This document shows positions 1 through 64,000 of a stretch of DNA of 64,000 nucleotides, in pieces; position 1 is the first letter of the stretch; every line of letters starts with the position of its first letter. The DNA is from a bacterium (lineage in GTDB: Bacteria > UBA8248), in NCBI GenBank assembly GCA_965207065.1, contig OZ242260.1, positions 1,376,001-1,440,000 on the forward strand, in the 5' to 3' direction. Made by a program: the position numbers and the translations under genes. Below the pieces are notes generated by a model. The model was not told the origin of the DNA. It saw only the letters and a program-made list of their open reading frames with translations, and did not search any database.

Positions 1-1
1 G

Positions 2-1381
2 AGCCACGAGCTGCGCGCGCCGCTGGCCTCGATCAAGGGTTCGGCCGCCACGGTGCTCGGTCGCTCGCGGAACTTCGCACCGGCTGAAATCGAACAGTTC
101 TTTCGCATCATCGAGGAGCAGGCCGACCGCATGGACAGCCTGATTGGCGACCTGCTCGACGCCGGGCGCATCGAGACGGGCACGCTCTCGGTCGAGCCCG
201 TGCCCTCGGAGGTGGCGGACCTGCTCGACCGGGCGCGGACCACTTTCCTTTCCGGCGGCGGCCGTCACCGGGTGGTCATCGACCTGCCGCCGGACCTCCC
301 CCCGGTCTTGGCCGACCGGGAGCGCATCGTGCAGGTGCTGAACAACCTGCTCGCCAACGCCGCCCGGTACTCGCCCGAGTCTTCCCCGATCCGGGTCGAG
401 GCGGCCCGCGAGGATGTCCACGTAGCGATAGCGGTCTCCGACGAGGGTCACGGCCTTACACCGGACCGGCTGGCGAAGCTGTTCCGCAAATATGCCCGCG
501 ACGGGGAGCGCTGGGCCGGGGGCGGGCTCGGCCTTGCTATTTGCAAGGGCCTGGTCGAGGCGCATGGTGGTCGCATCCGGGCAGAGAGCGGCGGGCCCGG
601 CCAGGGAGCGTGCTTTACCTTTACCCTCCCGGCGGCTGTCGAGGCCGATCCCGCACCAACCGGCGAAGAGCGGAGCCTGACTGCGGCGCGCCACGAGGGC
701 GGCGAACGAACGCGCATCCTCGTGGTTGACGACGATCCGGAGATATTGCGCTTTGTCCGCGACGCGCTTGGTGAGGCAGGCTATGCCCCGCTGGTGGTGG
801 GCGGCCATGAAGAGCTCGATTACGTCCTCGAAACGGAGAAGCCCGCCCTGGTCCTGCTCGACCTGATGTTGCCGGGGACCGACGGCATCGAACTGATGGA
901 ACAGGTTCCCGGGCTCTCGAACGTCCCGGTCGTTTTCATCTCCGGCTACTGCCGGGACGAGACGATCGCGCGGGCGCTCGAGGCCGGCGCCGAGGACTAC
1001 ATCGTCAAGCCTTTCTCGCCGACAGAGCTGGTGGCGCGGGTCCGGACGGCGCTCCGCCGTCAGGCCGATCCTGACCCCTTCGTGCTGGGTGACCTCGCCA
1101 TCGACTACGCTCGGCGCCGGGTGAGCGTCGGCGGGCGCTCGGTCGCGCTCACGGCAACGGAATACGATCTGCTCCGCGCCCTCTCGCTGGGTGCCGGGCG
1201 GGTGTTGACCTACGAGGCCCTGCTGAGACAGGTCTGGAGCGGGCGGAACAGCGACGCGAAGATCGTGCGGGCCTATGTCAAGCGGCTGCGCAGGAAGCTC
1301 GGCGACGATGCCAGACAGCCCGTCTATATCCTGACCGAGCTTCGAGTCGGCTACCGCATGCCCGGTCCGGATGACCCGTAG
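2..1381 (+). CDS. Hybrid sensor histidine kinase / receiver / OmpR-type winged-helix fusion (5'-truncated by window edge)
   Basis: Frame is open from base 2: SHELRAPLASIKG (H-box), NNLLANAARYS (N-box), DEGHG, GLGLAICK, then receiver (ILVVDDD, LLDLMLPG, KPF) and Trans_reg_C (LTATEYDLL, YVKRLRRKL, VGYRM). Confidence 0.9.
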   Translation, partial: SHELRAPLASIKGSAATVLGRSRNFAPAEIEQFFRIIEEQADRMDSLIGDLLDAGRIETGTLSVEPVPSEVADLLDRARTTFLSGGGRHRVVIDLPPDLPPVLADRERIVQVLNNLLANAARYSPESSPIRVEAAREDVHVAIAVSDEGHGLTPDRLAKLFRKYARDGERWAGGGLGLAICKGLVEAHGGRIRAESGGPGQGACFTFTLPAAVEADPAPTGEERSLTAARHEGGERTRILVVDDDPEILRFVRDALGEAGYAPLVVGGHEELDYVLETEKPALVLLDLMLPGTDGIELMEQVPGLSNVPVVFISGYCRDETIARALEAGAEDYIVKPFSPTELVARVRTALRRQADPDPFVLGDLAIDYARRRVSVGGRSVALTATEYDLLRALSLGAGRVLTYEALLRQVWSGRNSDAKIVRAYVKRLRRKLGDDARQPVYILTELRVGYRMPGPDDP

Positions 1382-1492
1382 CCGCTCGGACGCAGGCGCG
1401 TCGACACCTGAGTGAAGGCGGAACTCTTCGTGCCTTGCCACCACATCCTGTGGTTTTTCGACACGACCAGGCGGTGAGGGTTTGTTGCTGAT

Positions 1493-1568
1493 GGCAGGGA
1501 CAGGCCCCCGTGCCTGTCCTCATGGAGGATAATCAAGGGAGGGGACAACTACAGGGGGTTGTCCCTAC
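1493..1568. repeat. REP-like doublet (GTAG-family palindromes) between convergent genes
   Basis: GCAG-GGACAGGC cccc(gt) GCCTGTCC and the inverted partner GGGACAAC tacaggg GGTTGTCCC-TAC. Confidence 0.6.
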
Positions 1569-2197
1569 AGGCTCACGCTCCCCCCTATCCACTCCTCCGC
1601 CTCCTTCCGAATAGCCGCTTCCTCCGCGCTGTGTTGAAGCACGATGCCTCTGGCGGGCGGGTGGCCGATTTTCGCATTCCGCCAGCAATGGTAGCGGATG
1701 GCCTGGGGATAGCCTGAAAGGTCGATAGAGGCGTAGAACGAGGCGGGAACCTCATCGGGCTTGTAGGGGTCCATCCTGTCTTTCTCGTAGATGTTGGTGC
1801 GCTTCCATATGCGCCACGCGCCGTCTCGTTTTTCGAGCAGGGCGAGTACGCGGCTCCAGGTGGTGAAATCAAGCTCCACGCCGTCGATGAGCCTCCTCTG
1901 GTAGAGGATCAGGTCGTGCTCACCCACTGCGCGCACGCCTGCCAGGCGCACCCAGGGGTTCGTGACGGTGTGCTTCTGGCTCTCGCCGGGGTGGCGGGCG
2001 ATCTTCATCTTTTTCGCGGCGTCGACGAATTCATCCCGCGATCCGCTGAACCACGAAGTTGTGAGCGAGGCGTCCGGGTGATAGCACTGGCGCCACTCCT
2101 CCCAGAGGCCTGCGTCGCGCGCGTAGTTTACGACTGAGAGAACGTCCTTTATCTCGCTCCTGTCGGCGTTCTCCTGAATTCTCCTCTCCGCGTCCAT
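1565..2197 (-). CDS. SnoaL-like / NTF2-family protein
   Basis: YARDAGLWEEWRQCYHPDA, H-x-VTN, LEKRDGAWRIWKR pattern; GGAGG RBS. Confidence 0.75.
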   Translation of the reverse strand: MDAERRIQENADRSEIKDVLSVVNYARDAGLWEEWRQCYHPDASLTTSWFSGSRDEFVDAAKKMKIARHPGESQKHTVTNPWVRLAGVRAVGEHDLILYQRRLIDGVELDFTTWSRVLALLEKRDGAWRIWKRTNIYEKDRMDPYKPDEVPASFYASIDLSGYPQAIRYHCWRNAKIGHPPARGIVLQHSAEEAAIRKEAEEWIGGSVSL

Positions 2198-2206
2198 GGC
2201 GCCTCC

Positions 2207-2623
2207 TCACACGAACTCGTGTACTTCGGCGAACATGCCTTTCACGATTCCCCCGCTCAGGTGGCCGACGAGAACCTCTCCCGGCTGGTAGGGGCCGCCG
2301 CTCAGCGCCAGGTGTAAGTGGATGTAGGGCCGGGGTTCCTCCCAGGTCTCATCCCCCCGGACGGCGGGCGGCTGTTCGGGCCAGGAGATGTTCCCCACGG
2401 CGATGAGTTCGCGCCAGTCGTGGAAATAGCGCAGCGCCGATGGGCCGATGATGTCTCTAAAACCCGTTCGGATGTCCGATTCCTTGAGCGCGCCGAACAC
2501 GATGAGCGAGGCGCTCCGTATGTTCTTCTCCATGACGAAACGCTCGAACTCCCCGAAAAAATCATCGTCCTCATCGAATTCCAGATGAAAGACGCGGCCT
2601 AGTTTTTTTTCTTCCGCTCGCAT
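2207..2623 (-). CDS. PPC/DUF296 domain protein
   Basis: ELIAVGNIS, HLHLALS, GHLSGG motifs; start MRAEEKKLG follows the upstream stop. Confidence 0.75.
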   Translation of the reverse strand: MRAEEKKLGRVFHLEFDEDDDFFGEFERFVMEKNIRSASLIVFGALKESDIRTGFRDIIGPSALRYFHDWRELIAVGNISWPEQPPAVRGDETWEEPRPYIHLHLALSGGPYQPGEVLVGHLSGGIVKGMFAEVHEFV

Positions 2624-2625
2624 CG

Positions 2626-3489
2626 CTATCCCTCCTTCACCTCCGCGTAGAGGTTCTCGAGTCCCCGGCGGAAAGTCCGCCTCCTGTGCGCGACCCACGA
2701 TTCGCCCCGCCCCGTATCGGACCAGAAGAACTTCTCGAACGAATCGTCGGTTGAGGCTTCATCCTGCGTCATGCCCTTTTCCACCAATCCCTCCATCATC
2801 CCCCACATCTCCTCGAATTCGTTCCGGAAACGCCGCACTTCCCCGATCCCGCATATCTCCCCGTGGCCGGGGACGACGTGCGCAGCGGGCAGGCTCTCCA
2901 TCCACGCGAGCGCCCCGATCCACTCTCTAAAACGCGCTTCGCGCATCCCGGGGCCCGGTTCGTTGATCATCACGTCGCCCGTGAAGATGACGCCTTCCTC
3001 GGGCACGTACACCGAACTGCAGGCGGGCGTATGGCCGCCCAGGCGGTAAATCTCGAACGTCAGGGGATGTAAGTGGAGCGTCATCCCTTGATCGAAGCAG
3101 ACTTGCGGCAGGGGGAGGACGGCTTCCGCGATTTCCTTCGCCTCATCATGCGCGCCGATGTCATCCAATGTGTTGATGAAGGTCTCGCGTCCGGCGAGGG
3201 GGTTATCCTTCGCGGCGAGCGCATCGAATACGCGCTGGGGCGCGATGGAGACCACCCCCGCATCCTCGATGAATGCGGAGCCGATGGTGTGATCGCCGTG
3301 ATAATCGGTCGAGATGCGGTAGCGGATGCCTTTGGGGCTGAGCGCCCTCAGTTCTTCCTGCCAGCTCCTCGAATCCGATGGCCGCACGGGGCAGTCGATG
3401 AGCACCACGCCGGCCTCGGTGACGCCCGCACCCACGTTCGCCCACAGATATCCCGTCTCCGCCACCAGGTGATCGCTCAGGCGCCGCAT
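2626..3489 (-). CDS. MBL-fold metallo-hydrolase
   Basis: VLID, TDYHGDH (HxHxDH variant), GGHTP, FTGD, VPGHG. Confidence 0.85.
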   Translation of the reverse strand: MRRLSDHLVAETGYLWANVGAGVTEAGVVLIDCPVRPSDSRSWQEELRALSPKGIRYRISTDYHGDHTIGSAFIEDAGVVSIAPQRVFDALAAKDNPLAGRETFINTLDDIGAHDEAKEIAEAVLPLPQVCFDQGMTLHLHPLTFEIYRLGGHTPACSSVYVPEEGVIFTGDVMINEPGPGMREARFREWIGALAWMESLPAAHVVPGHGEICGIGEVRRFRNEFEEMWGMMEGLVEKGMTQDEASTDDSFEKFFWSDTGRGESWVAHRRRTFRRGLENLYAEVKEG

Positions 3490-3578
3490 ATCCCGTTCCG
3501 CCTCTTTGTAAACGCCGGAGCGGGGGCGCGAAACGCACCCCCGCCCTCATGGTTGCTTCCCCGCGATCGTCCGGATCT

Positions 3579-4568
3579 TCAGTTTCTGATCTTCACTCCG
3601 GCGTTCTTGTAGATATCCTTGTTGCTCTCGTATTCCGCTCTCACCTCTTTCAGGAGCTTCTCGCCGACGACCGGTTCGGCCTTGACGCCCATCTTCCTGA
3701 GCAGGCGTTTGAAGGTCTTGTCCTTCGCCATCTTGAGCAGGGCCTTCGTCAGGATGTCGATGCGGTCCTTGGGCGTTCCCGCCGGCGCCATGATGATGCG
3801 CTTCGACGACAGCAGAAGGTCGACCCCCTGCTCTCTGAAGGTCGGCACGTCAGGGAAAAGCGGGAAGCGCTTGGCGGCGGCGACGCCCAGAAGGCGGATT
3901 TTGCCGGATTTGTAGTTCGAGAGAACGCCGCCCGTCGCCGGGTTGGCGCCTGCGGTTTGTACGTGTCCGCCCAGCATGGCCTTCATGGCCGGACCGCCGC
4001 CTCGGAAGGGAACATGGGGCAACTTCGTCTTCGTGGCGTATGCGATCTTGAGCATCATGGTGTGGCTCAGGCCATACGTCCCCGTGGAGCCGTGCTTGAT
4101 CTTGCCTTTGCTCTTTTTCGCCGCGGCGATGTATTCCTTGAAATTCTTCCAGGGCTGGCTCCCCAGCGTGGCGAGCAAGTAGGGGAGTTCGTTGATCTGG
4201 AACACGGGGATGAAATCCTTGAACGGGTCAAAACCCATGTCCTTCACGTGGGGCGACATGTAGAGATGGCTGTTCGCGCCCATCAAGAGGGTGTAGCCGT
4301 CCGGCTTGGCGCGCTTGAGCGCTCCCATCCCTATCTTTCCGCCGCCGCCCGGCATGAGCTGCACGTAGGCAGGCTGACCGATGTACTGGTGAAGCACGCT
4401 CGCCACGGCGCGCGAGTGCAGGTCGTGCGATCCCCCCGCGCCCAGGGGCACGATGATCTTGATGGGTTTCGAGGGGTACTTCTCCGCCGCGGCGGGCAGA
4501 GCGGTGAAGGTGAGGAGCCCGAGCGACAAGACTACCGCCAGGGCGATCTTCCATGATTTGCGCATCAT
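3579..4568 (-). CDS. tctC: Tripartite tricarboxylate transporter substrate-binding protein (TctC/Bug)
   Basis: Signal peptide, YPSKPIKIIVPLGAGGSHD, AKPDGYTL, VPFRGGG, PDVPTFREQG. Confidence 0.9.
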   Translation of the reverse strand: MMRKSWKIALAVVLSLGLLTFTALPAAAEKYPSKPIKIIVPLGAGGSHDLHSRAVASVLHQYIGQPAYVQLMPGGGGKIGMGALKRAKPDGYTLLMGANSHLYMSPHVKDMGFDPFKDFIPVFQINELPYLLATLGSQPWKNFKEYIAAAKKSKGKIKHGSTGTYGLSHTMMLKIAYATKTKLPHVPFRGGGPAMKAMLGGHVQTAGANPATGGVLSNYKSGKIRLLGVAAAKRFPLFPDVPTFREQGVDLLLSSKRIIMAPAGTPKDRIDILTKALLKMAKDKTFKRLLRKMGVKAEPVVGEKLLKEVRAEYESNKDIYKNAGVKIRN

Positions 4569-6103
4569 TTTGGTTCCTCCTTTGAAATGTTCGAATCAGC
4601 TACCGGTTGCGGTCTTAAGGTCTCGGCCCATGGTCGCTTCCAAATGCTCGTCACCAGCATGAGTATGGTCAAGCCGATGAAAAACGCCGCGATGGGGCGG
4701 GTGATGAAAACGGAATAATCGCCGTCGGAAATGATGAGCGCCTGCTGTAAGGCTTCCTCCGCCCGGGGCGCCAGGATGAACGCGATGACGAGCGGGGCCA
4801 TCGGAAATTTGAGTTTTCTGAACCCGTATCCGAACAGGCCCGCGACGAGCGCCAGCACGAGGTCACCCAGGTTGCTGTGATAGACGTACGCGCCCACCAG
4901 ACAGGAAACGATGATGCCCGGCACCAGTAACGACTGGCGGATGGTGACGATCTTGGCGAACATGCCCGTCAAGAGCCAGCCCTGGACCAGCATGATGGGG
5001 TTCCCTATCAGCAGCAGTGTGAAGATGGCGTACATCATGGGGGCGTGTTCCTGGAACAGGCTCGGTCCCGGCCGCAGCCCCTGGGCGATGAACGCGCCCA
5101 TGAGTATCGCGGCGCTCGGATCTCCCGGGATGCCGAACGTGAGGGTGGGTATCAGGTCCGCGCCCGCCACCGCGCTGTTGGCGGCTTCTGAGGCCGCGAC
5201 GCCCTCATAGCTGCCGTGGCCGTATTCTTCTGGTTTCTTGGAAGCCCGTTTCGCCGCCGCGTAGCTCACGAAGGTGGCGATGGCCGCTCCCGTGCCCGGA
5301 ATCGCGCCGACGAAGGTGCCGATCATCGACGAGCGCAGGATGGTGCGCGCCGAATGCCATACCTCGACGATCTTGAGTGTCCTGCCGCCTTTCAAGTGCA
5401 GGGTATCGGGCGGGCTCGAGAGGACGGAAGCCTTTTTTTCCGCTTGTATGAAAACCTCGCTCACGGCGAACAGCCCGATGAGCAGGGGTACCACTCCAAT
5501 CCCTTCGGCCAGTCCATGAAGACCGAACGTAAAGCGCTCCCCGCCCGAGATGATGTCCGTGCCCACCATTCCGAGTTGGAGTCCGATGATGGCCGACAGA
5601 ACACCCTTCACCAGGGAGGCGCCCGTCACGCTGGAGATGATGGCCAGCCCCATGAGCAGGAGCCCGAAGAACTCGGTCGGCCCGAATAGGAGCGCCACCG
5701 CCGCCAGCGGAAGCGCCGCCAGTATGAGAACGAGATCGCTGAAGGTATCGCCTATGGTGGAGGAGTAGAGCGCCATCTGGATCGCGCTCCTCGCCTCGCC
5801 TTTTTGCGCGAGCGGAAACCCGTCCATACAGGTTGCCGCCGCAGGCGCGGTTCCCGGCGTGTTCACCAGAATCGCGGGGATGGAGCCTCCGAAGAGCGTC
5901 CCCTTGTGAATCCCCAGCAAGAAGGGAATGCCCAGCACGGGCGGCATGAAGAATGAAAAAGGTACCAGGATCGCGGTCGCCATCACGCTGGTGAGCCCTG
6001 GAATCGCGCCCACCGTGATGCCCACGAAGACCCCCAGCGCTATCATGGCGATGCCCTGCCACGTGAGCGCCATCGTAACTCCCTGGATTATCTGCTCGAA
6101 CAT
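4565..6103 (-). CDS. tctA: Tripartite tricarboxylate transporter large permease TctA
   Basis: GAIPGLT, GGSIPAILVNTPGT, DGFPLAQKG, EAANSA, PTLTFGIPG. Confidence 0.92.
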   Translation of the reverse strand: MFEQIIQGVTMALTWQGIAMIALGVFVGITVGAIPGLTSVMATAILVPFSFFMPPVLGIPFLLGIHKGTLFGGSIPAILVNTPGTAPAAATCMDGFPLAQKGEARSAIQMALYSSTIGDTFSDLVLILAALPLAAVALLFGPTEFFGLLLMGLAIISSVTGASLVKGVLSAIIGLQLGMVGTDIISGGERFTFGLHGLAEGIGVVPLLIGLFAVSEVFIQAEKKASVLSSPPDTLHLKGGRTLKIVEVWHSARTILRSSMIGTFVGAIPGTGAAIATFVSYAAAKRASKKPEEYGHGSYEGVAASEAANSAVAGADLIPTLTFGIPGDPSAAILMGAFIAQGLRPGPSLFQEHAPMMYAIFTLLLIGNPIMLVQGWLLTGMFAKIVTIRQSLLVPGIIVSCLVGAYVYHSNLGDLVLALVAGLFGYGFRKLKFPMAPLVIAFILAPRAEEALQQALIISDGDYSVFITRPIAAFFIGLTILMLVTSIWKRPWAETLRPQPVADSNISKEEPK

Positions 6104-6110
6104 ACGCGCC

Positions 6111-6593
6111 CTAACTGAAGAGGCTGCCCTCGGGCAGCGCCAGCTTGAAGGCGAACCAGAAGAAATAGTTCACCACGAGAGGAAACAGAATCGACATCGC
6201 CGCGACGTAGCGCCAGTCGCGCGTGCCCATGGACACAACAAGGATTGCGAGAAAAACGGGCGTACTCGCCAGAAAGCCGAAATACGCCATGGACTCGACG
6301 TAAACGTAGCAAAGAACGAATACGGCGCTGACTTGCAAGAGCGCCCTTTTGCCCGATATCACCTGCCCGCCAGATTCACTCCGCCTGAGAGCCCCGAACA
6401 GGAACATCGCGCTCACCAGCCCGAAGGTGACGACGGCGGAGGTGGGGAAGAAGGTAGGCAGGAAGACGGCGTTCGAGACTTCTTCGGGCGGAATGGAGTA
6501 TTGAATCTGAGTGGGAATGATATAGAAAAAGCCGATGACGCTATAGAGTATGAAAATGACGGCTGTGTAAATATCGGCTTTCCGCACGTCCAA
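6111..6593 (-). CDS. tctB: Tripartite tricarboxylate transporter small permease TctB
   Basis: Small multi-TM protein, GFLAST, ends FKLALPEG; upstream of tctA. Confidence 0.8.
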   Translation of the reverse strand: MDVRKADIYTAVIFILYSVIGFFYIIPTQIQYSIPPEEVSNAVFLPTFFPTSAVVTFGLVSAMFLFGALRRSESGGQVISGKRALLQVSAVFVLCYVYVESMAYFGFLASTPVFLAILVVSMGTRDWRYVAAMSILFPLVVNYFFWFAFKLALPEGSLFS

Positions 6594-6882
6594 CCCTCTT
6601 CACGGATATGGAACTGGCGGCGTCCTCATTCATGCCGCCTTCGAGGAGGGGCTTTGACTCCAGGACGCTTCAATCTTTTTGCATCTTCTCTTTGTATGGG
6701 AAAAAGACTAACAAGAAACGGCGCGCGTGTCATCCTGAAGTGAGGTTCGAAATCGGGTTCTCACTTTGGGAAGCCTTCTGAGACGAAATCCTTAGAATGG
6801 CGTGAAAGATTACGCCCATTGTGGGAAGATGAACCCTTCACCGGAAAATTTCTGAAACACGCATTCGATGAGGAGCCATCCC

Positions 6883-7536
6883 GTGTCCAGAGTTCCGTTG
6901 CTCGAAAGCGAAAGCGCCGAGGGCGAAGTCGCGCGCACTTTCGAAATCCTGGAAAACTTTCAGCGCAGGCAGGTCAATTCCACCCGGGCGACGGCGCACT
7001 CTCCGTTTTTGGCGCGCATCTTTTATCCGCTCGTCCAGACCCTGATGCGCGAGGGGCTGGGCACCGTGCTGTCTTCGAAGATCAAAGAGATCGCGGTCAT
7101 CAAGACCAGTCAGATGAACGGATGCGACTACTGACTCGCCCACAACACCGCTCTCGGCCGGGTGCTGGGAATCACGGATGAGCACGTCGCCGCCATAGGC
7201 TCGGACGACTACATGGATTCGCCGCTCCTGAGTCCTGAGGAGAAGGCGACCGTCCTGTGGGCCGAACACGTCACGCGCAACACCGCCAAATCAAGAGACG
7301 ACATAGCCGAGGACGTGCAAGAGCATTTCACGGACGCCGAGTTCGTGGAGCTCACCTTCGTTATCAGCTACTTCAACATGAGAAACCGCTATCATGACTC
7401 TCTCAAACTGCCGAACGATGAGATTGAAGTCATTGAGGACGTGGGCCGTCTCCGGCCCGACCCGGCGAAGCTCAAGGCGTTCTTGCAGGAAGTTCTCGAC
7501 AACTGGCCGGACGCCTTCCCCGAACCCAACGAGTAG
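6883..7536 (+). CDS. AhpD/carboxymuconolactone-decarboxylase-family selenoprotein (CxxU; Sec at TGA 7132-7134)
   Basis: ORFs 6868-7134 and 7162-7536 are in frame, separated only by TGA. Readthrough gives KEIAVIKTSQMNGCDY-U-LAHNTALGRVLGIT, the CMD-family CxYCxxH motif with the second Cys as U. GTG start after AGGAG. Confidence 0.85.
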
Positions 7537-7574
7537 GAACATCCATGAACCACGTCAAAGAGGAGAACCGATAA

Positions 7575-8300
7575 ATGGACCGAGGAATCTGGGCGGTATG
7601 GTACGACCTTCCCGAAGAGGGAGCGGATGAATACATCTCATGGCTTCATGAGGTCCACATCCCCGAAGCGCTCGGGCGTCCGGGCTACCTGTGGGCGGCG
7701 CACGTGAAGAACATCGTCACGCCCGAGCGTGAGGAGCGAATCCGGGGAGTCGTCCACCACACGGACGACGCGAGCGTTCCCACCGGCGTTCAGTACCTGA
7801 TGCTCTATGGCGCATTGGGCCCCACCGTTTTTTTGGACCCCAGTCCCGAGCAGATGGCGGAGAAGATGACGGCGGATGACCGGGAAATGCTCAACCGGCG
7901 ATTGAACGCGCGATCCTGCGTCTTCATGGAACACAACCGCATCAATGGGCCAGAGTTCAAATCCCGCGCGCCGGGCATCACACCCGGTCCCGGCATCCAG
8001 TTCGGGACCTTCAACATCAACGCCGTCGAGAACGAAGACGAGCTCGGCTGCTGGTACGCCCAGGTGCGGATGCCGCGCTTGACGAGCATGGAAGGCTGCG
8101 TCGGCGCGCGGAATCTCGTATCGGTCTCGGGTTGGGCCAAGCACGGGATTCTCTATGAGTGGGTATCCCTGGAATCGCTCCAGAAGAATTTCACGACGGA
8201 GAAGATACCCCGCTCGCGCCAGGCGGTGAACACCCTCGTCCACGCGCCCAGTTCCCCCAGCGTGGGTGAGCGCATCTGGCCGCCGGCTGGGGATGCGTGA
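7575..8300 (+). CDS. Hypothetical protein, possibly duplicated EthD/DUF4286-like alpha-beta barrel
   Basis: Two similar units (WLHEVHIPEALGRPGYLWA; WYAQVRMPRLTSMEGCVGA); AGGAG RBS; follows the AhpD-like gene. Confidence 0.6.
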   Translation: MDRGIWAVWYDLPEEGADEYISWLHEVHIPEALGRPGYLWAAHVKNIVTPEREERIRGVVHHTDDASVPTGVQYLMLYGALGPTVFLDPSPEQMAEKMTADDREMLNRRLNARSCVFMEHNRINGPEFKSRAPGITPGPGIQFGTFNINAVENEDELGCWYAQVRMPRLTSMEGCVGARNLVSVSGWAKHGILYEWVSLESLQKNFTTEKIPRSRQAVNTLVHAPSSPSVGERIWPPAGDA

Positions 8301-8471
8301 ACGGAAACACCCGGGACTAACTATAGGAGACAACGAGCCTCACAGGGCTTCGGATTTAGTTGATCGAAAACGTGAAAATCGACCCTGTAATCCTCTAACC
8401 TATTGATTATTTTGTTAATATTTAGTTGATAGGTAGTTGATGGAAAATAGCTTTGGCGCAAAGGCCAAGTA

Positions 8472-9410
8472 TCAGCATCCGGGCGCCACGACGGTGTTTT
8501 GCAGCCTGCCGAGCCCTTCCACCTCGATTTCCACGACGTCGCCGGGCTTCAGGAACTCGGGGTTCTCCCGCGCGTAGGCCACTCCGCTCGGCGTGCCCGT
8601 CATGAGCAGATCGCCTACCTCCAGCGTCGTGCCCAGCGAGAGGACGTGCACCAGGGTCGGAATGTCGTGGATCATGTTCGAGGTGCTGGATTCCTGGCGA
8701 AGCTCCCCGTTCACCCAGGTGCGTAGCATGACGTTCATCGGGTCGCCGAAGTATTCCTTCGGCACGATGTAGGGGCCCATCGGACAGTGTGTGTCCATGG
8801 ATTTTCCCTTCGCCCCCTTGTGCATGCGCTGGCGATCGCGCGCGGGCGTGTCGTTGCCGTTGGTGTAGCCGAAAACGTGGTCGTAGACGTCTTCCTTCTC
8901 GATGTTGATCCCCCCGCGCCCGATGACCACGGTGAGTTCTCCCTCATAATCCAGGGCCTCGGTGGCGCGGTGGTGGACGATGCCGCCCCGGTGGGGAAGC
9001 AGCGTCGTGTGGGGTTTCGAGAACAGGACGGGATGATCCACATAAACCGAATCGCGCGCCAGTGTCTTCGCGCCTATGCCCTCCTGTCCGTGCTCGTGGT
9101 AGTTCACCCCCTGGCAATTCACGTTTTTTGGCGGGTAAGGGATGGGCGGCAGATACCTCACCTCCCCCTCGGGCAGAAAAGACCCCGCACCCTCTTGCGC
9201 TTCCTTGAGCTTCGGGGCTTCGGCGAGCATCTCCTCCAGGACGGGGCGCAGCCTCGGCCACTGGACGATTAAGCCAATCATCGTCGAGGGGAACGGCTCT
9301 CCCGGACGGAAACGGGCCGACAGAAGAGGCAGATCTGCCACCGTATCTTCTCCTGCCAGCGCACCGATGCTCCCGCCTCCCCAGGCGGTGCTATACGATA
9401 ACAACTTCAT
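8472..9410 (-). CDS. Fumarylacetoacetate hydrolase family protein
   Basis: GVNYHEH, LDYEGEL, GYTNGND, KGKSMDT, TGTPSGV. Confidence 0.92.
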   Translation of the reverse strand: MKLLSYSTAWGGGSIGALAGEDTVADLPLLSARFRPGEPFPSTMIGLIVQWPRLRPVLEEMLAEAPKLKEAQEGAGSFLPEGEVRYLPPIPYPPKNVNCQGVNYHEHGQEGIGAKTLARDSVYVDHPVLFSKPHTTLLPHRGGIVHHRATEALDYEGELTVVIGRGGINIEKEDVYDHVFGYTNGNDTPARDRQRMHKGAKGKSMDTHCPMGPYIVPKEYFGDPMNVMLRTWVNGELRQESSTSNMIHDIPTLVHVLSLGTTLEVGDLLMTGTPSGVAYARENPEFLKPGDVVEIEVEGLGRLQNTVVAPGC

Positions 9411-9440
9411 TCACTATCTCCCGGGAATCCCCCAAAATCG

Positions 9441-10133
9441 TCATTCATCCAGCACGGCGACCGCCCGTATCGGCCCTCCCGAGCCGTTCCTGATTTTCAG
9501 GGGAAAACCGATGAAGCGGAAAAGACCCTTGCCGATCAACTCCTCCAGATTGCACAAGCTCTCCATGTGGGTGATGCCGAGCTCGGCGCAAGCCCTGTGC
9601 ACGTCGCTGTTTACGCTGCCCTCGGGACCCGGACGCATGGAATCAATCCCGAAAGTGACGGCCCCGGCGCGGGCGAGCCACTCCGTGGCGGCGCGGTTCA
9701 CGCCGGGGTTGTCGGTGTAGTAGGCGGGACCCGGATAGGTACGGGCGTGATGCCCGGTGCACAAGAGCACGGTGCCCCCACGAGGAACTGAAACGCCCGC
9801 TTCCTGTACCGCGGCCTCCATCTCAGAAACGCCGATCTCGGCCCTCGGGGAGATGTGCCTGAAATCGAGGCATATCCCCATGACATAACACTTCTCGAGC
9901 GGGAATTCGTCGATGCCGAGCGCGCCGGGCGACTCGTCGAAATGCCGTGGCGCGTCCAGATGCGTCGTTCCGTGATCGGACATCGAAAAATACATGGAGG
10001 TGCTTCCACTCGCCCCGCCCGACATCTCGCGCCGCTCCTCGTGCGTGACCCACGTTCCCACGACCGTCGGCGGGTGGGAGGGATAGGAGGGGGAGCGGTG
10101 GAATATCTCGCGGCTCAGATCGATGAGTCTCAT
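9441..10133 (-). CDS. Cyclase / kynurenine formamidase family metal hydrolase
   Basis: DHGTTHLDAPRHF, GIDS, ESLCNL, FPLKIRNGSGGPIRAVA. Confidence 0.9.
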   Translation of the reverse strand: MRLIDLSREIFHRSPSYPSHPPTVVGTWVTHEERREMSGGASGSTSMYFSMSDHGTTHLDAPRHFDESPGALGIDEFPLEKCYVMGICLDFRHISPRAEIGVSEMEAAVQEAGVSVPRGGTVLLCTGHHARTYPGPAYYTDNPGVNRAATEWLARAGAVTFGIDSMRPGPEGSVNSDVHRACAELGITHMESLCNLEELIGKGLFRFIGFPLKIRNGSGGPIRAVAVLDE

Positions 10134-10298
10134 CTTTCTCCTCTCACCTTAATTCATTCAACAAACGCAAGACGCTCGAAGAGTTCACCCGTGAATACTC
10201 TCATCCCTTCAGAAGCGGGAAGAGAGACATCACGGCATTCTCGCATGACGACTCGCCTGGCGGAAAGAATCTCCGGAACCCGGATGACTCGGACCGAG

Positions 10299-11684
10299 TC
10301 AATACGTGAGTTTCGAGAACCCCTCGAACAGATGCGCGAGGAATTTCTCGGACTGGAGAACGCCCGATACCTGTGCGTATTCGTTTGCCGCGTGTTTTCG
10401 CATGGCGTTGCACGGTAGCCCGCCGATCCAGGGCACGCCCAGCTTCTCCGTCCACAAGGCCACGGGCATCCCCGCGGGGTGCACGGGCCAGACTTCCGGG
10501 TCCGCGCCCATGTCCGCATGGGCCTTCAGGAAACTCTGGATCAGCGGATGCTCCAGCGGCGTTCCGCCGCCGGCGTAGTGGTTGTTCACGACGAACTCGA
10601 CGTCGCCGTAGCCGCCCTCAGCCAGGATGTTGCGGACGTTCTCGATGCGCTCGTCGGGGTCTTCTCCCGGCTGAAAGCGCATGTTCACCACGGCCTGGGC
10701 TTCTGAGGGAATGCTGACCTTCACGGATTTCCCCTCGCCCACGAATCCCGCATGAAGGCCCGTTAGGGTGAATTCCGCCTTGAACAGATGCGAGCGGACG
10801 GCAGCGTGGAAATCATCCTGCCGGAAGCGCTTGACGCCCAGGCTCTGCTTCATCCTTTCCGGGTCCATGCGCGCGGCGAGCTTTCGGCACAGTTCTTCTT
10901 CGGCCTCGCTCGGCGTCCAGCCCTCGCCATTTTGATAAATCTCCTCGAGCCTTGCCTGCAGGTAGGCGATCGCCTCCACGATGTGCTCAGCCGGATTGGC
11001 TATCCAGTTGCAGTTGAGCGCATGTATCTCGTTGCCCACCGGCCCGCCCCACTCCCCGGGACGGCAGAACAGCCTGCCCATCAGGTTGCCCTTGAGACCC
11101 AGCGGGACGATGGGCGTACCGTCGGTCTGCCCCATCGGGCAGAGCCAGTAGGCCGCGTTCGCCTTCTGCATCTTCTTCTTGTAGCGCGGGAAGAAATCCT
11201 TGATGCCGCCGCTGCCGAGTTCGGACGCCTCGTGAACGAACATCAGGTTGAGCGGGAGCTTCTCCCCTGCGGCGCGCGCCGCGTATACCGTGTTCATCAC
11301 GCAGGCGATGCCGGTCTTCATATCTTCCGCTCCCCGGCCCACGATGCAGGGCCCGAGACCTCCCAGTTCCTGAATCTGGGGGTCGAAGGGAGGGTTGATC
11401 CAGTTGGGTTCTTCCGCCGGCGTCACGTCATAGAGGCCGTGGCATAAGAGCGTTCGCTCGGCGCCCTCGTCTATCAGGCCGTAGACGACGGGAAATTCCG
11501 CCGTTTCCACCACCTCCGCCTCTCCGCCGACATCGATGATCTCATCGGCCAGCATCCGCGCCATCTCATCGTTTCCGAGGTTAAGCGCGGAGACGCTCGG
11601 CTGGCGTATGTATTTCAGGAGACGCTCGATGTGGGCGGATTCGAAATCCGCCTCGATTTGCGCGATAACCCGTTCGACATCCAT
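10299..11684 (-). CDS. M20/M25/M40 family metallo-hydrolase (atypical metal site)
   Basis: IRQPSVSA, YDVTP, GRGAEDMK, ELGS, C-terminal HAANE. Confidence 0.8.
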   Translation of the reverse strand: MDVERVIAQIEADFESAHIERLLKYIRQPSVSALNLGNDEMARMLADEIIDVGGEAEVVETAEFPVVYGLIDEGAERTLLCHGLYDVTPAEEPNWINPPFDPQIQELGGLGPCIVGRGAEDMKTGIACVMNTVYAARAAGEKLPLNLMFVHEASELGSGGIKDFFPRYKKKMQKANAAYWLCPMGQTDGTPIVPLGLKGNLMGRLFCRPGEWGGPVGNEIHALNCNWIANPAEHIVEAIAYLQARLEEIYQNGEGWTPSEAEEELCRKLAARMDPERMKQSLGVKRFRQDDFHAAVRSHLFKAEFTLTGLHAGFVGEGKSVKVSIPSEAQAVVNMRFQPGEDPDERIENVRNILAEGGYGDVEFVVNNHYAGGGTPLEHPLIQSFLKAHADMGADPEVWPVHPAGMPVALWTEKLGVPWIGGLPCNAMRKHAANEYAQVSGVLQSEKFLAHLFEGFSKLTY

Positions 11685-11724
11685 CGGAAAACCTCCTCAC
11701 CCCCTGTGGAGGATATACGGGATT

Positions 11725-12036
11725 TCAGGGAATCATGAGACCGAGCAGCGGGCCGTGCTGCTGCGCTCCGTACACGTCGCGATCACCCGGTGCGCCCGAA
11801 GTCGGCCCCTTCCTCGGTATGGTGATCTTGATGGCGTTGGCCGCGTCGAAATGGACGATCTTCACGTCTTCGGGCGCCATCTCGTAGAGTTCTGAAACCA
11901 CGCCCGGCGTGAGCGCCTCGCTGTCGGCCACCCGCCGGTAGGTCGGCTCATCGGTGAACAGCAGATCGAGCGTGATGTGCAAAGGGCCTGCGTTCTTGCT
12001 TCGCAATACCTCGGCGAGGTCGTAGAGCCGCTCCAC
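11725..12036 (-). CDS. DUF4387 domain protein
   Basis: RSKNAGP, TLDLLF, AIKITIPR, GDRDVYGAQQHGPL. Confidence 0.85.
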   Translation of the reverse strand: MERLYDLAEVLRSKNAGPLHITLDLLFTDEPTYRRVADSEALTPGVVSELYEMAPEDVKIVHFDAANAIKITIPRKGPTSGAPGDRDVYGAQQHGPLLGLMIP

Positions 12037-12038
12037 GC

Positions 12039-13403
12039 TCAGCCCACCTGCGCGAATTCGACCTCGAAGGGTGCTGCGGCGTCTTCGAGCTCCACGAGGT
12101 GATAGATGTGGAACTCATACACCGGCCCTCCCTCGAAGTCGGACGGCGAGAACGGGAAGGCGAGGTTCCCGGCGGTGGCCTTTCGGCCTTGGAAGCCCGA
12201 GTGCAAAAACGTGCTCCGTGTGAGGGAGAGCACCGCGTTCGCCGTCGTCTGATCTTTCGCGATGGCCTCCATCACAACGCCGACCTCCTGGGGGTCGCCC
12301 GGCCCATCCGCTGAGGGTCGGCCCATCACGCCGTCGCGCCCGTAGAAGATGAAGCGCAGTTCATAATCCTCGGGCGACAGCGTGCCCCGCACCATGTCCG
12401 CCACGGTGTTCTTCACGTTCGCCTCCACCTCGTCGAGACTCGCTATCAGCCGCGGGTCCGTCATCCCGGCGACGGCGATGGTGCGGTATCCCCTGAGACG
12501 CACGCCTTCAATCTTGATGGTGGGGGTCTCCGCTTGCACGAAGCGGCTGCCGCTCACCCGCACGCGGCGCTCGCTCAGTTGTTCGAACTCGGAGTCTTTG
12601 AGGTCGATCATCCCTTCGGGTTCATAGAACAGATAGGGGTCGGGCTGTTCGTACATCATGTGAGCCGCCACGGAATTGGGCGTCACCCGCATCCCCTCGT
12701 TCATCGGTTCGAGCACGAAGTGATCCTCGCGCAGCGTGCCCAGAATGCAGTCGTTCGCCCCGATGGGCATGGCGCACTGCGCGCCGCATTCGATGATTTT
12801 CGCCATGTGGAAGGCTAATCCTAAGTCGTAACCGCGCATCGCGGCGTAGGAAGTATAGATGGCCGTGTCGCAGGAGCGTCCGGCGAGAACGACATCCGCA
12901 CCGCCCTCCAGAGCCGTCATGAAAGGCGCAAGCCCCATCTGGCCCACGATGCGCACGCTCTCGTCCACCATCTCCTCGGTGAGCTCGGGGAGCTTGCCCA
13001 GGGTGCGCGTTCTGTTCTCCCGGACGGCGCGCTTCACGAACTCCTTGTCCATTTCGGAGCGGATCACCGCGAGCTTGAAGCGGTGCCCGTCGCGCTTCGC
13101 CAGCTCGTGCATCGTGTCGAGCACGCTGTCCACGTGGGGATTTCCGCCCGCCGTCCCGGCGGAGCCGATGATGTAGGGGATCTTCTTCTTTCTGGCGGCG
13201 GCCAGTGAAAAGCCCAGGTCGCGGCGTATCTGCTCGCGCTTGGTGAGCTGATCGCCGCTGCCGAGGTAGTAGGGTCCCGCGTCGGTTGAGCCGTTGTCCG
13301 CACCCATGATGTGCGGGTCTCGGGCGAGGCCGTTATCGAGAGAGGCTTTGGGGAACCCGTAGCCGAGATTGCCGCAAACGGACAATACCCTGAGTTCATC
13401 CAT
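12039..13403 (-). CDS. AtuA (acyclic terpene utilisation)/DUF1446 family protein
   Basis: GNLGYGFP, GSTDAGPYYLGSG, AGRSCD, KIIECGA, TAGNLAFPFSP; usual partner of DUF4387. Confidence 0.85.
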   Translation of the reverse strand: MDELRVLSVCGNLGYGFPKASLDNGLARDPHIMGADNGSTDAGPYYLGSGDQLTKREQIRRDLGFSLAAARKKKIPYIIGSAGTAGGNPHVDSVLDTMHELAKRDGHRFKLAVIRSEMDKEFVKRAVRENRTRTLGKLPELTEEMVDESVRIVGQMGLAPFMTALEGGADVVLAGRSCDTAIYTSYAAMRGYDLGLAFHMAKIIECGAQCAMPIGANDCILGTLREDHFVLEPMNEGMRVTPNSVAAHMMYEQPDPYLFYEPEGMIDLKDSEFEQLSERRVRVSGSRFVQAETPTIKIEGVRLRGYRTIAVAGMTDPRLIASLDEVEANVKNTVADMVRGTLSPEDYELRFIFYGRDGVMGRPSADGPGDPQEVGVVMEAIAKDQTTANAVLSLTRSTFLHSGFQGRKATAGNLAFPFSPSDFEGGPVYEFHIYHLVELEDAAAPFEVEFAQVG

Positions 13404-13497
13404 GCGAGGCTCCTGAGGTATTTTGACCGGAATATACTCGAAACCTACACGATCGCACCTGCCCGGTAAACGCTGTGAAATACAAGTTCAGCGGCGT

Positions 13498-13935
13498 TTA
13501 CGGCTGGACCCGCAGCCGCTCGGGCTCGATGATTGCCTCCACCGTTATCTCAATCATTGCGTCTGGAGGACCGAGGCGGGATATCTCGATCAGCGTGCTG
13601 GCCGGACGAACGTCCTTGAAGTATTTGAAGCGCTCATCCGAATGCTTGTAGTACTCCATGATGTCGGTCACGTAAGTCGTGGAGCTGACGATATCGTTGA
13701 ACGTCGCGCCCGCGTGGGCCAGGCCCTTGCCGATGTTCTCGCAGGTCACCCGTATCTGGGTGCGCATGTCGCCGACGCCTTGGACTTCGCCGCTCGGCTT
13801 TCGGGGCACCTGGCCGGAGAGATAGACGTGGGCGTGATCCGATCCATGAATCGTCACTACGGGCACGTAGAGCAACACTCCGTTTTCCACGCGGGACCAC
13901 ATATCGTCGGGCTGCATGAACTGTCTCTGGATCAT
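13498..13935 (-). CDS. RidA/YjgF family protein
   Basis: VYLSGQV, GATFNDIV, RPASTLIEISRL, MIEI. Confidence 0.88.
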   Translation of the reverse strand: MIQRQFMQPDDMWSRVENGVLLYVPVVTIHGSDHAHVYLSGQVPRKPSGEVQGVGDMRTQIRVTCENIGKGLAHAGATFNDIVSSTTYVTDIMEYYKHSDERFKYFKDVRPASTLIEISRLGPPDAMIEITVEAIIEPERLRVQP

Positions 13936-13960
13936 CTTGTCGTTCCTCTCTGGTTTTCGT

Positions 13961-14776
<816 letters not shown>

Positions 14777-14796
14777 GACACTCTCCTATCTGCGCG

Positions 14797-15657
14797 TTAT
14801 TCGCGCAGCGTTCCCCAACGCTGAACCGTGGTTAACTCGATGCTCCGCAAGAAAACACGCTCTACGATCACGCCCAGGATGCCGACGACCACAACGCCCC
14901 CGTACATCATATCCGCCGCCAGGAAATCCCGGGCCGAGAAAATCCGGAAACCAAGTCCCGCCTCGAGGGCGACTATCATCTCGCCGGTCACGACGATGCG
15001 CCACGCGCGGCTGAACGCAATCCGGTAGCCCGCGATGAGGCTCGGCATCGCGCCCGGAACCATCACCTGAAAGAAAAGCGTCATGCCCTTTGCGCCCATG
15101 GCCCTGCCCGCGCGGATGAGGGACGCATCCACGGTTTTCACTCCCGTCCAGGCGCTCACCATGACGGTGATCATGCCCTCGAACCAGAGCACGGAGATGA
15201 GGGTGAAATCACTCAGCCCGAACCACAGGATGACGATGGGAAAAAGCGCGAGACCCGGCACGGCCAGAAAAAAGTACATCGGCGGCGCGAGAGCCCGCTC
15301 CACCGTCTTGTTCATTCCCATCACCAGCCCGACCAGGGTTCCCGAAACGATGGCGAGGGCCGCCCCGACCAGGAGCCGGTAGAGTGAAACGTAGATGTCG
15401 AGCCAGAGGATGCCGGACTTCGCCTGCTTCACCATCGTGAACCAGATGACTTCCAGAGGCGGAAAAAGGACGGGATGAAGCGTTCCCGAATGCGCGAGCA
15501 ACTCCCAGAAGATGAGCAATCCGATGAGAGGCGCCGTCATCTGAAAGAACGCTTTGCCGGAGTTTCGGAAAACCACGTTCCAGTTCGGAGGCCCGAGTTT
15601 TCTCTCTGTCTCCGGCGCTGCTCCGGGCTGAGTTTGCGCTTTGTCGGCTGACGCCAC
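14797..15657 (-). CDS. ABC transporter permease (NitT/TauT type)
   Basis: EAA-like loop LIRAGRAMGA, RAWRIVVTGEMI. Confidence 0.9.
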   Translation of the reverse strand: MASADKAQTQPGAAPETERKLGPPNWNVVFRNSGKAFFQMTAPLIGLLIFWELLAHSGTLHPVLFPPLEVIWFTMVKQAKSGILWLDIYVSLYRLLVGAALAIVSGTLVGLVMGMNKTVERALAPPMYFFLAVPGLALFPIVILWFGLSDFTLISVLWFEGMITVMVSAWTGVKTVDASLIRAGRAMGAKGMTLFFQVMVPGAMPSLIAGYRIAFSRAWRIVVTGEMIVALEAGLGFRIFSARDFLAADMMYGGVVVVGILGVIVERVFLRSIELTTVQRWGTLRE

Positions 15658-15671
15658 AGAAAATTCCTTTC

Positions 15672-17021
15672 TCAGCTTCCGAGAGCCGTTATTCGTCCGC
15701 TTCCGAGAGCTTCTATTTGTCCGGGCTCGGGCAGGTTCGCATAGGGGTCCGGCGCGATGGCGGAGGCGTCACGCTCCCGCATGCACAGATCCAGCGCTGC
15801 GAGGGCGAACATTTTTGTCGTGTCCACCAGCGCGTCGACGTGGATGTGCTCGCCGATATCGGCATTCCAGCCGTAATCGGCATCAAACGTTCGGCCCGCC
15901 AATCCGTATGTGATGGTCTGGATGCCGTAGCGGTTCATGTGGGCGGCGTCCAGATAGGAAGTCTTTACGATGATGTTGGGCTTCTCTCCCACGATCTGCT
16001 CGTGCGCCTGGATCATCGCTTTGGAAGGAAGCGAATCCACGGGAATGCCCGAGGGCGGATGCGAGGAGAATACCTCGACCCTGGCGCCGACGTCGGGCTG
16101 CTCCTGGTTGACCCGTTCGATGACTCCCTTGAATTCCGCCTGCACGTCCTGAATCGTCTGCCCCGGAACCAGACGGACGTCCACGTAGAGACGGCACTCG
16201 ATGGGCGAGCGCGCACAGCGGTAGGGCCACCCGCCCTCGATGGCGGCCATGTTCACGTGGGGGCGCTCCCCCAGGAATTCATTGCGGCCCCGGTACTCGG
16301 GAATCCACTTCCTGATGGCCGCCTGCACCCGCTCCATCCGCTCGATGGCGCTGGCCGTGTAGTCGCCGTAGCATGTATGGCCCATCGACCCCCGCGTGAT
16401 GACCTTGAACCAGATCGTACCTCCGTGCCAGGGCGCGACCTGCATGCCGGTCGGCTCGCCTAGAATACAGAAATCCGTCAGGTAACCGTGCGAAATAAGA
16501 TGCCGTGTGCCGACGCCGTAACCGTCGTAGAGCACGTCCTGGTACTGGTCGATCCGGTTTTTCTCGATCTCTCCCGCCACGGAGGCGAGGACGATGTCGC
16601 CCTTGAGTTTCACGCCCGCGTCAGTGAGGGCCTTCGCCGCGCCGAGGTAGGAGACGTCGGCGCTTTTCATGTTCGCCGCGCCGTTTCCGATGATCCAGTC
16701 CCCCTCGCGAATCGCCTTGTTCTTGTAGCCCGGCTGGGTGAGTTCAGGCTCCTCGCCGGAATAGGAGGTATCCAGATGGCCGTTGAACATCAGCGAATAG
16801 CCGCCGCCTGTGCCCGGCGAGATGCCGACCGCGTTGTAGCGGCCCTCGGCCACCTTTTGCAGATGCGACTCGTAGCCGGCCTCCTCGTACTTCGCGTGCA
16901 TATAGCGGGCCGCTTCCTCCTCGTAGCCGGTGGGACTGGGTATGTCCACGAGTTCCATGGTGGTTTTTATCAGAAATTCCTCATCCACCGCGTCGACGAC
17001 TTTCTTTTGAAGCTCATCCAT
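15672..17021 (-). CDS. M20 family metallo-hydrolase, ArgE/DapE-like (atypical metal site)
   Basis: IPSPTGYE, FNGHLDT, GNGAANMK, ILGEPT, DAAHMN; start MDELQKK after GAGGAG. Confidence 0.82.
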   Translation of the reverse strand: MDELQKKVVDAVDEEFLIKTTMELVDIPSPTGYEEEAARYMHAKYEEAGYESHLQKVAEGRYNAVGISPGTGGGYSLMFNGHLDTSYSGEEPELTQPGYKNKAIREGDWIIGNGAANMKSADVSYLGAAKALTDAGVKLKGDIVLASVAGEIEKNRIDQYQDVLYDGYGVGTRHLISHGYLTDFCILGEPTGMQVAPWHGGTIWFKVITRGSMGHTCYGDYTASAIERMERVQAAIRKWIPEYRGRNEFLGERPHVNMAAIEGGWPYRCARSPIECRLYVDVRLVPGQTIQDVQAEFKGVIERVNQEQPDVGARVEVFSSHPPSGIPVDSLPSKAMIQAHEQIVGEKPNIIVKTSYLDAAHMNRYGIQTITYGLAGRTFDADYGWNADIGEHIHVDALVDTTKMFALAALDLCMRERDASAIAPDPYANLPEPGQIEALGSGRITALGS

Positions 17022-17070
17022 GATTCGCGATTCTCCTCGACTCGTTTGATACGCGCGCAAATCCCCTCAC

Positions 17071-17107
17071 GCCCATCCGGGAGGATGAACAATCCTTCCG
17101 GATGGGC
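17071..17107. other. Intergenic stem-loop between SBP gene and M20 gene
   Basis: GCCCATCCGGGAGGAT gaaca ATCCTTCCGGATGGGC near-perfect inverted repeat. Confidence 0.6.
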
Positions 17108-17138
17108 AGGGGAAAAGTGTTCCGGTATACCTCTCGCC

Positions 17139-18134
17139 TTACTTCATCAAATTAAAGTAGGCGTTCTCCACCAACTGGGTGTCGATGTGAGCGGTGACGT
17201 CGATGCGCTTGGGCAGCTTGCCCTTCTTCACGCTGACTTCCACGCCGTCCTGCACTTCCTTGATGTCCCTGTGCGTGATCATCGCGCGATCCCAACGCAT
17301 GAACCTGTAGAGATTGCTCTTCACCTTCTTGAGGTCGAAGTCGAAGCCCTGGCTCTTCCAGAACTCCTGCACTATCTTCGTGGACTCATCCCTGTTGCGG
17401 TTCAGGAAACGCATCGCGCGAACGTGGGCGTTCATGAAACGCTGCGCGCCGTCGGGGTTTTTCTTCTTGATGTAGGACCACGAACTCGTCAGGAAGACGG
17501 GGGAAGTGTAGCCCAGCAGTTCATCGTATTCCTTCGGTCCCATGACCATCCGGCCCAGGCCCTTGTCGACGATGATCGAACCCCAGGGCTCCCAGGTCAG
17601 CCCCGCATCCAGCGCGCCGGTCTCGAAGGCGGCGGGCAGCGAACCGGTTTTCGTGTTGCGGATCTTGAAGTCCTTGTCCGACAAGCCGATGCGAGAGAGA
17701 TACGTCATCCAGGTGGCCCAGGTTCCCGTACCCATCTGCGCGCCCACGGTCTTGCCCTTGAGGTCCATGACCGACTTGGTGGTCTTGTCCTTCACGGGCA
17801 CGAGCACCATGTTCTGGTTCCCGTAGCGGTTGAGCGCGATGCCCACGACGTCCAGTCCGCGCGCCGCGATTTGACCCACGCGGGAGCCGCGCGTGCTGAT
17901 GATGTCGGCCGTGCCGCCGATGAGAGCGTCAATCAGCGCGCGGGGGCTCGTGACCCGGCGCTTCACGTTGACTCCCTCGGCTTTGTAATAGCCCTTCTTT
18001 TCAGCGATGTATGGGATAGCCGCGTGCGAGGTGTTGTCGTGAATCAGGTTGATGACCCCTTTCGCCGCCAGCGCACTCGAGGCCATACCCAATACGACGA
18101 ACGTTGCGATCAAAACCAAACCGAACCTTTTCAT
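17139..18134 (-). CDS. ABC transporter substrate-binding protein (SsuA/NMT1-like)
   Basis: Signal peptide, IAEKKGYYKAEG, DLKGKTVG, LTWEPW. Confidence 0.88.
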   Translation of the reverse strand: MKRFGLVLIATFVVLGMASSALAAKGVINLIHDNTSHAAIPYIAEKKGYYKAEGVNVKRRVTSPRALIDALIGGTADIISTRGSRVGQIAARGLDVVGIALNRYGNQNMVLVPVKDKTTKSVMDLKGKTVGAQMGTGTWATWMTYLSRIGLSDKDFKIRNTKTGSLPAAFETGALDAGLTWEPWGSIIVDKGLGRMVMGPKEYDELLGYTSPVFLTSSWSYIKKKNPDGAQRFMNAHVRAMRFLNRNRDESTKIVQEFWKSQGFDFDLKKVKSNLYRFMRWDRAMITHRDIKEVQDGVEVSVKKGKLPKRIDVTAHIDTQLVENAYFNLMK

Positions 18135-18227
18135 TTTTTCTCCTCCAAGATTGAGAATTCACTGCTGCTACGTCAACCAGAGATGGAACCGAAGACCAAA
18201 CGACCAAAACCGGCGAAGAGCTATTCC

Positions 18228-18590
18228 TCACTCTCTCGCCGGGTGAAATATGGCCAGCAGCTTTACGTCCTTTTCCCCTCCCGTCATGCTGCGGTGCATC
18301 GTCTTTCGGGGGAGGAAGATGCAGTCTCCGCCCCGAAACTCGATGCTCCCATCCTCCAGTTCGTACCGACCCTCACCTTCGATGATGTAGATGAGTTCGT
18401 CCTCTTCGTGATCGTGCCAGTCATGCGTCTCGCCGGGGCGGAACACCGTGAGCCAGGCGTCGACGTTCCAGCCGTGATCCTCCCGCGAAGTCATCCGCCA
18501 GGCTTGCGCACCACCGTCGAGCACCTTGTGCTTCCGGGTTTCGGGCCGTATCAGGCAGGCTTCGCGATCACTCAATTCCCGTCTCTCCAA
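18228..18590 (-). CDS. Cupin domain protein
   Basis: HDWHDHEEDELIYIIEGEG, GDCIFLPRKTMH. Confidence 0.85.
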   Translation of the reverse strand: MERRELSDREACLIRPETRKHKVLDGGAQAWRMTSREDHGWNVDAWLTVFRPGETHDWHDHEEDELIYIIEGEGRYELEDGSIEFRGGDCIFLPRKTMHRSMTGGEKDVKLLAIFHPARE

Positions 18591-18751
18591 ACACTTGCCC
18601 TGCGCGCGAGATGGAAATGCCGTGTATGAAATTTGTATGATATACGAAGATGCTATGCGCTTATGCAGCTAATGTCAATCGCGCGAGGGGTGGTTGGCTA
18701 TCACGGAGCCATGTAAGGACGTAGCCCGAAACGTAGAGGGAACTCCTATCC

Positions 18752-20236
18752 TCAGGTCTTTTTCCCCTTGCGTCCTCTGCGGAAGATGCCGTCATAGAAG
18801 GTGAACACGGAGACGATCATCAACAGGGTGCCGATGGGGCTCGTGAGGAAATACCAGAACGGCTTGTTCTCGAAGGTGATCAGCGCGCGGCGCAGATTCT
18901 CGTCCGCCAGTGATCCCAGGATGACGGCCAGAACCATGGGCGCCAGCGGAAGGCCGAGGCTCCTGAGCGCGTAGCCGACGAAGCCTGAGGCCAGCATCAC
19001 GTAGACGTCGAACATGCTCAGGCGCACCGCGTACGCCCCCAGGATGCAGATGGGGATGATGATGGGCATCAACAGGGTGCGCGGCAGGCTGTAGAGCTTG
19101 ACCGCCGGCTTCACCAGCAGGAGGCCAAACACGTACATCAGGAAGTTCGCCACGATGAGCGCCCCGTAGATGAAATAGACGAGGCCCGGGTTTTCGATGT
19201 TGATGGTCGGGCCCATTATCACGTGCTTGAGTTCCAGGGCCGCCATAAAGGCGGCGGCGGGCGGGCTGCCCGGAATCCCCAGCGTGAGCGTGGGGAGGAT
19301 GGTGCCGCCGATGCACGCGTTGTTCGCCACCTCCCCGCAAACGATGCCCTCGTAGCTCCCCTTGCCGAATTTTTCCCTCTCCTCCGGGCTGGCGCGGCGC
19401 TTGCCCACGTCGTAGGCGACGAAGGCGGCGATGTTCCCGCCCGCGCCGGGAATGGCGCCTATCACCGTGCCGATGATGCCCGAGCGCACCGAGGAGCGCG
19501 CGTAGCGCCACAGCATGGAGAAGGGGGGAATCACCCGGCCGACCTTCTCGGGGATCGCGGATGGTTCTTTCTGGGGCAGCACCCAGAGCACCTCGGTCAG
19601 GCCGAAAAAGCCGATGATGACCGGAATGTAGCTGATTCCGTCTTCGAGGAGCACGCTCCCGAACGTGAAGCGCGGAACGCCATATATGTTGTCGAGTCCG
19701 ACGAAAGCGATGAGAAGCCCCAGCCAGCCGGATATCCAACCCTTGATGGGCGCCTCGCCCGAGGTGAGCGTCCCGCAGATGGCGATCCCCCAAAGCGCCA
19801 GGAGGAACATCTCCCACGAGCGGAACTGCAGGGCGATGAGCAGGATGAGGGGGATGAACACCACCAGAATCAGGATGCCCACCCAGTTGCCGAGAAAAGA
19901 GGCCACCAGCGCGGTGCCGAGCGCCAGCCCGCCCTCGCCTCTTTGGGCGAGCGGGTGGCCCTCGATCATGGTGGGAACGGCCGCGGGCGTGCCGGGAATG
20001 TTGATGAGCACGGCGGTGATCGAACCGCCGAAGACGCTCGCCGTATAAACGCCCAGCAGGAACATGATGGCCACGTCCTGGCTCATCTGGGTGGAGAGGC
20101 CGATGAGCAGCACCATGGACATGGTCGTCGAGATGCCCGGCATCGACCCCCAGAGCAGTCCCAGTACGGTGCCCAGGATGCAGAAGAACACCAGATACGG
20201 GTTTAAGGCGTGGATGAGTTGATCGATGAAAAACAC
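18752..20236 (-). CDS. tctA: Tripartite tricarboxylate transporter permease TctA (second copy)
   Basis: GGSITAVLINIPGTP, EVANNA, PTLTLGIPGS. Confidence 0.92.
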   Translation of the reverse strand: MFFIDQLIHALNPYLVFFCILGTVLGLLWGSMPGISTTMSMVLLIGLSTQMSQDVAIMFLLGVYTASVFGGSITAVLINIPGTPAAVPTMIEGHPLAQRGEGGLALGTALVASFLGNWVGILILVVFIPLILLIALQFRSWEMFLLALWGIAICGTLTSGEAPIKGWISGWLGLLIAFVGLDNIYGVPRFTFGSVLLEDGISYIPVIIGFFGLTEVLWVLPQKEPSAIPEKVGRVIPPFSMLWRYARSSVRSGIIGTVIGAIPGAGGNIAAFVAYDVGKRRASPEEREKFGKGSYEGIVCGEVANNACIGGTILPTLTLGIPGSPPAAAFMAALELKHVIMGPTINIENPGLVYFIYGALIVANFLMYVFGLLLVKPAVKLYSLPRTLLMPIIIPICILGAYAVRLSMFDVYVMLASGFVGYALRSLGLPLAPMVLAVILGSLADENLRRALITFENKPFWYFLTSPIGTLLMIVSVFTFYDGIFRRGRKGKKT

Positions 20237-20239
20237 GGC

Positions 20240-20872
20240 CTACCCCGAACCCGGCAGCGGAATGCGGAAGCCGTAGCGGAACGCGGCGGCCAGAACGAGC
20301 GTCGAAATCGCGGATACGATAAGGCACTGCGTAAAGGACTTCGGCCAGAAGATGCGCAGCACGATCGCCAGCATTGGAATGGTCACGGCCTCGAAGCTGC
20401 TGAATCCGAGCCGAAAACCTCCAATCATCAACGGGATCGTAACGATGAACGTCACCCAGTCGAGGAGCACCACGTATACGACCACCAGGCCCATCAGGAT
20501 GAGCGCCCACTGGTTCTCGTAGTCGGCGAAATACCTCCCCAGCAATTCTGCCGGGGAGAGGTTCAGCTCCGACCCGCCGCCGCGCTTGAACGCGCCGAAT
20601 CCCAAACCGATGGACATGGCCAGCAGGCTCAAGCCCGTGAGGATGGGCATGAAGCCGGGAGCGGTGAAGATGTTGTTCTCGGGATTGGGCATGAACAGCC
20701 CGAGGATAATAGCGAGAATCGCGACAACGGCCACAAGGGTCGCCATCGCCAGGTCCCTGCCTGGAGTGACGACGTCTCCCCCTTCCTCGGAAAGTAGATT
20801 CGAGGCGGCGGTGTCTTCGGGTTCATCCGCGGGCGGATGCGTCTTGCGATCATCGTCGTTCGAGGAAACCAT
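20240..20872 (-). CDS. tctB: TctB-like small membrane protein
   Basis: Multi-TM, TAPGFMP, ends FRIPLPG; lies between tctC and tctA. Confidence 0.7.
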   Translation of the reverse strand: MVSSNDDDRKTHPPADEPEDTAASNLLSEEGGDVVTPGRDLAMATLVAVVAILAIILGLFMPNPENNIFTAPGFMPILTGLSLLAMSIGLGFGAFKRGGGSELNLSPAELLGRYFADYENQWALILMGLVVVYVVLLDWVTFIVTIPLMIGGFRLGFSSFEAVTIPMLAIVLRIFWPKSFTQCLIVSAISTLVLAAAFRYGFRIPLPGSG

Positions 20873-20909
20873 GCAACTCTCTCGGCATAGAACAAAATCA
20901 ATGAATACG

Positions 20910-20960
20910 GCCTCCCCGAGCGGGCCGCCTCATCTCCAAGGCGGCCCGCTCGGGGCAGGC
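20910..20960. other. Intergenic GC-rich stem-loop downstream of tctC
   Basis: CCCCGAGCGGGCCGCCT ... AGGCGGCCCGCTCGGGG inverted repeat. Confidence 0.6.
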
Positions 20961-20982
20961 ATTGCGCGATGAGCCGTCTAGC

Positions 20983-22128
20983 TCATATGCGAGGCTTGTA
21001 GCCCTTCGGCGGCCACCAGGCGTCGAAATCCTTCGGTTCGGGAAGCCCGAGTTCCTTGGGTCCGCGCACCTTTTTGCCGATGTGCTTCTGCAGCTTGAGC
21101 AGCGTCGCAGCGCTCAGGCACTCGAGCTGCGCGGCCCGGCGATCGGCTGCCTCCCCCACGCGGACGTCGATCTGGAAGTACTTGCGCGTGGCGATTTTTC
21201 CGAAGGCCTCGGACTTCGCAGCCGCGGTCCAGACCGGCTTGATCTTGTTGAGCACGTCGACGGGCGTCTCCCGCCTCAGGGCGATGCTGTACATCCCGCC
21301 CATCGGTAACAGGGCCTTGAGCGCGGGTATGAAGTTGGCGATGTTGTAAGCCTTGCCGTAACCCGGGATCTCCAGATCCTTCGGACCCGTGTGCATGAGG
21401 TTTCTCAGTTTGCCTGCCCGCAGGAACTCGACGTGCTCGTGCACGCCGCCGCCTGCGATGTCCACCTCGCCCTGAAGACCCGCGACGGTCGCCGGTTTTC
21501 CGCCCTTGTAGGGCACGAAGCGCAATTCGATGCCCGCTGCGTCCGCGACGGTGGCGCCCACCTCGTGCCAGATGCTGCCCACGCCCGAAGTCGAGATAGT
21601 GAGCTTGCCGGATTTCTTTTTGGCAGCGGCGACCACGTCATTGAAGGTCTTGAAGGGAGAGTCGGGCCGCACCGACCAGCTCGCGAGCGAAGCCGCCGCC
21701 GCGAAGTGCTGCCAGTCCACCCACGCCGCCGAATCCGTGTATCCCATCGGCCTGACGAACTTGTTGTAGTTCCCGGCGCCCAGCCAGGTGTAGCCGTCAG
21801 CCGCCTTGTTGAGCACGTAGCGCGTGGCCACGCCTCCCACGGACCCCGGGCGGTTGATGACATTGACGGGCCAGCCGGTGGTGCGGGCCATCTCGCCGCA
21901 CAGGGTGCGGATGACGGTGTCCGTACCGCCGCCGGCGGCGTACATCACCACCCCCGTGATGGGGCGCGCGGGCCATTTCGCGGCGTCCGCCTTTCTGGAC
22001 GTGAACACCATGGGCGCCACGGCTGCGGCGCCGGCGACCCCAAGGGTCCGGATGAAGCTCCTGCGCGTAAGATCGGATGATTCGGGAATGATGATTTGGG
22101 GATGCTCATGAGACTCCTGCTTGGACAT
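20983..22128 (-). CDS. tctC: TctC/Bug substrate-binding protein with Tat signal peptide
   Basis: TRRSFI twin-arginine motif, WPARPI, AAGGGTD, ADGYT, VPYKGG; start MSKQ after GAGGAG. Confidence 0.88.
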   Translation of the reverse strand: MSKQESHEHPQIIIPESSDLTRRSFIRTLGVAGAAAVAPMVFTSRKADAAKWPARPITGVVMYAAGGGTDTVIRTLCGEMARTTGWPVNVINRPGSVGGVATRYVLNKAADGYTWLGAGNYNKFVRPMGYTDSAAWVDWQHFAAAASLASWSVRPDSPFKTFNDVVAAAKKKSGKLTISTSGVGSIWHEVGATVADAAGIELRFVPYKGGKPATVAGLQGEVDIAGGGVHEHVEFLRAGKLRNLMHTGPKDLEIPGYGKAYNIANFIPALKALLPMGGMYSIALRRETPVDVLNKIKPVWTAAAKSEAFGKIATRKYFQIDVRVGEAADRRAAQLECLSAATLLKLQKHIGKKVRGPKELGLPEPKDFDAWWPPKGYKPRI

Positions 22129-22472
22129 GATGCTCTCCTCTTGTAGAAAAAAAACGACCGCTCCAGAGTAAACGGCGGCCAACCACAAACCCGTCTGGCG
22201 TTCGTTCCATCCAGAATCTCTTCATACATTTTTTCGACTGAATACGATCCTAGCACGAAATACGGATGACGCCAAATTTTCATTGGAGACTCCCCCAAAG
22301 CCCGCCTTTCGCACGCGGAGGTTTCGTGTAGAATCGCGTCATTCGGAGAAACAGTACAGGGCCGCTCATCCAATCGTAACGCGCACAACACCTAATCGTA
22401 ATCCGGGTGTGATAAAATGCCGGGAATGCGAAAATCAGATGAATTCCATCTCACCAGAAGGAAGCGTAAACC

Positions 22473-23501
22473 ATGAGACTAGGCGTATTGACGGGGGGCG
22501 GGGACTGCCCCGGCCTGAACGCGGTCATCCGCGCGGTGACTGCTTCGAATTTTCATCGCGGGAGCCATACGCTGGGTATCCGCCGGGGCTGGCGCGGCCT
22601 GGTGGAAGGAGATTTTGTCGAAATCACGGGCCCGATGATCTCCGGCATCCTCGACAAGGGGGGGACCATTCTGGGTTCCTCGAGGACGAACCCCACCAAA
22701 GACCCGGCCATGCTCGAGAAGCTCCAGGAAAACTGGCGCGCCTCGCGCATCGACGGTCTCATCGCCATCGGGGGGGATGACACGCTGAGCGTCGCCGCCT
22801 ATCTGAGTAAAGAAGGCATGAACGTCATCAGTGTGCCCAAGACCATCGACAACGACATCGGCTTCACGGACTACTCGTTCGGCTTCCACACAGCCGTCGG
22901 CGTCATCACCGACGCCATCGACCGCCTGCGCACCACGGCGGAGGCGCACGACCGCGTCATCATCCTCGAAGTCATGGGACGCCACTCGGGATGGCTCGCC
23001 ACCTATGCGGGCATCGCCGGCGGTGCGGACCTCATCCTCGTGCCCGAGCGGCCCTTCAACATCGAAGAGGTCGTCGAGGTGCTCAAGGCGCGCTTCGCGC
23101 GCGGGCGCAACTTCGCCAACGTGGTCGTTGCCGAGGGCGCAAAGCCCGAGGGAATCGAGAACTACATCACGCGCAGCCAGGAGGTGGATGAGTTCGGGCA
23201 CGTGCAACTCGGCGGCGTCGGCGAATACCTCGCACAGGAAATCGGGGACCGCATGAACGTGGATACGCGCGCCGTCATCCTCGGGCACATCCAGCGCGGG
23301 GGTTCTCCCGTACCCTACGACAGGGTGCTGGCGACGCGCCTGGGCGTACGGGCGAGCGAACTCGCGCACGAGGGAACCTGGGGCGTGATGGCGGCGCTGC
23401 AGGGGCGCGACATCAATCCGGTGCCTTTAGAAGACGTCCTCGGCAAGGTGAACACCCTCCGGGAGGACTTCTTCGACGCCGCGGAGCTGTTCTTCGGCTA
23501 G
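22473..23501 (+). CDS. pfkA: 6-phosphofructokinase, PPi-dependent signature
   Basis: TGGGDCPGLN, GGTILGSSR, GGDDT, PKTIDND, EVMGR, LGHIQRGG. Confidence 0.92.
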   Translation: MRLGVLTGGGDCPGLNAVIRAVTASNFHRGSHTLGIRRGWRGLVEGDFVEITGPMISGILDKGGTILGSSRTNPTKDPAMLEKLQENWRASRIDGLIAIGGDDTLSVAAYLSKEGMNVISVPKTIDNDIGFTDYSFGFHTAVGVITDAIDRLRTTAEAHDRVIILEVMGRHSGWLATYAGIAGGADLILVPERPFNIEEVVEVLKARFARGRNFANVVVAEGAKPEGIENYITRSQEVDEFGHVQLGGVGEYLAQEIGDRMNVDTRAVILGHIQRGGSPVPYDRVLATRLGVRASELAHEGTWGVMAALQGRDINPVPLEDVLGKVNTLREDFFDAAELFFG

Positions 23502-23663
23502 CCGACCGGGCATCTTCGCGCAGTTGCCGTCGTGGCGTTTCGCCCGGACCCCGCATGCTCGGCAACCCATTCATTCGGAATCCGGAACAGACGCATTTCT
23601 CATCCGCCCCGATTCCGGCAACCGAATGAGTGACCGCAAACGGAGCGAAACGCCCATCCCCGC

Positions 23664-23737
23664 TTCAATCCTCCACGCGCGCCCCGGTGTCCCCGTCGAA
23701 CAGATGCGCGTTGTCCATGTCGAAAAACACCCGGATG
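23664..23737 (-). repeat. Orphan duplicate of the last 74 bp of the sugar ABC ATPase gene (left islet boundary)
   Basis: 68/74 identical to 27007-27080 by manual alignment; encodes IRVFFDMDNAHLFDGDTGARVED*. Confidence 0.9.
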
Positions 23738-24305
23738 CGCTGCTCGGCGTATTCGAGGTAGCGAACAATGGCGGTTTGTTCCGGGAGGGGGGCAATATTA
23801 TGCACTTAAGTTGGGTTCCGTAAATGCGCATGACCGTGATGCCTCACCCCATAGTTGCTTTTTGGGCCGCGACCGGACGACAATCCGTTGCATAACCCAA
23901 ATATCGCGCATTGTGCTGATATTTCGGTCGAAGCAAGATAATATCGTCTCCACAGCAAGCGTCGGTTTGCATCAGATTGACCGCAGATTTTCCTATTTCA
24001 TCAATCGTCTCGCCCGATGCAGCAAAAAGAACACCACCAAACTTGATGGGTGTGTAGCCATCGGCTTTCGCTTTTGAGACGAACGATCAACTCTTGAAAA
24101 TGAAGTATGTGCGCATCGTATAGAGGTCTCCATAACGGACGCAAGGAGCCCCCAACGGCACTTCATCTTCCTTATTACCGCCGTTGGTTTTTGAAAGTCT
24201 TCCGATTTGGCATAGTCGACGAACCGCCCAATGCGCCGGCACATCCCCCAACCACGATACCCCGGAGGGTTTGTACATAGAATAGGACTTAAAGTTGGTA
24301 TTTAT
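23738..24305 (-). pseudogene. hsdS: Type I restriction-modification specificity subunit, N-terminal half, degraded
   Basis: YKPSGVSWLGDVPAHW...LPP/PEQTAIVRYLEYAEQRIR. In-frame TGA at 24087 and 23844, a frameshift near 23790, and ATA at the expected start. Confidence 0.85.
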
Positions 24306-24375
24306 GACTTTCCTCCCACTGCTGATACTCCTTATGGGTAATCCCTTTTTCCATATGCATCCTCACCAATTTGTG

Positions 24376-25383
24376 TTATGGCTGGCCATCGCGGATGCTA
24401 TGAAACAATCGCTTAAGACGCACTCCAAGCTGTTTGGGTTGAATTAAGTCGTACTGCGGCTCGTCGAACCACGGGAACCCAACAGAGAGGAACAAAGCTG
24501 TCTTGACTGTCTCTGGGAGTTTCAGTTCGCCGAGAAATTCATCCAATTTTTTGGACATCTCGTCAATGACACCCCGTACGAACTCTTCAAAAGCCCTGGC
24601 TCGGGCAGCCATACCCTCTCGATTGTGCAGTTCTCCATTGATAGTTGCCTCATAAGCGAAAGGATCGCTACCATAACCCCCGTAGAGAGAGGTATGCCGG
24701 GACTCGGCAATCATCTCTAAGAATTCGTCCACTTTCTCTCGTAGAGAGAAAGGCTCTCCAATGGGAAGGGGATTCGCGGAATCCAATTCCTCCAGATACA
24801 AATTAAGCGGGGTTCGTGACTTGTAACGACCACGAAAAAAATGCTGGAATAGGTCCTGAAAACATTGAAGCAGATGAGGGTCGGCATCAAGCAATATCGG
24901 ACGCAACTCTTTCCATCGACTCAGATGCGTGCGCTTTCTCTTTTCGAATATCCAGCTATTGTGGCGTGTCAAACAGCCTATGATAGTGAGCGGTACAGCT
25001 GCGCTCGAGGAGTCCTCGTGAGCCTGCTGGTTGACCCAAACTCGACCAGACAACGCCAACAGGCTTTCAACAACATGATAAGCGGCCGTGTAGAGACTAA
25101 CGACCGTTGGGCCATACAGGTCATCACTAAGCGTTCGCTGTCCGGCAACAAGGAAGTTCGTACTTAACTCCAACCCGCGCAGCGCAGAGCGTAAAGCATA
25201 GAAACCGAAATAATCTGCTTGAGCACACACAATTTGCCCATCGATTTTATCGAAAGAAGGCAAGAAATTGAGTTCACCGGAATTTAACGAGAAACTCAGC
25301 CCCCGCTGACTGATGATGTTCAGCGATTTTCTGATATTCGAAATGATTAGGTCGTTCAACATGACCAAGTCCACCTTGATCAA
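24376..25383 (-). CDS. Hypothetical protein with HEPN-like features
   Basis: 335-aa ORF in AT-richer DNA; LYTAAYHVVESLLAL resembles the HEPN YYAxFH helix; SRHTSLY. Confidence 0.5.
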   Translation of the reverse strand: MIKVDLVMLNDLIISNIRKSLNIISQRGLSFSLNSGELNFLPSFDKIDGQIVCAQADYFGFYALRSALRGLELSTNFLVAGQRTLSDDLYGPTVVSLYTAAYHVVESLLALSGRVWVNQQAHEDSSSAAVPLTIIGCLTRHNSWIFEKRKRTHLSRWKELRPILLDADPHLLQCFQDLFQHFFRGRYKSRTPLNLYLEELDSANPLPIGEPFSLREKVDEFLEMIAESRHTSLYGGYGSDPFAYEATINGELHNREGMAARARAFEEFVRGVIDEMSKKLDEFLGELKLPETVKTALFLSVGFPWFDEPQYDLIQPKQLGVRLKRLFHSIRDGQP

Positions 25384-25405
25384 AACGGGATGTTCTAAGG
25401 TGTGT

Positions 25406-25530
25406 CACCTTGAGGATTCCAAGTGAGCATCAGTTTTCCCAATACCAATAATGCTGGAGATTAATCCCTCTGTCTCATGCTCCACCGCCAGAATGCCCTC
25501 CCGAATCTCCTCCGGCGTTCACATCGGCTT
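25406..25530 (-). pseudogene. hsdM: Type I R-M methyltransferase C-terminal remnant
   Basis: KPM*TPEEIREGILAVEHETEGLISSII resembles the HsdM tail PxRxLEEIxxDILALExETEGLL. Confidence 0.65.
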
Positions 25531-25565
25531 GATTTTCCACTCTTCGCAAGATTCGAAGCAGGCGA

Positions 25566-26747
25566 TCATATGACAGGCTCCGACTCGTTATCGTGGAACA
25601 GATCGATGTAGTTCTGATACCGGAACCTCCGGTGGCGTGTCCGGCCTGTGAATTCATGCAGGATGCCGCAAGCGGCCATCCGGGCGACCAGATTGTTCGC
25701 CGCCGTGTAAGTGGTTCCGGTCAGTTCTTGCACGTCGCTAACCGATACGATCGGGTATTCATAGATATGATCCAGCACCCGGTGGCCGTTGGCGGCGGCG
25801 CGGCCGAAGCCCTCGGTGATAATGTGGCGGTGTTCTTCGCGAAGAGATAGTATCCGCCTCGCCGTATCGGTCGCCTGTCCGCTCACCTCCACGACTCCGC
25901 GCAGGAAAAAGGCGAGCCACCGCTCCCACGTCCCGCTGTCGCGCACCGATTGCAGTTCGTCGTAATACTGCTGCCGGTGCTGATTGAAGAACCAGGACAG
26001 GTAGAGAACCGGTTTCTGCAACACCCCCTGCTCGCATAGCAGAAAGGTGATGAGCAGCCGCCCCACGCGGCCATTGCCATCCAGGAAAGGGTGAATCGTC
26101 TCGAACTGGGCATGGGCGAGTCCGATTTTGACCAGTAAAGGCAACTCCGTATCGGCGTGGATGAATCGCTCCAATCGCGACATGTCCTCCGCGACTTGCT
26201 GGGGTGGAGGCGGAACGAAGAGGGCCTCATGAAGCGTGCAGCCGGCGGGCCCGATCCAGTTCTGGCTGCTCCGCAACTCCCCGGGCATGAGATGAGAACC
26301 CCGCCTGCCTTGGAGAAGTTCGGCGTGAATTTCGCGGATCAGCTGGATCGAAACCGGTATTTCAGGGAGTCTTTTCAGGCCGTGGTTCATGGCCGCGACA
26401 TAGTTCAACACTTCACCTACGTCGCTCGCTCGATTCGGAGCGAATATCTTCGCTTCGGCAGCCAGCAGGTCCTGCAGCGAACTCTGCGTCCCCTCAATCT
26501 GGCTCGACAGCACGGCCTCCTTACGGACGTACATGAGAACGAACAAGTCCGGATGGGGCAGGGTCTGTATCGACCCGTCGAGACGGCCCAGGGCGCGGTC
26601 GGCCTGGGAGAGCAGCACCTGCAACTCTCCGGTAATCTCGACGGGCGGATCGGGCGGTAAGGGCGCCGGAATGAAGGCCCGGTACCCGCCCAACTGTCGA
26701 ATGTACGACCCTGCGCGGGCGGTATGCTCGTTTAAGCGCTCGGTCAT
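25566..26747 (-). CDS. Fic family protein (AMPylase) with N-terminal extension and C-terminal HTH
   Basis: Canonical HPFLDGNGRVGR and the EAVLSSQIEG inhibitory-helix motif. Confidence 0.93.
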   Translation of the reverse strand: MTERLNEHTARAGSYIRQLGGYRAFIPAPLPPDPPVEITGELQVLLSQADRALGRLDGSIQTLPHPDLFVLMYVRKEAVLSSQIEGTQSSLQDLLAAEAKIFAPNRASDVGEVLNYVAAMNHGLKRLPEIPVSIQLIREIHAELLQGRRGSHLMPGELRSSQNWIGPAGCTLHEALFVPPPPQQVAEDMSRLERFIHADTELPLLVKIGLAHAQFETIHPFLDGNGRVGRLLITFLLCEQGVLQKPVLYLSWFFNQHRQQYYDELQSVRDSGTWERWLAFFLRGVVEVSGQATDTARRILSLREEHRHIITEGFGRAAANGHRVLDHIYEYPIVSVSDVQELTGTTYTAANNLVARMAACGILHEFTGRTRHRRFRYQNYIDLFHDNESEPVI

Positions 26748-26941
26748 ATTCCTCTTTCGTTAAATATAGAAGCAAAACAAGTCCATATTGCACGTAGGCT
26801 TCAATATATGGACGCTTAACTGCCTTATGCAAGCCTGATTATAATATAAATGTCTTGAGGGTTTATATTGAAAGCTGCGTTTAATATGGAGCCGGAGCCC
26901 GCTCTTATTGATGGCTGCCTTGAATAACGGGGTTCCCACCG

Positions 26942-27006
26942 CTACCCGCCGACGATCTCCCCCAGCAGCCCTTCCGTCTCTTCCTGCAGCGCCAGGATGT
27001 CGCCCC
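26942..27006 (-). pseudogene. hsdM: Second HsdM C-terminal remnant
   Basis: RGDILALQEETEGLLGEIVGG* directly after the ABC ATPase stop codon. Confidence 0.65.
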
Positions 27007-27007
27007 T

Positions 27008-28084
27008 TCAACCCTCCACGCGCGCGCCGGTGTCGCCGTCGAACAGATGCGCGTTCTCCAAGTCGAAGAACACCCGGATGTGTTCTCCCACCCGGGCGCG
27101 GAAATGGCCTTCTTCCTTGACGGTGAGGACCTCTCCGCCCAGGTCCAGGGCGACGAAGGTGTCCGACCCCAAAGGCTCGACGAGCTCCACCCGGCCCTCG
27201 GCGGAGACGAGGCGCGCCCCGCCCTCGCGAAAGCCCATATGCTCGGGGCGGAAACCGAGGGTGTAGGCGTCTCCTTCCCGGCAGCCCTCCGGCAGGGGGA
27301 AGCGCAGGGCGCCCGCATCGAGTTCAAGACGGCCCTCCGATTGGTGTGCGCGGCCCTCGATGAAGTTCATGGCCGGGCTCCCCAGAAACCCCGCCACGAA
27401 GCGGTTGACGGGGCGGTCGTAGAGTTCGATGGGCGGCCCCACCTGCAGGATTTTCCCCAGGTCCATGACGACGATGCGGTCGCCCATCGTCATCGCCTCG
27501 GTCTGGTCGTGGGTGACGTAGATGGAGGTCGTGCCCAGGCGGCGCTGGAGCTTGCGTATCTCGGCCCGGGCGGTGACGCGGAGCTTGGCGTCGAGGTTGC
27601 TGAGCGGCTCGTCGAAGAGAAAGGCGACCGGGTCGCGCACGATGGCCCGGCAGACCGCCACGCGCTGCCGCTGGCCGCCCGAGAGCTGGCGGGGCTTGCG
27701 GTGGAGGAGGTCTTCCAGCCCCATGAGGGCGGCGGCCTCCTTGACGCGGCGGTCGATGTCGCCCGCGGAAATCCGCCGGACGCGCAGGCCGAATGCCATG
27801 TTCTCGTAGACCGTCATGTGGGGGTAGAGGGCGTAGTTCTGGAACACCATGGCCATGTTGCGGTCCTTGGCGGGAATCTCGTTCACGCGCTCGCCCGAGA
27901 CGCGTATTTCGCCGTCGGTCGGAAACTCCAGCCCGGCCACCATGCGCAGCGTCGTCGTCTTCCCGCAGCCCGAAGGCCCCACCAGGACGAGGAACTCCCC
28001 CTCGGCGACTTCCAGGTCGATGCCGTCCACGGCGCGCACGCTGCCGAAGTGCTTGCTCAGGTTCTCGATACTGACGGTGCCCAA
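27008..28084 (-). CDS. Sugar ABC transporter ATP-binding protein (MalK/UgpC type)
   Basis: GPSGCGKTT, FQNYALYPHMTV, LSGGQRQR, DEPLSNLDAKLR, TOBE tail; TTG start after GGAGG. Confidence 0.93.
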   Translation of the reverse strand: MGTVSIENLSKHFGSVRAVDGIDLEVAEGEFLVLVGPSGCGKTTTLRMVAGLEFPTDGEIRVSGERVNEIPAKDRNMAMVFQNYALYPHMTVYENMAFGLRVRRISAGDIDRRVKEAAALMGLEDLLHRKPRQLSGGQRQRVAVCRAIVRDPVAFLFDEPLSNLDAKLRVTARAEIRKLQRRLGTTSIYVTHDQTEAMTMGDRIVVMDLGKILQVGPPIELYDRPVNRFVAGFLGSPAMNFIEGRAHQSEGRLELDAGALRFPLPEGCREGDAYTLGFRPEHMGFREGGARLVSAEGRVELVEPLGSDTFVALDLGGEVLTVKEEGHFRARVGEHIRVFFDLENAHLFDGDTGARVEG

Positions 28085-28122
28085 GCCGGTTCCTCCATAG
28101 TCACGCGCCGCGCCCCGGACGC

Positions 28123-28390
28123 GGCCGTTGAAAAGCCCCTTGCGGGGGACATGGCTTTTACCCCCCTTGTCAGGGGATAAAGGCAACCCCCCCTACCCCC
28201 CCTTGTCAGGGGGGCAAGAAACAGCAAAACCCCCTCTGCCCGGGGGGCAAGAAAAAACAAAAGTCCCTCAACCGTCGACGGGCGCATCGCCTTTTTATAC
28301 CCCCCTGACAAGGGGGGGTAGGGGGGGTTGCTTTTCCGGTCGAGAGGGGCGTCCCCTCTAACCCCTGAAAAAGGGGCTTTCACAACCCCC
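28123..28390. repeat. Palindromic MITE-like element (CCCCCCTTGTCAGGGGGG family), copy 1
   Basis: ~31-bp inverted repeat at 28183-28214 / 28300-28331; outer ends GTTGAAAAGCCCC ... GGGGCTTTCACAAC. Confidence 0.8.
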
Positions 28391-28400
28391 GACACACCCA

Positions 28401-29249
28401 CTATTTCACCGCTCCGGCCGTTAGGGCGCGGATGAGGTAGCGCTGCATGAAAAAGCCCACGAGCAGGGCGGGCAGCATGATGAGCGTCGCCAGGGTGGAC
28501 ATGTCCTGCCAGAAGACCTGCATCTCGCCCATGGTCTCCGCCAGCCGGACGGGGATGGTGCGTGCGTGCACGTTCGTCAGCATGAACGCGAACATGAACT
28601 CGTTCCAGGCCAGCAGGAAGACGAAGATGGAGGTCGCGGCGATGCCTGAGGACGCGAGGGGGAAGGTCACTTTCGCCAGGGTGCGCAGCGCGCCGCAGCC
28701 GTCGAGCGCTGCGGCCTCTTCGAGTTCCTTGGGGATGCCGTCGAAAAACGCCTTCATCAGCCAGGTGCCGAAGGGGATGTTGAGGGCGGTGTAGATGAGG
28801 ATCAGGATGAGCCGCGTGTCGAGAATCTGGAGGTAGCGGAACAGCAGGTAGAGCGGCACCACCGCTGTGACGGGCGGCAGGAGGCGCGTGGCCAGCATGA
28901 AGAAGAGAAGATAGTTCGACGCCCGGAAGCGGTAGCGGGAGAACGCGTAGGCCGCAAGCGAGGAGACCAGCAGGGTGAGAAAGGTCGTCACCACCGCGAT
29001 CAGGGTGCTGTTCCAGATGAAGCGCAGCGCCGATTCGTTTCCGAAGCCCAGGAACTTCCAGTACGAGGAGAAATCCGGGCTCACGAAGAGCGTGGGCGGA
29101 ATGCTGAAGATGGCGGTCTCGTTCTTCACCGAGGTGAGCATGATCCAGACGATCGGGAACAGGCTGAACGCGAGCAGCACCAGCATCGCCCCGCGCGCCG
29201 CCGGGAAAGAGGGAATACCCGGCCCGATCTGTTCTTCGCCCCGCGCCAT
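28401..29249 (-). CDS. Carbohydrate ABC transporter permease (MalG type)
   Basis: IPKELEEAAALDG, FLLAWNEF. Confidence 0.92.
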   Translation of the reverse strand: MARGEEQIGPGIPSFPAARGAMLVLLAFSLFPIVWIMLTSVKNETAIFSIPPTLFVSPDFSSYWKFLGFGNESALRFIWNSTLIAVVTTFLTLLVSSLAAYAFSRYRFRASNYLLFFMLATRLLPPVTAVVPLYLLFRYLQILDTRLILILIYTALNIPFGTWLMKAFFDGIPKELEEAAALDGCGALRTLAKVTFPLASSGIAATSIFVFLLAWNEFMFAFMLTNVHARTIPVRLAETMGEMQVFWQDMSTLATLIMLPALLVGFFMQRYLIRALTAGAVK

Positions 29250-29252
29250 CGC

Positions 29253-30212
29253 CTAGCCGTCCCTGTCCTGGATGAGCCGCAGGTAGGCGAACGCAATCCC
29301 CGCGCCCAGCACGAGGAGGACGACCGAGGTGGCCGCCGCGTTGCCCACGTCGAAATAGCGGAAATAAATTCGCTGAATATACAGGCCGTACGGCATGGTG
29401 GACGTGCCGGGCCCTCCCTCGGTGAGTATGTAGGGAATGTCGAACACCCGCAGTTTGAAGATGGTCTGGAAAAGCAGCGCCACCACCAGCGGGGGAAGGA
29501 TGAGCGGGAAGGTGATCCGCCGGAACACCTGCACCCGGTTCGCGCCGTCCACGTGGGCGGCCTCGAACACCTCGTTGGGCAGGGCTGTGATGCCGGCCAG
29601 GAGGATCATGGTGACGAAGGGCGTCGAGCGCCAGACCTCGCAGATCACGATGGCCCAGAAGGCGGGGCCGGTCTCGGCGAGCCAGTTCACCTTCGCGATT
29701 CCCACGAGGGTGATGAGGAAGTTCACGATGCCGATGTCGCGGTCCCACATGAGCCGCCAGCCGAGGCCCACCGCGATGGGGGCGACCATGTAGGGGGTGA
29801 GGAGAAAGGACGTCATGAGCCGCCTGCCGCGCACCAGGCCGTAGAGCAGCAGCGCGCTCGCCACCCCGATGATGAACTCGAGGGCGATGGTGGCCACGGT
29901 GAAGCCCAGGCTGAAGCGGGTCACCTGCCAGAAGTCGGGGTCGAACGTGAGCAGGTGGACGTAGTTCGCGAAGCCGACGAAGGTGGAGAGGTGCGGCGTG
30001 GTGAGGCGCCATTTCCACATGGAGAGATAGATGTTGTAAAGCGAGGGATAGACCAGTATCCCGCCCAGGATGGCGAAGGCGGGCGCCATGAGCAGGTAGG
30101 GCGCCATCGTCTGCTTGCGCGCGGGGGTGAGCCACGACCTGCCGCCCCGCCGCGCTGTTTTCTGAACGGCTCCGGTATTCACGACCCTCTCCGTGCTTGC
30201 GCCTGCGGTCAC
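29253..30212 (-). CDS. Carbohydrate ABC transporter permease (MalF type)
   Basis: FVGFANY, WRSTPF, FEAAHVDGA, TEGGPG. Confidence 0.92.
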   Translation of the reverse strand: MTAGASTERVVNTGAVQKTARRGGRSWLTPARKQTMAPYLLMAPAFAILGGILVYPSLYNIYLSMWKWRLTTPHLSTFVGFANYVHLLTFDPDFWQVTRFSLGFTVATIALEFIIGVASALLLYGLVRGRRLMTSFLLTPYMVAPIAVGLGWRLMWDRDIGIVNFLITLVGIAKVNWLAETGPAFWAIVICEVWRSTPFVTMILLAGITALPNEVFEAAHVDGANRVQVFRRITFPLILPPLVVALLFQTIFKLRVFDIPYILTEGGPGTSTMPYGLYIQRIYFRYFDVGNAAATSVVLLVLGAGIAFAYLRLIQDRDG

Positions 30213-30396
30213 GTCCTGTTTTCGGCCTTGGGTGCTCTTATTTTTGGGAATTATATATTTGTGTTGACGACATTTTCTTGCCGGTCAATTCATAAAGAAT
30301 CAACCGGTTAAATTCATAATTCCCTCTCCAAAACATTCTCTCATTCTTGAGTTTTTCTCACTTTCCCCTTGAATTTTGTCACTCCAAGGAGAATTT

Positions 30397-30571
30397 CAGA
30401 ATCACTCCCCCCTTGAGGGGGAGTCGCAGAAGCCGAGCGTTTTTTGCGAAGGCTGATGCGGTGGGGGGTAAAATGCGTTTTATCGCCATTCCTAATTATA
30501 CCCCCCACCGATTCGCTTGCGGGCTTACGCCCTTAGCTCATCGACTCCCCCTCAAGGGGGGAGTGATTCTG
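30397..30571. repeat. MITE-like element with 30-bp terminal inverted repeats
   Basis: CAGAATCACTCCCCCCTTGAGGGGGAGTCG ... CGACTCCCCCTCAAGGGGGGAGTGATTCTG. Confidence 0.8.
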
Positions 30572-30591
30572 GTGTGTTCCTCACGGGGCAG

Positions 30592-30725
30592 AACCCCCCC
30601 CTACGCCCCCTTGTCAGGGGGGCAAGAATAAAACAAAAGCCCTTCGCCGGGGGGCATCGCCTTTACCCCCCCTGTCAAGGGGGGGTAGGGGGGGTTGCTC
30701 TAGCCCGGGGCTTTTCCACACCCCC
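30592..30725. repeat. Palindromic MITE-like element (CCCCCCTTGTCAGGGGGG family), copy 2
   Basis: Same inverted repeat and internal GCAAGAA...GCATCGCCTTT as 28183-28331. Confidence 0.8.
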
Positions 30726-30734
30726 CGGACGGCC

Positions 30735-32006
30735 CTACTTGATGACCGCGTTGATCCGCTTGCAGGCGTCCCCCATGGCCTGCTTCGCGCTCTTTTTCTT
30801 CTGCAGGTAGTTGATGACTTCCTTCGAAGTGGCGTCGCTTATCTCGGACGCGCGCGGATGCTGCGCCGCGCCGCTGCCTCGGCTGATGGCGGTCAGCCAC
30901 GCCTTCGCCACCGGGAACTTCTTCAAGTAGTCCGCGTTGTTGTAGACCGAACTGCGCACGGGGCCGTTCGCCCACTGCAGGGCGCCCCGGAGCTGGTTCT
31001 TCTTGTTGGAGAGCGCCATCATGAGCTCCCAGGCCGCCGCCTTGTTCTTGCTCTTCTTGTCCATGACGAGGTGCCAGCCGCCGTTCAGCGTGGCGCCCCG
31101 GTTCTTGCCGTCCAACGAGGGGACGAGGAAATAGCCCAGCTTGTCCGCCGTCTTGGACTTCTTGGGGTTGGTCATCAGGCCCCAGTAGGGGGAGAAGTAG
31201 ACCCCCATGGCGGCGCGGCCCTGCATCATGGCGGTGCGGTACTCGTCCCGGCCCCAGGCCAGCATGTCGGGCGGGGACCAGCCGCTGCGGAACGGCTTGC
31301 CGAATACCTCGAGCAGCCTGATCGAATCGGCGCGATCCAGCAGGCAGGTCTTGTTGTCGGCGGAGAGCACGCCGTGGCCCGAACTGTGGAGATAGCGCAG
31401 GAAGTCCTGCTCCACGTGGACGCCCGGTTTTCCGCGCTGGACGACGCCGTAGACCTTGCCGGGCTGGTTCAGCTTCTCGGCCGCGGCGAGAAACTCGTCC
31501 CAGGTCTTGGGAATCGAGACTTTGGCCGCCGCGAAGAGGTCCTTTCGGTAGTAGACGATTCCGGTCCCCGTCCGGTAGGGAACGCCGTAGGCGGGCCCTT
31601 TAGGCTTGGGGAAGCGGGTGGTGCCCGAGAGGGCGGGGATGAGGTCCCCGTAGTCGTAGCCTTTGGGCGCGCTCTTGATGTAGCTGTCCAGCGGCTCCAA
31701 AAAACCTATCGTCTCGGGGTTGACCCAGGCGTCCACCCAGGACACCACGTCGAACTGCCCGCCTCCGGCCGCGAAGGAGAGCACCGCCTTGTCCTTGATT
31801 TTCCCGTAGGGTGTGGTGACCACGGTCACCTTGATGCCCTTTTCCTTCTCTAAGTCGGCCACGACGCCCTTGGGACCCCCCGCCGCCTTGAACAGGGTCG
31901 GGTGGATGAGGAGCGTGACATTCTTGGCCGCCGCGGCGGGCAATGCGAGCCCCGCCACAAAAGCGGCCACGGCGATAATACATAGCCAGCGTCTGGAACG
32001 TTTCAT
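30735..32006 (-). CDS. Sugar ABC transporter substrate-binding protein
   Basis: Signal peptide, YYRKDLF, PKTWDEF, GGWHL; start MKRSRR after AGGAGGAG. Confidence 0.9.
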   Translation of the reverse strand: MKRSRRWLCIIAVAAFVAGLALPAAAAKNVTLLIHPTLFKAAGGPKGVVADLEKEKGIKVTVVTTPYGKIKDKAVLSFAAGGGQFDVVSWVDAWVNPETIGFLEPLDSYIKSAPKGYDYGDLIPALSGTTRFPKPKGPAYGVPYRTGTGIVYYRKDLFAAAKVSIPKTWDEFLAAAEKLNQPGKVYGVVQRGKPGVHVEQDFLRYLHSSGHGVLSADNKTCLLDRADSIRLLEVFGKPFRSGWSPPDMLAWGRDEYRTAMMQGRAAMGVYFSPYWGLMTNPKKSKTADKLGYFLVPSLDGKNRGATLNGGWHLVMDKKSKNKAAAWELMMALSNKKNQLRGALQWANGPVRSSVYNNADYLKKFPVAKAWLTAISRGSGAAQHPRASEISDATSKEVINYLQKKKSAKQAMGDACKRINAVIK

Positions 32007-32058
32007 CGTTTCTCCTCCTTTTTCTGGGTGACCGGATGATGCGAATTCCAAGGAGCGG

Positions 32059-33444
32059 TTACACGACCGCTCCATCCTGGCGAAGCTTCTCCCGCAGGGG
32101 CTCGACCGGCAGCTCGCGCGGGGTCGTCCTGCGCTCCACGCACATGGCCGCCGCCGTACCCGCCGCCTGCCCGATGGTCATGATGTGGGCCTGGTTGCGG
32201 ACGGAGCCGTTCGCGAAGCGATCACTCGAGACGGGCCGGCCCGCCACGAGGCAGTTCTCGATTTTCTGCGGGAGCATGATGCCGTAGGGGATGCCGTAGG
32301 ACTCGCCGTCCCGGATGTGCTTGTGCTCGATCACGCCGGTGGGCTGGTGGACGTCCAGGCAGTAGGCCCCCTGGCCGATGTCGCGCGGCCCCTTCCGCGC
32401 CTCGACGCAGTCCTCGGTGGTGAGGGTCTCCTCGCCGATGATGCGGCGCGTCTCGCGCACCCCGATGGCCGAGGCCGAGTCCATCACGTAGCAATCCTCG
32501 AAGCCGGGCGCGTATTTGCGGTAGAAATCGCGCACCTTGAATACCTGCTCGCGGCCCTCGATGGCGACCTGGTTCAGGTCATCGTTGTCGACGCCGCTGT
32601 AGCCCAGCATGCTCGTCGAGTTGATGGTGACCACGCCGGGGATGTTGGTGATGGAGAACACCACCCGCTGTCTGTTCGGGTGAAACTCCCCGCGCGACTG
32701 GGCGAGCTTGACCGACTCGTAATAGCCGGTCACGAGGGGGTAGTCCTTGTGGGTGCGGAGACCTGCGGCGATCTCCTCGCGGCTCTTCCCGATGTAGGGG
32801 TCCTCGCCGAGCATGAAATTCGTCGGGTTGGCCTTCACGTGCTGGAGGTGGCGGTCGAGGTCCACGTTCCCCATCCGGGAGAAGAGGCTGATGGACATCA
32901 TCTTCCCCTCTTCGTCACCGAGGTGGAAGGGCGCGCCCGCCTGCGCTGCGATGTCCGCGTCCCCGCTCGCGTCGATGACGACCTGCGCGCGGATCTCGCT
33001 CTCCCCGCTCTTGTTCACGATGCGCGCGCCGGCCACCCGGTCGCCGTCCATGACGGGGCCGATGGTGTAGGTGTTCAGCACGAGGTCGACGCCCGCCTCC
33101 AGGCAGAGCTTCTGGTTCACGAGCTTGAGCACCTCGCCGTCCTGGGGCGTCACGGAGTAGGAGTTGCCATAAGCGTTGTGGAGGTGGCCCTCGGGAAAGG
33201 CGCCGCCCAGCCGGATGAGTTCGTCCACGATCTCCTGGGGGATGCCGTTGCAGATCTGCTCCCCCTTCATGTTGTGGAAGGTGAGGAAGTTGCCGAGAAG
33301 GCCCGCAGTGGCGTTGCCCCCGAGGAAGGCGTAGCGATCCGTGAGGACGGTTCGCGCTCCACCCCGCGCCGCGGCGACCGCGGCGCATACCCCGGCCATG
33401 CCCGCTCCGACTACGAGAACGTCGACGTTGCTCCTGTCCGCCAT
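32059..33444 (-). CDS. FAD-dependent oxidoreductase
   Basis: DVLVVGAGMAG, LGGNATAG, IDASGDAD, GVRETRRI, GQAAGTAAA. Confidence 0.9.
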   Translation of the reverse strand: MADRSNVDVLVVGAGMAGVCAAVAAARGGARTVLTDRYAFLGGNATAGLLGNFLTFHNMKGEQICNGIPQEIVDELIRLGGAFPEGHLHNAYGNSYSVTPQDGEVLKLVNQKLCLEAGVDLVLNTYTIGPVMDGDRVAGARIVNKSGESEIRAQVVIDASGDADIAAQAGAPFHLGDEEGKMMSISLFSRMGNVDLDRHLQHVKANPTNFMLGEDPYIGKSREEIAAGLRTHKDYPLVTGYYESVKLAQSRGEFHPNRQRVVFSITNIPGVVTINSTSMLGYSGVDNDDLNQVAIEGREQVFKVRDFYRKYAPGFEDCYVMDSASAIGVRETRRIIGEETLTTEDCVEARKGPRDIGQGAYCLDVHQPTGVIEHKHIRDGESYGIPYGIMLPQKIENCLVAGRPVSSDRFANGSVRNQAHIMTIGQAAGTAAAMCVERRTTPRELPVEPLREKLRQDGAVV

Positions 33445-33544
33445 GGGTGTCTCCTATATGCCGGTCAATTCATGAAGAATCTACCAGTTGAATTGATAAT
33501 TCCCCTCCGGAACCACTCCCTTGGGCTTCTCTCACTCCTCCTTT

Positions 33545-33735
33545 GGGGTTGTTGAAAAAGAACCTGTTGGGCCGGGTTGCCAACTGGCGTGTAGGTCGGA
33601 CATATATGTCCGACATATATGCGGCCCACATGCCGCGTACAAACCGGGTCGCATATATACGACCCCTACAAAATCAACTCCATTCGCCAGACCCTTCTCG
33701 TCAAACGCAATCACAGGGGGGTCTTCAACAACCCC
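33545..33735. repeat. MITE-like element with 12-bp TIRs enclosing a GTAG REP doublet
   Basis: GGGGTTGTTGAA ... TTCAACAACCCC; inside are GTAG-GTCGGACATATATGTCCGAC and GGGTCGCATATATACGACCC-CTAC. Confidence 0.8.
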
Positions 33736-33837
33736 CTCAAGAGGAGTGATGACTTCTCTCCTTTTCGAACCCGGAGACCGGAATCCCGCTTCCGGGTCAC
33801 GCATGCAATTCCCTTTTCTCTCGCCCGTATTGTTCAT

Positions 33838-34872
33838 CTAGTCGCGTACCGGCTTCGTTACCGCCCGGGTCTCGCCGTAGGTGGGGAAGAACAGCGTGTG
33901 GCTCCCCGGCCCCCCGGCCACGGCGATGAGAATGTTTTCCGGCCCGTCCGCTACCGGAACGGCCTCAGGCTCGGCGTCCGCGAAAAGCCCCGGACGCCTG
34001 CCGCGTACGCGCTCGGCGATCTCGGGAGAAAAACTCTTCATGGGCACGCGCCCCCCCTCGAAGAGCGCTTGCTGCACGTCTTCCCGGCCCATGCCGCCCG
34101 AGGCGAGCAGACCCAGGTGCTGGGGGCTGATGACGAGGAGCACCTCCCCGCCGCCCTGGGCGTTGTTCGAGCCGGGGTAGGCCATCGTGCCGGCGATCAT
34201 GCGCAGCACGCTCTCCGCACTCCCGCTCGCGTAATCGTTCACGTTCACCGGCGCGTCCGCCGCCACCACCGTCACCGCGCTCTGTTCCGCGCGGAATCCC
34301 CGCGTCGCGTGGAGCGGCTCCCAGCCGCAGGCCGCCTCGGCGAAACACGCGGCGTACTTGCCCCCGTGGCCGAAGGTGGCCATGTCTGTCTCGCCGGGCG
34401 CTGCCATTCCCAGCCGCACGGCGGCCAGGCGGACGGCGCGGCCGATTGTGGCGTTCGCCCGGAAGCCAGGCCCGATGCATCCGCTCCCCGAATGAACGCC
34501 TAACCGCTCGGCGATAGGCCCGTGGACGATTACCAAAGGCGAGGCGAGCTCGGTGGTCGCCTGAATGGCCAGAAAATTGAACTCGGGCTCCATGACGGCT
34601 TCGAGCGCCGCCAGGACCACAGGGAAATAAGCCGGCTTGCACCCGGCAGCCACAGCGCAGACGGACGCCTCTTCGACCGTCACCTCTTCCATGGCGGGCG
34701 CCATGATTCCCAATACGTGGCCGGAACCCTCCTGCACCGTAGAGAGGGTGGCGTCGACCGCCCTGCGCGTGGGCGGGATGAGGGGAAGGCCGTCGCCCGG
34801 CCCGTCCTCCATCATGGCTTCGAGCGTGGCCTGAGCGCCCGGCGAAAGTTCGCTCAAAAGCGCCTCTGGCAT
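33838..34872 (-). CDS. UGSC-associated large-domain protein (DGLPxxPPT family)
   Basis: DGLPLIPPT, AVAAGCKPAY, GCIGPGFRANATIGRA, VAGGPG. Confidence 0.8.
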   Translation of the reverse strand: MPEALLSELSPGAQATLEAMMEDGPGDGLPLIPPTRRAVDATLSTVQEGSGHVLGIMAPAMEEVTVEEASVCAVAAGCKPAYFPVVLAALEAVMEPEFNFLAIQATTELASPLVIVHGPIAERLGVHSGSGCIGPGFRANATIGRAVRLAAVRLGMAAPGETDMATFGHGGKYAACFAEAACGWEPLHATRGFRAEQSAVTVVAADAPVNVNDYASGSAESVLRMIAGTMAYPGSNNAQGGGEVLLVISPQHLGLLASGGMGREDVQQALFEGGRVPMKSFSPEIAERVRGRRPGLFADAEPEAVPVADGPENILIAVAGGPGSHTLFFPTYGETRAVTKPVRD

Positions 34873-34875
34873 GGC

Positions 34876-36486
34876 CTAGTCGATCTTCCGCGTCACGGAA
34901 CGGTGGTTCAGCGCGCCGGGCGCCATGAGGGAGTTCGGCCCCGCGCCGCCGTGCACCAGGATGGTGATGTCCTCCCGCTCCTCCACGATGGGAAGGGTGG
35001 CGTTCTCCATCGTGTTCACCCCGTAGAGCATCTGCTTCCAGTCGCTCCAGCGCTCCCGCGATTCGGGGGGGTAGGTATTGACCGGAATCCGGTGGACCTC
35101 GCAGAGGTAATCGCGGACGAGCTTCTTGTCGAACCCGGCTTCTGCGACCTTGTTCGCGTGGGTGGGGCCGAAGATGAGCATGATCTCGCAGCGGCCGAAC
35201 TGCGGCCGGGTGCCGGAGCAGGCGGCCACGGTGCCGAATGTGCCCAGGATGCCCTGCGCGGTGAGCGCGCTGTGGTCGTCCACCATGTGGAGGGGTTCTG
35301 CGGTGAACACCGTCACCACGCTGTCGGACTCTGAAAATCCCTTCTCCACGTGGAGCGGCTCCCAGGGGCTCTGCTCGACGTTCTCGGTGATGGCGTCGAA
35401 ATACTTTGCGAAATGGCCCTGGCAGGTGGCGCCGCGGTTTCCGAGGTCGCCGATGCAGTTGAACATGATGAGCTTGACGGCGCGGCCGACCGAGGCGTTC
35501 ACCCCCCAGCCCTGCGAACTCAAATCGCGTCCGTCGCTCATCCCGATCTCTTTAGCGATGGGGCCGCTCACCACGACGATGGGGAAAAGCGTGTGCGCCG
35601 TGGTGATGACGTGGTTGACGTGGAACTCCTCCGCCCCCATGGCCTGCACCGCCGTAACGAGGATGGGCATGGCGCCCGGCGCGCAGCCTGCCATGATGGC
35701 GTTGGCGGCGATGCGCTCCACGGTGATGTCCGCCAGCCTCGGCATGAGGCGGGCGATTATTTCATCCCCCTTGCGGCCCGAGGCCGCCACGAACCGCTCC
35801 ACCATCTCCAGTGTGGGGGGGATGACGGGAAGCCCGTCCGTCGCCCCCAGATCGAAGAGCGCCCCGTTCGCGCCGATGGGGTCTCCTGCAATCGAAAGGA
35901 CCCGCTCGATGGGATCCTCCTCGGCGACCGCATCGGCTCCCCCGTTCGCAGTGTTCATCCACTCGGCGGCGACCGAATCCACGCCGTTTTGCGCGATGTG
36001 CATCAGGGCGTCGCCGCCCTGGTGGGCCACGGTGTCATCCACCAGGAGAAGGCGGAGGTGGGGGGATTTATAGGCCTTGGCGAAGCTGCGCGCCGCCGTC
36101 TCGAACCCGTTTCCCACCACCACGACGGTGGGGACGCCGCGTTTTTCAAGCTCTGCCGAGTCGTGGACACTCCACGACGTGCAGCCCCCTCAGACCCCGA
36201 AGCCGGTTACCGCCACGTCGCAGTTGGACGCTATCTCATCGAGCGTCTCCTGCCCGGCGCCCTGGGCGGCCCAGCCCTTCTTGTGAACCAGGAGCTTCGC
36301 GTCGTGGCGCTCGGCGAAAACTTCGCCGACGTGGCTCAGAAAGTCGCCCGCGTGGGGCATGCTGTTGTCGAGGAGCGCGATGCGGAGCCCGTCCAGGCCC
36401 GTTACTGCGGCCCCTTCGGCGGGGCCGTCGTCCTGCGCTACGGCTGCGACGGGATTGATGATTTCAATTCGACTGTTTGCGTCCAT
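34876..36486 (-). CDS. Fused UGSC-family selenoprotein (UGGC; Sec at TGA 36190-36192), 536 aa
   Basis: ORFs 36190-36486 and 34876-36123 are in frame across a single TGA: VTGFGV-U-GGCTSWSVHDSAELEKRGVPTVV. Hairpin GTCGTGGA-GTG-TCCACGAC starts 11 nt after the TGA. Confidence 0.88.
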
Positions 36487-36753
36487 ACCCGAACTCCCTC
36501 CAATCTACGGGGAACACGCACTCCGCGCCATGGGGTTTAGCCGCGGTCTTCAAATCTGTTTAGATGAATCATTTATAAACGGGAATTGGTTCGGATGTCA
36601 ATGATTCAGGAGGTTCGGTGGAGTAGCGCGCCCGGCCGCGGTCAGAACTCGATCCTGAAGCCGTGGACGGGATCATGAATTGCGGCATTTACCGGTAACA
36701 TCGAAAAGACAACGGGATTGCAGGGCCGATGAAAACGGCTTGGAATATCGAAG

Positions 36754-36839
36754 TGGCGGAGGGAGAGGGATTCGAACCCCCGGAGCTTTCGCTCAGTGGT
36801 TTTCAAGACCACCGCCTTCGGCCGCTCGGCCATCCCTCC
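36754..36839 (-). tRNA. tRNA-Ser (anticodon TGA)
   Basis: GGAGGGATGGCCGAGCGG...GTGGT CTTGAAA ACCAC, long variable arm, GGTTCGAATCC, encoded CCA end. Confidence 0.95.
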
Positions 36840-37956
36840 GCGAACCCTCGCTCAGGGAAGGCTCTCACGGCATTCTAGCACGGCTTGGAGCAATTTTTCA
36901 GGATGGAGGCGGGACGCGGCGTAGTAACGGGCGGACCACTGTCTCCACCCGATTTTCGTTGTTTCTCCACCAGAAGTGTAGATTCTGGGTTCCAATTTTC
37001 AAGGAAACGACGAACAAGGACCGCAGGCATTTCTCCCGTCGTGGTCTAATGGCTCTCTTCTTCATCAGCCCCTGGGAGTGAGGGTTTGCCGCGAGAGGGC
37101 TTTGCGCCCGCCCGCCAGGGGCGGAAGGGGTCAATTCCGATCGAAGAATGAGGAATGGCCTCATTCGGGGTGCGCAAAAGGCCGCGCGGGGCGACCCCGC
37201 TCGGGACTTCCCGTCTCCGGAGGCCCCGGCCATGGTCTTCTGAGCCAAGAAGACAGAAAAACGACCGAGTTGGGTGCGCATCCGCGCGACGGAATGACGC
37301 TCCCGCTTCCGGGGCAGACAGCCCCGCATGTGGGGCCGTTGGCCCCCGCGCGGCGTATCCGGCCCGCCGCCGCCTCGTCCACGAGAGCGAGGCGACCAGC
37401 GTCCCCCGCCGGATTCGCCCGATGCTTCCAAACACCCTGAGGAAGCTCGCAACTCGAGGATGGTACCAGCGAAGGCGGCGCATTGGGGTAAAGATTGGGT
37501 AAAGAATCCGCTCCAGGCCGTCCCTAAGAGTTCCCGGGCCGGGAACCGGCCGGCTTCGGGGTGTGCGTCCACGCTACGGAGCGCTGGTCATCGCGCGAAA
37601 TGGAAAAGGATGGACGAGAGGAAGAAGTACGGGAAATCAGCCGCGCTATCTCCGGAATCGCTCCAGAATTGGCCGGCAGACCGGCAAAAATCGTTTCACG
37701 GAATTTGCTTCTCCCGGCCGGGAGCCCCCGAACGAATGGCCGACTACGCGCCTTCCGTCATCCGGCCGAAGCGCTCACCGACAGGAGGTTCATCGACAGG
37801 GTGGACGAAAAAAAACGGGCAGGAGGGTCGATTTATCCACGACGCCCATGGAACAATATTGACGGCAGCTGTAATTATACCTGATATTATTTTATATATA
37901 GTAATATCAATACTTTACATGCTAATAAAACAATCTAAATTATGAACAAAAAATAA

Positions 37957-37986
37957 TTGACATTGTGAATTGGAGAAGAATAAAAT
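37957..37986 (+). promoter_or_regulatory. Sigma70-type promoter of the RiPP precursor
   Basis: TTGACA-N18-TAAAAT preceded by an AT-rich tract, about 60 nt upstream of the ATG. Confidence 0.6.
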
Positions 37987-38043
37987 CAAAATCGTTACAT
38001 AAGAGGTTGTGTTGAACATCTAACAATTCAAAGGGGTGTAGTC

Positions 38044-38295
38044 ATGAGAAGTGGCGATGAAATGTTGAAACAGATTGTCGATAAGTCCGCCTTGGACGCA
38101 GATTTCAGGCAACAGCTGCTCGCAGACCCGAAATCGACCATCAGTCAGGAATTGGGCATCACGATCCCTGATTCGATGAATGTCGTGGTCCATGAGAGCG
38201 ACATGGAGACGGTGCATCTTGCGTTGCCCCCGGATCCGCATATCACCGAGGAGCAACTCGAAGCCGTCTCGGCCGGGCTTTGCTGCTGCTGGTAA
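38044..38295 (+). CDS. srpE: NHLP-leader (proteusin) RiPP precursor, core LCCCW
   Basis: DADFRQQLLADPK...HLALPP...ITEEQLEAVSAG|LCCCW; AG double-glycine-type cleavage site. Confidence 0.92.
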   Translation: MRSGDEMLKQIVDKSALDADFRQQLLADPKSTISQELGITIPDSMNVVVHESDMETVHLALPPDPHITEEQLEAVSAGLCCCW

Positions 38296-38359
38296 ACCCG
38301 ATTTCCGGAGAGTAGCGGGGTCAAGACGCGGAACAATTCAAATCCGCGTAGTAAAAACG

Positions 38360-38400
38360 TAAACAACTCCTCGTCCCTATCGGGATGAGGGGTTTGTTTA
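38360..38400. terminator. Probable terminator between convergent precursor and maturase operon
   Basis: TAAACAA-CTCCTCGTCCC tatc GGGATGAGG-TTTGTTTA imperfect hairpin. Confidence 0.55.
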
Positions 38401-38418
38401 TGCCCGCTTGAGACTGAT

Positions 38419-39537
38419 TTATATGGAGACCGCTCCGGAAAGCACCATGAACACATAGGCCTTGGCCTGCTTCAACTGATTTTCGGATATGACCAGCTTG
38501 ATGTGGTGAATGCCCCGCAGCAGTACGAATTGTCCGGTTTTGGCGAACAGCGTCGTCGGTTTCGATACCCAGTCGGCAAGCGCCTCGATCTTCTCCGGAA
38601 CGACAAGTTCCTCATGTCCCAGGGCTTCCAGAAACGGGTCCCAATCGGTCAGGCCGTCGAGCCAGTAACGTGAATCTTTCGTATATCTCTGCTTGACGAT
38701 GAGCGTCAGGCCGAGCGTCGGACCGACACCCTCTTCGCGCACGTCGAGGTTCGCTCCGGTTCTCACAATTTCCGCGCGTTCCTGGAAGCGTGAAATCAAA
38801 GCGTCTACGGCCGAGAGCCGACCCGGCCAGCCGATGTTCTCGAGATACGAACAGATTTCCCCCTGCGATTTGAAGCCCATGATCGCCAGGCGGATTGTGC
38901 GTTCACGGGACGGGAATACCCCGAACGAATCCAGGCGCGTGTCTTCGGGCTGCGCCAGGTAAACCCGTTCGGCGTTTTTCCGTTCAGCGGCGCTCTTTTC
39001 CCAGCCGACGGCGGAGACGAGGGCGTCAACCACGATCCCGACATCATTCTGGAGGCCGTCGCCACCGGACAGCGTGCGCTCACCGGGCCGCAGGAAGATT
39101 CCCGGCAGCGAATTATCACTGCCCGGCGCCGAACCTACGTCATACTCCAGCATCAATTTACGTCCCACGATCTCTCGCAGAGGCGAGTCCTGGGCTTCCA
39201 TTTCCCTGAACAGCCGCCTGACCGCTCTCGCGGTCTCATCCGTCTCGTCGGTCCGCGCCAGTTCTTCGAAAAAATCGCCCGAGCGGTTTCCGCTCGCCAG
39301 CGAGACGCCGAAATCCGCCACCGGCCGGCCCTCATGCAGAGGCAGCTCGAAACCGAACGGCTGGGCGCCCATGGTGATGGGAAGCCCGCTCGCGAGTTCG
39401 AGTATGCGTCCCCATTCCCGCTCTCCGATAAGAGTCGGAGAAATCCTGCTTCGAAATTGCCCGAGCAAATCTCCCATGGTGCCGCCCTCTTCGGCGAGGC
39501 GGTCCTGGGTAAGCGCGACTGCTTCGTCGATATCCAT
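38419..39537 (-). CDS. Hypothetical RiPP maturase, putative ABBA-type aromatic prenyltransferase
   Basis: FGFELPL..ADF, MLEYDV, SRERTIRL, NLDV, HHIKL...AKAY pattern; last gene of the maturase operon. Function inferred. Confidence 0.5.
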   Translation of the reverse strand: MDIDEAVALTQDRLAEEGGTMGDLLGQFRSRISPTLIGEREWGRILELASGLPITMGAQPFGFELPLHEGRPVADFGVSLASGNRSGDFFEELARTDETDETARAVRRLFREMEAQDSPLREIVGRKLMLEYDVGSAPGSDNSLPGIFLRPGERTLSGGDGLQNDVGIVVDALVSAVGWEKSAAERKNAERVYLAQPEDTRLDSFGVFPSRERTIRLAIMGFKSQGEICSYLENIGWPGRLSAVDALISRFQERAEIVRTGANLDVREEGVGPTLGLTLIVKQRYTKDSRYWLDGLTDWDPFLEALGHEELVVPEKIEALADWVSKPTTLFAKTGQFVLLRGIHHIKLVISENQLKQAKAYVFMVLSGAVSI

Positions 39538-39546
39538 GTTGCCTCC

Positions 39547-41865
39547 TTACGCGATTACAGGCGCGGGGTTCAAATCGGCTTCGGCCAGGGGGTGCTTGCG
39601 GCGGCCCATGTCGAGGGGTGCGTCGTACAGGCGCCCGGGCGCGAATCTCGCCCAGAAATGGCGCATGCCCGGTACGATGACCCGCGCAACCGGCATGCCG
39701 ATGTCCGGCCGGGTCTGGTCCAGCACGAGGAACTCCATGCCCTTGGCTTCCACCAGCGCCCGGCAATGTTCCACATCCTCAAGAGTGTCCGCAGTTTCGA
39801 TCTCCGGATACTCCGGGCCTTGCCTGAGCGGCGCGTCCGGCGTCGGCGACAGCCAGGAACAATCGGCGATTCGAGCCGTCTTCCACCAGTTGAGCGCCAG
39901 CGGATCGTCGATCATGGGCCGGCCGTCGCCCCCTCCGGGACGCGGCAGCCAGGTAAGGCACTGGTTCAACTCGCAAACCGCGCGCAGGGCCGCCAGCCGC
40001 GGGTCGGCATGCGCGCCGGCGCCGTATATGATGTCCTCGGTTTCCGCGTCTAGTCTGCGCGAGAGCGCGACGAACGCGGGAATGCCGATGTCGGAAGTAA
40101 CGTCGAGCATCCACACTTCCCGCTCGTAGCGGGCGTAATAATCCGCGGCCGACGCAAGGAATTCGTCGTCGAAGCTGAGAAGATCAACCCCGGGCGCTCT
40201 CAGTTCGTTGTACCACCAGATGGCGAACGCATCGCGCTCGACCAGTTCATAGAAGCCTTGCAGGATGGCCTCCTCCAGGGTGTTCCCTGCGGCGCAGCCG
40301 TTGGAGTCGGCGATCAGTTCGGCGTCTCCGCGCTGTTCGGCGGACATGCTGTAGAGCATCGACGTCGGCAGATAGCGGTGCCGCCGCTGCGTGAACGACC
40401 ACACCGGGGTCCAGTCGATTTCGGCACCGGGTTCGAGACGCGGCGGGACGATGTTGTACGGGTGGCCTTTCGCGTTGATGCTTTCCGCGTTGTCTAGCTG
40501 GTCCTCGCTGAACAGCTGCGCATCGTTGGGATGGATCGCCCCGTCTTCCGCGGCGAAGTCGATGAACCGCTTGCGGATGCGGATCTCGTCTCCGCAACAG
40601 GCGCCCGAATAACGCTCGATCGCCTCGCAGAGGGCGCTGGCCTCGGATTGCGCCCGCGTGCTGCCCTTGCCGGCGCTCTTGCTGCGGAGGCTGCGCCTGA
40701 GCGAACTCAGGCTCCGGCTTCTCATGGCGGGATTGCTTCCGGCCCAGTAGACGTGCAGCCAGGAGTCGCTCTCATCGGTCGTGCGCGCCAGCCAGGTGAC
40801 GACGCCGCTGATCGGGCTTACCAGGTGGCGGTATTTCGCCAGTGTGGCTTCCGGCGTCACGGCCCGCGCGCCGCCGCTGTTGCGATGGACTTTGGGGCTC
40901 GCACTCAGACTCAGCGGCGCCGGCGGTCGATCCGGCCGGTAGAGCGCCTCGTCGCCACAGGCCGCACACTGCGGGCGGCGCATCACCGAATGATGCGAGC
41001 TTGCGAACGTGGCGACATTCATCGCAATCGCCTTATCGTGAATCGGGGCCGCATCGTCCAGCACCAGCCATTTGACGATCTCCGCCGCGACCAGGCCGTA
41101 CAGCGCCTCCAGCACCGCGGGCTCGGCGGCGAACGGCTTGAAGGCGGCTTCCTCACCGACAAAGCTGCGCAGGAAGTTGTGGGTCTCCTTATGGCAGCGC
41201 AGGCGGTAGGCCAGGCACTCCCGGCAGGGTCCTTGCTCATCCGCGCGGAAGACGGGGCCGAACAGCGCCTCCATGCCGCGCGGCCGCACCAGCATCCACG
41301 GCGCTCCCGCCTCGAGCCGGCGCCGATTCACGTCGGCAAGCCGTGCGTCGAGATAGTCGTCGCAGACGACAACCGTGAGCCGGGGGTCGCCGCTCGCCAC
41401 ACCGGCGCCGATTTCTGCCAGGCGCCGGGCGAGGCGGCCGTCGTCGCCTTCGACCGCGACCCGCGACTCCGCCAGCCGCCCTTCGGCCCAGCGGGGCGAT
41501 GCGCCGAGCGAGGCCCAGTAGGCCGCCCGGGGTCGGTCCATGCCGTGATCGGCGGAGACGACATAGCCCCTGGCGGAGAGCGAAACCACGGCCGCGAGAA
41601 CGTCGGCGGCGGCATGGCGGCCCTCGAGGGCGGCGGCAATCCCGGCCAGCGGGCGCCGGCCGCCCAGAAGCGGCAGCAGAGCGGGATACAGGCCGCCGTG
41701 CAGCAGCGTATCGAACGACTCGGACACCAGCAGGGTCTGCCCTTCGCCGATTTCGTGGAACTGCAGGTGCGGGGTGAGCGCGGGGAACTCGACGAGGCCC
41801 TGGTCCGCCGGGGTCGTTTTGGTCAATATCCCGCGTCGGGGAGTCGTCTTGGTCTGTGGTGACAT
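39547..41865 (-). CDS. srpC: Fused leader-binding/E1-like + YcaO cyclodehydratase (TOMM type)
   Basis: GPVF..GPCRECL, RRPQCAACG, SAGKG, EAIERY, SNGCAAG, ELVERDA, Pro-rich C-terminus LNPAPV. Confidence 0.93.
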   Translation of the reverse strand: MSPQTKTTPRRGILTKTTPADQGLVEFPALTPHLQFHEIGEGQTLLVSESFDTLLHGGLYPALLPLLGGRRPLAGIAAALEGRHAAADVLAAVVSLSARGYVVSADHGMDRPRAAYWASLGASPRWAEGRLAESRVAVEGDDGRLARRLAEIGAGVASGDPRLTVVVCDDYLDARLADVNRRRLEAGAPWMLVRPRGMEALFGPVFRADEQGPCRECLAYRLRCHKETHNFLRSFVGEEAAFKPFAAEPAVLEALYGLVAAEIVKWLVLDDAAPIHDKAIAMNVATFASSHHSVMRRPQCAACGDEALYRPDRPPAPLSLSASPKVHRNSGGARAVTPEATLAKYRHLVSPISGVVTWLARTTDESDSWLHVYWAGSNPAMRSRSLSSLRRSLRSKSAGKGSTRAQSEASALCEAIERYSGACCGDEIRIRKRFIDFAAEDGAIHPNDAQLFSEDQLDNAESINAKGHPYNIVPPRLEPGAEIDWTPVWSFTQRRHRYLPTSMLYSMSAEQRGDAELIADSNGCAAGNTLEEAILQGFYELVERDAFAIWWYNELRAPGVDLLSFDDEFLASAADYYARYEREVWMLDVTSDIGIPAFVALSRRLDAETEDIIYGAGAHADPRLAALRAVCELNQCLTWLPRPGGGDGRPMIDDPLALNWWKTARIADCSWLSPTPDAPLRQGPEYPEIETADTLEDVEHCRALVEAKGMEFLVLDQTRPDIGMPVARVIVPGMRHFWARFAPGRLYDAPLDMGRRKHPLAEADLNPAPVIA

Positions 41866-41898
41866 GCGGGAATCCTGCGTCTGCCCGGTCGGCGCTTT

Positions 41899-44261
41899 TT
41901 ATGCGCGCGAAACGAGCGTATCGATCCGGGCGGCGGCGCTGGATGCGGTCTCGGCGACCGCCGACGCCAGCGCATCGAAATCCTCCTGACCGCAAGCGTC
42001 CGCAAGGAGTGATTTGACCTTCGGCCCTGCCGCCGCCGCGTCGAATCCCTCTTCGCCGACAAGACGCATGACCCCCTGTAAGTCCCGCCACATGGCCGCG
42101 GCTTGCGCCAGCGGCTCGGCGCCGGATCGTCGAGGCCGTTTCCGGCGCGCGTCAACTGCAGGTAGCGCGCGGCCCTCTCGACATCGTCCAGCCCGCCGCG
42201 CATCCGGGCGTATGCGGGCACGCCCGTTTCGGCGGGGTCTTCGGTCCGCTCGCTCAACCGGGCGAGCAAGGATTCGTCCGCGGCGCATTCGGCCAGTATC
42301 CGGCGCCGCGCCTCCTCGTAGCGGCCGGCGACATCGGAACCGCCATACTCGAAGGCGCAACGCGCCCTGGTGAGAGCGGGAACCTCACCTGAAGTCGAAT
42401 TTCCGGAATGCCCGGCCAGCTCGGAAAGCGGCAGCGCAAGAATGGTATTCGAGCCGGGCGGGACCGGGGAGAACAACAGGCTGTCCTGCGACAGGTCGGA
42501 CAGAGCCTCTTGGAAACTACGGCACACCTGCTCGTTTTTGCCGGACCGCAGGCCGTCGTGGAGGATCAGCATATCGATTCCGACGCCGGGATATGCTTCG
42601 CGGCTGGCCAGATCGCCCAGGAGAACGGCGGCGACTCCATCCACGCTCAGCATCCCGAAGCGGTCGACATAATCCGCGACCACGGAGGCGAGCACGGTCG
42701 AGATCGACGCTTCGGCGAGATTCGAGAGCGCCGTTCTCGCTTCCGCCGGCAACAGGTTACCGCGCATCACGTGCATACCGATCTGAAACGCCTTGTCGTT
42801 CGACCAGTTTCGCACGATTTCAGCGGTTTCCCTCGCATCGGCCACCGGCAGTTCGGCGACCAGACCCTTCAATTCCCCAACGTCCATCTCGTAAGTCCAG
42901 TAGACTCTCGCCAGCCCGCGCCGCGCTATCGATTCGTATTCCTCATCCGGCCCGAACCCTTTCGGCAGGTCGAGGTCGAGGAATTCCTGGTCCTGCAGGT
43001 TGTCCAGAAGTTCCGGGTTCCGCTCAATCCGTTTCGCAAGCCTCGGGGCGGCGCCGAAGATTTCGAGTATCGCGTCGAATGCGTCGGGCCGCGCCGCGGC
43101 GATCGGGCTGTCGTAGGGGCCCCAGTCGTCAATCTCCGGATAGAAATGCTTGCGCCACTGGTCCACCAGCGGGTCCATCTTCTCGAACCAGCGCTTGGGC
43201 CGCAGCACGATGTTCATCATGTCGGCGTAGGTTCCCGGCAACTCCGGCGACTCATCGAGGCCGCTGACCTGCAGCAGCGGATACTGGCGCGACGCCACCG
43301 CATGATGGTCCGCATGGCGCTGCATATTGAAAAACATCCAGTTGCTGAACTTCCAGTCGGCGCTCCAGGAATGGCGCGGCATCGCCTTTTCCCAGCGGCC
43401 GTTGTCCAGACGGACCCGGCGCAGGCCGTAGTGTTGAAAGTAGTTGCTCATCTTCATCGAAAAGACGCAGGACAGACCGAGGAAGACGAAGACGGGAACG
43501 GCCCAGATTCCGCCCATCCAGTAAACCAGTCCGTACCAGAACGCGACGCCGACGCCGTAGCGCCAGAACGGATTGTCGTAATGCCACATGGGCAAACGCC
43601 GCCGCGCCAGGCGTTCTCTTGCGACTTCCCAGGAATGGACGAGGTTGCTGACGACTTCCTTGGGGAAATATTTCCAGAAACTTTCCCCCTTCGGAGCGGA
43701 ACCCACGTCATACGGCGTGCCGACCAGGGCATGGTGAATATAGACGTGTTCCGTGGCGTATTGCGGATAGGAGACGGTGGCGAGCAGGAATTCGCCCACC
43801 CGGCGCTCCCAGGTCGTGCGCCGGTGAATCATTTCGTGGCCGACTACGAATACGGCTTGCGCTTCCATCGTCAGGATGATCGCCAGGAGCACGCCTTCCC
43901 AGATGGAGAATTGATCCGCCGCCAGGATTTGCCACATACCGAAAATGAGCGTCGGCGGCCACAGAAACGACCACGACCAGACCGGCAGATTGTGCCAGAA
44001 CAGGCGGTGCTCCGACGTATTCGCCGGGTCCATGTTTTGTCCGTCCCGACCCAGCGCCCTATCGAGCGACCCCGCAACACTCATAAAGACGAGCGGCGGC
44101 AGCAACCACCAGCCTCCATTGTACACGCCGAGAAGAATCAGCGGAAAAACAACCAGTGGCAGATAATGCGGAAGGGCGGTCAGAATGGAAGGCTCGATAG
44201 GCCGAGTGGCGTCAGCGTTGCCTGGGCCGGAGCCACCACTTGCAACCGGACTTTGTGGCAT
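41899..44261 (-). CDS. AlkB-like membrane diiron monooxygenase/desaturase fused to degenerate GlnE-like domain; frameshift near 42120
   Basis: HEMIHR, EHVYIHH, NYFQHYG, QRHADHH His boxes. C-terminal LLGDLASRE..DMLILHD and RGGLDDVERAARYLQL. The tail continues in the frame of ORF 41899-42360. Confidence 0.8.
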
Positions 44262-44343
44262 GTCAGCTCCTCAACAGTGGGCATATTGAAACCCTTGAAC
44301 CGGAGGCAATTTTATCCTCGAATCCATGAACCTGCAAGGATTT

Positions 44344-45645
44344 TCAGGCTTTCAGGATTGCGAGGAGACGCTCGAGGGCTTCGATGCAGAACGCGGTTGT
44401 CACGGCTTCGGAGCCATGTCCAATCCGCCCTACCGTGCCCCACTTCAGGGTTTGGTCGCCGAACGCGAGGAGTTCGGGCCAGCTGCCGTCCTCGCGTTGC
44501 GAACCCGTGAACCTTTCCACCTCGCGTTTCGCGTCGATTCTATCGAGGCATCCGACATGGTGGAGCGCCGAGGCGGCCTGAGCCGATTGAAGGATGTTGC
44601 CGAACCCCCCCTCCTCGTCCCGCAAGCCCAGGATGCGCTCCGCAAGTACCGGGCGCAGCCGGTCGAGGGCGGGCCGTGCGCGATTCACGGCGCGGGCGGT
44701 CGCATAGCAGATAGCGACCTCGTCGGGATACCATTTCGACGACCCCTCGAGATTGCCTTCGGTTATCAAGGCTTCCAGCCATCGCCGGGCATCCCTGGTT
44801 TCTGGGCAGTCGCCGAGATAGGCGATGACGTTCGCATTGACCACGGGGTCGGCTTCGATACGGAAGCGCGATACGACATCGGGTTCGTCGTCTTCGAGAA
44901 CCCAGGTCATGAAGCGGCCTTCCTCGTCGCGATTCGCCAGTATCTGCGGAACGTTCCGCCCCATCAGAATCCAGGGGTGGCCTCCAATCACGAGTGAACA
45001 CAGCGCGGTGCTGTCGAGATCCTGGGGCAGATGGCGGTAATAGCGCCACAATCCGGGATATTCGATGGTTTCGGCGAGATACGCCTCGGTCGCGGCGCAG
45101 ATGGCCCTGGCGCGCGCTTCCTCGCAACATTCCAGGGCGAGGACGCAGAAAGCCGATACGAAAGGAGGTTTCTCGAAATGCCGCGGTATGTCCGGGTCGC
45201 CTACGTTGAACCGGATGCAGCGCCAGGCGCCGTTTTCGTCTATGGCGGATTCCAGGAAATCGAGACCGCGGCGGATGCTTTCCCTGCCCGCTTTCGCAAG
45301 CGCTTCGGTGGTCGCCGCGCTCTTCGGGACTCTCTCCCCTTGAAGTTTTGGAGGACGAAGGGGCGGCGCGGGGTCGTGCATCGTTTTGCGAAGAAACTCG
45401 ATCGATGCCGCGCCGGTTTTCGCCTCCTCCCGTTCCGCCTCGGTGAATTTGCTGCGCGGCGGGAGGACGAGGTGCGTCGCGGTGTAGGTTTCTTCGTGCA
45501 CGTGAATCTCATGGTCTTCGGCCATCGTAACGCCCAATTCCGCTTCGATGGTCTCTTTGGGCCTGGCGAGAAGACGTTCTCTAAAGTCGTAGTCGCCGCC
45601 GGCTCGCGATATCAGGAAATCGGCAGCGTCAAAGGGCTTCTTCAT
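44344..45645 (-). CDS. NHLP-leader-like domain fused to class II terpene cyclase / prenyltransferase-squalene-oxidase-repeat domain
   Basis: N-terminal DYDFRERLLARPKETIEAELG...HLVLPP...FTEAERE; then DENGAW, PQDLDSTA (DxDDTA-like), DPVVNANV, QREDGSW. Confidence 0.75.
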   Translation of the reverse strand: MKKPFDAADFLISRAGGDYDFRERLLARPKETIEAELGVTMAEDHEIHVHEETYTATHLVLPPRSKFTEAEREEAKTGAASIEFLRKTMHDPAPPLRPPKLQGERVPKSAATTEALAKAGRESIRRGLDFLESAIDENGAWRCIRFNVGDPDIPRHFEKPPFVSAFCVLALECCEEARARAICAATEAYLAETIEYPGLWRYYRHLPQDLDSTALCSLVIGGHPWILMGRNVPQILANRDEEGRFMTWVLEDDEPDVVSRFRIEADPVVNANVIAYLGDCPETRDARRWLEALITEGNLEGSSKWYPDEVAICYATARAVNRARPALDRLRPVLAERILGLRDEEGGFGNILQSAQAASALHHVGCLDRIDAKREVERFTGSQREDGSWPELLAFGDQTLKWGTVGRIGHGSEAVTTAFCIEALERLLAILKA

Positions 45646-45719
45646 GGATGTCTTCTCCATTTTCGCGGGCCTTGGCCGAACGTGCATTTTACCGCCGGGC
45701 TGCTGTCTGCATATTCTGG

Positions 45720-48662
45720 TCAGGCGATTTGCCTTTTGATCAACTCCTTGAATACCCCGTCGACCTCCTTGAGTTCGTTGAAGGTACCGCTTTGAACGAC
45801 TTTTCCGCCTTGCAGCACGTAGATGCGGTCGGCCTGTTCCAGCGTGGACAGGCGGTGGGCGATGATGAGCCGGGTGGAAGTCAGGTCGGCAAGGTTCCGC
45901 ATTACCTTGGCCTGGCTTTCGTTGTCCAGCCAGTTCGTCGCCTCGTCAAGCAGCATGATTCGCGGGCTGCCGATCACCGAGCGGGCGATCGTGATGCGCT
46001 GACTCTCGCCGCCCGAGAGGACGGACCCGCTGGCGCCCACCATCGTCATCATGCCCATGGGCATGTCCCTGATTTGGGCTTCGACTTCGGCGGTCCGGGT
46101 CGCCGCCCACACTTCCTCGGTCCCCACCGCATCATGGTGGCTGACCAGATTGTCCCAGAGATCTTGTGGATGGAGTCCAACGGATTGCGGCACCGCTCCA
46201 ATTTTCCGGCGCACCTGTTTCAGATTCAGGTGCCTCAGGTCGCGTCCGTCGTAATACACCGCACCGGCGGCCGGCCAGTCGATGCCGAGCGCGAGCCGGA
46301 ACAGGGTGCTCTTGCCGGCGCCGGACTCACCGGCAATCGCGATGAATTCGCCGGGACGGGCGTGAATCGTGACGTCGTCGAGGATCAACGGACCGTCGGG
46401 ATCGTAGCGGAAGGAAATGCGGTCGAACAGTATTTCACCGCCCAGGAATTCAACCGGCTCTCCTTCCGTCACGGTTTCAGGAACGGCGGAGAGAAGCGGG
46501 CGCATCTGCTCGAACGCCGGCCGCATGGCGGCAATGGCGCCGAAGGACTCGCCGAGCCGGGCGATGGCGGACTGGAAAACGATAAAGACCGTGTAAACGA
46601 CGAGAAAATCGCCGACCGGTATGTCCCGGTCTCCCGTCGCCGCCACCGCGAAAAGCAGAACCCCGCCGGCAAAAAAGGGAAGCGCGGCGCCGAATGCCCG
46701 CGAATGTCCCTCAAGCGCGCCCAGTTCAATCTCTGCGCGTTTCTGCTCGCGATAATCCCTCGCCCAGATGGCATAGGCCGACCCTTCCGCATTATCCATT
46801 CGCAGCTTGGAGATGCCTCCCACGAGCTGGAACAGCCGACCGGCTACACGCCGCGCCGCGCTGATCATCCGCCCATAAGGTGAAATCTGGCGCAACCCGA
46901 GGACTACGGCGACCAGCAGCGAAGCCAGGCTGAAGACGAGGGTGATGAGGCCGAGGGTGGCGTCGTAGAAGAAAATGACGCCAAAAACCGGAAGCAGAAA
47001 AATAATCGACAAAAAGCTGTTGGCGACGATTCCCCGCAAGCCGTCGCGAAGGTTCTGGAACGTCATCCCCGACATTGCCAGATCTCCGGCGGGATGGCGG
47101 TGCAGAATGCTTGACGGAAGGCGCATGAGACGGTCCCAGAAGGCGGCTTCGACCCGGGAAGCCGAGCGCCCCTCGAGCCGCATCATCGCCGTGCTTTGGA
47201 ACAGTTGCAGGAGAGCGCCGAGCAGACCGAACGCCGCTAACGCCACGGCGACGGTATAGAGCGTTCCTGTGCTTCCGCCCGCTAAAATTTCATTCGCAAC
47301 GAATCCGAGCGCGAGCGCCGGCAGCAGCTTGATCATGCCGTATGGAAGCCCGGCAATGACCAGACGCGCCAAATCCGCGGCCGACCCGCGCAGGGCGATT
47401 CTTAGCAGGTCTGCCAGTTTCACGTTCTCCGGCGGCAATGGCCGATAGAACATCCAGGCTTCTCCCTCCAGCGCGCCCGCGCGGTCCGCCGTGACCCGGC
47501 GGCTGCGTTTGCTGACCGGGTCGATTTCCCGGTATCGCCCGAACATTCCCGGCAACAGCGCCACTGGCTGGCCGTCCTCGGCGCGGAACGCCAGCATCGC
47601 GTTGCTGTCGCCGCGCCACCAGCTGCCCTCGGCTTTGAACCGCACGCGCCGGGCGCGTAAGCCCGACGCATCGAGAACCTCGACGAGGCCGACCGGAGAA
47701 TCGGAAAGTCCCGCACGCGCCGGAATCTTGAAATCGATTCCTTCATGGCGGCCGATGAGTTGCAGGGCATCCGCCAGCGCCGTGTCCTCGACACTGGCGT
47801 CCCGGTCGATCGGAAGGTCATAGATGTTGAACAGCCGCTGCCGCGCGGCTTTTTCCGCCGTGCGGCGGCTGGTAGTCCGCGCGCGTTCGAGATTGACGTC
47901 ATCGACCACGACCAGTCGGCGGTTCAGGCGTTCCAGGGAAAAAGCAACCGCGTGAAAAGAGGCGAGCGCCGGCAGCAGCGTGCCTTGCTCCGCCAGGGTT
48001 TCGGTTGATAAGCCCGTCAGCGTCGCTTCGTCGAACAAGGCGAGCCAGCTTGTGCGCGTCAGCGGAATAACGGCGTCGTGCGGGCCGCTCGCCTCCGCCA
48101 GTTCCGCCGGGTCGACGATACCCATGAACAGGCTCGCGCCGCGCGGCGGTTCGGATACCCATACCACGCCGCGCCGTACGGATAGCGTACAAGGGGCCAG
48201 GGTCTGCGTCCGACCGGGTTCGGCCAGCGCGGTCGGGCGCGGAAGGGGGCTTGCGAAACGGGACAGTGTTTCAGCAATGGCGATCAGCCAGGTATCGGTC
48301 TGTTCCGCCAGTTCCGCCGGATGGACCCGGGACAGCAGGGAAGCCGGCAGACGTTTCAAAATGGTGCCCGGCAGTCCTTTGGCGATGATGCTGAGCGTAT
48401 TGTCTTCGTCACCCTCTCGCTGGTCCGGCGACACGCCCGGCAGCAGCCAGCCCGACTCCCGGCGCAGCAGATGCTGCGGCGCCGCCTGCTCCACCCCGTC
48501 CTTGAGTTCGGCGAGGAACAGATTGACGGCGCCCTGATCGATGAACCAGACGCTGTCCGGGTCGTCGAGCTTGACCGGCAGGTTGCCGGCGCAGGGTACG
48601 GACGCGCCGAAGCGAGCGGCGAGTTCGGCGATGGACGTGTATTCCGGCTTTGTGTGCTGCAT
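45720..48662 (-). CDS. NHLP bacteriocin export ABC transporter permease/ATPase
   Basis: LDASGLRARRV, GESGAGKST, LSGGESQR, LDEAT, IAHRLST. Confidence 0.9.
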   Translation of the reverse strand: MQHTKPEYTSIAELAARFGASVPCAGNLPVKLDDPDSVWFIDQGAVNLFLAELKDGVEQAAPQHLLRRESGWLLPGVSPDQREGDEDNTLSIIAKGLPGTILKRLPASLLSRVHPAELAEQTDTWLIAIAETLSRFASPLPRPTALAEPGRTQTLAPCTLSVRRGVVWVSEPPRGASLFMGIVDPAELAEASGPHDAVIPLTRTSWLALFDEATLTGLSTETLAEQGTLLPALASFHAVAFSLERLNRRLVVVDDVNLERARTTSRRTAEKAARQRLFNIYDLPIDRDASVEDTALADALQLIGRHEGIDFKIPARAGLSDSPVGLVEVLDASGLRARRVRFKAEGSWWRGDSNAMLAFRAEDGQPVALLPGMFGRYREIDPVSKRSRRVTADRAGALEGEAWMFYRPLPPENVKLADLLRIALRGSAADLARLVIAGLPYGMIKLLPALALGFVANEILAGGSTGTLYTVAVALAAFGLLGALLQLFQSTAMMRLEGRSASRVEAAFWDRLMRLPSSILHRHPAGDLAMSGMTFQNLRDGLRGIVANSFLSIIFLLPVFGVIFFYDATLGLITLVFSLASLLVAVVLGLRQISPYGRMISAARRVAGRLFQLVGGISKLRMDNAEGSAYAIWARDYREQKRAEIELGALEGHSRAFGAALPFFAGGVLLFAVAATGDRDIPVGDFLVVYTVFIVFQSAIARLGESFGAIAAMRPAFEQMRPLLSAVPETVTEGEPVEFLGGEILFDRISFRYDPDGPLILDDVTIHARPGEFIAIAGESGAGKSTLFRLALGIDWPAAGAVYYDGRDLRHLNLKQVRRKIGAVPQSVGLHPQDLWDNLVSHHDAVGTEEVWAATRTAEVEAQIRDMPMGMMTMVGASGSVLSGGESQRITIARSVIGSPRIMLLDEATNWLDNESQAKVMRNLADLTSTRLIIAHRLSTLEQADRIYVLQGGKVVQSGTFNELKEVDGVFKELIKRQIA

Positions 48663-50872
48663 CAGCCCGACCTGACCAGCTTGTAGTACGCACCGTCCCG
48701 ATCCGCGATCAACTCGTCGTGGGTGCCGCGTTGCACGGTGACGCCTTTGTCGAGCACGATAATTTCATCGCAATCCCGCACGGTGCTCAGCCGGTGCGCC
48801 ACGATCAGGCAGGTGACGCCGCGCCGCCGCAGGGCTTCATCGACTAGTTCCTCCGTTACGGCATCGAGTGCGCTGGTGGCCTCGTCCAGAATGAGCACCG
48901 TCGGATTGCCCACCAGCGCACGGGCGATTTCCAGGCGTTGCTGCTGGCCGCCGCTGAAATTCGCGCCGCCTTCTTCGACGAGGGTCGAGTACCCTTGCGT
49001 TCGAAGCAGGATTTCGTCATGGATTTGGGCATCCCGTGTGGCGGCGAAGAGGACTTCATCCGGGACGGCCGGGTTCCACAACGTGATGTTGTCGCGCAGG
49101 GACGCGGAAAAGAGCACGATCTCCTGGTCCACCATGGATATGGACTGCCGCAGCACTTCCTCTGGAATCTGATCCCGCAGATGATCATCAAACAGGATTT
49201 CGCCCGACCAGGGCGGATAGACACCCGATACCAGCCGCGCCAGTGTCGACTTGCCGGAACCGCTTGGACCGACCACGGCAACGCGCTGCCCCGGCTTGAT
49301 CACGAGGTTGAAGTCCTTTATCAAAGGTGGCCGGCTCTTGTTGAAACCGAAGGTGAGGTTTCGCAGTTCGAGCTGGCCTGCAAGCTGGAGCCGACCGTTG
49401 AACGTGGGGATTGACTCCGGTTCCGGATTTCGGCGACTGAAAACGGGGTCTTCATCGGTTTTGGAGATGTCCTCGAGACGTTGCATATCGGTTTCGAGCG
49501 CCTGGCGGTTTTCGGCAAACTCCAAAAAACGCCTGACGGGGGCCAGAAACATCTCGGCCAGGATGTAGAACCCGACCAGCGTCCCCAGGGTCATTTCTCC
49601 GGTCATGACCAAACCGCCCCCGATGCCGAGAATCGCCGCGCTGCGGAGCGCGTCGACCAGCCCCGGAAGCGAGGTGCTGATGGAGCCCAGTTCGGAATAG
49701 AGCTGGCGCGCACGCAACTCACGCGCCTGTTGACCGCTCCAGCGCGAAAAGAAACGGTCATCCGATCCCGTCATGCGCAGATTGTCGGAATGACTCAGCA
49801 TCTGCATGCCGAGGCCGATCAGCAGTCCCTGCTCGCGCCTCATCGCCTGGCTTCGGACAGCCCGAAGGGCGTTGAGAAAGTGGGCTAGCATTCCGTGCAG
49901 AAGGGCCAGCAAAAGCACGATCAGCGTGAGCAGGATATCGTAGGCGAACATCGCCATGAGCAACACCACGCTCATCGCCATGTCGATAATGAGAACCAGA
50001 AACTGGTCCGCCAGATTCCTGGCGATTCTGTCGGTGGACGAGACCCGGTCGGTCAGGTCGCCCGCCAGTCTGTGTTCGAAAAACTCCACCGGCAACCGCA
50101 GCAGACGTGACACGCTGCGACTGAAGCCAATCACCGATACCCGGACGGCGAGCCGCTTGAGGAATCGGTGCTTGAACAGGGACAGGACGTATACCAGGAG
50201 GCCGCCGCCGAGCAAGGCGGTCACCAATCCGCCCCAGGATCCGTGTTTTTCGATGACATCGTCGACGAAAACACCGAGAGATGCGGGAATAATCAACGTC
50301 AATAGCGTCAGCATGAGTCCGCAGGCAATCACCCCGGTAAGCAAATTCCATGATCCGGCGAGCAGGGCGCCCAATTGCCTGAACAAGTCGGGCCGCTCGC
50401 CCCCGGGCTTGAAATCAGCGCCGCGCTTGAAGCGAAGCGCAATGCCGCTGTAGTCCTTGTAGAACTCTTCGGCGGAAATCCTGCGCCGCCCCGTGGAAGG
50501 GTCATTGAGATGGAAATGACGGCCATCGAATCCATCGAGGACGACGAAATGGCTGAATTGCCAGAACAGAATCAAAGGCAACTGCAGCATTTTCAGTTGA
50601 TCGGCGCGTGCGCTGAGCCCGCTGCATTCGAGGCCATAGTGTCGGGAGGCGCGCAAGATGCTTGCGGCGCTGCTGCCGTCCCGGCTCACCTCGCATTTTT
50701 CGCGCAATTCGGTAAGCGGCACCCATCGCCCGAAGTAGGCCAGTACGATGCCGAGACAGGCGGCGCCGCATTCCGACGCGTGCATCTGCAACAGAATCGG
50801 TGTGGTCACCTTCCGTTTCGATACGTCCGAAGAGGCCTTGTCCCCGGCGTCTTTGGAAGCGGCCGTCGGCAT
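48662..50872 (-). CDS. NHLP bacteriocin export ABC transporter with C39 peptidase domain
   Basis: QMHASECGAACL, HFVV, LNDP catalytic motifs; GPSGSGKST, FSGGQQQR. Confidence 0.93.
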   Translation of the reverse strand: MPTAASKDAGDKASSDVSKRKVTTPILLQMHASECGAACLGIVLAYFGRWVPLTELREKCEVSRDGSSAASILRASRHYGLECSGLSARADQLKMLQLPLILFWQFSHFVVLDGFDGRHFHLNDPSTGRRRISAEEFYKDYSGIALRFKRGADFKPGGERPDLFRQLGALLAGSWNLLTGVIACGLMLTLLTLIIPASLGVFVDDVIEKHGSWGGLVTALLGGGLLVYVLSLFKHRFLKRLAVRVSVIGFSRSVSRLLRLPVEFFEHRLAGDLTDRVSSTDRIARNLADQFLVLIIDMAMSVVLLMAMFAYDILLTLIVLLLALLHGMLAHFLNALRAVRSQAMRREQGLLIGLGMQMLSHSDNLRMTGSDDRFFSRWSGQQARELRARQLYSELGSISTSLPGLVDALRSAAILGIGGGLVMTGEMTLGTLVGFYILAEMFLAPVRRFLEFAENRQALETDMQRLEDISKTDEDPVFSRRNPEPESIPTFNGRLQLAGQLELRNLTFGFNKSRPPLIKDFNLVIKPGQRVAVVGPSGSGKSTLARLVSGVYPPWSGEILFDDHLRDQIPEEVLRQSISMVDQEIVLFSASLRDNITLWNPAVPDEVLFAATRDAQIHDEILLRTQGYSTLVEEGGANFSGGQQQRLEIARALVGNPTVLILDEATSALDAVTEELVDEALRRRGVTCLIVAHRLSTVRDCDEIIVLDKGVTVQRGTHDELIADRDGAYYKLVRSG

Positions 50873-50873
50873 C

Positions 50874-51425
50874 TTATGATCGCCTCATTCGAAACAGCGT
50901 GATCGGAGATTGCCTGCCGAGCTCGATGACGAACCGGCATTTCCTGCCCTTCAGGGAATCCGAATCCACACTTTCTTCGAGCGCGATATCGACGCGGAGC
51001 AGGGACACCGGCGCCGCGGACTCAAACGCCGCCTGCCCCCCGGAGAAAGGCACGGCGGAAATCGCCCTGACCTTTCCGGCAAGCGCGCCTGTTTTTCCGT
51101 CCGCCGTATCCGGCTCTATCACCACCGGCATCCCGGCCTCGATACGTGGAGCGATATCGCTGTCGACCCAGACGAGGGCCCGCACGGACCGGCCGCCCCC
51201 GGGCGAGTTTTCGCCTTGCTCGACCACTACGCCGTCCACCGCGAGACTACGGGCCACGCTGCCAAAGAAGAGCCATGCACAGAGGATGCACAGAACAAGA
51301 GCGATTGCGGCGACAAGCAGACGCTCCCGCGGCGTTGAAATCGTCAGCAACCGGTCGAGTTGCTCGCGTTCTTCCTTCGCTTCGGCGACAATATTATGAA
51401 AAGAATCGAATGGATTATTGAACAC
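50874..51425 (-). CDS. Short NHLP secretion (HlyD-like) accessory protein
   Basis: EQLDRLLTISTPRE + TM helix, C-terminal QSPITL; much shorter than a typical membrane fusion protein. Confidence 0.65.
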   Translation of the reverse strand: MFNNPFDSFHNIVAEAKEEREQLDRLLTISTPRERLLVAAIALVLCILCAWLFFGSVARSLAVDGVVVEQGENSPGGGRSVRALVWVDSDIAPRIEAGMPVVIEPDTADGKTGALAGKVRAISAVPFSGGQAAFESAAPVSLLRVDIALEESVDSDSLKGRKCRFVIELGRQSPITLFRMRRS

Positions 51426-51857
51426 GACGGCAGGGCAACCCTCTCGTTGTAATCAAGCAAGGTAAAAAAACATCATACCATCCGGTAAAAAGAAATGTAA
51501 TTCCACACAATCCGGCTCAAGAATCGTCGGCGTTTGGGAAGCAGTGGATTTCCGATGGGCGGAACAGGCCGTTCGTTTACTCGTTTTCGGAATCAGTTGC
51601 TCCGGGGAGCCGGCCACGAACCGCCCGCGCCTCTCGCGCCGCAACATTTCTCGAGGTCGCCCTCACGGCGACTGACATACAAAATCACAGGGCGGGGAAT
51701 TTTTCAACGGCCTTGTTTGGACGCCCTGCGCAGCAGGCAGACGATCTTCTCCGGTTTGCAGAACTTTCCCGTCATCCTCGGTCCAGCATTTGCGAACCCG
51801 GGGGAACCGATCCTACGGCGCGGAATCAACCTTCGTGAAACTTTACGGACCCGGCGC

Positions 51858-53150
51858 CTAGCAGCTCAGCCCCTGGGACATCTGGCAATAACTGGAGAGA
51901 GGGAAAAACGCCAACGTCCGATTCCAGTCCGATTTGTCAATGACCGACTGGTTCATCAGTTCGATCATTTCGTCGAATTTGCGGAGCGCGTCGCAATCCA
52001 CCACCTCGGGATCCACCACCTTGCGGTGTCGAGGCCAGGCGTTGTCTCGAGCGTGGCGCCAGAATCCGCTGTCGTATCTGGAGCCACAGGAATAGTGCCA
52101 ACCGACGAATAAGCCGAAGCAGAGCATGGTATTGGTGAGGAATCGATTGACCACCAGAGCATCGCGTTCGAGATATTCTACCGAACGGTTAAGGCGTAAA
52201 TGGAGAACCATCCCGACCTCTACCTGTGCGGATACGATCGCCGTTGCTTCGAGGGGTTCCATGAAGGCGGCTGCGTTGCCGATGCGAGCCACCGCGCCAT
52301 CGTACATGTGACGATGGATAAAATTGGGAAACGGAATGACGGCGCGCTGCTCGAACTCCGATACGCCATCGGTCTCGAGGAAAGCGTCGAAATCCGATTC
52401 GACTTCGTCGAGGCCGGATACGTCGCGGTTGAAGATGTACCCGTAGGATGTGTGCGCTGTAAGCGGAATAACGACTATCCAACCGTGCGGACGCGCAACC
52501 GCGCGGGTATAGGTAGGTTGCAGAAACGGGCCGTCCTGCTCTTTTTTGACGATTGCAGGGCAGCGGCGGATGACGGCCGTATTCGTGGGGATGAAAGAGA
52601 GGTCGATGTGCCGGTCCGGGTCTAGTTCTGCGGGAAAGCCCCGGGCATCAAAGACCAAATCGTAGCGTTCCGCCGGCCGGCCCTCGAATTCCACTTGCGC
52701 GCCGCCTTCCACCCTGGTGATACCGGTTACTTTCGCGTCGATGCGGCTCGCGCGCGTGCTTTCATGCAGCAGGTCCGCCATCAAGTCGACGGACAGATGG
52801 TAGGCGTAGGACACCTGTTGCGGCGTGAAATAGTGGGTGAAGTCGCGATTGCGCCGACCCCATCCCTCGAATGTTACACCGTACTTGCGCGTTCCTTTCA
52901 GGCGCTGCTGGACTGTTTCATGGGGAAGATTCGTAAGTTGACACAAATCCTGCACGAGACTCGGCCAGCTGCCTTCGCCTACTCCGAGGGCCGGGATGCG
53001 CGAATCATAGATGTGATGCAGCTCGTGGTCGCTCTCGGGTAGAAGACGAGTCACATTGGCGGCCGCAAGGGACCCTGCGGTTCCCCGCCCGACAACCGCG
53101 ATCTTCCGTAATGATTTAGCGCCCGGCTGTATCATCCTACTCACTTTCAC
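51858..53150 (-). CDS. srpI: Flavin-dependent tryptophan halogenase family protein (peptidyl-Trp brominase-like)
   Basis: VVGRGTAG, GVGEGS, TRKYGVTFEGW (catalytic Lys), GWIVVIPL, IGNAAAFMEPLEATAI. Confidence 0.85.
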   Translation of the reverse strand: MKVSRMIQPGAKSLRKIAVVGRGTAGSLAAANVTRLLPESDHELHHIYDSRIPALGVGEGSWPSLVQDLCQLTNLPHETVQQRLKGTRKYGVTFEGWGRRNRDFTHYFTPQQVSYAYHLSVDLMADLLHESTRASRIDAKVTGITRVEGGAQVEFEGRPAERYDLVFDARGFPAELDPDRHIDLSFIPTNTAVIRRCPAIVKKEQDGPFLQPTYTRAVARPHGWIVVIPLTAHTSYGYIFNRDVSGLDEVESDFDAFLETDGVSEFEQRAVIPFPNFIHRHMYDGAVARIGNAAAFMEPLEATAIVSAQVEVGMVLHLRLNRSVEYLERDALVVNRFLTNTMLCFGLFVGWHYSCGSRYDSGFWRHARDNAWPRHRKVVDPEVVDCDALRKFDEMIELMNQSVIDKSDWNRTLAFFPLSSYCQMSQGLSC

Positions 53151-53508
53151 AAGTATCGGTGCATCGCAGGTAAAGTACCATATCCTTTTGAATATAGATG
53201 AAATTGCGGATATGAGCCATTATTAAATCCGGCGCATGGCCGTCGGTAATCAGGCATGGATGGGCAAAGATGGATGCCCGCTAGAATGCTAGCGGTTTCA
53301 CCGGAGAGTTCGGCGCAATGCGATCCGGTTCTTTCGGACGTGGACGGACCGTTTCATGCAGGCATGTCTTCGAACGATTCGGAGTCCGTGGTTACGTGTT
53401 TCCCGGTTCCTGGATAATTCGGTAAATATCGATAAATTCACGGGGTATTCCGATAAAAAAGTGCAAATTTATCTTATTGTTATTTAACAGATTATGCCAT
53501 TTTACGGC

Positions 53509-53895
53509 TTATTCGGGGCGCAGCAGGCTTTTGGCCTTATCCCCTTCCGGCGTCACGGCCAGCACCTCGAGACTCGGCCGCGCGGGGCTCCTCGTGAGGA
53601 GGAGTTCCACGGGCTCGTCGAGCGCCATGATCTCGTGCACCTCGCCGGGGCGGAACTGCACCAGATCCCCCGGCGCGGCTTCCAGAATCTCTCCTTCCAC
53701 GGCGATGCGGAGCCCGCCCTTCAGGAGATAGAGGAACTGCTCGTCATGGTGATAATGCGGGTTGGAATGGCCCCTCGCCTCCATGCGGAAATATCCGATG
53801 GTGGTGTGAGCGCCATCGACCCACGCGGCGTCTGCGGTCACGTAGTCGGCGGCCTTTCCCTGGTTCTGAGCGGCGAGATTTCTGTAAATCGGCAT
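53509..53895 (-). CDS. Cupin domain protein
   Basis: HSNPHYHHDEQFLYLLKG, PGDLVQFRPGEVH. Confidence 0.85.
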   Translation of the reverse strand: MPIYRNLAAQNQGKAADYVTADAAWVDGAHTTIGYFRMEARGHSNPHYHHDEQFLYLLKGGLRIAVEGEILEAAPGDLVQFRPGEVHEIMALDEPVELLLTRSPARPSLEVLAVTPEGDKAKSLLRPE

Positions 53896-54046
53896 GGAAT
53901 GAACTCCTGTAGATGAGGTGATGACCGAAGATGGAACCTCAGGCGTATTCTAACGGCATGGACTCGCAATCTGTCCAGCCCCCATGTATATTTGTGCGGC
54001 AAAACAGGCGTTTCCCTCACTTCAAAAAGTTATTCGGAGGCATTTC

Positions 54047-55081
54047 GTGAGCGCCCCATCGGTGGATGAATTCGAGTATTTCTTCGATAAACCCTGGTCG
54101 GACGGCCTGCCGGTCATCCCCCCGACGGAAGAGCGTCTGGGCCAAATGCTTGCAGGAACGAGCCGTGATCCGGACGAAGTAATCGGCGACGTACCTCCGT
54201 TACTGGCGCAGGCGGACGTTCGGACCATTGCCGTTCATGCCATTATGGCAGGGTGCAAGCCGGCGTATATGCCCGTTCTCATCGGGGCCGTGGAAGCCAT
54301 TCTGGAGGAAAAGTTCAACGTGGGCGGCGTGCAGGCGACGCTCTCTTGCGCTGCTCCACTTTTGATAGTTAACGGCCCTTACGCCAGGGAAATCGGTTTA
54401 CACGGCGGGCTGGGCTGTTTCGGCCCCGGGAATCGCGCCAACGCGACGATTGGCCGCGCCATCAGGCTTTTGCTCCTCAATATCGGCGGCGGAATTCCGG
54501 GTATCACCTCGATGAGCACGTTCTCGCAACCGGGGAGGTTCACGTACTGTATCGCCGAAAATGAAGCGGAAAGCCCCTGGGAGTCTCTCGCTCAGACGAA
54601 TGGTTTTGATGCGGAGGATAACGTTGTCACCGCCGTGCATGTGGAAGGTCCCGTCATGTCCTGGGATGACGTGAGCGACGACCCCGAGCGGATGTTGCCC
54701 TCCATCGCGGACACCATGTCGCATCTGGGTTCGTGGAATTGTTGGGCCAGCACCGATTTGGTGGTCGCGATGAGCCCGCAGCAGGCCGCGATTTGCGCAA
54801 AGAGGGGGTATTCAAAGGCGGATGTCCATGGACGCCTTTGCGAAATCGCAGGCCGTTCGGTGGGCGAACTCAAAACGGGAGGTCATTTCCGGGAAAATCG
54901 TATTCAGGATTTTCCGATCCCCGTCGATCTGGATGATGACGATGCGTTTGTTCCGACGATTAAAGAAGCCCGGAGACTGCTCTTGATCGTGGCGGGCGGG
55001 GTTCCGGGGCCGATAACGGCCGTGATGCACGGCTGGAACGGCAGCAGCCGTTCGGTTTCTCGCGCATTTGAATCGTCATGA
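54047..55081 (+). CDS. UGSC-associated large-domain protein, tandem paralog 1
   Basis: WSDGLPVIPPT, AIMAGCKP, GCFGPGNRANATIGRA, ENEAESPW; GTG start after GGAGG. Confidence 0.82.
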   Translation: MSAPSVDEFEYFFDKPWSDGLPVIPPTEERLGQMLAGTSRDPDEVIGDVPPLLAQADVRTIAVHAIMAGCKPAYMPVLIGAVEAILEEKFNVGGVQATLSCAAPLLIVNGPYAREIGLHGGLGCFGPGNRANATIGRAIRLLLLNIGGGIPGITSMSTFSQPGRFTYCIAENEAESPWESLAQTNGFDAEDNVVTAVHVEGPVMSWDDVSDDPERMLPSIADTMSHLGSWNCWASTDLVVAMSPQQAAICAKRGYSKADVHGRLCEIAGRSVGELKTGGHFRENRIQDFPIPVDLDDDDAFVPTIKEARRLLLIVAGGVPGPITAVMHGWNGSSRSVSRAFESS

Positions 55082-55104
55082 TATCCACTTCTTTCAATGG
55101 GTGA

Positions 55105-56139
55105 ATGGCTTTGAGCGAACCTCTGGATGAATTCGAGTTTTTTCTGGAAAAACCCTGGTCGGACGGCTTGCCCGTCGTTACCCCGACCGAAGAGCGCATT
55201 GAGCGCATGCTCTCGGGCACGAAGAGAAGTCCAAGCGAGTTCATAGGTCTCGTTCCTCCGGCCATGGGCGAGGCCACGGTCCATAGTGTGGCGGTCCATG
55301 CGGTAATGGCCGGCTGCAAGCCCGAGTATTTGCCGATCGTTCTCGGCGCCACCTCCCTTATGCTTCGCGATGAGTTCAACACGAACGGCGTGCAGGGCAC
55401 GATGCACGGCGTAGCGCCCCTCATGATCGTTAACGGCCCCTATTCCGAGCAAATCGGGGTTCACGGAGGAAATGGCTGCTTTGGCCCCGGCTTCAGATCC
55501 AACGCTTCCATCGGCCGCGCCATTCGCCTGATTCTGATGAACCTGGGCGGGGGCATTCCGGGTGTTTCTTCCATGACGATTTTCGGCACGCCGCTGCGCT
55601 ATACCGCGTGCGTAACGGAGAACCTTCAGTTTCATCCCTGGGAGACGCTCGCTGAATCCAGAGGATACGGATCGGATGAAAATGTGATCACCATGGCCAT
55701 GGTGGAAAGTCCGCGCCTGACCTTCGATGACGTAAGCGAGGAGCCCGAAAGGCTGCTCCGGGGAATCGCCGATGCGATGACGGGCCTGGGCTCATGGAAC
55801 ATGCACGCGCCCAGGACCGATATGGTCGTCGCCATGAATCCCCAGCATGCGAAAATTTGTTCCGAGGGCGGTTTTACTCGCTCGGACGTGCATCGGCGTC
55901 TTTGCGAATTGGCGGGCCACAAGGTGAAGGATCTGAAGCGGGGCGGCAACTGGCGGCGCGAGCGCGCGCTGGATATGTATATTCACGTAGACCCCGATGA
56001 CGATGAATTTTTCGTTCCCGTCATCAAGGACCCCCGTGATCTCCACTTGATCGTTGCGGGCGGCTGGGGATCGGGGAGTGCGGTCTGCCACGGCTGGAGC
56101 GGTGGCAGCCGCGCCGTTCATGGGGCCTATGAAGTGTAG
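55105..56139 (+). CDS. UGSC-associated large-domain protein, tandem paralog 2
   Basis: WSDGLPVVTPT, AVMAGCKP, GCFGPGFRSNASIGRA. Confidence 0.82.
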   Translation: MALSEPLDEFEFFLEKPWSDGLPVVTPTEERIERMLSGTKRSPSEFIGLVPPAMGEATVHSVAVHAVMAGCKPEYLPIVLGATSLMLRDEFNTNGVQGTMHGVAPLMIVNGPYSEQIGVHGGNGCFGPGFRSNASIGRAIRLILMNLGGGIPGVSSMTIFGTPLRYTACVTENLQFHPWETLAESRGYGSDENVITMAMVESPRLTFDDVSEEPERLLRGIADAMTGLGSWNMHAPRTDMVVAMNPQHAKICSEGGFTRSDVHRRLCELAGHKVKDLKRGGNWRRERALDMYIHVDPDDDEFFVPVIKDPRDLHLIVAGGWGSGSAVCHGWSGGSRAVHGAYEV

Positions 56140-56180
56140 CGCCGGAATCTCCACGACAGTCAGAGTGGTATCAGATTTCT

Positions 56181-57197
56181 ATGGATGAATTCGAATTTTT
56201 CTTTCAAAAATCCTGGTCGGACGGCCTGCCGGTAATCCCACCAACCCAGGAACGGATGGCCGCCATGCTCTCGGGCACGAGACTCGGGGCTTCCGAAATC
56301 ATTGGCCTGGTGCCGCCCCTCATGGGGGAGGCCGGCGTCGAAGCGGTTGCCGCGCACGCCGTGATGGCGGGGTGTGAACCTTCGTATATGCCTGTCGTCA
56401 TTGCTGGGCTTAGAGCGCTTCTTGCGCCGGAACTCAACTTGAACGGCGTACAGGGCACCATGCACAGCGCAGCCCCTCTAATCATCGTGAATGGTCCATA
56501 TGCGAAAATAATCGGACTGCATGGCGGAACGGGATGCTTTGGTCCGGGATTTCGGGCGAATGCGACAATCGGCCGCGCCATCCGGCTTATTCTCATGAAC
56601 CTGGGCGGCGGTGTGCCGGTTTTCGCCTCGATGAGCACGTTCGGTTCACCTGCCAGATATACGTTTTGTATCACCGAGAATGAAGCGGAAAGTCCCTGGG
56701 AGCCGTTGTCCGTCGCGCGAGGGTTTCATCGGGATGACGATGTTGTAACCGCCGTGATGACGGAAGCGCCTCAAGGATATATCGATGATTATTCCAAGGA
56801 CCCGGAATCTTTTTTTGTGGGCTTGGCGGATAAAGTATCCACCCTGGGCTCGCTGAACATCTGGCTGAAAACCCAGGTGGTCGTTGCTTTGGGTCCGGAT
56901 CATGCGCGCATGTGCGCAGCGGCTGGTTTGAGCAAGGAAGATGTTCATCGCCGGATTATGGAACTTGCGTGTAGACCCCTGGGAGAGCTGAAAAAATCGG
57001 GCTATTGGCGAGAGGAGATGATAGCCAAGTGGCCATTTCACGTGGCCCTGCAGGATGATTCTTTTATGGTACCGGCGATCAAGGATGAAGACGATTTGAT
57101 ACTTCTCGTCGCAGGGGGTACGCCCGGACCGGTTACGTTCGTCATGCCCGGCTGGGTGGACGGCAGCGAGGCGGTATCGGCGGACTATCAACCATAA
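56181..57197 (+). CDS. UGSC-associated large-domain protein, tandem paralog 3
   Basis: WSDGLPVIPPT, AVMAGCEP, GCFGPGFRANATIGRA. Confidence 0.82.
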   Translation: MDEFEFFFQKSWSDGLPVIPPTQERMAAMLSGTRLGASEIIGLVPPLMGEAGVEAVAAHAVMAGCEPSYMPVVIAGLRALLAPELNLNGVQGTMHSAAPLIIVNGPYAKIIGLHGGTGCFGPGFRANATIGRAIRLILMNLGGGVPVFASMSTFGSPARYTFCITENEAESPWEPLSVARGFHRDDDVVTAVMTEAPQGYIDDYSKDPESFFVGLADKVSTLGSLNIWLKTQVVVALGPDHARMCAAAGLSKEDVHRRIMELACRPLGELKKSGYWREEMIAKWPFHVALQDDSFMVPAIKDEDDLILLVAGGTPGPVTFVMPGWVDGSEAVSADYQP

Positions 57198-57232
57198 GCC
57201 TTCCTGCCAGGCTTGCTTTTGAGGATGAACGC

Positions 57233-58252
57233 ATGGATGAGTTTGAGTTTTTCTTTGATAAAGAATGGTCGGACGGCCTGCCTGTCGTGACCCCGACGGA
57301 AGAGAGGATTGGTCCGATGCTCTCGGGCACGAGGAGGGAGCCGGGCGAAGTACTCGGCCACGTGGCTCCGGCGGGCGGGGAACTCAGTATACAAGGGGTG
57401 GCGGCCCACGCCGTGATGGCGGGTTGTAAGCCTGAATACATGCCGGTGCTGATAGCCGGCCTGGAAGCGCTTCTCGATGAGCGTTTTAACGTAAATCTGA
57501 TTCAGGCCACGACGAGCGCGGGCGCTCCTTTTCTGTTGGTGAATGGTCCTTATGCAAGGGAAATCGGGCTGCACGGGGGCGTAGGCTGCATGGGACCCGG
57601 CTACCGCGCGAACCTGACCATCGGCCGCGCCGTCAGGCTCATCATGATGAATGTGGGAGGAGGCATTCCCGGAATCACCTGTCTCGGCGGTTTCGGAGGT
57701 CCCTGGCGAAGCACTTTTTGCATCATGGAGAACGAGGAGGAATCCCCTTGGGAGTCGTATGCGGAATCGAAAGGGTATTCCAGGAGCGATAACGTGGTGA
57801 CCATGATTCCTCTCGAAGGTCCGGTGCAGGTATGGGACGATGCGAGTCTGACTCCTGACCGGCTCCTGACGACGGTTGCCGATATGATGTCGGCATTGGG
57901 CGGTCCCAATATGTATCGGCAAGCGGATATGGCGGTTGTCCTGGGTGCGCAACATGCGCATCTGTGCGCCGACGCCGGGCTGACCCGCAGCGATGTCCAT
58001 CAAAAATTATTGGAAACGGGTGGGCGTACTATCGGGGATATCAAGCGCGGCGGCATCTGGCGAGGCGAGAAAGGCGCGGATCGCTGGCCATTTCCCGTGG
58101 ATGTGAATGATGATGATTTTTTTGTGCCTTCGGTCGGGGAGCCCGACGATCTTCATTTGATCGTCGCGGGGAGCAGGGGTTCACCTTCCAGCATGGTCAT
58201 GCACGGAATTACCGTGGCGTGTCGGGCTGTGACTAAAAAATTTGACGTGTGA
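57233..58252 (+). CDS. UGSC-associated large-domain protein, tandem paralog 4
   Basis: WSDGLPVVTPT, AVMAGCKP, GCMGPGYRANLTIGRA. Confidence 0.82.
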   Translation: MDEFEFFFDKEWSDGLPVVTPTEERIGPMLSGTRREPGEVLGHVAPAGGELSIQGVAAHAVMAGCKPEYMPVLIAGLEALLDERFNVNLIQATTSAGAPFLLVNGPYAREIGLHGGVGCMGPGYRANLTIGRAVRLIMMNVGGGIPGITCLGGFGGPWRSTFCIMENEEESPWESYAESKGYSRSDNVVTMIPLEGPVQVWDDASLTPDRLLTTVADMMSALGGPNMYRQADMAVVLGAQHAHLCADAGLTRSDVHQKLLETGGRTIGDIKRGGIWRGEKGADRWPFPVDVNDDDFFVPSVGEPDDLHLIVAGSRGSPSSMVMHGITVACRAVTKKFDV

Positions 58253-58375
58253 AAAATTTCTTTTCCGGGTGGGTTCGGAGCGTAGGCTGGATTTTGCATT
58301 CAGTATCAAATTCGAAGGCAGAATCTATCTCATCTTAATTTGTTAAAGTTGGAATGTTTTAGTGCGCTTCTTTAC

Positions 58376-58409
58376 AAAAGAGCCCCGGCATTATTGCCGG
58401 GGCTCTTTT
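58376..58409. terminator. Bidirectional rho-independent terminator
   Basis: AAAAGAGCCCCGGCA ttat TGCCGGGGCTCTTTT between convergent genes. Confidence 0.85.
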
Positions 58410-58423
58410 GTGATCGACGCTTG

Positions 58424-60685
58424 TTAATGGCCGTTGCTATTGCCGTTTTTCTTCATGACCGCCCGGCAAACACGCTCGGGCGTAATGGGCAAATCGTAGA
58501 CTTCCGTGCCTATCGCATCATTGATGGCGAGGGCGACGGCGGCAGGCGCATTATTGCATGGAGGTTCTCCGACGCCGCGTGCGCCATATGGGCCTGCGCC
58601 CTCTCCACATTCAAGAACAACAGACTCAAACTCACCGATATCCGAGGAAGTGGGAATCAGATACTCGTGAAAGCTTTGTGATCGGCAGTCTCCTTCCACC
58701 ATGGTGATTTCCTCGTGCAGCGCATAGCCAATCCCCATCACCGCGCCGCCTTCGAATTGCCCCTCCACGCTTTGAGGATTCAGCGCGCGCCCGACGTCAT
58801 GGGAGGCGATGTGCTTCAAGAGATTCACTTCGCCGGTTTCGATATCGACTTCCACTTCGCTCGCATGAACGCCAAAAGTGTAGTCCGACCATCCGCCCAT
58901 GCCGTTCATATATCGCTCCGGATTCTCGTATTCATGGCCCGGCATGTTGTAGCCATGTGTGCAATGTAGCGCCTCACCCATTTTTTTGGCTTCGCCGGCC
59001 GCTGCACCGACGCCGACCCTTCTCTCGGGAGCGGAGGCCACCCACGCCTCGCCGCCTCCCACGCGAATGTCCTCTGCTGCAGCTTCGAGCAACGAGGCAG
59101 CGCCTTTGGTCACGGCTTTTCGAACCTCATCAGCGGCAAGTTGAACGGCGTGCCCCGCCATGAGTGTCTGGCGGGAACCCGCAGTGATGCCCGAGAGTGG
59201 CGTAGTAGCTGAATCGGACAAACGGGTGGAAACCTGATCGAGCCTGAGCCCCAGGGTTTCAGCCGTGATGCTTTGAAGGGTAGCGCCCTGGCCGGCGCCT
59301 ATATCCGGCGCGCTCACACGTACCACGGCGCTGCCATCCGGCTCGAGGTGTACCGCCGCATTCGCGTCGTCATTCGGCCTTCCGTAGCCGGTAATGTTCG
59401 CGGCCGCCGCCCGGCCGATACGTTTTCCCGGAGCTGGTTCTGTGGGTTTACCCAGGGCCTGTAGCGCGCTGTCGAGGCATCCTTCCAGGTTCGGTTCGTA
59501 AGGTATCTTCTGTCCGGTCGGCAGTTCCTGTCCTTTCTGGATGAAATTTTTCCGCCTGAATTCGTACTTGTCCAACCCGAGGGCATCTGCAACCAGGTTC
59601 ATTTGAGTCTCATATGCGAAGCAGACCTGGTTTGATCCAACGCCGCGCATCGCGTTGGTGATGGGATTGTTCGTGAGATAGCCGTGCGCACGAATTTTTA
59701 CGTTGGGTACATCATAAGGGCCCGCGGCGATGCACATCGCGCCCAGGAGGAACAAATTGGATTTATACGGATAGGCGCCAGCATCTCCTACGATATCCGC
59801 CTGAACGGCCAGGATTTTCCCGTCCCTGGTCGCTCCTGTTTTGTACTTCATATAGAAAGGATGTTTTTTCGAGGTGTTTCTAATGCCGTGCTCGCGGCCC
59901 AATACCATGACGGCGGGCCTTTGCGTATGCCAGGTGAGCAGCGCCAGGTAAGGTTCTACGGTCAGCATGCCCTTGGCGCCGAACCCGCCGCCGACGTAAG
60001 TGCCGAGGTGCCGGACGCGGCTATGCGAGATTCCTAAAATCGCCGCAATGGCGCGGTAGTATTCGATAAGCTGTGTGCCGACGCGGATGGTGATGACGCC
60101 GTCTTCTTCCATCCAGGAAGTACCGGAGGCCGGTTCCAGGAAGGCGTGTTCGGCAAGTTGCGTGGTGTATGTTTTCTCAATCACCACGTCGGCTTCGTCA
60201 AATGCTGTCTTCAAGTCTCCGCGAGTAACCTCAAAATCACATGCTTGTCGTTTTTCGGCGCTTGTTTCATCGTGACGCGTTGTCCACACGCCCTCTTCCG
60301 CCTCGATTTCCACTTCAATGGCCGCTATCGCGGCATCAAGCGCTTCTCTGTTTTCGGCTCCTACGATGGCGAGAGCGTCTCCGGTGAATTCAATTTTATC
60401 TTCCACCAGAACAGGCTGATGGGGCAGGCCCGGTGTGCCGGAGCCGAATCGCGCGTTTGTGCCCGGAATATCCTTTGCAGTCAGAATGGCGGCTACGCCC
60501 GGGATTTTTTCGGCTTTTGAAGTGTCGATTTTTTTCAGGCGGCCGACCGGGATGGGTGTAAACAATACGCCGCACTGCAGAGCCCCTGCAGGAACTGCAT
60601 CTTCTCCGTAGGGCATAGAGCCATCCGCTTTCGGAATCGCGTCGTATCGAACATTCGACTTGCCGATGATATCGTAATCGGCCAT
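58424..60685 (-). CDS. Xanthine dehydrogenase family molybdopterin-binding subunit
   Basis: HAFLEP, VGGGFGAK, AMRGVG, DIGAG, HDVGRALNP..VEGQFEGG, GARGVGEP; start MADYD after AAGGAG. Confidence 0.92.
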   Translation of the reverse strand: MADYDIIGKSNVRYDAIPKADGSMPYGEDAVPAGALQCGVLFTPIPVGRLKKIDTSKAEKIPGVAAILTAKDIPGTNARFGSGTPGLPHQPVLVEDKIEFTGDALAIVGAENREALDAAIAAIEVEIEAEEGVWTTRHDETSAEKRQACDFEVTRGDLKTAFDEADVVIEKTYTTQLAEHAFLEPASGTSWMEEDGVITIRVGTQLIEYYRAIAAILGISHSRVRHLGTYVGGGFGAKGMLTVEPYLALLTWHTQRPAVMVLGREHGIRNTSKKHPFYMKYKTGATRDGKILAVQADIVGDAGAYPYKSNLFLLGAMCIAAGPYDVPNVKIRAHGYLTNNPITNAMRGVGSNQVCFAYETQMNLVADALGLDKYEFRRKNFIQKGQELPTGQKIPYEPNLEGCLDSALQALGKPTEPAPGKRIGRAAAANITGYGRPNDDANAAVHLEPDGSAVVRVSAPDIGAGQGATLQSITAETLGLRLDQVSTRLSDSATTPLSGITAGSRQTLMAGHAVQLAADEVRKAVTKGAASLLEAAAEDIRVGGGEAWVASAPERRVGVGAAAGEAKKMGEALHCTHGYNMPGHEYENPERYMNGMGGWSDYTFGVHASEVEVDIETGEVNLLKHIASHDVGRALNPQSVEGQFEGGAVMGIGYALHEEITMVEGDCRSQSFHEYLIPTSSDIGEFESVVLECGEGAGPYGARGVGEPPCNNAPAAVALAINDAIGTEVYDLPITPERVCRAVMKKNGNSNGH

Positions 60686-60879
60686 TTGTCTGCTCCTTAA
60701 GGTAAGAGGATATCCGTGAATTAGATTTGATTCTGCCAAATTTCGGCGAAACTGAGAAGCGGATAAAACATCATTTGTTTTTTTCATATAAAATTGATTG
60801 GGCTGATATCGTAGACAAGGAATAAATTGCGGGATATGATTTGACTTCGGTTGAATTCACATATCAATTGGAGAAAACC

Positions 60880-61410
60880 ATGGCGAACGGAATGGGATTC
60901 ATTGATCCGACGGCGGGAGGGTCGGCCGCGCGAATCGAGCTTGCGCAAAGGCCCGGCGATCTTTCGGGTAAGGTGGTGGGGCTCCTCGACAACACCAAAG
61001 AACAAGCGGATATCATTTTGGAAACCTTGGGGAATGCCCTCCGCGAGCAATACGACGTGGCCAGAGTCATTTCGATGCGAAAAGAGCATTACTCGAAGCC
61101 TGCCACTGATGAAATGATCGAAGAAATGGCCCAGGAGGTGGATGTGGCGATAGCCGCATTGGGAGGCTGAGGCTCCTGCACGTTGTGCAGTGTGCACGAC
61201 ACGGTTGAATTTGAAAAACGGGGCATTCCTTCAACGACCATCATCACCGAGGCGTTCAAGAACGCGGCGGACTTTCAATTCCGTGGCAAGGGCATGGAAG
61301 GGCATCCTTATATTCAGTTGCCTCATCCGGTCAGCAATTTGCAGCCTGATGAAATGAGAGACACGACGCTGAAGTTTGTTGAAGAAGTGGCCGGCCACCT
61401 GAAAAGCTGA
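60880..61410 (+). CDS. Stand-alone UGSC selenoprotein (Sec at TGA 61168-61170)
   Basis: ORFs 60841-61170 and 61183-61410 are in frame: AIAALGG-U-GSCTLCSVHDTVEFEKRGIP. Hairpin GTTGTGCA-GTG-TGCACGAC starts 11 nt after the TGA. Confidence 0.92.
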
Positions 61411-61452
61411 TCCGAATTATAGAGAAAAAGTATTTTCCAGGAGGAAGGGTAC

Positions 61453-62235
61453 GTGCGCGAATTTGAAACAATTTCCTATACGGAAGAAAATGGATTGGCG
61501 GTAGTGAAGTTTAACCGCCCGGAGAGTCTGAACGCGATCAGTTTCAAGATGGCGGAAGAATTCGTGGAATTGGCGCGAACCCTGGCCGACGCGGGGAATG
61601 TGCGTGTGGTCATTCTTACTGGAGAGGGACGTGGTTTCAGCACGGGCCGCGACCTGAAAGAAAGCACCACGCATACGAAGGAGATGGCCGATCAATACCA
61701 GCGCTATGTGATGACGGCGACGTCTCTATGGGCACGCTTGCCAATGCCTACCATCGCTGCGATCAACGGCCATACGTTCGGCTGGGGCGTCGAAATTACA
61801 TTAGTATGCGATATCAGACTGGCCGCTGAAGAAGCCACTCTTTGTTTTCCGGAATGCAGCCTTGGTATTTTCCCGGGGGCCGGCGGCGTAGTCTGGCTTC
61901 AAAGGATCATGCCGGCCGGTCAGGCGAAGGAATTGGTTTACACGAGCAAGCGTATCGATGGAAATGAAGCCGAGCGCATCGGCTTGGTGAATAAGGCGCA
62001 TCCGCTGGATGTGCTGATGGATGAAGCGACAGCCATCGCTGAGAAAATCAGGGACAATGGCCCCTTGGGTGTTCGTGGCGCGAAAAAAGCAATTGATCAG
62101 ACGCTCGATATGCCGCTCTCTCAGGCTATCGAATTTTCAAATGCCCTCAGGTTGCCGTTGAATCACACCAAGGATTTCGCCGAGGCGCTGCAGGCGTTCA
62201 AAGAGAAGAGGAAACCCGTATTTACCGGAGAATAA
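61453..62235 (+). CDS. Enoyl-CoA hydratase/isomerase family protein
   Basis: NRPESLNA, FSTGRDL, PTIAAING, PECSLGIFPGAGG, FKEKRKPVFTG. Confidence 0.92.
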   Translation: MREFETISYTEENGLAVVKFNRPESLNAISFKMAEEFVELARTLADAGNVRVVILTGEGRGFSTGRDLKESTTHTKEMADQYQRYVMTATSLWARLPMPTIAAINGHTFGWGVEITLVCDIRLAAEEATLCFPECSLGIFPGAGGVVWLQRIMPAGQAKELVYTSKRIDGNEAERIGLVNKAHPLDVLMDEATAIAEKIRDNGPLGVRGAKKAIDQTLDMPLSQAIEFSNALRLPLNHTKDFAEALQAFKEKRKPVFTGE

Positions 62236-62309
62236 AGAAGTTGGAATTTCCATGAAACATAGAGCCTGTCCCATTTAGAGGACGGGCTTTTTGTTCATTG
62301 TGGCGGGAT

Positions 62310-63011
62310 ATGAACAGAAACCTCCTCATCACAGATAACGAATCCCAAGTCGCGAGCATTACCGTGAATCGGCCGGAAGCGCGAAATGCGTTCAATACGC
62401 CATTGATGGAAGCCATGTGTCTGGAGATGGGTGAAATTGAAATATCGCCTGATATTAAAGTCCTTATCGTGACGGGTGCGGGAAGCTCTTTTTCTTCGGG
62501 ACGCGACCTCAAGGAAAGCGCCACCCATACGAAAAAACAGGCGAAACGATTCATGATGTTGGGCGAACGGTGGAGTACGGCCCTTCGTGAACTACCCATC
62601 CCGACAATAGCAGCGGTGAATGGCCCCGCCTTCGGGTGGGGGATGGTGTTGATGCTCTCTTGCGATATTCGTGTTGCGGTGGACGACGCCGTTTTGGGTT
62701 ATCCGGAGACTGCGTTGGGAGTATTTCCTGGAGGAGACGCCACAGTTCGTCTGACGCGTCAGATTTTTGTTCCATCCGTGAAAGATCTAGTGCTCACGGG
62801 CAGAAGATTTGATGCGAAAGAGGGATATCGCTTAGGATTGGTGAATCGCATCACATCGCAAAGAGACCTGATGAGGGAAACTCGCGCTCTGGCGAATAAA
62901 ATTGCGCAACACCCGCCGGAGAGATTAAAAGCGATGAAGTCAAAGTTTTTGAAAATCGAAGCGATGCCGCGCTTTGGCCATTTGTCGGTAGCCGAGAAAG
63001 TCGATCGATGA
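62310..63011 (+). CDS. Enoyl-CoA hydratase/isomerase family protein (diverged paralog)
   Basis: NRPEARNA, FSSGRDLKE, PTIAAVNG, PETALGVFPG. Confidence 0.85.
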   Translation: MNRNLLITDNESQVASITVNRPEARNAFNTPLMEAMCLEMGEIEISPDIKVLIVTGAGSSFSSGRDLKESATHTKKQAKRFMMLGERWSTALRELPIPTIAAVNGPAFGWGMVLMLSCDIRVAVDDAVLGYPETALGVFPGGDATVRLTRQIFVPSVKDLVLTGRRFDAKEGYRLGLVNRITSQRDLMRETRALANKIAQHPPERLKAMKSKFLKIEAMPRFGHLSVAEKVDR

Positions 63012-63391
63012 AAGTCAGGGAGTGCTTTTTGCAGGCGGTAGCGATTGTTGGAGTGGAAGAAGAAGCCAGAGAAACCTGGGCGGCCATGAACAGGATAAAC
63101 GCGCCTTGGGCGGCGATTTTTCATGGTACGCACTTGGTTGGCGTCGTAAACAAAAAAGACCTCGATTCGTTTCTTCGTGTGCCCGAGGTATTTCAAAGAG
63201 TGGGAGAGGTCGCCAAAACGGATATGCCTTCGAGACGAGGAATATCGCTGTCCCCGGACACGGATTTGAACGAGGCTGTTCTTCGGCTTGAAATGGCGGG
63301 AGCGGATGCCGCTTTTGTCGAGGGCGACGGCAGACCGCATGGCGTCATGGAGATGGGAGCAGCCAATCGCGCATTGTCTCGTTCTTCATGA
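63008..63391 (+). CDS. Putative CBS-domain protein
   Basis: MKVRE.., HLVGVVNKKDL, ISLSPDTDLNEAV; ATGA overlap with the upstream gene. Confidence 0.55.
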   Translation: MKVRECFLQAVAIVGVEEEARETWAAMNRINAPWAAIFHGTHLVGVVNKKDLDSFLRVPEVFQRVGEVAKTDMPSRRGISLSPDTDLNEAVLRLEMAGADAAFVEGDGRPHGVMEMGAANRALSRSS

Positions 63392-63466
63392 TGCGTATTT
63401 GTTTTCCCTTAGGGTAACCGAATCATTCGCCTCTCTTTCATGGGGTGATTGACGGGAGGAGCGTCC

Positions 63467-64000
63467 ATGGAATTCACTTTGAATGATGAGCAAAAACGGA
63501 TTCAGGGAATAGCCAGGAAATTTTCCTATGAAGAACTTGCTCCGGTGGCTCCCGAGCGTGACCGCATTCAGAACTGGGAAGAGCGCATGCCGTGGGATCT
63601 GACCGAAAAAGCAAGCGCTTTGGGCTTGAGGCAACTTCCATACCCAAAAGAATATGGTGGAATGGGTGCCGATGTGCTTTCGTGTTGTTTGGCGGGCGAG
63701 GAACTTGCCGCGGGTGATCTGGGTTTTGCGGTGAACCTGGATCAGACATGGAAGCTGTCCCATATCCTGGAAAAAGTAGAGCCTGAAGTCAGAGACCCCT
63801 GGTTAAAACGCTTGTGCGAAGAACCAAGATTCCTGGCTGCGATTTCCATGACGGAAGAAGGAGCAGGGACAGACCATCAGGGCTATTACGATGATCCCTC
63901 CATTGCGCTTTATGCGCATGCGGAGAAAGAAGGTGGTAAATGGATCATCAATGGCAAGAAGCGCTATGTCAGCAATGGTCCTATCGCGTCGTTATACGTA
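63467..64000 (+). CDS. Acyl-CoA dehydrogenase (3'-truncated by window edge)
   Basis: MEFTLNDEQ..., YPKEYGGMG, EELAAGD, SMTEEGAGTD, WIINGKKRYVSNG; GGAGG RBS. Confidence 0.9.
   Translation, partial: MEFTLNDEQKRIQGIARKFSYEELAPVAPERDRIQNWEERMPWDLTEKASALGLRQLPYPKEYGGMGADVLSCCLAGEELAAGDLGFAVNLDQTWKLSHILEKVEPEVRDPWLKRLCEEPRFLAAISMTEEGAGTDHQGYYDDPSIALYAHAEKEGGKWIINGKKRYVSNGPIASLYV

Follow-up and report, generated by a model that had tools for sequence, protein, structure and literature searches.

A typical srp proteusin cluster has among its core genes a predicted class II terpene cyclase with a leader-like domain

The window analysed here, a 64,000-nucleotide stretch of bacterial DNA, carries at positions 38044-53150 a locus that by its sequence belongs to the srp (sponge-derived RiPP proteusin) clusters, a typical copy of a known kind. 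Three genes of this locus that could be taken for extras are core srp genes. One of them encodes a well-supported, predicted class II terpene cyclase whose N-terminus resembles the leader of the precursor peptide, another encodes an AlkB-like oxygenase and the third a candidate prenyltransferase.

The nine genes of the locus

ORF calls and translations gave one precursor gene on the forward strand, convergent with eight genes on the reverse strand, which were typed by Pfam and NCBIfam profile searches. The ORF list and translations bear out the nine genes at the places given in an earlier note on this DNA, and the borders of the locus are also right, since none of the ORFs outside them is conserved beside the cluster. 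The same genes occur in the same order in dozens of genomes, which puts the locus far beyond chance. In sponge microbiomes, few biosynthetic clusters are as widespread or as highly transcribed as the srp clusters, which reportedly (Nguyen et al., JACS 2021) combine an SrpE precursor, an SrpC YcaO and an SrpI brominase.

The precursor gene (38044-38295) encodes an SrpE-type peptide of 83 amino acids with an NHLP leader (TIGR03793, E 2e-19). It ends in EEQLEAVSAG-LCCCW-stop, that is, in an AG cleavage site followed by the core LCCCW. The precursor ends in GLCCCW in 58 of 80 related loci, among which the core variants LSCCW, LCCSW, LTCCW and LCCCGW were found once each. In the accessible parts of the srp literature (PMC10286304; bioRxiv 2023.06.09.544420), an NHLP-leader precursor with a C-terminal LCCCW core is the defining feature of these clusters. 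The gene at 39547-41865 (reverse strand, as are all that follow) encodes an SrpC-type YcaO cyclodehydratase that has winged-helix and leader-binding (RRE-type) domains at its N-terminus (PF02624, E 5e-91; TIGR03604, E 6e-81; TOMM leader-binding TIGR03882, E 9e-40), and is present in 59 of 62 loci bearing a precursor at least 70% identical to ours.

[quoted passage not shown] Its ORF opens at 53150, and the true start is most likely M6, giving 51858-53135. Counted from M6, the protein has GRGTAG, K84, Y102 and Y110; the latter three are the residues numbered in the SrpI paper (PMC10286304, available text), so that the two enzymes are likened through published residue numbers. Three export genes lie inward of it. 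A short HlyD-like membrane adaptor of 183 amino acids (50874-51425), kept in 52 of the 80 related loci, matches the NHLM HlyD profile over its first ~50 residues only (TIGR03794, positions 6-57 of 421, E 1e-9). It is followed by an NHLP-type ABC exporter with a C39 double-glycine peptidase (NHLM_micro_ABC1, 48662-50872; TIGR03796, E 4.7e-254; PF03412, E 8e-34) and by the permease/ATPase subunit of an NHLP-type bacteriocin ABC exporter with a long N-terminal extension (NHLM_micro_ABC2, 45720-48662; TIGR03797, E 4.5e-198).

The profile matches and K84/Y102/Y110 support the earlier assignment: the cluster is of srp type, its core is LCCCW, and it has a YcaO and an SrpI-like halogenase. The cluster had also been called complete; all nine genes are present, but a deletion of 34 bp shifts the frame of the AlkB-like one. 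In agreement with the earlier note, which saw no FMN azoline oxidase, none of the nine cluster proteins matched a nitroreductase/FMN azoline oxidase family in Pfam searches. Our locus shares with published srp clusters the NHLP precursor with its LCCCW core, a leader-binding YcaO, a leader-dependent Trp halogenase (K84/Y102/Y110), NHLP-type exporters, a wide spread over phyla in sponge microbiomes and the lack of an azoline oxidase. Nothing essential differs; the deletion belongs to the present copy.

Conservation of the three additional genes

Conserved srp genes beyond those described above are termed "genes of unknown function" in the available text of PMC11832590. Among the 62 precursor-bearing loci, the gene for a 372-amino-acid protein (P0002) is present in 61, the AlkB-like gene (P0004) in 57 and the cyclase gene (P0005) in 62, the last count holding by construction as the loci were fetched with the cyclase. 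The three genes lie between the YcaO and the exporters, in an order conserved among related loci. The extra genes are thus conserved beside LCCCW precursors, and one of the outcomes that the earlier note had named as refuting its reading does not occur. A check free of this bias covered 51 genomes of the phylum: the 10 with GLCCCW-stop coincide with the 10 whose cyclase match reaches E <= 1e-196, although all 10 belong to one genus and are not independent. Wherever both were on one contig, the cyclase lay ~6-7 kb from GLCCCW-stop, and a reversed-pattern control in the 51 genomes gave 0 matches. Related loci were found in MAGs labelled Nitrospinota, Nitrospirales, Gamma- and Alphaproteobacteria, Gemmatimonadota, Binatia, Bryobacterales and Latescibacterota. 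The sequencing runs containing the stretch include some labelled as sponge metagenomes, one of which, X13, covers it.

The AlkB-like gene (41899-44261, with the frame open to 41823) encodes a fusion of a membrane di-iron oxygenase with a GlnE-like part. Over 41823-44261 it matches FA_desaturase (PF00487, E 4e-26) and, in the GlnE-like part, PF03710 (E 8e-6). For an intact ortholog the match to AlkB (8f6t) reaches E 4e-47, and an alignment of 56 sequences shows all four His boxes conserved (HEMIHRR, EHVYIHH, NYFQHYGL and QRHADHH). The earlier AlkB-like call therefore holds, but it missed both the GlnE-like half and the frameshift. Compared with its five closest relatives, the gene lacks 34 bp near 42126, so that the protein, normally 798 amino acids long, goes out of frame at about residue 716; the C-terminus lost in this way can still be read in a second frame, which ends at 41899. 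The deletion is real: it recurs in an independent contig of run X1, and the undeleted form is found in X3, X7 and X13. Consequently the cluster is not fully intact, and with the frameshift falling in the C-terminal domain the oxygenation step may be impaired in the present genome.

With AlkB (8f6t, 8sbb) the protein shares the features of a membrane di-iron enzyme and all four His boxes. Its fusion partner is GlnE-like and not rubredoxin, and no rubredoxin or other AlkB electron partner was detected among the nine cluster proteins or in the flanking genes. The GlnE-like domain has no well conserved D-x-D in the 56-sequence alignment. The substrate of the srp enzyme would presumably be a peptide-bound terpene, whereas AlkB is an alkane 1-monooxygenase.

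The predicted cyclase and the candidate prenyltransferase

The cyclase gene occupies 44344-45645 and encodes 433 amino acids, starting at M15 of a longer ORF (44344-45687), because relatives have a stop upstream; the coordinates given earlier are therefore correct. Pfam gave a weak SQHop_cyclase_C match. An AF2 model (pLDDT 74.6, pTM 0.75) found as its top Foldseek matches the TC-beta domain of AsDMS, the myxobacterial monodomain cyclases 8pak/8paj and MstE (E 4e-9 to 2e-6), with target-normalised TM up to 0.67 at a sequence identity of only 16-22%. The cyclase profile matched 9mhs_B at E 8e-7. In this match DLDST is aligned with DLDTT of AsDMS, D209 and D211 fall on the catalytic D331 and D333, and Y306 on Y427 (residue roles from the accessible parts of PMC12365925). 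DLDST also aligns with DADST of 8paj, and KWYPD with RYYP. DLDS and KWY are kept in 75 of 75 cyclase relatives from many phyla, and the barrel core has a mean column identity of 78-79%. Sequence, predicted fold and catalytic residues agree, and the earlier claim of a class II terpene cyclase is well supported as a prediction.

What the earlier note, right about the cyclase domain, had missed is the N-terminal part of the protein, a leader-like NHLP domain (TIGR03793, E 6.5e-11). It is 39% identical to the precursor leader over 70 residues (E 2e-10), and the invariant NHLP positions are present in 28 of 28 aligned sequences. Read from the sequence, this N-terminus lacks the hydrophobic -4/-7 positions that a double-glycine site has. 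With AsDMS (9mhs, 9m7d), MstE (6sbb) and 8pak/8paj the protein shares a single alpha/alpha-barrel, D-x-D-(D/T/S)-T, the Tyr partner and QW-like repeats. The N-terminal partner is NHLP leader-like here, an HAD phosphatase in AsDMS and absent in MstE, and the presumed substrate is a peptide-bound isoprenoid, whereas AsDMS and MstE act on free small molecules.

The protein might instead have no catalytic role on a terpene, mimicking a leader instead, so that it competes for leader-binding sites and thereby regulates or blocks either maturation or export, its barrel being a hydrophobic binding module. The missing -4/-7 positions would suit such a role. We regard it as very improbable, given that D-x-D and Tyr are retained in every one of the relatives across phyla and that the barrel core is so highly conserved.

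The 372-amino-acid protein (38419-39537) belongs to no Pfam or NCBIfam family. Searches of PDB sequences with its profiles A3 and A5 gave no match and hence no solved prenyltransferase, and its remote relatives had a relevant Pfam match in 0 of 51 and an NCBIfam match in 0 of 46. Neither these searches nor the PDB profiles placed it in Trp_DMAT, PTase_Orf2 or the TruF/LynF type. The family itself has 863 representatives at 50% clustering. The 660-amino-acid fusion protein P0281 has a cyclase domain first (residues 4-299; prob 100, E 5e-40, motif DLDD) and then a part belonging to the 372-amino-acid family (residues 326-656; hhalign prob 99.4, E 6e-22). A gene like that of the 372-amino-acid protein also neighbours a cyclase gene in a non-srp locus, beside NHLP exporters and a precursor remnant. 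As a lead only, ESM Atlas likened the protein to a Trp_DMAT prenyltransferase cluster at 0.90-0.91; nine of its best ten named matches are in one family or clan, and of the named families aromatic prenyltransferase clusters are nearest. The PT-barrel (ABBA) fold is a ten-stranded antiparallel barrel of five alpha-alpha-beta-beta repeats; single-sequence AF2 failed for this protein (pLDDT 34.5), and the compatible order of helices and strands carries no weight. The earlier prenyltransferase claim is thus backed indirectly, by the P0281 fusion and the ESM Atlas likeness, and not by any Pfam, NCBIfam or PDB sequence match. We treat the protein as a candidate that may work like a prenyltransferase and do not file it as a family member.

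Prenylation and cyclisation could also be real with the 372-amino-acid protein serving as a scaffold or chaperone, or as a new tailoring enzyme of some other sort, attachment being left to the cyclase-fold protein or a housekeeping enzyme. The lack of detectable similarity of the 372-amino-acid protein to solved or curated prenyltransferases speaks for this, as does the fact that the alpha/alpha-barrel fold includes protein prenyltransferase beta subunits, to which the cyclase model has weak Foldseek matches (6j7f_B, E 1.6e-3; 6o60_B, E 2.4e-3). Class II cyclases, however, fit the model better than GGTase beta by orders of magnitude, and the protein retains the acid motif, not a Zn site. The ESM Atlas neighbours of the 372-amino-acid protein and the known RiPP systems in which a barrel prenyltransferase is fused to an MstE-like cyclase also speak against this alternative, which we consider quite unlikely.

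Proposed pathway and related systems

In the pathway we propose, the leader of the precursor would be bound and the YcaO would make three thiazolines from the LCCCW cysteines, after which the flavin halogenase would brominate C6 of the C-terminal Trp with the leader still attached. For orthologs these steps are in print: SrpC converts the LCCCW cysteines to thiazolines and SrpI obligately brominates the core Trp at indole C6 (PMC10286304, PMC10858898, available text). The rings probably stay thiazolines, because no azoline oxidase is encoded. The 372-amino-acid protein may then move a C15 or C20 isoprenyl group onto the core, most likely onto the invariant C-terminal Trp; acceptor atom and chain length are guesses. 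The D-x-D/Tyr acid of the cyclase would protonate the distal double bond and so cyclise the chain, and the AlkB-like di-iron enzyme would hydroxylate or epoxidise the hydrocarbon part. The leader-like domain probably takes the cyclase either to the precursor or to those maturases that bind leaders. In the last step, the C39-ABC exporter would cleave after AG and, together with the other ABC protein and the short HlyD-like adaptor, export the product. A brominated tris-thiazoline peptide with a cyclised, oxidised isoprenoid is our best reading of the product, and we favour it by a little. Bromination and prenylation would share a single Trp target, which counts against it.

The accessible srp literature (PMC10286304, PMC10858898) reports no final srp product, and its accounts of SrpC/SrpI reconstitutions make no mention of prenylation. 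The product might accordingly be only Leu-(thiazoline)3-6-bromo-Trp, with the three additional genes making or modifying a separate small terpenoid or lipid, or serving self-protection or membrane handling, and doing no more than accompanying the cluster. In the reconstitutions SrpC and SrpI alone sufficed to modify the core; moreover, Pfam searches of the nine proteins found no isoprenyl diphosphate synthase, so the cluster has no prenyl donor synthase, and the nearest folds, AsDMS and MstE, use free small molecules. That the cyclase bears a homologue of the precursor leader is nevertheless hard to explain outside a leader-guided pathway. The position and conserved order of the three genes, and the adjacency of the gene pair to NHLP exporters and a precursor remnant elsewhere, also speak against this reading, and we judge a separate role of the three genes unlikely.

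RiPP-terpene hybrids are not a new kind, and the earlier note overstated this point. In NctPC/ChrPC, Trp is prenylated and then cyclised by an MstE-like cyclase (PMC13290415, summarising Hubrich et al., Chem 2024; available text). A C10-C20 isoprenoid on a peptide Trp and cyclisation by a monodomain class II enzyme form the same scheme as the one proposed for srp, and the barrel transferase bears little resemblance to cyanobactin enzymes. Compared by description, transferase candidate and cyclase are separate genes in the srp locus and one protein in NctPC/ChrPC, and srp adds the NHLP leader-like domain on the cyclase, the YcaO, the brominase and the AlkB-like oxygenase. The mpp cluster of Moorena producens combines an SrpI-like leader-dependent brominase with a terpene synthase, an oxygenase and the Trp-geranylating prenyltransferase MppC (PMC11791876, PMC12715784, accessible parts). 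It is a lanthipeptide system (LanM) whose leader is of the Nif11 type and whose core is ACWRWSG, whereas srp is an azoline system with an NHLP leader and LCCCW. PalQ and MppC/MppD are, in the available sources, further precedents.

Three srp core genes, among them a terpene cyclase, a family found fused to cyclases and an AlkB-type oxygenase, lead to a testable guess at the product with predicted masses. The leader-like domain of the cyclase may reveal a new route by which tailoring enzymes are brought to protein-like NHLP leaders. In its most specific form, which we put forward tentatively and with considerable doubt, the srp metabolite, abundant in sponge symbionts and made from highly transcribed genes, would be Leu-tris(thiazoline)-6-bromo-Trp with a cyclised, oxygenated sesqui- or diterpene, the pseudo-leader of the cyclase docking on the leader-binding domain of the YcaO or pairing with the precursor leader. 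If so, the pseudo-leader would assemble a multi-enzyme maturation complex in place of an RRE-based reading of the substrate leader, a mode of cyclase recruitment not yet described for RiPPs.

Gene content and identity of the cluster

The gene encoding the precursor, a protein of 83 amino acids, is located at 38044-38295 on the plus strand. The precursor carries an NHLP leader (TIGR03793, E 2e-19) and ends in ...ITEEQLEAVSAG-LCCCW-stop. Convergent with it are eight genes on the minus strand, encoding P0002, a 372-aa protein of no family (38419-39537); a YcaO protein with a winged helix and a TOMM leader-binding domain (39547-41865); an FA_desaturase/AlkB-like domain joined to a GlnE-like domain (41823-44261); an NHLP-like domain followed by a barrel with a weak SQHop_cyclase_C match (44344-45645); an NHLM ABC exporter (45720-48662); a second NHLM ABC exporter with a C39 peptidase (48662-50872); a HlyD-like protein of 183 aa (50874-51425); and a Trp halogenase (51858-53150). 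The YcaO, AlkB-like, exporter and halogenase assignments come from Pfam and NCBIfam, and a family search of the cluster proteins found no nitroreductase-type azoline oxidase. The HlyD-like protein matches the first ~50 positions only of a 421-position profile. Although so much shorter than the profile, the protein recurs in 52 of 80 related loci; this adaptor is a shortened form and not a fragment.

[quoted passage not shown] In orthologs, the modified Trp has been shown in print to have to be C-terminal. When the window halogenase is numbered from its sixth codon, a methionine, K84, Y102 and Y110 fall exactly at the SrpI numbers. The window cluster is almost certainly an srp cluster. Such RiPPs are described as highly transcribed across phyla (preprint 10.1101/2023.06.09.544420).

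Beyond the cluster borders, no conserved ORFs were found beside the cluster in related genomes, and the neighbours (a cupin, four tandem paralogs of an unnamed family, a molybdopterin oxidoreductase and enoyl-CoA hydratases) are unrelated to it. The small cupin protein (53509-53895, minus strand; PF07883, E 8e-13) separates the halogenase from the tandem paralogs and is not conserved beside srp clusters. The paralogs (53984-58252, plus strand; 365, 344, 338 and 339 aa, 51-57% mutual identity, no Pfam family) are placed outside the cluster because they are absent from 80 of 80 related srp loci.

A probable terpene cyclase and its leader-like domain

The start of the protein encoded at 44344-45645 was set at M15 of the long ORF, giving 433 aa, since several relatives have a stop upstream. 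The earlier note had called this protein a class II terpene cyclase, a claim borne out by a profile match, motif alignment, conserved motifs and a fold model; what it overlooked is an N-terminal leader-like domain. Residues 1 to about 65 have the NHLP fold (TIGR03793, E 6.5e-11) and are 39% identical to the precursor leader over 70 residues. The NHLP positions R22, L25, P29, VHE49-51, H58 and PP62-63 are invariant in 28/28 aligned members of the cyclase family. Elsewhere in the genome, a second NHLP-like ORF (locus L083, G000:C1:726254-726505, plus strand) shares 35% identity with the leader-like domain (E 1e-8) and is a possible further proteusin precursor.

Searched as a profile, the C-terminal domain matches the TC-beta domain of AsDMS, a drimenol synthase (9mhs_B, E 8e-7), as well as the monodomain cyclase 8paj (E 8e-4); a literature search on structure 8PAJ found nothing. 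In the alignment, LPQDLDST of the cyclase corresponds to FPDDLDTT of AsDMS and PADADST of 8paj, and SKWYPD to RYYPAP. Mutation of D331, D333 or Y427 of AsDMS is reported to abolish protonation-initiated cyclisation (PMC12365925); by alignment these residues are D209, D211 and Y306 of the cyclase, and DLDS and KWY are present in 75/75 cyclase-family ORFs. The AF2 model (pLDDT 74.6, pTM 0.75) had AsDMS as its nearest match in a Foldseek search (E 4e-9), followed by 8pak/8paj and MstE (E 6e-8 to 2e-6) and then by squalene-hopene and oxidosqualene cyclases, with GGTase beta subunits far weaker. Judged from sequence and model, the barrel protein is very probably a class II terpene cyclase to which a leader-like domain is joined.

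Other identities were weighed and rejected. Against a protein-prenyltransferase beta subunit, the GGTase beta matches are ~10^5 times weaker than those to cyclases, and against a LanC-like protein, no LanC was among the matches listed (45 rows, ranks 1-49). The protein is also not taken for a second precursor or C39 substrate, because positions -4/-7 before 'GA' are K/E and not hydrophobic, and the catalytic motif is conserved.

The candidate prenyltransferase and the AlkB-like protein

P0002, as a single sequence or as the family profiles A3 and A5, had no Pfam, NCBIfam or meaningful PDB sequence match. The family is large, with 940 proteins in a single search and, separately, 863 representatives at 50% identity, and among its remote members a relevant Pfam match was found in 0/51 and a relevant NCBIfam match in 0/46. 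PF11468, an ABBA family, had no match in the window's own genome or in 14 control genomes. Modelled by AF2 from the single sequence, P0002 reached a pLDDT of 34.5, too low for the model to be used, and a complex prediction of its family with the precursor family (score 0.18, mark 0.32) speaks neither for nor against binding.

P0002 is tied to prenyl chemistry by natural fusions and by its placement in the ESM Atlas. Two relatives from elsewhere, P0241 (partial) and P0281 (660 aa), are such fusions of a cyclase domain and a P0002-like domain. In P0281, residues 4-299 are the cyclase domain with a canonical DLDD motif (hhalign prob 100, E 5e-40) and residues 326-656 the P0002-like domain (prob 99.4, E 6e-22). 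A search for fused forms of at least 656 aa found none, which is weak evidence, and no relative turned up when metagenomes were scanned with P0221 and P0281. In the ESM Atlas, the nearest named cluster to P0002 is Trp_DMAT prenyltransferase (0.90-0.91), followed by PTase_Orf2 and DUF5838 clusters (0.88); eight or nine of the ten best named matches lie in one family or clan, which we take as a lead only. The family alignment has conserved D, E, R, K, H and Y on predicted strands, an arrangement that would suit a diphosphate-binding barrel. On balance we lean towards P0002 being a prenyltransferase.

A same-genus genome without srp carries a related locus, L084 (G023:C8:208500-228000, about 7887-17126), with a stand-alone monodomain cyclase of 318 aa, 37% identical and without an NHLP domain, back to back with a P0002-like gene broken into pieces. 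NHLP-type exporter and HlyD genes and a decayed NHLP precursor remnant (...TDEQLAGLC...) adjoin this pair; no YcaO, halogenase or AlkB-like gene was found at the locus, which looks like a degenerating sister pathway.

In the AlkB-like protein, four His boxes are conserved across 56 aligned sequences; the match between an intact ortholog and AlkB 8f6t has E 4e-47. The C-terminal half is weakly GlnE-like (PF03710, E 8e-6; 3k7d, E 0.003), with a D-x-D that is not well conserved. Compared with five relatives, the window gene has a 34-bp deletion near 42126 (~42114-42126), lying between short direct repeats (CGGCGCCGA-like), suggesting slippage or recombination. An independent contig of sequencing run X1, which may be the source sample, reproduces the deleted form with zero differences over 41500-42807. 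Close relatives in three other studies (contigs of runs X3, X7 and X13) have the 34 extra letters and so the intact form. The deletion is therefore real in the window organism and not common to its close relatives.

Conservation of the extra genes and the proposed pathway

A scan with the barrel protein, using one genome per species, gave 148 relatives. The 80 loci retained from these are 62-91% identical and come from MAGs labelled Nitrospinota, Nitrospirales, Gamma- and Alphaproteobacteria, Gemmatimonadota, Binatia, Bryobacterales, Latescibacterota and others. By tblastn over these loci, many of which end at contig ends or at the 10-kb flank, P0002 was present in 70/80, YcaO in 71/80, the AlkB-like protein in 71/80, the ABC proteins in 69/80 and 70/80, the HlyD-like protein in 52/80 and the halogenase in 48/80; all nine genes occur together in 30/80. 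A precursor ending in GLCCCW was found in 58 of the 80, and LSCCW, LCCSW, LTCCW and LCCCGW in one locus each. Where the precursor is at least 70% identical (n=62), P0002 accompanies it in 61, YcaO in 59 and the AlkB-like protein in 57.

Because the loci had been retrieved with the barrel protein itself, we added a barrel-independent test. Among 51 genomes of the window's phylum, the GLCCCW-stop pattern occurs in 10 and a reversed-pattern control in 0. The same 10 genomes, and no others, have a cyclase-domain match at E <= 1e-196, and wherever pattern and match share a contig they are ~6-7 kb apart; a distant cyclase is all that one further genome has. All ten belong to one genus, so that linkage is shown, not independent events. 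The extra genes are core genes of srp clusters.

Some loci differ in arrangement. In L024, L028, L039-L045, L050, L052, L075 and others (Gemmatimonadota-type, some gammaproteobacterial), the AlkB-like gene is ~50% identical and lies on the opposite strand elsewhere in the cluster, so that srp has two or more architectural subtypes. One relative has two srp copies (L001 and L002) on one 4.1-Mb contig (G027:C4), with cores LCCCW and LSCCW, and three GLCCCW-stop patterns in total; its second copy is without the full exporter and halogenase set within the flank.

A search of the accessible literature found no srp-terpene link and no cyclase with a leader-like domain. SrpB and SrpD are absent from the papers in which they were sought. 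In the srp preprint (10.1101/2023.06.09.544420), 'prenyl' and 'desaturase' are absent and 'terpene' appears a single time, where BGC types are listed; srp goes unmentioned in the review PMC12426817. For SrpI with terpenes, the sole relevant paper concerns the mpp cluster, in which an SrpI-like brominase is described together with a Trp geranyltransferase, a terpene synthase and an oxygenase (PMC11791876, PMC12715784). For NctPC and ChrPC, prenylation of a RiPP Trp from C10-C20 donors is reported, followed by cyclisation of the chain by an MstE-like domain (PMC13290415), and PalQ is reported to prenylate the Trp at the C-terminus of an NHLP precursor (PMC10853753).

Prenylation of a RiPP with subsequent cyclisation is thus already known, and the cluster is a further srp member. 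In the pathway we propose, YcaO would form thiazolines from the core cysteines and the halogenase would brominate C6 with the leader attached, steps shown in print for orthologs. P0002 would transfer a prenyl group, the cyclase domain would cyclise it in an acid-initiated reaction and the AlkB-like enzyme would oxygenate it, and the C39 domain would cleave after AG, followed by export. That the whole pathway would yield a brominated tris-thiazoline peptide with a cyclised, oxygenated isoprenoid we consider slightly better than an even prospect.

Follow-up and report, generated by a model that had tools for sequence, protein, structure and literature searches.

In the 64,000-nucleotide stretch of bacterial DNA analysed here (the window), a gene of the conserved core of the srp proteusin cluster encodes a fusion of two enzyme families. 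By homology, its N-terminal half belongs to the AlkB-type integral-membrane di-iron oxygenases. The C-terminal half, in its intact form, is by the same kind of evidence a complete copy of the AT half of the adenylyltransferase GlnE, lacking the carboxylates of nucleotidyl transfer. Among characterised enzyme classes this architecture is new, while the cluster itself is already known. We propose, at a probability of roughly 40%, that the fusion carries out a leader-guided, membrane-bound oxidation of a lipophilic modified core peptide, with the dead GlnE module serving as a cytosolic docking domain.

The fusion gene lies in an array of biosynthetic and export genes, which are given below with the parts of the fusion itself.

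38044..38295, plus strand: SrpE precursor of 83 aa, with an NHLP-type leader, an ITEEQL motif and the core LCCCW; convergent with the operon
38419..39537, minus strand: P0123, an ABBA-fold aromatic-prenyltransferase-like protein (AF2 and Foldseek; an Atlas lead)
39547..41865, minus strand: fused leader-binding/E1-like and YcaO cyclodehydratase, the SrpC equivalent (Pfam YcaO, E=4.7e-91; TIGR03604, TIGR03882)
41899..44261, minus strand: AlkB / GlnE-AT-like fusion gene, disrupted; frame A 42114-44261, frame B 41902-42126, stop 41899-41901
42114..43097, minus strand: GlnE adenylyl-transferase-half homologue, frame A part, residues 389-716 (PF03710, hhalign, Foldseek, motifs)
42116-42123, minus strand: 34-bp deletion junction, holding the sole remaining copy of the 8-bp repeat GGCGCCGA, which flanks the missing stretch in relatives
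43122..44189, minus strand: AlkB-type membrane di-iron domain, about residues 25-380 (PF00487, phmmer to 8f6t, nine invariant His)
44344..45687, minus strand: P0122, an NHLP-leader-like domain joined to a squalene-hopene-cyclase / prenyltransferase-repeat-like domain; the next gene upstream of the fusion
45720-48662, minus strand: NHLM ABC2 exporter (profile matches)
48662-50872, minus strand: C39-peptidase ABC exporter (profile matches)
50874..51425, minus strand: 183-aa protein of conserved size among relatives, whose match to the NHLP-system HlyD model is confined to the N-terminal end of that model
51858..53150, minus strand: flavin-dependent Trp halogenase, the SrpI equivalent (Pfam Trp_halogenase, E=6.5e-44)

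The window operon is the "srp" sponge proteusin cluster known from the literature, with its SrpE core LCCCW, YcaO enzyme SrpC and brominase SrpI, an identity that the earlier note does not give: the NHLP precursor ends in LCCCW, and YcaO, Trp halogenase and C39-ABC genes are co-located with it. The 447-aa ORF at 44344-45687 was considered as a precursor and rejected, the precursor being the 83-aa gene on the opposite strand. In P0122, TIGR03793 matches residues 25-84 and the NHLP part is 34-41% identical to SrpE leaders, while PF13243 falls below its cut-off (E=0.002); its Atlas lead score is 0.92. The AF2 model of P0123 has a pLDDT of 92.9 and gives 58 PDB matches at E<=0.001 in Foldseek, with TM values of 0.4-0.55, the matches listed being aromatic prenyltransferases throughout.

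The srp (sponge-derived RiPP proteusin) clusters were reportedly the subject of work by Nguyen et al. in J Am Chem Soc in 2021. Few biosynthetic loci of sponge microbiomes are as widespread or as highly transcribed as these, with high transcription in many phyla, and the final product and ecological role of the clusters are still cryptic, according to the available part of 10.1101/2023.06.09.544420. Thus far, the reconstituted steps are those of the YcaO enzyme and the halogenase only, and homologous srp systems make a brominated, thiazoline-bearing peptide (available portions of PMC10286304 and PMC10858898). SrpC on its own performs poorly in E. coli; co-expression yielded thiazolines and bromination without the fusion gene (same portion of PMC10286304), so the fusion is dispensable for those two steps. 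The remaining srp genes are labelled "of unknown function" in the accessible text of PMC11832590. Because the cluster is the published srp BGC, the fusion gene has been encountered before, and we found no description of it, of P0122 or of P0123 in the available portions of the srp literature searched. Specifically, those of PMC9426513, PMC11832590 and 10.64898/2026.08.03.742642 hold no relevant mention of desaturase, alkane or adenylyltransferase, and those of PMC10858898 and 10.1101/2023.06.09.544420 hold none of desaturase.

The window copy of the fusion is itself broken, a point absent from the earlier note. The stretch 41899-44261 is split over two reading frames rather than held in one: frame A (42114-44261) aligns with homologues over residues 1-716, and frame B (41902-42126) aligns with homologue residues 724-798, the intact protein being about 798 aa. 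The frameshift after residue 716 arises from a 34-bp deletion between two GGCGCCGA repeats, and these 34 bp are present in all nine of the closest loci aligned, which rules out programmed frameshifting. The predicted product P0001 (812 aa, from the ORF 41823..44261 on the minus strand) runs past the deletion into 96 Arg-rich out-of-frame residues that overlap the start of the YcaO gene. The deletion costs the helical subdomain its final ~82 residues, so the window copy probably has no activity, provided that the deletion did not arise during assembly. The fusion is intact in 79 of the best 80 of 184 relatives, and experiments would need such an intact homologue.

The identity of the AlkB half is well supported by profile, alignment and structure searches. 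P0001 matches the Pfam family PF00487 (FA_desaturase) at residues 121-329 with E=4.4e-26 and 92.6 bits against a cut-off of 29.7, and the AlkB structure 8f6t is found by phmmer at E=2.3e-45 over residues 51-377 and by Foldseek at E=6e-9. AlkB has nine His metal ligands, a count that comes from AlkB cryo-EM work. The earlier note had read all four AlkB His boxes, with NYFQHYG as a variant, and they are indeed there: HEMIH from residue 142 (43824-43838), HVYIHH from residue 172 (EHVYIHH at 43731-43751), NYFQHYG at residues 273-279 (43425-43445) and HADHH from residue 316 (RHADHH at 43302-43319). The nine histidines H142, H146, H172, H176, H177, H277, H316, H319 and H320 are invariant in 88/88 fusion sequences, a set of 77 srp-type and 11 divergent fusions that includes members only 29-50% identical. 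Because these metal-binding residues are kept, this half is probably still catalytic. Mean column identity in the AlkB core is 0.89. The AF2 model of this half (pLDDT 30-65) is too poor for reading an active site; at this low pLDDT it shows six long helices (26-47, 51-70, 84-113, 120-145, 232-250 and 254-278), and a hydropathy scan gives three strong hydrophobic regions.

The Glu of NYxEHYG, which 8f6t carries at the aligned site, is replaced by Gln in all 77 srp-type fusions and in 8 of the 11 divergent ones, the other 3 keeping Glu. This change may signal that the reaction differs from classical hydroxylation. AlkB-rubredoxin fusions of 486-511 aa (PF00301+PF00487) are the closest relatives that lack the GlnE-like module, and the GlnE-like module occupies the position that the fused rubredoxin holds in these closest stand-alone AlkBs. 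A six-frame scan for the rubredoxin-like motif CxxCG...CPxC gave no match in the window and, in the best 80 of 184 loci, a single match within a 408-aa ORF of one locus (L004), with no rubredoxin-like ORF. Neither a fused nor a nearby rubredoxin or ferredoxin partner was found in the window or in these 80 loci, in line with the earlier note, which had seen no rubredoxin gene nearby.

The second half of the fusion is matched to GlnE by several routes. PF03710 is found at residues 397-569 (E=7.6e-6, 25.9 bits against a cut-off of 24), and NCBIfam sets the GlnE match of P0001 against positions 636-728 of a GlnE model that has 986 positions. By hhalign, the C-terminal half aligns with GlnE positions 573-987 over 384 columns at 100% probability (E=1.9e-47), and phmmer with the window's C-domain retrieves bona fide GlnE at about 1e-13 to 1e-8 from 1.84 billion proteins. 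This half is modelled well by AF2 (pLDDT 85-95), and Foldseek relates it to the GlnE structures 1v4a (E=9e-9, TMt 0.65) and 3k7d (E=1.1e-8, TMt 0.54), and to DrrA 6yx5 (E=4.3e-4). PF08335 is detected in divergent AlkB-GlnE fusions. The claim that about 400 C-terminal residues resemble the GlnE adenylyltransferase domain is thus confirmed by a very strong match.

Its catalytic erosion, also put forward in the earlier note, is borne out by motif comparison. Where bona fide GlnE has GKLG(S/G)RE and SDLDL, the window protein has GDLASRE (residues 549-555, 42597-42617) and GVGID (residues 559-563, 42573-42587). The module could nevertheless still be an enzyme, with alternative residues that AMPylate or nucleotidylate SrpE, SrpC or the AlkB domain; the entire AT half is retained across its 384 aligned columns, the second catalytic Asp position is D or E in 60/77 srp-type and 11/11 divergent fusions, and some divergent fusions keep both acidic positions (for example ELD in P0130 and P0148). 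Against such activity, the first catalytic position is acidic in just 8 of the 77 srp-type sequences, the second carries N, R, K, G, S or H in the remaining 17, and the third-Asp strand (VDxR in GlnE) is replaced or deleted in all fusions aligned. Mean column identity is 0.85 in the first helical part of the module (385-535) and 0.69 in the NTase core, where conservation is lower than anywhere else except in the C-terminal helices. We therefore consider a surviving transferase very improbable.

The gene neighbourhood ties the fusion to the srp pathway. Among the best 80 of 184 genome relatives, to which all locus counts refer, the YcaO gene lies directly downstream on the same strand in 79, with a gap from the fusion stop of -36 to +153 bp, usually 33 bp. 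A P0122-like gene is present in 65 of the 80 loci and directly upstream of the fusion in 64, a P0123-like gene in 71, the ABC2 exporter in 62, the C39-ABC exporter in 57 and the halogenase in 41. An SrpE precursor with LCCCW or LSCCW was found within the examined flanks of 61. Placement of the fusion in a RiPP operon, as read in the earlier note, is supported, and all 80 loci are srp-type, so that among these best 80 of 184 relatives the fusion is not common outside RiPP clusters. The overall interpretation in that note is partly supported, its AlkB domain, degenerate GlnE domain, RiPP operon and lack of a rubredoxin gene all being upheld, while its terpene, Leu or thiazoline substrates and its scaffold or sensor role for the dead NTase stand as candidates.

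Five loci depart from this layout. In L050, L052, L055, L056 and L057, the fusion and YcaO genes alone were found, and SrpE, P0122-like and P0123-like genes were not detected; a crude search for Cys-rich precursor-like ORFs in loci without SrpE gave nothing convincing. L056 has unrelated neighbours within 10 kb on each side, with an MMPL/RND gene close by and no precursor in view, as annotated by a simple GC3-based gene caller that erred on strand in some loci and was used for this locus only.

L056 counts in favour of a role for the fusion outside peptide modification. AlkB substrates are normally small hydrophobic molecules, and the enzyme could act on a membrane lipid or hydrocarbon rather than on a peptide, for example in self-protection or export-linked envelope remodelling, with the dead GlnE module as a nucleotide or protein sensor that regulates it. 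The conserved GDLASRE motif (D550 in 76/77 and A552 in 77/77 srp-type fusions) could still permit nucleotide binding. Additionally, close relatives of the GlnE-like module are fused to RND transporters (P0184 and P0209, of 1521-1525 aa, and P0169, P0174 and P0188), which means that the module also accompanies membrane proteins that modify no peptide. Against such a role stand the strict position of the fusion, which is flanked by the NHLP-toroid and YcaO genes in a closely spaced, operon-like array, and its co-inheritance with the cluster in at least six named phyla of MAGs. On balance, we judge this role quite unlikely.

The same gene order leaves some room for another chemistry on the peptide itself. 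The fusion-YcaO pair is the only invariant module of the 80 loci and the sole srp part in the five reduced ones, and the AlkB domain might be the missing azoline oxidase that turns YcaO-made thiazolines into thiazoles (-2 Da each). It would then replace the FMN-dependent SagB/McbC-type dehydrogenase found in other azole RiPP systems, with the GlnE module as its tether to the YcaO enzyme. None of the 18 neighbouring ORFs scanned, every cluster ORF included, carries a nitroreductase or SagB-type domain, PF00487 represents a desaturase/hydroxylase superfamily, and the invariant Gln beside a metal-binding His could shift reactivity. A missing dedicated reductant would also matter less if the substrate supplied the electrons. 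Yet the closest relatives are AlkB hydroxylases, not desaturases, and aromatisation of a heterocycle by an AlkB-type enzyme is not known to us. A literature search found no link between AlkB, desaturase or alkane monooxygenase and RiPP, proteusin or YcaO systems, and the available portion of PMC10858898 gives the tris-thiazoline form as the brominase's physiological substrate. Azoline oxidation by the fusion thus seems unlikely.

We favour leader-guided oxidation at the membrane, which could proceed as follows. SrpE would be made, and its three Cys would be cyclised by the YcaO enzyme encoded immediately downstream of the fusion. A lipophilic core would result from the thiazolines, from a 6-bromo-Trp and, probably, from prenylation by the ABBA prenyltransferase P0123, an idea supported by the predicted fold of this protein. 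The natural substrate of the GlnE AT domain is a protein, and on the cytoplasmic side of the membrane the dead module would keep hold of either the folded NHLP leader or the YcaO enzyme. Next, the lipophilic core itself or its prenyl or Leu side chain could enter the AlkB channel and be oxidised with O2. Given AlkB chemistry, C-H hydroxylation (+16 Da) is the most likely reaction, and the oxidation is probably a hydroxylation, as far as the mechanism can be inferred. A general rubredoxin or ferredoxin, with its gene elsewhere, would deliver the electrons. Counting against this proposal are the lack of an encoded redox partner in the window and the best 80 of 184 loci, the five loci that have the fusion and YcaO genes alone, the invariant Gln in NYxEHYG, the poor AF2 model of the AlkB half, the published formation of thiazolines and bromination without this gene, and the frameshifted window copy.

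Beyond the YcaO and halogenase genes, three conserved srp genes can now be read as an AlkB-type oxygenase with a dead GlnE-AT module, an ABBA-fold prenyltransferase and an NHLP-fused cyclase-like toroid, and the missing srp chemistry is predicted to be prenylation, followed by oxidation at the membrane. It is possible, although we hold it as tentative, that the fusion is the first AlkB-type di-iron RiPP tailoring enzyme, in which a GlnE-derived pseudo-enzyme docks the folded NHLP leader, and that it supplies one of the missing steps. If the GlnE module does bind the leader, it would represent a new kind of RiPP recognition domain and a protein-modifying enzyme turned into a binding module. AlkB tailoring, if true, would supply a step toward the still-cryptic product of sponge symbionts in many phyla.

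Compared with known systems, the window shares with the srp clusters the same SrpE (LCCCW), SrpC, Trp-6-brominase SrpI and two ABC exporters, and both the srp clusters and the window's relatives are spread across many phyla of sponge-associated MAGs; the fusion frameshift is the only difference at the cluster level. The SagB/McbC-type FMN azoline dehydrogenases may hold the same place in their pathway, as partners of the cyclodehydratase, to go by gene order, but have no sequence or fold relationship to the fusion, using FMN in place of di-iron and being soluble rather than membrane-bound. GlnE of E. coli (3k7d for the AT half, 1v4a for the N-terminal half) is homologous to the C-terminal half of the fusion across the whole AT half, from the helical lead-in through the NTase core to the PF08335-like helical end. 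GlnE, however, is a soluble protein of about 950 aa with two tandem NTase halves, whereas the fusion has one half joined to a membrane enzyme, and this GlnE-like half has other residues in place of the catalytic carboxylates and of the Lys/Gly in the nucleotide motif. The AlkB-AlkG protein of Fontimonas thermophila (8f6t, 8sbb) has the same membrane di-iron domain, about 30% identical over ~320 residues, with all nine His common to both. AlkB-AlkG 8f6t and the nearest relatives carry a C-terminal rubredoxin where the fusion carries the dead GlnE-AT module; the fusion has no redox partner gene nearby and has Gln for the Glu of NYxEHYG. The setting of AlkB is an alkane-degradation operon, and that of the fusion is a RiPP operon.

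The fusion gene is a conserved member of the srp cluster, itself already known, and is broken in the window. It sits in a same-strand operon that runs, from upstream to downstream, through a Trp halogenase, a 183-aa protein, a C39-peptidase ABC exporter, an NHLM ABC2 exporter, P0122, the fusion, a fused E1-like/YcaO cyclodehydratase and P0123.

Features of the fusion gene and its surroundings (window positions)
38044-38295, strand opposite to the fusion: NHLP precursor, 83 aa, terminal LCCCW
38419-39537, minus strand: P0123, ABBA aromatic-prenyltransferase fold (predicted structure)
44261-41823, minus strand: 812-codon ORF encoding P0001, with HEMIH at residue 142, HVYIHH at 172, NYFQHYG at 273-279, HADHH at 316, GDLASRE at 549-555 and GVGID at 559-563
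42116-42123: deletion junction
44344-45687, minus strand: P0122, NHLP-leader-like domain, then a cyclase/prenyltransferase-repeat-like domain
50874-51425, minus strand: 183-aa HlyD-N-terminal-like protein

This operon matches the published srp system. In that system the SrpE core is LCCCW, SrpC forms three thiazolines and the C-terminal Trp is brominated by SrpI (PMC10858898, PMC10286304); the cluster is described as highly transcribed in sponges, across phyla (10.1101/2023.06.09.544420). The YcaO gene, the NHLP/LCCCW precursor, the exporters and the halogenase around the fusion bear out the RiPP-operon setting proposed in the earlier note, and every motif quoted there is found in P0001. In the 183-aa protein the match to the NHLP-system HlyD model is confined to model positions 6-57 of 421; relatives keep this size, so it represents a short protein and not a gene fragment. 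The GC content is 0.51 at 24001-26000, otherwise 0.57-0.68 up to about 56 kb, and 0.51-0.52 beyond 60 kb.

Homology indicates that the N-terminal half is AlkB, a membrane di-iron oxygenase with its metal site kept. Pfam places FA_desaturase at residues 121-329 (E=4.4e-26), while phmmer against PDB sequences matches residues 51-377 to the Fontimonas AlkB-AlkG, 8f6t (E=2.3e-45), and also retrieves 8sbb (1.8e-34). Foldseek recovers 8f6t from the structure model as well (E=6e-9), the AlkB half being modelled poorly (pLDDT 30-65). When 77 srp-type fusions were aligned with 11 divergent fusions (29-50% identical), H142, H146, H172, H176, H177, H277, H316, H319 and H320 were invariant throughout; these nine histidines and the 8f6t match support the AlkB-type diiron enzyme first proposed from the sequence. 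The Glu position of NYxEHYG is Gln in all 77 srp-type fusions, and Gln in eight and Glu in three of the divergent ones. As this is an AlkB domain proper, the most likely reaction would be to hydroxylate a Leu methyl or a prenyl group's methyl. Divergent fusion subfamilies include P0275/P0283 and P0276/P0294, with 30-68% identity to P0172, and two different divergent fusions can share a single contig of ~4.2-4.4 Mb.

A genome scan gave 184 relatives, of which the best 80, all in MAGs, were examined, with neighbour homologues counted at ≥45% identity; contig ends account for many of the missing neighbours. A YcaO homologue lies on the same strand in 80/80 loci, starting -36 to +153 bp from the fusion stop in 79, and the genetic linkage of the two is invariant. 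P0123-like genes are present in 71 loci and P0122-like genes in 65 (directly upstream of the fusion in 64); the other counts are ABC2 62, C39-ABC 57, the 183-aa protein 48 and the halogenase 41. SrpE falls within the examined flanks in 61 of the 80, the core being LCCCW 61 times and LSCCW once (L006). The main rival to hydroxylation is that the fusion would make thiazoles in place of the missing SagB-type azoline dehydrogenase; the invariant pairing with YcaO, the Glu-to-Gln change in NYxEHYG and the absence of a reductant gene all point that way, but no precedent for such a reaction is known, and hydroxylation stays the preferred reading.

The fusion-YcaO pair is all that is seen of the cluster in five Rhodospirillales-type loci (L050, L052, L055, L056, L057), and the 10 kb on each side at L056 hold unrelated neighbours, including a cupin, an anthrone-oxygenase-like protein and an MMPL transporter. 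A sixth locus of this clade, L053, carries the whole srp set in a different order. Two loci, L004 and L006, lie ~2 Mb apart on the same contig, giving two srp clusters in one MAG; their fusion proteins match P0002 in the same way, L006 was excluded from the alignments as a duplicate, and the precursor core at the second cluster is LSCCW instead of LCCCW. In a quick FastTree analysis of 77 fusions plus the window, the window groups (support 100) with two Nitrospinota MAGs and with MAGs classified no further than 'bacterium'; the Acidobacteriota fall into a single clade inside the Pseudomonadota, and the Paracoccaceae are spread over three places. This pattern would fit a few transfers and then vertical descent.

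As judged from its sequence, the C-terminal half is the whole adenylyl-transferase (AT) half of GlnE without its catalytic residues. Pfam detects GlnE PF03710 at residues 397-569 (E=7.6e-6, 25.9 bits, cut-off 24), and NCBIfam maps the domain to positions 636-728 of the 986-position GlnE model, in its C-terminal half. The GlnE likeness suggested earlier is upheld by a strong profile-profile match of 20 C-terminal domains to 17 bona fide GlnE proteins (probability 100%, E=1.9e-47), spanning 384 columns and GlnE positions 573-987. Searched against 1.84 billion representative proteins, residues 381-716 of the window protein reach true GlnE (~930-1015 aa) at E of about 1e-13 to 1e-8. This half is modelled confidently (pLDDT 85-95) and matches 1v4a (TMt 0.65), 3k7d (TMt 0.54) and DrrA (6yx5), a GlnE-like AMPylase. 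The catalytic motifs are indeed eroded, as the earlier note had it: GlnE has GKLG(S/G)RE and SDLDL whereas the fusions have GDLASRE and G-I-D. The strand that bears VDxR in GlnE is also shortened in the fusions and lacks the third Asp. Of the 77 srp-type sequences, 8 have an acidic residue at the first Asp position and 60 at the second, where the other 17 carry N, R, K, G, S or H. With these positions eroded, nucleotidyl transfer by the standard mechanism is not conserved. Mean column identity is 0.89 in the AlkB core, nearly as high (0.85) in the initial helices of the module (385-535), and only 0.69 in the nucleotidyltransferase core.

Close relatives of the module are carried at the C-terminus of RND (AcrB-type) transporters of up to 1525 aa (P0184, P0209, P0169, P0174, P0188), at E=3.9e-20 or lower in four of the five and 1.3e-12 for P0209. 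Membrane proteins seem to carry the module repeatedly as a cytoplasmic appendage, and its joining to RND transporters speaks for a third, less likely reading, in which the fusion protein would act on a lipid and not on the peptide.

In the window, similarity of P0001 to its homologues (~798 aa) stops at residue 716, and the final 96 residues are Arg-rich, without any match. Homologue residues 724-798 are read from a different frame, 41902-42126, which terminates at 41899, the stop cited in the earlier note. DNA alignment reveals 34 bp absent from the window and present in 9/9 of the closest loci, where the stretch is flanked by two copies of GGCGCCGA; the gap is a microhomology deletion and not a homopolymer slip. 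A recoding site is ruled out by the presence of the 34 bp in all nine aligned loci. The lost or shifted part comprises four well-predicted helices (717-797, structure model) and the conserved W736, R737 and G741, so the window copy, barring an assembly artefact at the deletion, is probably inactive. Every other srp gene of the window aligns with its relatives over the full length. The fusion gene is one open frame of 734-825 codons in 79/80 related loci. The exception, L041, from an alphaproteobacterial MAG, is a second, independent inactivation, the gene being split by a ~5.4 kb insertion (11626-17086) with an rve/Mu-type transposase and TniB-like AAA ATPases.

Two neighbours bear on the pathway. 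P0123 has no match in Pfam or NCBIfam and folds confidently (pLDDT 92.9); Foldseek returns 58 PDB matches at E≤0.001 with moderate TM-scores (0.4-0.55), those listed being all ABBA aromatic prenyltransferases, such as Orf2/NphB, EpzP, AmbP1/3 and DMATS enzymes. The Atlas lead agrees, and given this fold the cryptic srp product may carry a prenyl group. The first ~90 residues of the enzyme-sized P0122 are NHLP-leader-like, 34-41% identical to SrpE leaders, and its C-terminal part weakly resembles squalene-hopene-cyclase/prenyltransferase-repeat proteins (PF13243, E=0.002, below cut-off; Atlas score 0.92). The leader-like domain might let this putative tailoring enzyme dock where the precursor docks. 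Under the hydroxylation reading, the GlnE-like module would keep either the YcaO enzyme or the folded NHLP leader docked at the membrane, and oxidation of the modified core would fall to the AlkB domain; an AlkB-type enzyme could draw a lipophilic prenylated, brominated tris-thiazoline pentapeptide from the membrane.

Of 8000 candidates scored, more than 900 are relatives of the fusion at E≤0.001. In full-text literature, mostly non-subscription, and in papers on sponge RiPP clusters, we found no account of GlnE fused to AlkB and none of RiPP biosynthesis that uses an AlkB-type enzyme. We regard the protein as an AlkB family member whose fusion partner and pathway context are unprecedented. 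Its nearest stand-alone AlkB relatives (PF00301+PF00487 proteins; 8f6t) carry rubredoxin, whereas in the fusion, as homology shows, that position is occupied by a non-catalytic GlnE-AT module.

Follow-up and report, generated by a model that had tools for sequence, protein, structure and literature searches.

A degenerate NHLP leader copy fused to a predicted class II terpene cyclase in the srp proteusin cluster

The srp cluster and its fusion gene

The stretch of DNA analysed here (the window) comprises 64,000 nucleotides of contig OZ242260.1 (assembly GCA_965207065.1, positions 1,376,001 to 1,440,000 of the forward strand). It carries a gene cluster with the following genes, given in window coordinates:

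38044..38295 (+): NHLP precursor of 83 aa (SrpE type); leader ending in Ala-Gly, core LCCCW
38419..39537 (-): 372-aa protein without a family in Pfam or NCBIfam; ABBA prenyltransferase fold predicted
39547..41865 (-): YcaO cyclodehydratase of the SrpC type; N-terminal part leader-binding
41823..44261 (-): membrane fatty-acid-desaturase-type domain with a GlnE-like nucleotidyltransferase region; a conserved cluster member
44344..45645 (-): fusion gene, 433 aa
45720..48662 (-): NHLP-type exporter ABC subunit 2; immediate upstream neighbour of the fusion gene (gap of 74 nt)
48662..50872 (-): NHLP-type exporter ABC subunit 1 with a C39 peptidase domain
50874..51425 (-): short HlyD-type secretion protein, 183 aa
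51858..53150 (-): flavin-dependent tryptophan halogenase (SrpI type)

By its gene content, the cluster corresponds to the published sponge 'srp' proteusin cluster, which is marked by an LCCCW core, a YcaO and a Trp brominase. The 83-aa NHLP precursor has the LCCCW core and a gene of 252 bp, as in the srp description (bioRxiv 10.1101/2023.06.09.544420, PMC10286304), and the YcaO (SrpC) and Trp-6-brominase (SrpI) are matched at the family level (YcaO, E 4.7e-91; Trp_halogenase, E 6.5e-44). The srp cluster is reported to be among the most widely shared and most highly transcribed BGCs of sponge microbiomes, with a final product and role given as unknown (bioRxiv 10.1101/2023.06.09.544420), and a 2025 survey still lists 'several genes of unknown function' in it (PMC11832590). 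The fusion gene is probably 'SrpA' of this cluster, a name taken from gene order and not from print.

Across 80 loci, where hits covering more than half of the query were counted, the true precursor was found in 62, the 372-aa protein in 72, the YcaO in 71 and the halogenase in 46; among the 36 loci that carry all genes, the exporter genes are followed directly by the fusion gene in 34. For the first 290 aa of ABC subunit 2, Pfam gave no match, and a weak lead from Atlas (0.84) pointed to cNMP binding.

The ORF of the fusion gene (44344-45687, minus strand) has room for 447 aa. The actual protein is the 433-aa form with its start at 45645, because 74 of the 81 homologues in the alignment begin at this Met, which has a GGAG 10-13 nt ahead of it. 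Its product is a two-domain protein, in which a degenerate copy of an NHLP leader is joined to a single-domain class II terpene cyclase with an intact catalytic Asp; AF2 modelled the whole protein with a mean pLDDT of 85.3 and a pTM of 0.79. The parts of the gene are:

45412..45645 (-): NHLP-leader-like domain, aa 1-78, ending in Thr77-Gly78
45301..45411 (-): linker, aa 79-115; the first 19 residues highly conserved, aa 98-115 variable
44347..45300 (-): single-domain class II terpene-cyclase-type alpha/alpha barrel, aa 116-433
45007..45021 (-): DLDST motif, aa 209-213, with Asp211 in the column of the catalytic Asp333 of AsDMS
44479..44499 (-): QREDGSW, aa 383-389, a QW-type motif

The fusion is genuine and no artefact, because all of the 80 best genome loci, out of 457 genome stretches encoding relatives, encode the same fused ORF; the preliminary description had considered that homologues might keep precursor and cyclase as separate genes, and at these loci they are fused throughout. 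All 80 are full-length, with 71-91% identity, and the titles of their records (MAGs) name at least eight phyla. A sponge-metagenome DNA contig covers positions 44000-45861 in one piece, and there are at least 120 full-length homologues of the protein at 76-97% identity. The cyclase domain has the highest mean pairwise identity (0.79), followed by the N-terminal domain (0.70) and the linker (0.58). Our literature searches found no description of an NHLP-leader/cyclase fusion, and only unrelated or indirectly relevant papers surfaced.

The leader-like domain and the cyclase domain

In BLASTP, residues 11-78 of the fusion protein align without gaps on residues 11-78 of the 83-aa precursor (38044-38295, plus strand), with 27 of 68 residues identical (E 3e-16). 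The NCBIfam model for NHLP leaders, TIGR03793 leader_NHLP, matches the fusion protein over model positions 9-69 of 77 with an E-value of 6.5e-11, yet its 41.9 bits fall short of the curated cut-off (50.9), against 69.2 bits for the neighbouring precursor. The solved NHLP leader 8TB1 also matches the domain by sequence (E 1.1e-5), as do NHase alpha chains (E about 1e-5) and the Pfam family NHase_alpha (E 2.2e-5). AF2 places helices at residues 4-17, 19-27 and 29-37 and strands at 48-53 and 56-60, followed by Pro-Pro (pLDDT is low for aa 41-80), and the predicted layout is three helices, a beta-hairpin, Pro-Pro and a short helix. On the basis of the 8TB1 and NHase alpha matches and the AF2 model, the domain has the folded nucleus, related to the nitrile hydratase alpha chain, of NHLP leaders. 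Within residues 11-78, 20 columns show one and the same residue, conserved at >80%, in precursors and fusions alike; the shared residues include F21, R22, L25, L26, P29, V49, H50, E51, H58, L61, P62, P63 and G78.

Gly78 is invariant (81/81) and aligned with the cleavage-site Gly of the precursor; the preceding residue, at -2, is Thr in 65 and Ala in 8 of the 81 fusions, and no Cys/Trp core follows, but a 355-aa enzyme. The L(X)4L motif at -12/-7 is broken in the fusions, which have F/L/Y at position 67 and Arg at position 72 (79/81), while position 75 (-4) is always Ala (81/81); the precursors all have I/M/L at 67, L/M at 72 and Ile/Val at -4 (63/63). The positions through which alpha-1 of MprE7 contacts its YcaO correspond to 6, 9, 10, 13 and 16 here, a mapping via 8TB1 that assumes a 4-residue tag offset; at every one of them the consensus residue differs between precursors and fusions, and the domain is least conserved at position 10, where the top residue reaches 30%. 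Compared with the SrpE and MprE7 (PDB 8TB1) leaders, the fusion domain thus has the same length, order of secondary structure and shared core residues, but it falls below the family cut-off, Arg72 breaks L(X)4L, Ala stands at -4 and mostly Thr at -2, and an enzyme follows. The preliminary description had likened the first ~78 aa to the precursor leader and had called them devoid of a core, and we confirm both points; its third point, that the AG cleavage site is missing, is right for the residue at -2 but not for the Gly, which is kept throughout. Its proposed check against the NHLP leader profile likewise came out divided, with a good E-value and a bit score short of the cut-off.

The C-terminal segment, aa 116-433, is by its family profile and modelled fold a class II terpene-cyclase-type domain, for which isoprenoid cyclisation is predicted. 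We make this assignment because of the profile and the fold search, the Pfam support being weak. Foldseek with the AF2 model returned AsDMS drimenol synthase (E 4e-12), 6IJ1 (4e-9), MstE (5e-9) and squalene-hopene cyclase (5e-6), and the class II alpha/alpha-barrel fold is accordingly seen in a predicted model. The family profile matches the AsDMS class II domain with an E-value of 3.4e-28 and MstE with 3.8e-5. A single-sequence search of the cyclase domain against PDB sequences gave 0 matches, whereas a 63-sequence profile does match, and Pfam SQHop_cyclase_C reached only E 0.002, below its cut-off. A class II terpene cyclase, as claimed at the outset, is therefore backed by profile and fold but only weakly by Pfam; the two motifs named then, DLDSTA and QxxDGSW, are both present, as DLDST and QREDGSW. 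The DxDD-type catalytic-Asp motif reads DLDD(T) in the family and DLDST in the window and aligns on DLD(333)TT of AsDMS. The final Asp of DxDD is thus replaced by Ser in the window and by Thr in AsDMS, of which a D333N mutant has been crystallised. Residues D209, L210, D211 and S212 are invariant in 81/81, Q383, G387 and W389 are invariant as well, and the domain has 90 invariant columns in all. A metagenome scan for the nearest stand-alone cyclase gave one locus, at 26% identity.

MstE (6SBB-6SBG) and the class II domain of AsDMS (9MHS, 9M7D-F) resemble the barrel predicted here, with the Asp of DxD(T/S/D) on Asp333 and a QW-type motif. They act on free meroterpenoid or FPP substrates, however, and neither has a leader-like domain; AsDMS has an N-terminal HAD phosphatase domain. 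Covalent joining of a leader or core element to a RiPP tailoring enzyme also occurs in engineered leader-enzyme fusions (LctM-leader, LynD-leader), laboratory constructs whose leader activates the enzyme it is joined to, and in borosins such as OphMA, where enzyme and core are on one chain and the enzyme carries the core. Unlike the engineered constructs the present fusion is natural, and the borosin logic is the opposite. Class II cyclases are an enzyme class with no known leader site.

A putative prenyltransferase partner and the proposed pathway

The 372-aa protein is predicted to have an ABBA prenyltransferase fold. In a Foldseek search with its model, all listed matches were ABBA aromatic or peptide prenyltransferases (E 2.9e-5 to 1.1e-3), at TM 0.4-0.55 and for a medium-confidence model (pLDDT 75.3, 16 similar sequences). 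By profile comparison, the protein is a homologue of the N-terminal (prenyltransferase) half of natural prenyltransferase-cyclase fusions: hhalign aligned its family with the N-terminal halves of seven proteins of 648-698 aa, which carry the cyclase domain C-terminally, over 234 columns (probability 95.2%, E 2.4e-8), and one of the seven weakly matches Trp_DMAT. BLASTP of the 372-aa protein against one such fusion protein gave no match (E 0.86), and the profile comparison alone found one. These 'Rosetta stone' proteins are uninformatively named (three as 'hypothetical protein'), and they are equated with NctPC from their architecture alone.

NctPC is an ABBA prenyltransferase fused to an MstE-like cyclase, and is described as geranylgeranylating Trp and then cyclising the chain (PMC13290415); C-terminal Trp prenylation of an NHLP precursor is reported for PalQ (PMC10853753). 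With its predicted ABBA-type fold and its homology to the fused prenyltransferase half, the 372-aa protein would form with the fusion protein a pair that resembles NctPC: the window has a putative ABBA-fold prenyltransferase, an MstE-like single-domain class II cyclase and a core that ends in Trp, NctPC being compared here via a review and not by sequence. Unlike in NctPC, the two are separate genes (38419-39537 and 44344-45645, parted by the YcaO and desaturase genes), and the cyclase has the NHLP-leader-like domain in the place of the prenyltransferase. What is new here is that the data suggest reading the 372-aa orphan as a prenyltransferase-type partner of the fusion protein.

Based on this, the best explanation in our view, to which we give a probability of roughly one half, is that the fusion gene encodes the terpene-cyclase component of the srp pathway, with the leader domain as an adaptor. 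By analogy with NctPC, the 372-aa enzyme would put a C15-C20 isoprenoid on the C-terminal Trp of the core with the leader still attached, after which Asp211 would protonate the chain and the cyclase domain would cyclise it, so that the mature product would be a brominated, thiazoline-bearing peptide with a cyclic terpene. The N-terminal domain would not be a substrate-type leader, as the recognition residues of L(X)4L, -4 and -7 are lost and there is no core; its folded NHLP nucleus seems to have been kept under purifying selection. Most likely it would serve as an adaptor between proteins, keeping the stand-alone cyclase within the maturation assembly and replacing the covalent prenyltransferase-cyclase link of NctPC-type enzymes. 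Candidates for the surface that it binds are the leader-binding domain of the YcaO, the prenyltransferase and the leader of the precursor itself.

Several observations speak against this proposal. The adaptor idea explains neither the invariant Gly78 nor the conserved stretch after it, the Pfam cyclase match is below cut-off and the single-sequence PDB search was empty, and the ABBA fold of the 372-aa protein comes from a medium-confidence model. Moreover, Pfam detected no prenyl-diphosphate synthase among 32 flanking ORFs (E<=1e-5), four cluster-bordering ORFs (E<=0.001) and nine cluster proteins (E<=0.01).

The fusion suggests that the srp product carries a cyclised terpene, and if the two srp genes are a prenyltransferase and a terpene cyclase, a brominated, thiazoline-containing peptide with a cyclic terpene is predicted, which gives chemists a concrete mass and a co-expression experiment. 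This reading may also help to explain why reconstitution with YcaO and brominase alone is reported to have given only partly modified peptide (PMC10286304). The recognition of large folded NHLP leaders is under active study (PMC10858898, PMC12455567, PMC12537861), and a tailoring enzyme with a leader-derived domain offers a natural test case; such a domain could also serve as a portable tag for RiPP enzyme assembly.

Alternative roles of the N-terminal domain

The nucleus and linker might instead have an intramolecular role and pack on the cyclase as a lid, pseudo-substrate or stabilising cap, without a partner outside the protein. In conservation, the linker segment aa 79-97 equals the catalytic domain (53% against 50% of columns conserved at >=95%); it is kept in homologues down to 58% identity and is also present in three shorter, probably partial relatives at 40-51% identity. 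Other single-domain class II cyclases have N-terminal additions of another kind (HAD in AsDMS, a prenyltransferase in NctPC), and the pTM of the whole-protein model would fit as well. However, there are stand-alone relatives of 300-340 aa without the domain, which indicates that the barrel needs no N-terminal domain to fold, and we regard such a role as rather unlikely.

The preliminary description favoured docking of the domain onto leader-binding maturases or the C39 transporter, that is, a pseudo-leader that takes the sites of the precursor leader on YcaO, brominase or C39 and assembles or activates them. [quoted passage not shown] Yet it is L(X)4L at -12/-7 where experiments place brominase binding and half of YcaO binding (PMC10858898, PMC12455567), and C39-domain binding has been likened to it via a LahT crystal structure (PMC10858898) and a modelled complex (PMC12715784). 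Both Leu residues are reported to be needed for SrpI bromination, and their Ala mutants also abolish processing by the YcaO MprC. Because the fusions have lost this motif, with Arg at -7 in 79/81 and Ala at -4 in 81/81 where the precursors have Leu/Met and Ile/Val (63/63), and share no consensus with the precursors at the five YcaO-contact positions of alpha-1, we consider docking in the canonical manner decidedly unlikely, and the docking claim is not supported in that form. Since the fusions keep the folded nucleus, the domain may dock by a different surface, form a dimer with the precursor or act within its own molecule. A further reading, which we put forward as a rather unlikely speculation, is that RiPP enzymes recruit each other by leader mimicry, with the pseudo-leader on the second site of a dimeric YcaO, or on a leader-nucleus site of the prenyltransferase, and the precursor on the first. 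If true, this would be a heteromeric maturation machine built around a five-residue core, nature's counterpart to the engineered fusions of leader and enzyme, and a principle of assembly that applies generally to large-leader RiPPs.

It is very unlikely, in our opinion, that the barrel acts on no peptide-bound isoprenoid, whether by cyclising a free prenyl diphosphate like AsDMS or as a non-catalytic binding module. The family profile is much closer to the FPP-cyclising AsDMS than to MstE, but it is hard to see what a leader-derived domain would do on a cyclase of free substrates, and relatives are fused to a prenyltransferase-like domain, the known example being reported to cyclise after transfer to Trp; the catalytic Asp and 90 other columns are invariant. 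Cleavage by C39 behind Thr77-Gly78, with release or export of the cyclase by the NHLP transporter, would agree with the invariant Gly78 in the column of the precursor cleavage Gly, with Thr/Ala at position 77 (73/81) and with the gene order downstream of the exporter, but it is extremely improbable, as double-glycine peptidases use hydrophobic residues at -4 and -7, which are Ala and Arg here, and a folded cargo of 355 aa would be unusual for this transporter class.

Coevolution of the N-terminal domain with each cluster protein was assessed by mirror-tree and partial Mantel analysis. The mirror-tree correlations track gene adjacency (exporters and fusion, r 0.62-0.92; parts of the YcaO among each other, 0.88-0.93; precursor and 372-aa protein, 0.63), and linkage therefore accounts for the high value that the N-terminal part of ABC subunit 2 gave (partial r 0.38). 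Between the N-terminal domain and the precursor leader no coevolution signal was seen (partial r -0.13).

The names of ten relatives, obtained by cluster look-up, were uninformative. In one sponge metatranscriptome, contigs match all 30 bins at >=85% likeness, such contigs being unable to prove transcription, and one RNA-Seq run contained an identical piece of 176 nt.

The fused gene and its cyclase domain

The minus strand holds an open frame of 447 codons at 44344-45687. Homologues of the fusion are 433 residues long, the start Met encoded at 45645 is shared by 74 of the 81 aligned sequences, and GGAG lies 10-13 nt upstream of it; the preliminary description had therefore delimited the right gene, and its two motifs also lie where it placed them (DLDST at residues 209-213, QREDGSW at 383-389). 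Three genes are central here:

44344-45645, minus strand: fusion protein, 433 aa (NHLP-leader-like pseudo-leader, residues 1-78; linker, 79-115; cyclase domain, 116-433)
38044-38295, plus strand: NHLP precursor peptide, 83 aa
38419-39537, minus strand: 372-aa protein

The proposed parallel between the N-terminus and the precursor leader is borne out by a gapless alignment of residues 11-78 on precursor residues 11-78 (27/68 identical, E 3e-16). The match to the NHLP leader model of NCBIfam, TIGR03793, spans residues 25-84 in the numbering of the longer, 447-aa form (E 6.5e-11), but at 41.9 bits the score stays below the curated cut-off of 50.9, while the true precursor reaches 69.2. Used alone as a query, the N-terminal domain matches an NHLP leader of known structure, 8TB1, as well as alpha chains of nitrile hydratase, at ~1e-5. 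In one public record a homologue is named "nitrile hydratase subunit alpha".

A word-indexed protein search listed at least 120 full-length homologues (431-466 aa, 76-97% identity) among 1089 matches, and 457 stretches that encode relatives turned up when each species was scanned in a single genome. An assembly artefact, which the preliminary description had allowed for, is ruled out: the best 80 of these loci all carry the fused frame (71-91% identity), and a sponge-metagenome contig from one public run covers 44000-45861. By the titles of their MAG records the 80 loci belong to Nitrospirota, Nitrospinota, Alpha- and Gammaproteobacteria, "Deltaproteobacteria"/Thermodesulfobacteriota, Binatia, Acidobacteriota (Bryobacterales, Vicinamibacteria), Gemmatimonadota and Latescibacterota, with seven titled merely "bacterium". 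In an exhaustive search of representatives, only three full-length ones have retained this N-terminal part (at 71, 58 and 63% identity), while more distant relatives (30-47% identity) are numerous and either stand alone at ~300-340 aa or have other partners (P450, DUF2332, sulfotransferase, GDSL lipase, a Trp_DMAT-like region). Judged from these sequences, the fusion is thus a natural event specific to one clade. Contigs from RNA libraries also cover the gene, although such contigs are no proof of transcription.

For the cyclase domain, Pfam gives a sub-threshold match to SQHop_cyclase_C, and a single-sequence search of PDB sequences returned no match. The class II terpene cyclase assignment of the preliminary description nevertheless holds at the level of a 63-sequence family profile, which aligns with the class II domain of the drimenol synthase AsDMS (E 3.4e-28, 279 positions) and further matches squalene-hopene cyclases, AstC, SsDMS and MstE. 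The AF2 model (pLDDT 85.3) matches AsDMS (E 4e-12), MstE (E 5e-9) and small myxobacterial cyclases. The motif of the family reads DLDDT in most relatives and lines up with DLD(333)TT of AsDMS, where Asp333 is the residue changed in the D333N crystal entries. The 81 srp-type fusions all have DLDS here, so that Ser is a fixed trait of this clade; Thr at that place, as in AsDMS, is compatible with an active enzyme. The domain has 90 invariant columns.

The srp cluster and a candidate prenyltransferase

The precursor gene measures 252 bp and its product ends in LCCCW. A precursor gene of this length and ending is described for a sponge-derived RiPP proteusin (srp) cluster, with SrpC as the YcaO that forms three thiazolines and SrpI as the brominase of the C-terminal Trp (bioRxiv 10.1101/2023.06.09.544420; PMC10286304). 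By these features, the cluster in the window is this published "srp" cluster. The published letters would fit SrpA for the fusion, SrpB for the desaturase protein and SrpD for the 372-aa protein, names inferred from gene order.

By Pfam and NCBIfam, the neighbours of the fusion gene encode a YcaO that includes a leader-binding part, a Trp halogenase, the two subunits of an NHLP-type ABC exporter, of which one has a C39 domain, a short protein of HlyD type, a protein joining desaturase and GlnE-like regions, and the 372-aa protein, which matches no family in either collection. Many of the 80 loci end at contig edges. Matches covering over half of the query place the 372-aa protein in 72 of them and the YcaO in 71; the desaturase protein has 63 such loci, the C39 exporter 59, the second exporter 56, the HlyD-type protein 51 and the halogenase 46. 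Sixty-two loci hold a true precursor (>70% identity); the remaining 18 "precursor" matches are the N-terminus of the fusion itself. No SagB/McbC-type azoline dehydrogenase family matched any of the nine cluster proteins at E<=0.01.

Three lines of evidence point to the 372-aa protein being a prenyltransferase. Its language-model features give leads to this function (weak ones by the tool's own measure), and every Foldseek match listed for its AF2 model (pLDDT 75.3) is an ABBA prenyltransferase (NphB/Orf2, EpzP, PriB, 5- and 6-DMATS, IptA, CymD, PagF, PatF; E 2.9e-5 to 1.1e-3, TM 0.4-0.55). Its family profile can also be aligned to seven proteins of 648-698 aa, over their N-terminal halves; these proteins bear a cyclase-type domain C-terminally (hhalign probability 95.2%, E 2.4e-8, 234 columns). 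The seven have the architecture described for NctPC, a single protein made of an ABBA prenyltransferase and an MstE-like cyclase, which geranylgeranylates a Trp of a ribosomal peptide and afterwards cyclises the chain (PMC13290415); PalQ prenylates the C-terminal Trp of another NHLP precursor (PMC10853753). In NctPC the cyclase is covalently joined to the prenyltransferase, whereas in the window the cyclase and the 372-aa protein are separate. The substrate of NctPC is reportedly a cyanobacterial proteusin, and genome data in Hubrich's 2024 work are said to predict NctPC-like units in proteusin, Nif11 and lasso families.

The pseudo-leader and its possible role

Our proposal starts from what the sequences show: a conserved architecture, a catalytic motif that is intact and a genetic link to a prenyltransferase-like protein. 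The 372-aa enzyme would prenylate the terminal Trp of the core, and the cyclase domain would then protonate and cyclise the chain with the leader still attached. Since this cyclase has no covalent tie to the prenyltransferase, it needs other means to meet a five-residue core, and the retained NHLP nucleus would be the obvious candidate for an adaptor. Folded leader nuclei are bound via surfaces other than L(X)4L by the YcaO leader-binding domain, LanM enzymes and the ABBA prenyltransferase MppC (PMC12455567; PMC12715784).

A column-wise comparison of 81 fusions against 63 precursors gives 20 conserved columns (>80%) within residues 11-78 that hold the identical residue in both, including F21, R22, L25, L26, P29, V49, H50, E51, H58, L61, P62, P63 and G78. 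The AF2 model gives the domain three helices followed by a hairpin, Pro-Pro and another, short helix, with low pLDDT at residues 41-80; taken together, the fold nucleus appears to be kept. Residues 1-78 have a mean pairwise identity of 0.70, which argues that the domain is under selection; the values are 0.58 for residues 79-115 and 0.79 for the cyclase domain. An intramolecular cap, with the pseudo-leader packing on the cyclase, we consider unlikely, though the best placed of the alternatives to an adaptor.

Less probable still is canonical leader mimicry. The linear recognition part has been lost. By experiment, SrpI binding lies wholly in L(X)4L, a motif formed in SrpE by Leu67 and Leu72 (positions -12 to -7), and the YcaO MprC binds this motif and helix alpha-1 (PMC10858898; PMC12455567); LahT/C39 binding has been likened to L(X)4L recognition via a crystal structure and a modelled complex (PMC10858898, PMC12715784). 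At position 72, 79 of the 81 fusions have Arg where all 63 precursors have Leu or Met, and position 75 (-4) is Ala in every fusion versus Ile or Val in every precursor. The five alpha-1 contact positions of MprE7 correspond to 6, 9, 10, 13 and 16 here (8TB1 alignment, assuming a four-residue tag offset); at all five the consensus of fusions differs from that of precursors, and position 10 is the domain's least conserved column.

That the cyclase acts on free substrates, or that its barrel is a non-catalytic binding module, we hold to be improbable to a slightly greater degree. A cleavage or export signal we regard as very improbable. The preliminary description had the Ala-Gly site missing, which is half right: Gly78 falls precisely on the cleavage position and does not vary, and the preceding residue is Thr in 65/81 and Ala in 8/81. 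The 19 residues after Gly78 are as conserved as the enzyme domain; they are still present in relatives with as little as 58% identity, and also in three shorter relatives, probably partial, at 40-51% identity.

The srp cluster (2021) and peptide-bound terpene cyclisation (2024) were already known. The literature searched contains no description of an NHLP-like domain on a cyclase nor an assignment of the 372-aa protein, and a 2025 survey still lists srp genes as "genes of unknown function" (PMC11832590).

Residues 45-58 of the pseudo-leader (window 45412-45645, minus strand) hold a conserved His cluster, accompanied by E51/E52, that precursors lack (H45 in 78/81, H48 in 65/81, H50 and H58 in 81/81). 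Of its histidines, just H50 and H58 are shared with precursors; the cluster might conceivably form a metal site.

Cluster edges, linkage and a second precursor

Further features of the cluster are:

36754-36839, minus strand: tRNA-Ser (TGA), 1.2 kb from the precursor gene, one cluster edge
41823-44261, minus strand: 812-codon ORF, membrane fatty-acid-desaturase/AlkB-type di-iron domain and GlnE-like nucleotidyltransferase region
47793-48662, minus strand: N-terminal 290 aa in the second subunit of the ABC exporter, outside the TIGR03797 model
50874-51425, minus strand: HlyD-type protein of just 183 aa, matching positions 6-57 of the 421-position TIGR03794 model
53509-53895: cupin gene, opposite cluster edge

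The short HlyD-type form is full-length in its 51 loci and therefore no local truncation. Pfam gave no match for the 290 exporter residues, and language-model features hint weakly (0.84) at cyclic-nucleotide-binding domains. The flanks carry ordinary transport and catabolic genes, and the layout is consistent with an island inserted beside a tRNA, matching its spread over phyla. Pairwise distances among the 80 loci form three linkage blocks (exporters with the fusion gene; YcaO; 372-aa gene with precursor), suggesting a mosaic produced by recombination between cluster variants; distance-matrix correlations among the cluster proteins follow this adjacency and reveal no co-evolution. In Nitrospira-type loci (L003, L005-L007, L009-L011) the halogenase lies directly upstream of the fusion gene, and the retrieved stretch has no exporter genes bar a short fragment in L010. 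One MAG carries two cluster copies ~2 Mb apart on the same contig (L001, L002), the second without adjacent C39 exporter and halogenase.

The pseudo-leader is about equally similar (38-39%) to the srp precursor and to a second, unrelated NHLP precursor of the same genome, so that these identities lend no support to a recent duplication of the srp precursor as its source. This orphan-looking second precursor (own-genome contig C1:726191-726550; plus strand, 6192-6551 of the retrieved stretch L082) keeps L(X)4L intact and has an Ala-Gly site, and its 18-aa core is rich in Ser and Asn. Next to it lies a 364-aa protein that matches no Pfam family, and a scan of seven neighbouring ORFs found no YcaO. 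A further 274-aa frame with two weaker NHLP/NHase-like matches lies at C1:834542-834937.

Follow-up and report, generated by a model that had tools for sequence, protein, structure and literature searches.

UGSC proteins have been described as predicted selenoproteins for which a Trx-like fold has been guessed (PMC2398784, PMC13188914, PMC9312934, PMC1976440). With 255 genes in the GOS data the family was reported to rank with the most abundant selenoproteins of ocean and freshwater metagenomes, and a fusion of UGSC to an uncharacterized domain was already in print in 2008 (both PMC2398784). A 2026 review still gives UGSC without a function (PMC13188914). In the better known Grd system, NAD(P)H is the source of the electrons carried by TrxA and TrxB, whose genes are found in a cluster with grdHI (PMC6716910). 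Below we compare a UGSC locus with these systems. The comparison links the PF24696/NF041046 family of the literature to an obligate partner and to GrdB as well as to thioredoxin reductases encoded in the same operons, so that what was an orphan selenoprotein can now be tested as an enzyme system.

The window analyzed is a 64,000-nucleotide stretch of bacterial DNA (contig OZ242260.1 of assembly GCA_965207065.1). On its + strand it holds a gene for a predicted UGSC selenoprotein with the residues U-G-S-C (60880..61410, Sec TGA at 61168-61170, a GGAG ribosome binding site before the ATG at 60880). The 176-aa product exceeds the curated cut-offs of both PF24696 (172.9 bits, cut-off 25, E 9e-51) and NF041046 (148.6 bits, cut-off 125). 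The first-pass annotation had placed this gene 2.6 kb from an array of four tandem paralogs of about 340 aa, and both the distance and the array are real. The paralogs, here called partners, lie head-to-tail on the + strand at 54047-58252 as P1 (54047..55081, 344 aa), P2 (55105..56139, 344 aa), P3 (56181..57197, 338 aa) and P4 (57233..58252, 339 aa), separated by 23, 41 and 35 nt. P1 has a GTG start with GGAGG 7 nt upstream, and the ATG at 53984 that the annotation had taken as its start lies upstream in the same frame. P2 to P4 are 54-57% identical to P1, and all six pairs fall within 51-57%. The motifs DGLPxxxPT, AxMAGCxP and GxxxNxxIGRA were found as quoted earlier, and so were the strings that vary at fixed spots (QATLSC, QGTMHG, QGTMHS and QATTSA; GSWNCW, GSWNMH, GSLNIW and GGPNMY). 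In the GCxGPG motif, also quoted earlier, the cysteine is not conserved across the partner family.

Both modules also occur in one chain on the - strand (34876..36486, 536 aa, Sec TGA at 36192-36190), as had been noticed before. This natural fusion reads UGGC at 36192. Its UGSC domain passes the Pfam cut-off of PF24696 (129.7 bits, E 1.6e-37) and scores 97.3 bits against NF041046, under the equivalog cut-off of 125, and its partner domain is 31% identical to P1. Judged by its text description, the “UGSC/Unknown_1 fusion” of Zhang and Gladyshev (2008) is probably the same fusion; compared with that description, the partner family here spans 6,667 clusters at 50% identity. Only 4 nt downstream of the fusion follows a fifth paralog, P5 (33838..34872, - strand, 344 aa, 36% identity to P1), which is absent from the first-pass annotation. 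Downstream of P5 we observed a FAD_oxidored gene and a sugar-type ABC transporter.

The Sec segment of UGSC had been aligned by eye with the active site of GrdB, and hhalign bears this out: the UGSC alignment matches that of GrdB with 95.3% probability (E 2.1e-8, UGSC 80-179 on GrdB 332-428), Sec on Sec, and 31 of 70 UGSC proteins match TIGR01917 weakly. Full-length GrdB membership was not found: TIGR01917 scores 18.9 bits where 602.2 are required, with a match confined to positions 325-415. UGSC is homologous to GrdB/GrdF/GrdH and PrdB over their C-terminal ~100 residues, including the E..G.P and HP motifs, and has no counterpart of the ~330 N-terminal residues of GrdB. This genome also encodes a separate, true GrdB-like/GrdE-like pair. 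In a model of a natural Cys-type UGSC-partner fusion (pTM 0.89), the domain that holds the CGSC motif is a strand-helix repeat, and the motif follows strand 98-104 and precedes helix 107-122; UGSC is accordingly modelled as an alpha/beta domain with the GrdB-type Sec motif at a helix start. In this model strands alternate with helices, in an arrangement that is not obviously of the guessed Trx type.

It is clear from other genomes that UGSC and the partner form an obligate pair across bacteria and archaea. A same-strand UGSC gene adjoins the partner in 66 of 80 loci from other species, with gaps below 300 nt in 66 of 69 cases; a simple 1:1 pair is the commonest arrangement, and the 66 loci hold 54 partner-then-UGSC and 15 UGSC-then-partner pairs. 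Fusion to UGSC, in both domain orders, was seen in 51 of 150 representative clusters. The genome sets of the two families were identical in three lineages: 43 and 43 of 51 genomes in one, 4 and 4 of 121 in Halobacteria, and 6 and 6 of 101 in Burkholderiales, where the copy numbers also track one another (e.g. 19/20 and 12/13). The earlier suggestion that the two modules belong together is thereby supported. In the genome studied here all eight UGSC genes are within 3 kb of a partner, and three partner genes have no UGSC gene nearby, as is also the case for one in Haladaptatus. Otherwise the neighbourhoods are heterogeneous, with carboxylate transporters, family III CoA-transferases, CoA-ester lyases, enoyl-CoA hydratases, acyl-CoA dehydrogenases and flavin monooxygenases recurring.

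The partner family, with its thousands of clusters, is named by no domain library, and sequence searches of Pfam, NCBIfam and PDB gave no matching entry. Two cysteines stand out in it, the invariant AGC cysteine (C71 in P2) and a nearly invariant one before an ENE motif (C169 in P2); the second is missing from some members, among them P0135, P0245 and the fusion in the window. P2 itself was modelled by AlphaFold2 with high confidence (pLDDT 95.0, pTM 0.93).

Links to the thioredoxin system were found on several sides. Genes for trxB or TrxB-like proteins lie within 5 kb of the pair in 8 of 18 plasmid loci fetched, with the order trxB-trxA-partner-UGSC in Arthrobacter, and this clustering is shared with the grd operons. 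Among the 80 loci from other species a trxB-like gene was near only one, and none was found in the window or near the nine other UGSC/partner loci of this genome. Some relatives instead have redox domains on the partner chain itself: a TrxR-like domain with CAVC, the catalytic domain of a ferredoxin-thioredoxin reductase (FTR) with CPC..CPC..CHC, or Trx-fold domains of the AhpC/TSA kind, among which that of P0224 has CATC. A comparison is offered by Msr, Prx/AhpF and ArsC, cysteine reductases that depend on thioredoxin and whose reductants are dedicated or fused. As in these, the conserved cysteine resides in what would be the catalytic protein, and the reductant would be a neighbouring or fused CxxC/UxxC module, TrxR-like flavoprotein or Trx-fold domain; no sequence relation to them was found for the partner, which has no match in Pfam, NCBIfam or PDB.

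On this basis we consider it probable, if by no means certain, that UGSC and the ~340-aa partner make up one enzyme system, a reductase with a selenol/thiol relay. NAD(P)H would be the electron source, and a thioredoxin-reductase-like flavoprotein, alone or together with thioredoxin, would hand the electrons on to the U-x-x-C pair of UGSC, which would pass them to the partner. As the catalytic subunit, the partner would bind a small substrate of the organic-acid type, which its cysteine and the selenol may reduce by two electrons, leaving a Se-S bond that is afterwards reduced again. The first-pass annotation had left the choice between a reductase and a lyase; the neighbouring trxB/trxA genes and the redox-domain fusions speak for the reductase, and the lyase found no support. 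In this genus the proposed relay would have four anciently diverged partner paralogs in an operon, served by one UGSC gene.

How one UGSC serves four partners can be read in two ways. A single Sec subunit with interchangeable substrate-specificity subunits, as proposed earlier, is plausible, since the paralogs are separately conserved and P2-type and P4-type partners pair with UGSC elsewhere. Each of P1 to P4 forms its own orthologue group among the genomes of the genus, that of P1 being retained in 13 of 13 genomes examined with a median identity of 85%. The nearest relatives of P2 elsewhere (L038, 74%; L040, 66%) each adjoin a UGSC gene of their own, and among those of P4 (L033, L034 and L036, 65-66%) a UGSC gene adjoins L033 and L034; the UGSC proteins beside these P2-type and P4-type partners are the closest to that of the window. 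Alternatively, the tandem paralogs could be different subunits of one fixed hetero-oligomer around the single Sec subunit, which we regard as quite possible though not as the reading to be favoured. The order P1-P2-P3-P4 with one UGSC is maintained in 12 of 12 genus genomes fetched, and P5 directly follows the fusion gene in the window. Operons with UGSC between two partners occur in six haloarchaeal genomes or plasmids (Halalkalicoccus, Halorientalis, Halostagnicola, Halosolutus, G120 and G123), and partners are fused to one another in 7 of 150 representative clusters, with the AGC cysteine in both halves of the two checked in full (P0123 and P0128); the last two observations fit interchangeable subunits equally well. 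Against a fixed complex stand the prevalence of 1:1 pairs, the P2-type and P4-type partners that occur alone with UGSC in other taxa, and the relatives in another genus that have three tandem copies and not four. Furthermore, both cysteines are present in all four window paralogs, and therefore none of them looks like a dead scaffold.

On a bolder reading, the UGSC-partner pair could be a third and very large branch of Sec-dependent “protein B” reductases, fed by the thioredoxin system and with a catalytic subunit of a new family. This reading is tentative and in our opinion somewhat doubtful. If true, the branch has diversified in aerobic heterotrophs (Burkholderiales, Dehalococcoidia, Rokubacteria and the present phylum) to as many as about twenty substrate-specific pairs in one genome, with Cys versions in haloarchaea, and selenol/thiol reduction or reductive cleavage of many organic acids would be a widespread and overlooked route of carbon turnover. 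It would also explain the abundance of UGSC among the selenoproteins of aquatic metagenomes. Some genomes do contain about 20 UGSC/partner pairs, which would account for much of their selenoproteome and are probably a family of different substrate specificities. Cys-type UGSC is found in cultured bacteria (Arthrobacter sp. ERGS1:01, Roseovarius sp. THAF8 and Variovorax sp. SRS16) and archaea (Haloterrigena, Halalkalicoccus and Natrinema species), and the proteins can therefore be expressed without Sec insertion.

The homology of UGSC to the Sec domain of GrdB and the clustering of trxB-trxA with the pair also agree with a chemistry in the style of GrdB/PrdB. By analogy with the glycine and proline reductases, the Sec of UGSC would then be the nucleophile, and the substrate on the partner, e.g. 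an amino acid, an imino acid or an organosulfur acid, would have a C-N or C-S bond cleaved by it. Some loci have recurring neighbours of amino- or imino-acid metabolism: aconitase X with DUF126 next to the fusion of Vibrio and Sporomusa, genes of the ornithine cyclodeaminase family, for RidA and for class V aminotransferase, and S15, M17 and M28 peptidases. Genes of the sulfonate type recur as well, with TauD in three loci and phosphosulfolactate synthase in two. We nevertheless find this chemistry rather unlikely, since the partner is unrelated to the GrdE/PrdA of the Grd and Prd systems (hhalign 0.05%) and shows no likeness to GrdB (0.6%), Cys replaces Sec across whole lineages, some fusions lack the redox pair, and none of the results indicates a carbonyl or pyruvoyl cofactor. 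Membership of the partner in the GrdE/PrdA pyruvoyl proprotein family (PF09338) finds no support in this hhalign comparison or in the Pfam search, which gave no match.

In several fusions the UGSC domain is without both of its redox residues while the partner cysteines are kept, which suggests that a redox-active UGSC is not essential for the partner to function. Together with the orphan partner genes and a second cysteine that is dispensable next to the invariant AGC cysteine, this could reflect a repair or maintenance pair, with a non-redox enzyme, for instance an isomerase or hydratase, as the partner and UGSC as the dedicated redoxin that keeps the enzyme's sensitive active-site cysteine reduced. 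Such an arrangement seems improbable: near-1:1 retention, fusion to the client in 51 of 150 representative clusters, a dedicated trxB alongside in 8 of 18 plasmid loci, and substitution by entire TrxR or FTR domains on the partner chain would all be surprising for a repair factor.

A bacterial selenoprotein gene is expected to carry a conserved, covarying stem-loop just 3' of the UGA. In the window such a SECIS-like hairpin with an 8-bp stem and a GUG loop is found at 61182..61200 (+ strand), beginning 14 nt past the U of the UGA, and the fusion gene has the same hairpin with compensatory changes. Across 47 UGSC genes 85.4% of the cells are paired and the covariation is 0.203 compared with 0.110 in shuffles, a value reached by 0 of 500 shuffles; pair 23-29 is CG in 34 genes and GC in 10. 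An Rfam scan of the window matched a tRNA only. The first-pass annotation had let its proposal hinge on selA, selB, selC and selD, and selA, selB, selD and tRNA-Sec are all in the genome, each above its curated cut-off. Among 69 UGSC genes 64 have TGA and five have Cys at the same position. From this sequence evidence, i.e. the TGA and Cys counts, the covarying hairpin and the decoding genes, the TGA is predicted to be read as Sec. That the TGA is instead a true stop, and the “UGSC protein” two small ORFs or a pseudogene, is suggested by gene callers that split or shorten UGSC (in Paracoccus, and in 29 + 4 truncated representative clusters), but with the protein alignment conserved on both flanks of the TGA in the 64 genes, Cys in the other five, a covarying hairpin and a complete Sec machinery this can be dismissed as extremely improbable. 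Contigs from RNA libraries of three studies span the UGSC gene and extend across its TGA, which hints at expression.

Between the array and the UGSC gene, on the - strand, lies a gene for a molybdopterin subunit of the xanthine dehydrogenase family (58424..60787; MoCoBD_1, MoCoBD_2 and Ald_Xan_dh_C), which scores under every NCBIfam equivalog cut-off and is at most a candidate member of the UGSC/partner system; the gap between array and UGSC is of similar size in 12 of 12 genus genomes fetched. Directly 3' of UGSC, on the same + strand, two enoyl-CoA hydratase genes follow (61453-62235 and 62298-63011), and after these an acyl-CoA dehydrogenase gene begins at 63449.

Four open reading frames of the partner family, which comprises proteins of about 340 aa without a family name that are found beside the small selenoprotein UGSC (PF24696 / NF041046), lie head to tail on the forward strand of the window. 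These paralogs, P1 (54047-55081), P2 (55105-56139), P3 (56181-57197) and P4 (57233-58252), are separated by gaps of 23, 41 and 35 nt, and P2-P4 are 54-57% identical to P1, with a range of 51-57% over all six pairs. After P4 and on the opposite strand follows a gene for a xanthine-dehydrogenase-family Mo subunit (58424-60787), and then, again on the forward strand, the UGSC gene (60880-61410), which encodes 176 aa with its TGA at 61168. Downstream of it, on the same strand, are two genes for enoyl-CoA hydratases and one for an acyl-CoA dehydrogenase. A second UGSC domain, with its TGA at 36192, is fused to a partner domain in one chain on the reverse strand (34876-36486), and a fifth paralog, P5 (33838-34872, reverse strand), begins 4 nt after this fusion gene, with an FAD-dependent oxidoreductase and then an ABC transporter beyond it. 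The array and the UGSC gene had been noticed in a first-pass annotation made from the sequence alone, and this observation, together with the motifs and variable strings quoted for P1-P4, was confirmed and is extended here, while the interpretation attached to it, one Sec subunit with a GrdB-like site serving interchangeable specificity subunits, is partly supported as a whole. The Mo subunit gene is solitary, having no adjoining Fe-S or FAD subunit gene, and its product falls under every NCBIfam equivalog cut-off. Promoter and terminator scans gave counts no higher than chance, including one promoter-like site ahead of UGSC at 60812-60840, and an Rfam search of the window returned a tRNA as its sole match and no riboswitch.

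It is clear from the genomic distribution that UGSC and the partner belong together. A genome-wide count in the assembly containing the window gave 8 UGSC genes, each with one TGA, versus 15 partner copies. Six of the UGSC genes directly adjoin a partner gene, one is fused to it, and one is the gene of the window, 2.6 kb from the array; three of the 15 partner copies have no UGSC nearby. When 80 loci from other species were collected by the partner alone, a same-strand UGSC gene was present at 66 of them, the gap between the two genes was below 300 nt in 66 of 69 cases, and the order was partner-UGSC in 54 and the reverse in 15. The top 150 representative partner clusters comprised 73 with the partner alone, 18 with a full UGSC-partner chain, 29 that begin with the post-Sec half of UGSC, the gene calls having been cut at the TGA, four with the partner followed by a UGSC cut at the Sec codon, seven partner-partner fusions and 19 with other extensions. 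Presence and absence of the two genes matched exactly in three lineages, within which related genomes are not independent: both occur in 43 of 51 genomes of this phylum, covering the same 10 of 15 genera, in the same four of 121 sampled Halobacteria and in the same six of 101 sampled Burkholderiales. Copy numbers also track each other in the latter, being 1/1, 19/20, 6/8, 12/13 and 5/7 (UGSC/partner) in five genomes and about 23 UGSC genes above cut-off versus at least 21 partners in the sixth. Three of these genomes (G179, G228 and G240) each have between 12 and about 23 UGSC genes of the Sec type, with matching partner numbers; so large a number of selenoproteins from one family would be unusual in a single genome. 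Among the 8 paralogous UGSC-partner pairs of the window's own genome, no signal of co-divergence was found (Mantel r 0.215, equalled or exceeded in 2,918 of 20,000 permutations).

The Sec codon of UGSC and the hairpin behind it show nucleotide-level conservation among paralogs. In both UGSC genes of the window the RNA folds into an 8-bp hairpin 14 nt past the UGA, with compensatory changes between the two copies. When the TGA regions were aligned for 47 UGSC genes, the two of the window plus 45 of other genomes, pairing held in 85.4% of the cells. Covariation scored 0.203, compared to 0.110 in shuffles, with none of 500 shuffles reaching the observed score, and one pair is CG in 34 of the sequences and GC in another 10. 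UGSC genes adjoining a partner elsewhere have TGA in 64 of 69 cases and Cys at the same column in the remaining 5. The machinery for Sec incorporation is complete as far as checked, selD, selA, selB and tRNA-Sec all scoring above curated cut-offs in this genome, where selD itself has an in-frame TGA. RNA-library contigs from three studies read across the UGSC TGA; for P1, P2, P3 and the Mo subunit, coverage by RNA-library contigs is no more than patchy, and DNA carry-over is possible in each case. In contigs from several RNA studies the sole matching stretch is the TGA and hairpin of about 35 nt (61167-61203) between differing flanks, so these contigs evidently stem from other UGSC genes.

In the excerpts of the papers at hand, UGSC is listed as a predicted selenoprotein without function (PMC2398784, PMC13188914, PMC9312934, PMC1976440), and the 2008 GOS paper guessed a Trx-like fold and noted one "UGSC/Unknown_1" fusion (PMC2398784). 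Searches of full texts outside subscription journals turned up nothing on a partner gene conserved beside UGSC, on its homology to GrdB or on its linkage to trxB.

The partner family holds at least 5,324 proteins at E 0.001 and 6,667 clusters at 50% identity, and all members whose source names were looked at are called "hypothetical protein". At E 0.01, none of the five window paralogs matched a Pfam or NCBIfam model, neither P2 nor a 66-sequence partner profile matched a PDB chain by sequence, and the nearest ESM Atlas clusters of one homologue carry no Pfam family. An AlphaFold2 model of P2 is confident and consists of a single domain (pLDDT 95.0, pTM 0.93). Across 74 diverse members the (near-)invariant residues include D20, T28, C71 (of the AGC motif), N133, R138, C169, E172 and W179 in P2 numbering; the cysteine of GCxGPG, stressed in the first-pass annotation, is not conserved across the family. 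We considered the idea that the partner might cleave itself at the AG/C site and so form a pyruvoyl group, by analogy with PrdA and GrdE of the proline and glycine reductases.

For UGSC a relationship to GrdB, the Sec-carrying subunit of glycine/betaine reductase, had been proposed from an alignment by eye. Among 70 UGSC proteins, weak matches were obtained to the GrdB-type models of NCBIfam: TIGR01917 (31), GrdF (20), TIGR01918 (12), GrdH (11) and PrdB (2). Using hhalign, the UGSC profile matched an alignment of 13 GrdB sequences from genomes of this phylum with 95.3% probability (E 2.1e-8), residues 80-179 of UGSC covering 332-428 of GrdB with coinciding Sec columns, so that the proposed alignment is borne out, though only over the C-terminal half. 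The partner was rejected, at the sensitivity of hhalign, as a relative of both GrdB (0.6%) and GrdE (0.05% against a GrdE alignment). Sequence searches of the PDB returned nothing for the UGSC sequence, the UGSC profile or the GrdB profile, and detected no solved chain of the GrdB/PrdB family. Apart from the UGSC system, this genome contains a GrdB-like/GrdE-like pair and three PrdB-like genes. In the pair (contig C1, 3091211-3096321), the selenoprotein that accompanies the GrdE-like gene is GrdB-like and has the Sec motif U-G-T-G-T, a variant without the usual second cysteine that is conserved across the genus; the three others, near 1874185, 832095 and 1074907 of C1, are short matches of PrdB type to the Pfam family GRDB, the first of which becomes a U-P-L-C selenoprotein when read through with TGA as Sec.

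According to excerpts of a published account, TrxA and TrxB carry the NAD(P)H electrons to Grd reductases, and trxA/trxB cluster with grdHI (PMC6716910). In our survey of 18 plasmid or megaplasmid loci from cultured organisms, those of Arthrobacter, Roseovarius and Haloterrigena being of the Cys type, a gene for thioredoxin reductase or a TrxB-like protein was located no more than 5 kb away in 8: Variovorax sp. SRS16 (trxB-TctC-SDR-partner-UGSC), Roseovarius sp. THAF8 (partner-UGSC-trxB), Arthrobacter sp. ERGS1:01 (trxB-trxA-partner-UGSC), Haloterrigena turkmenica (UGSC-partner-Pyr_redox_2), Variovorax boronicumulans, and, by phmmer, Neorhizobium, Halostagnicola and Halosolutus. Only one of the 80 other-species loci (Candidimonas) had a trxB-like gene, and none was found in the window or beside the nine other UGSC/partner loci of this genome. 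A domain scan of 24 longer partner representatives showed that some have the partner fused to other dithiol modules in place of UGSC, namely AhpC/TSA Trx-fold domains in two (that of P0224 with CATC), a TrxR-like domain with CAVC in one, and a ferredoxin-thioredoxin-reductase catalytic domain with CPC..CPC..CHC in one. In the model of P0236, a natural Cys-type fusion (pLDDT 89.0, pTM 0.89), the CGSC motif, with Cys106 and Cys109, follows strand 98-104 and leads into helix 107-122 in a domain built of repeated strands and helices, and the AGC cysteine of the chain is Cys280. The neighbouring trxB-like genes, the fusions to other dithiol modules and this model are evidence for a redox relay. Two points count against a simple form of it: both redox residues of the UGSC domain have been lost from several fusions in which the partner cysteines are kept, and the second cysteine is missing from some partner members. 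The system is best called a distinct variant of Sec-dependent, thioredoxin-linked reductases, in which the catalytic partner has no named family and the mechanism is one that we infer.

The layout of four partners followed at a distance by UGSC was present in 12 of 12 genomes fetched from the genus, and in a neighbouring genus two genomes have three partners and UGSC while a third has three copies and a split fourth. The split copy (L189, 3242-4257) consists of two overlapping pieces and is probably a frameshift or assembly error. Each paralog forms its own orthologue group, with median identities of 84-90% within and 54% between groups, and 23 group-specific columns cluster at P2 residues 95-98, 150-157, 193-202, 215-240, 277-286 and 327-328, which take in the two variable spots pointed out earlier. 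In other taxa, P2-type (74% and 66% identical) and P4-type (65-66%) partners each adjoin their own UGSC, and these UGSC proteins are 59-72% identical to that of the window, all others being at most 41%. Judged from these identities, the pattern fits one UGSC type that may serve several partner types. A hetero-oligomer, with tandem paralogs and UGSC in one complex, fits equally well: partner-UGSC-partner operons recur in haloarchaea, partner-partner fusions exist, and the fusion gene of the window is itself followed by another paralog.

In Pfam scans of the neighbourhoods no third gene was common to all loci. The families that recur there are TTT and TRAP carboxylate transporters, family III CoA-transferases, CoA-ester lyases, enoyl-CoA hydratases, acyl-CoA dehydrogenases, luciferase-like monooxygenases (LLM), DUF6282 and amidohydrolases, with TauD, phosphosulfolactate synthase, RidA or aconitase X at some loci. 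The most coherent operon is that of Halorientalis (DUF6282-LLM-CoA transferase-CoA ester lyase-partner-UGSC-partner-TRAP), and together these neighbours point to the catabolism of small organic acids as the context without naming a substrate. On two plasmids, pVEu of Vibrio europaeus and pSPTER of Sporomusa termitida, a protein of 561-574 aa with a C-terminal partner domain adjoins aconitase X and DUF126; its N-terminal part matches UGSC weakly in Sporomusa (28.3 bits) and not at all in Vibrio.

Upstream of the array, all on the reverse strand, are a gene for a YcaO cyclodehydratase (39547-41865), a nearby pair of large ABC exporter genes (45720-48662 and 48662-50872), whose translations by eye resemble bacteriocin-type exporters, a tryptophan-halogenase-like flavoprotein gene (51858-53150) and a cupin gene (53509-53895). 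With the YcaO, exporter, flavoprotein and cupin genes, the region at 38419-53150 looks like a RiPP-type biosynthetic cluster.
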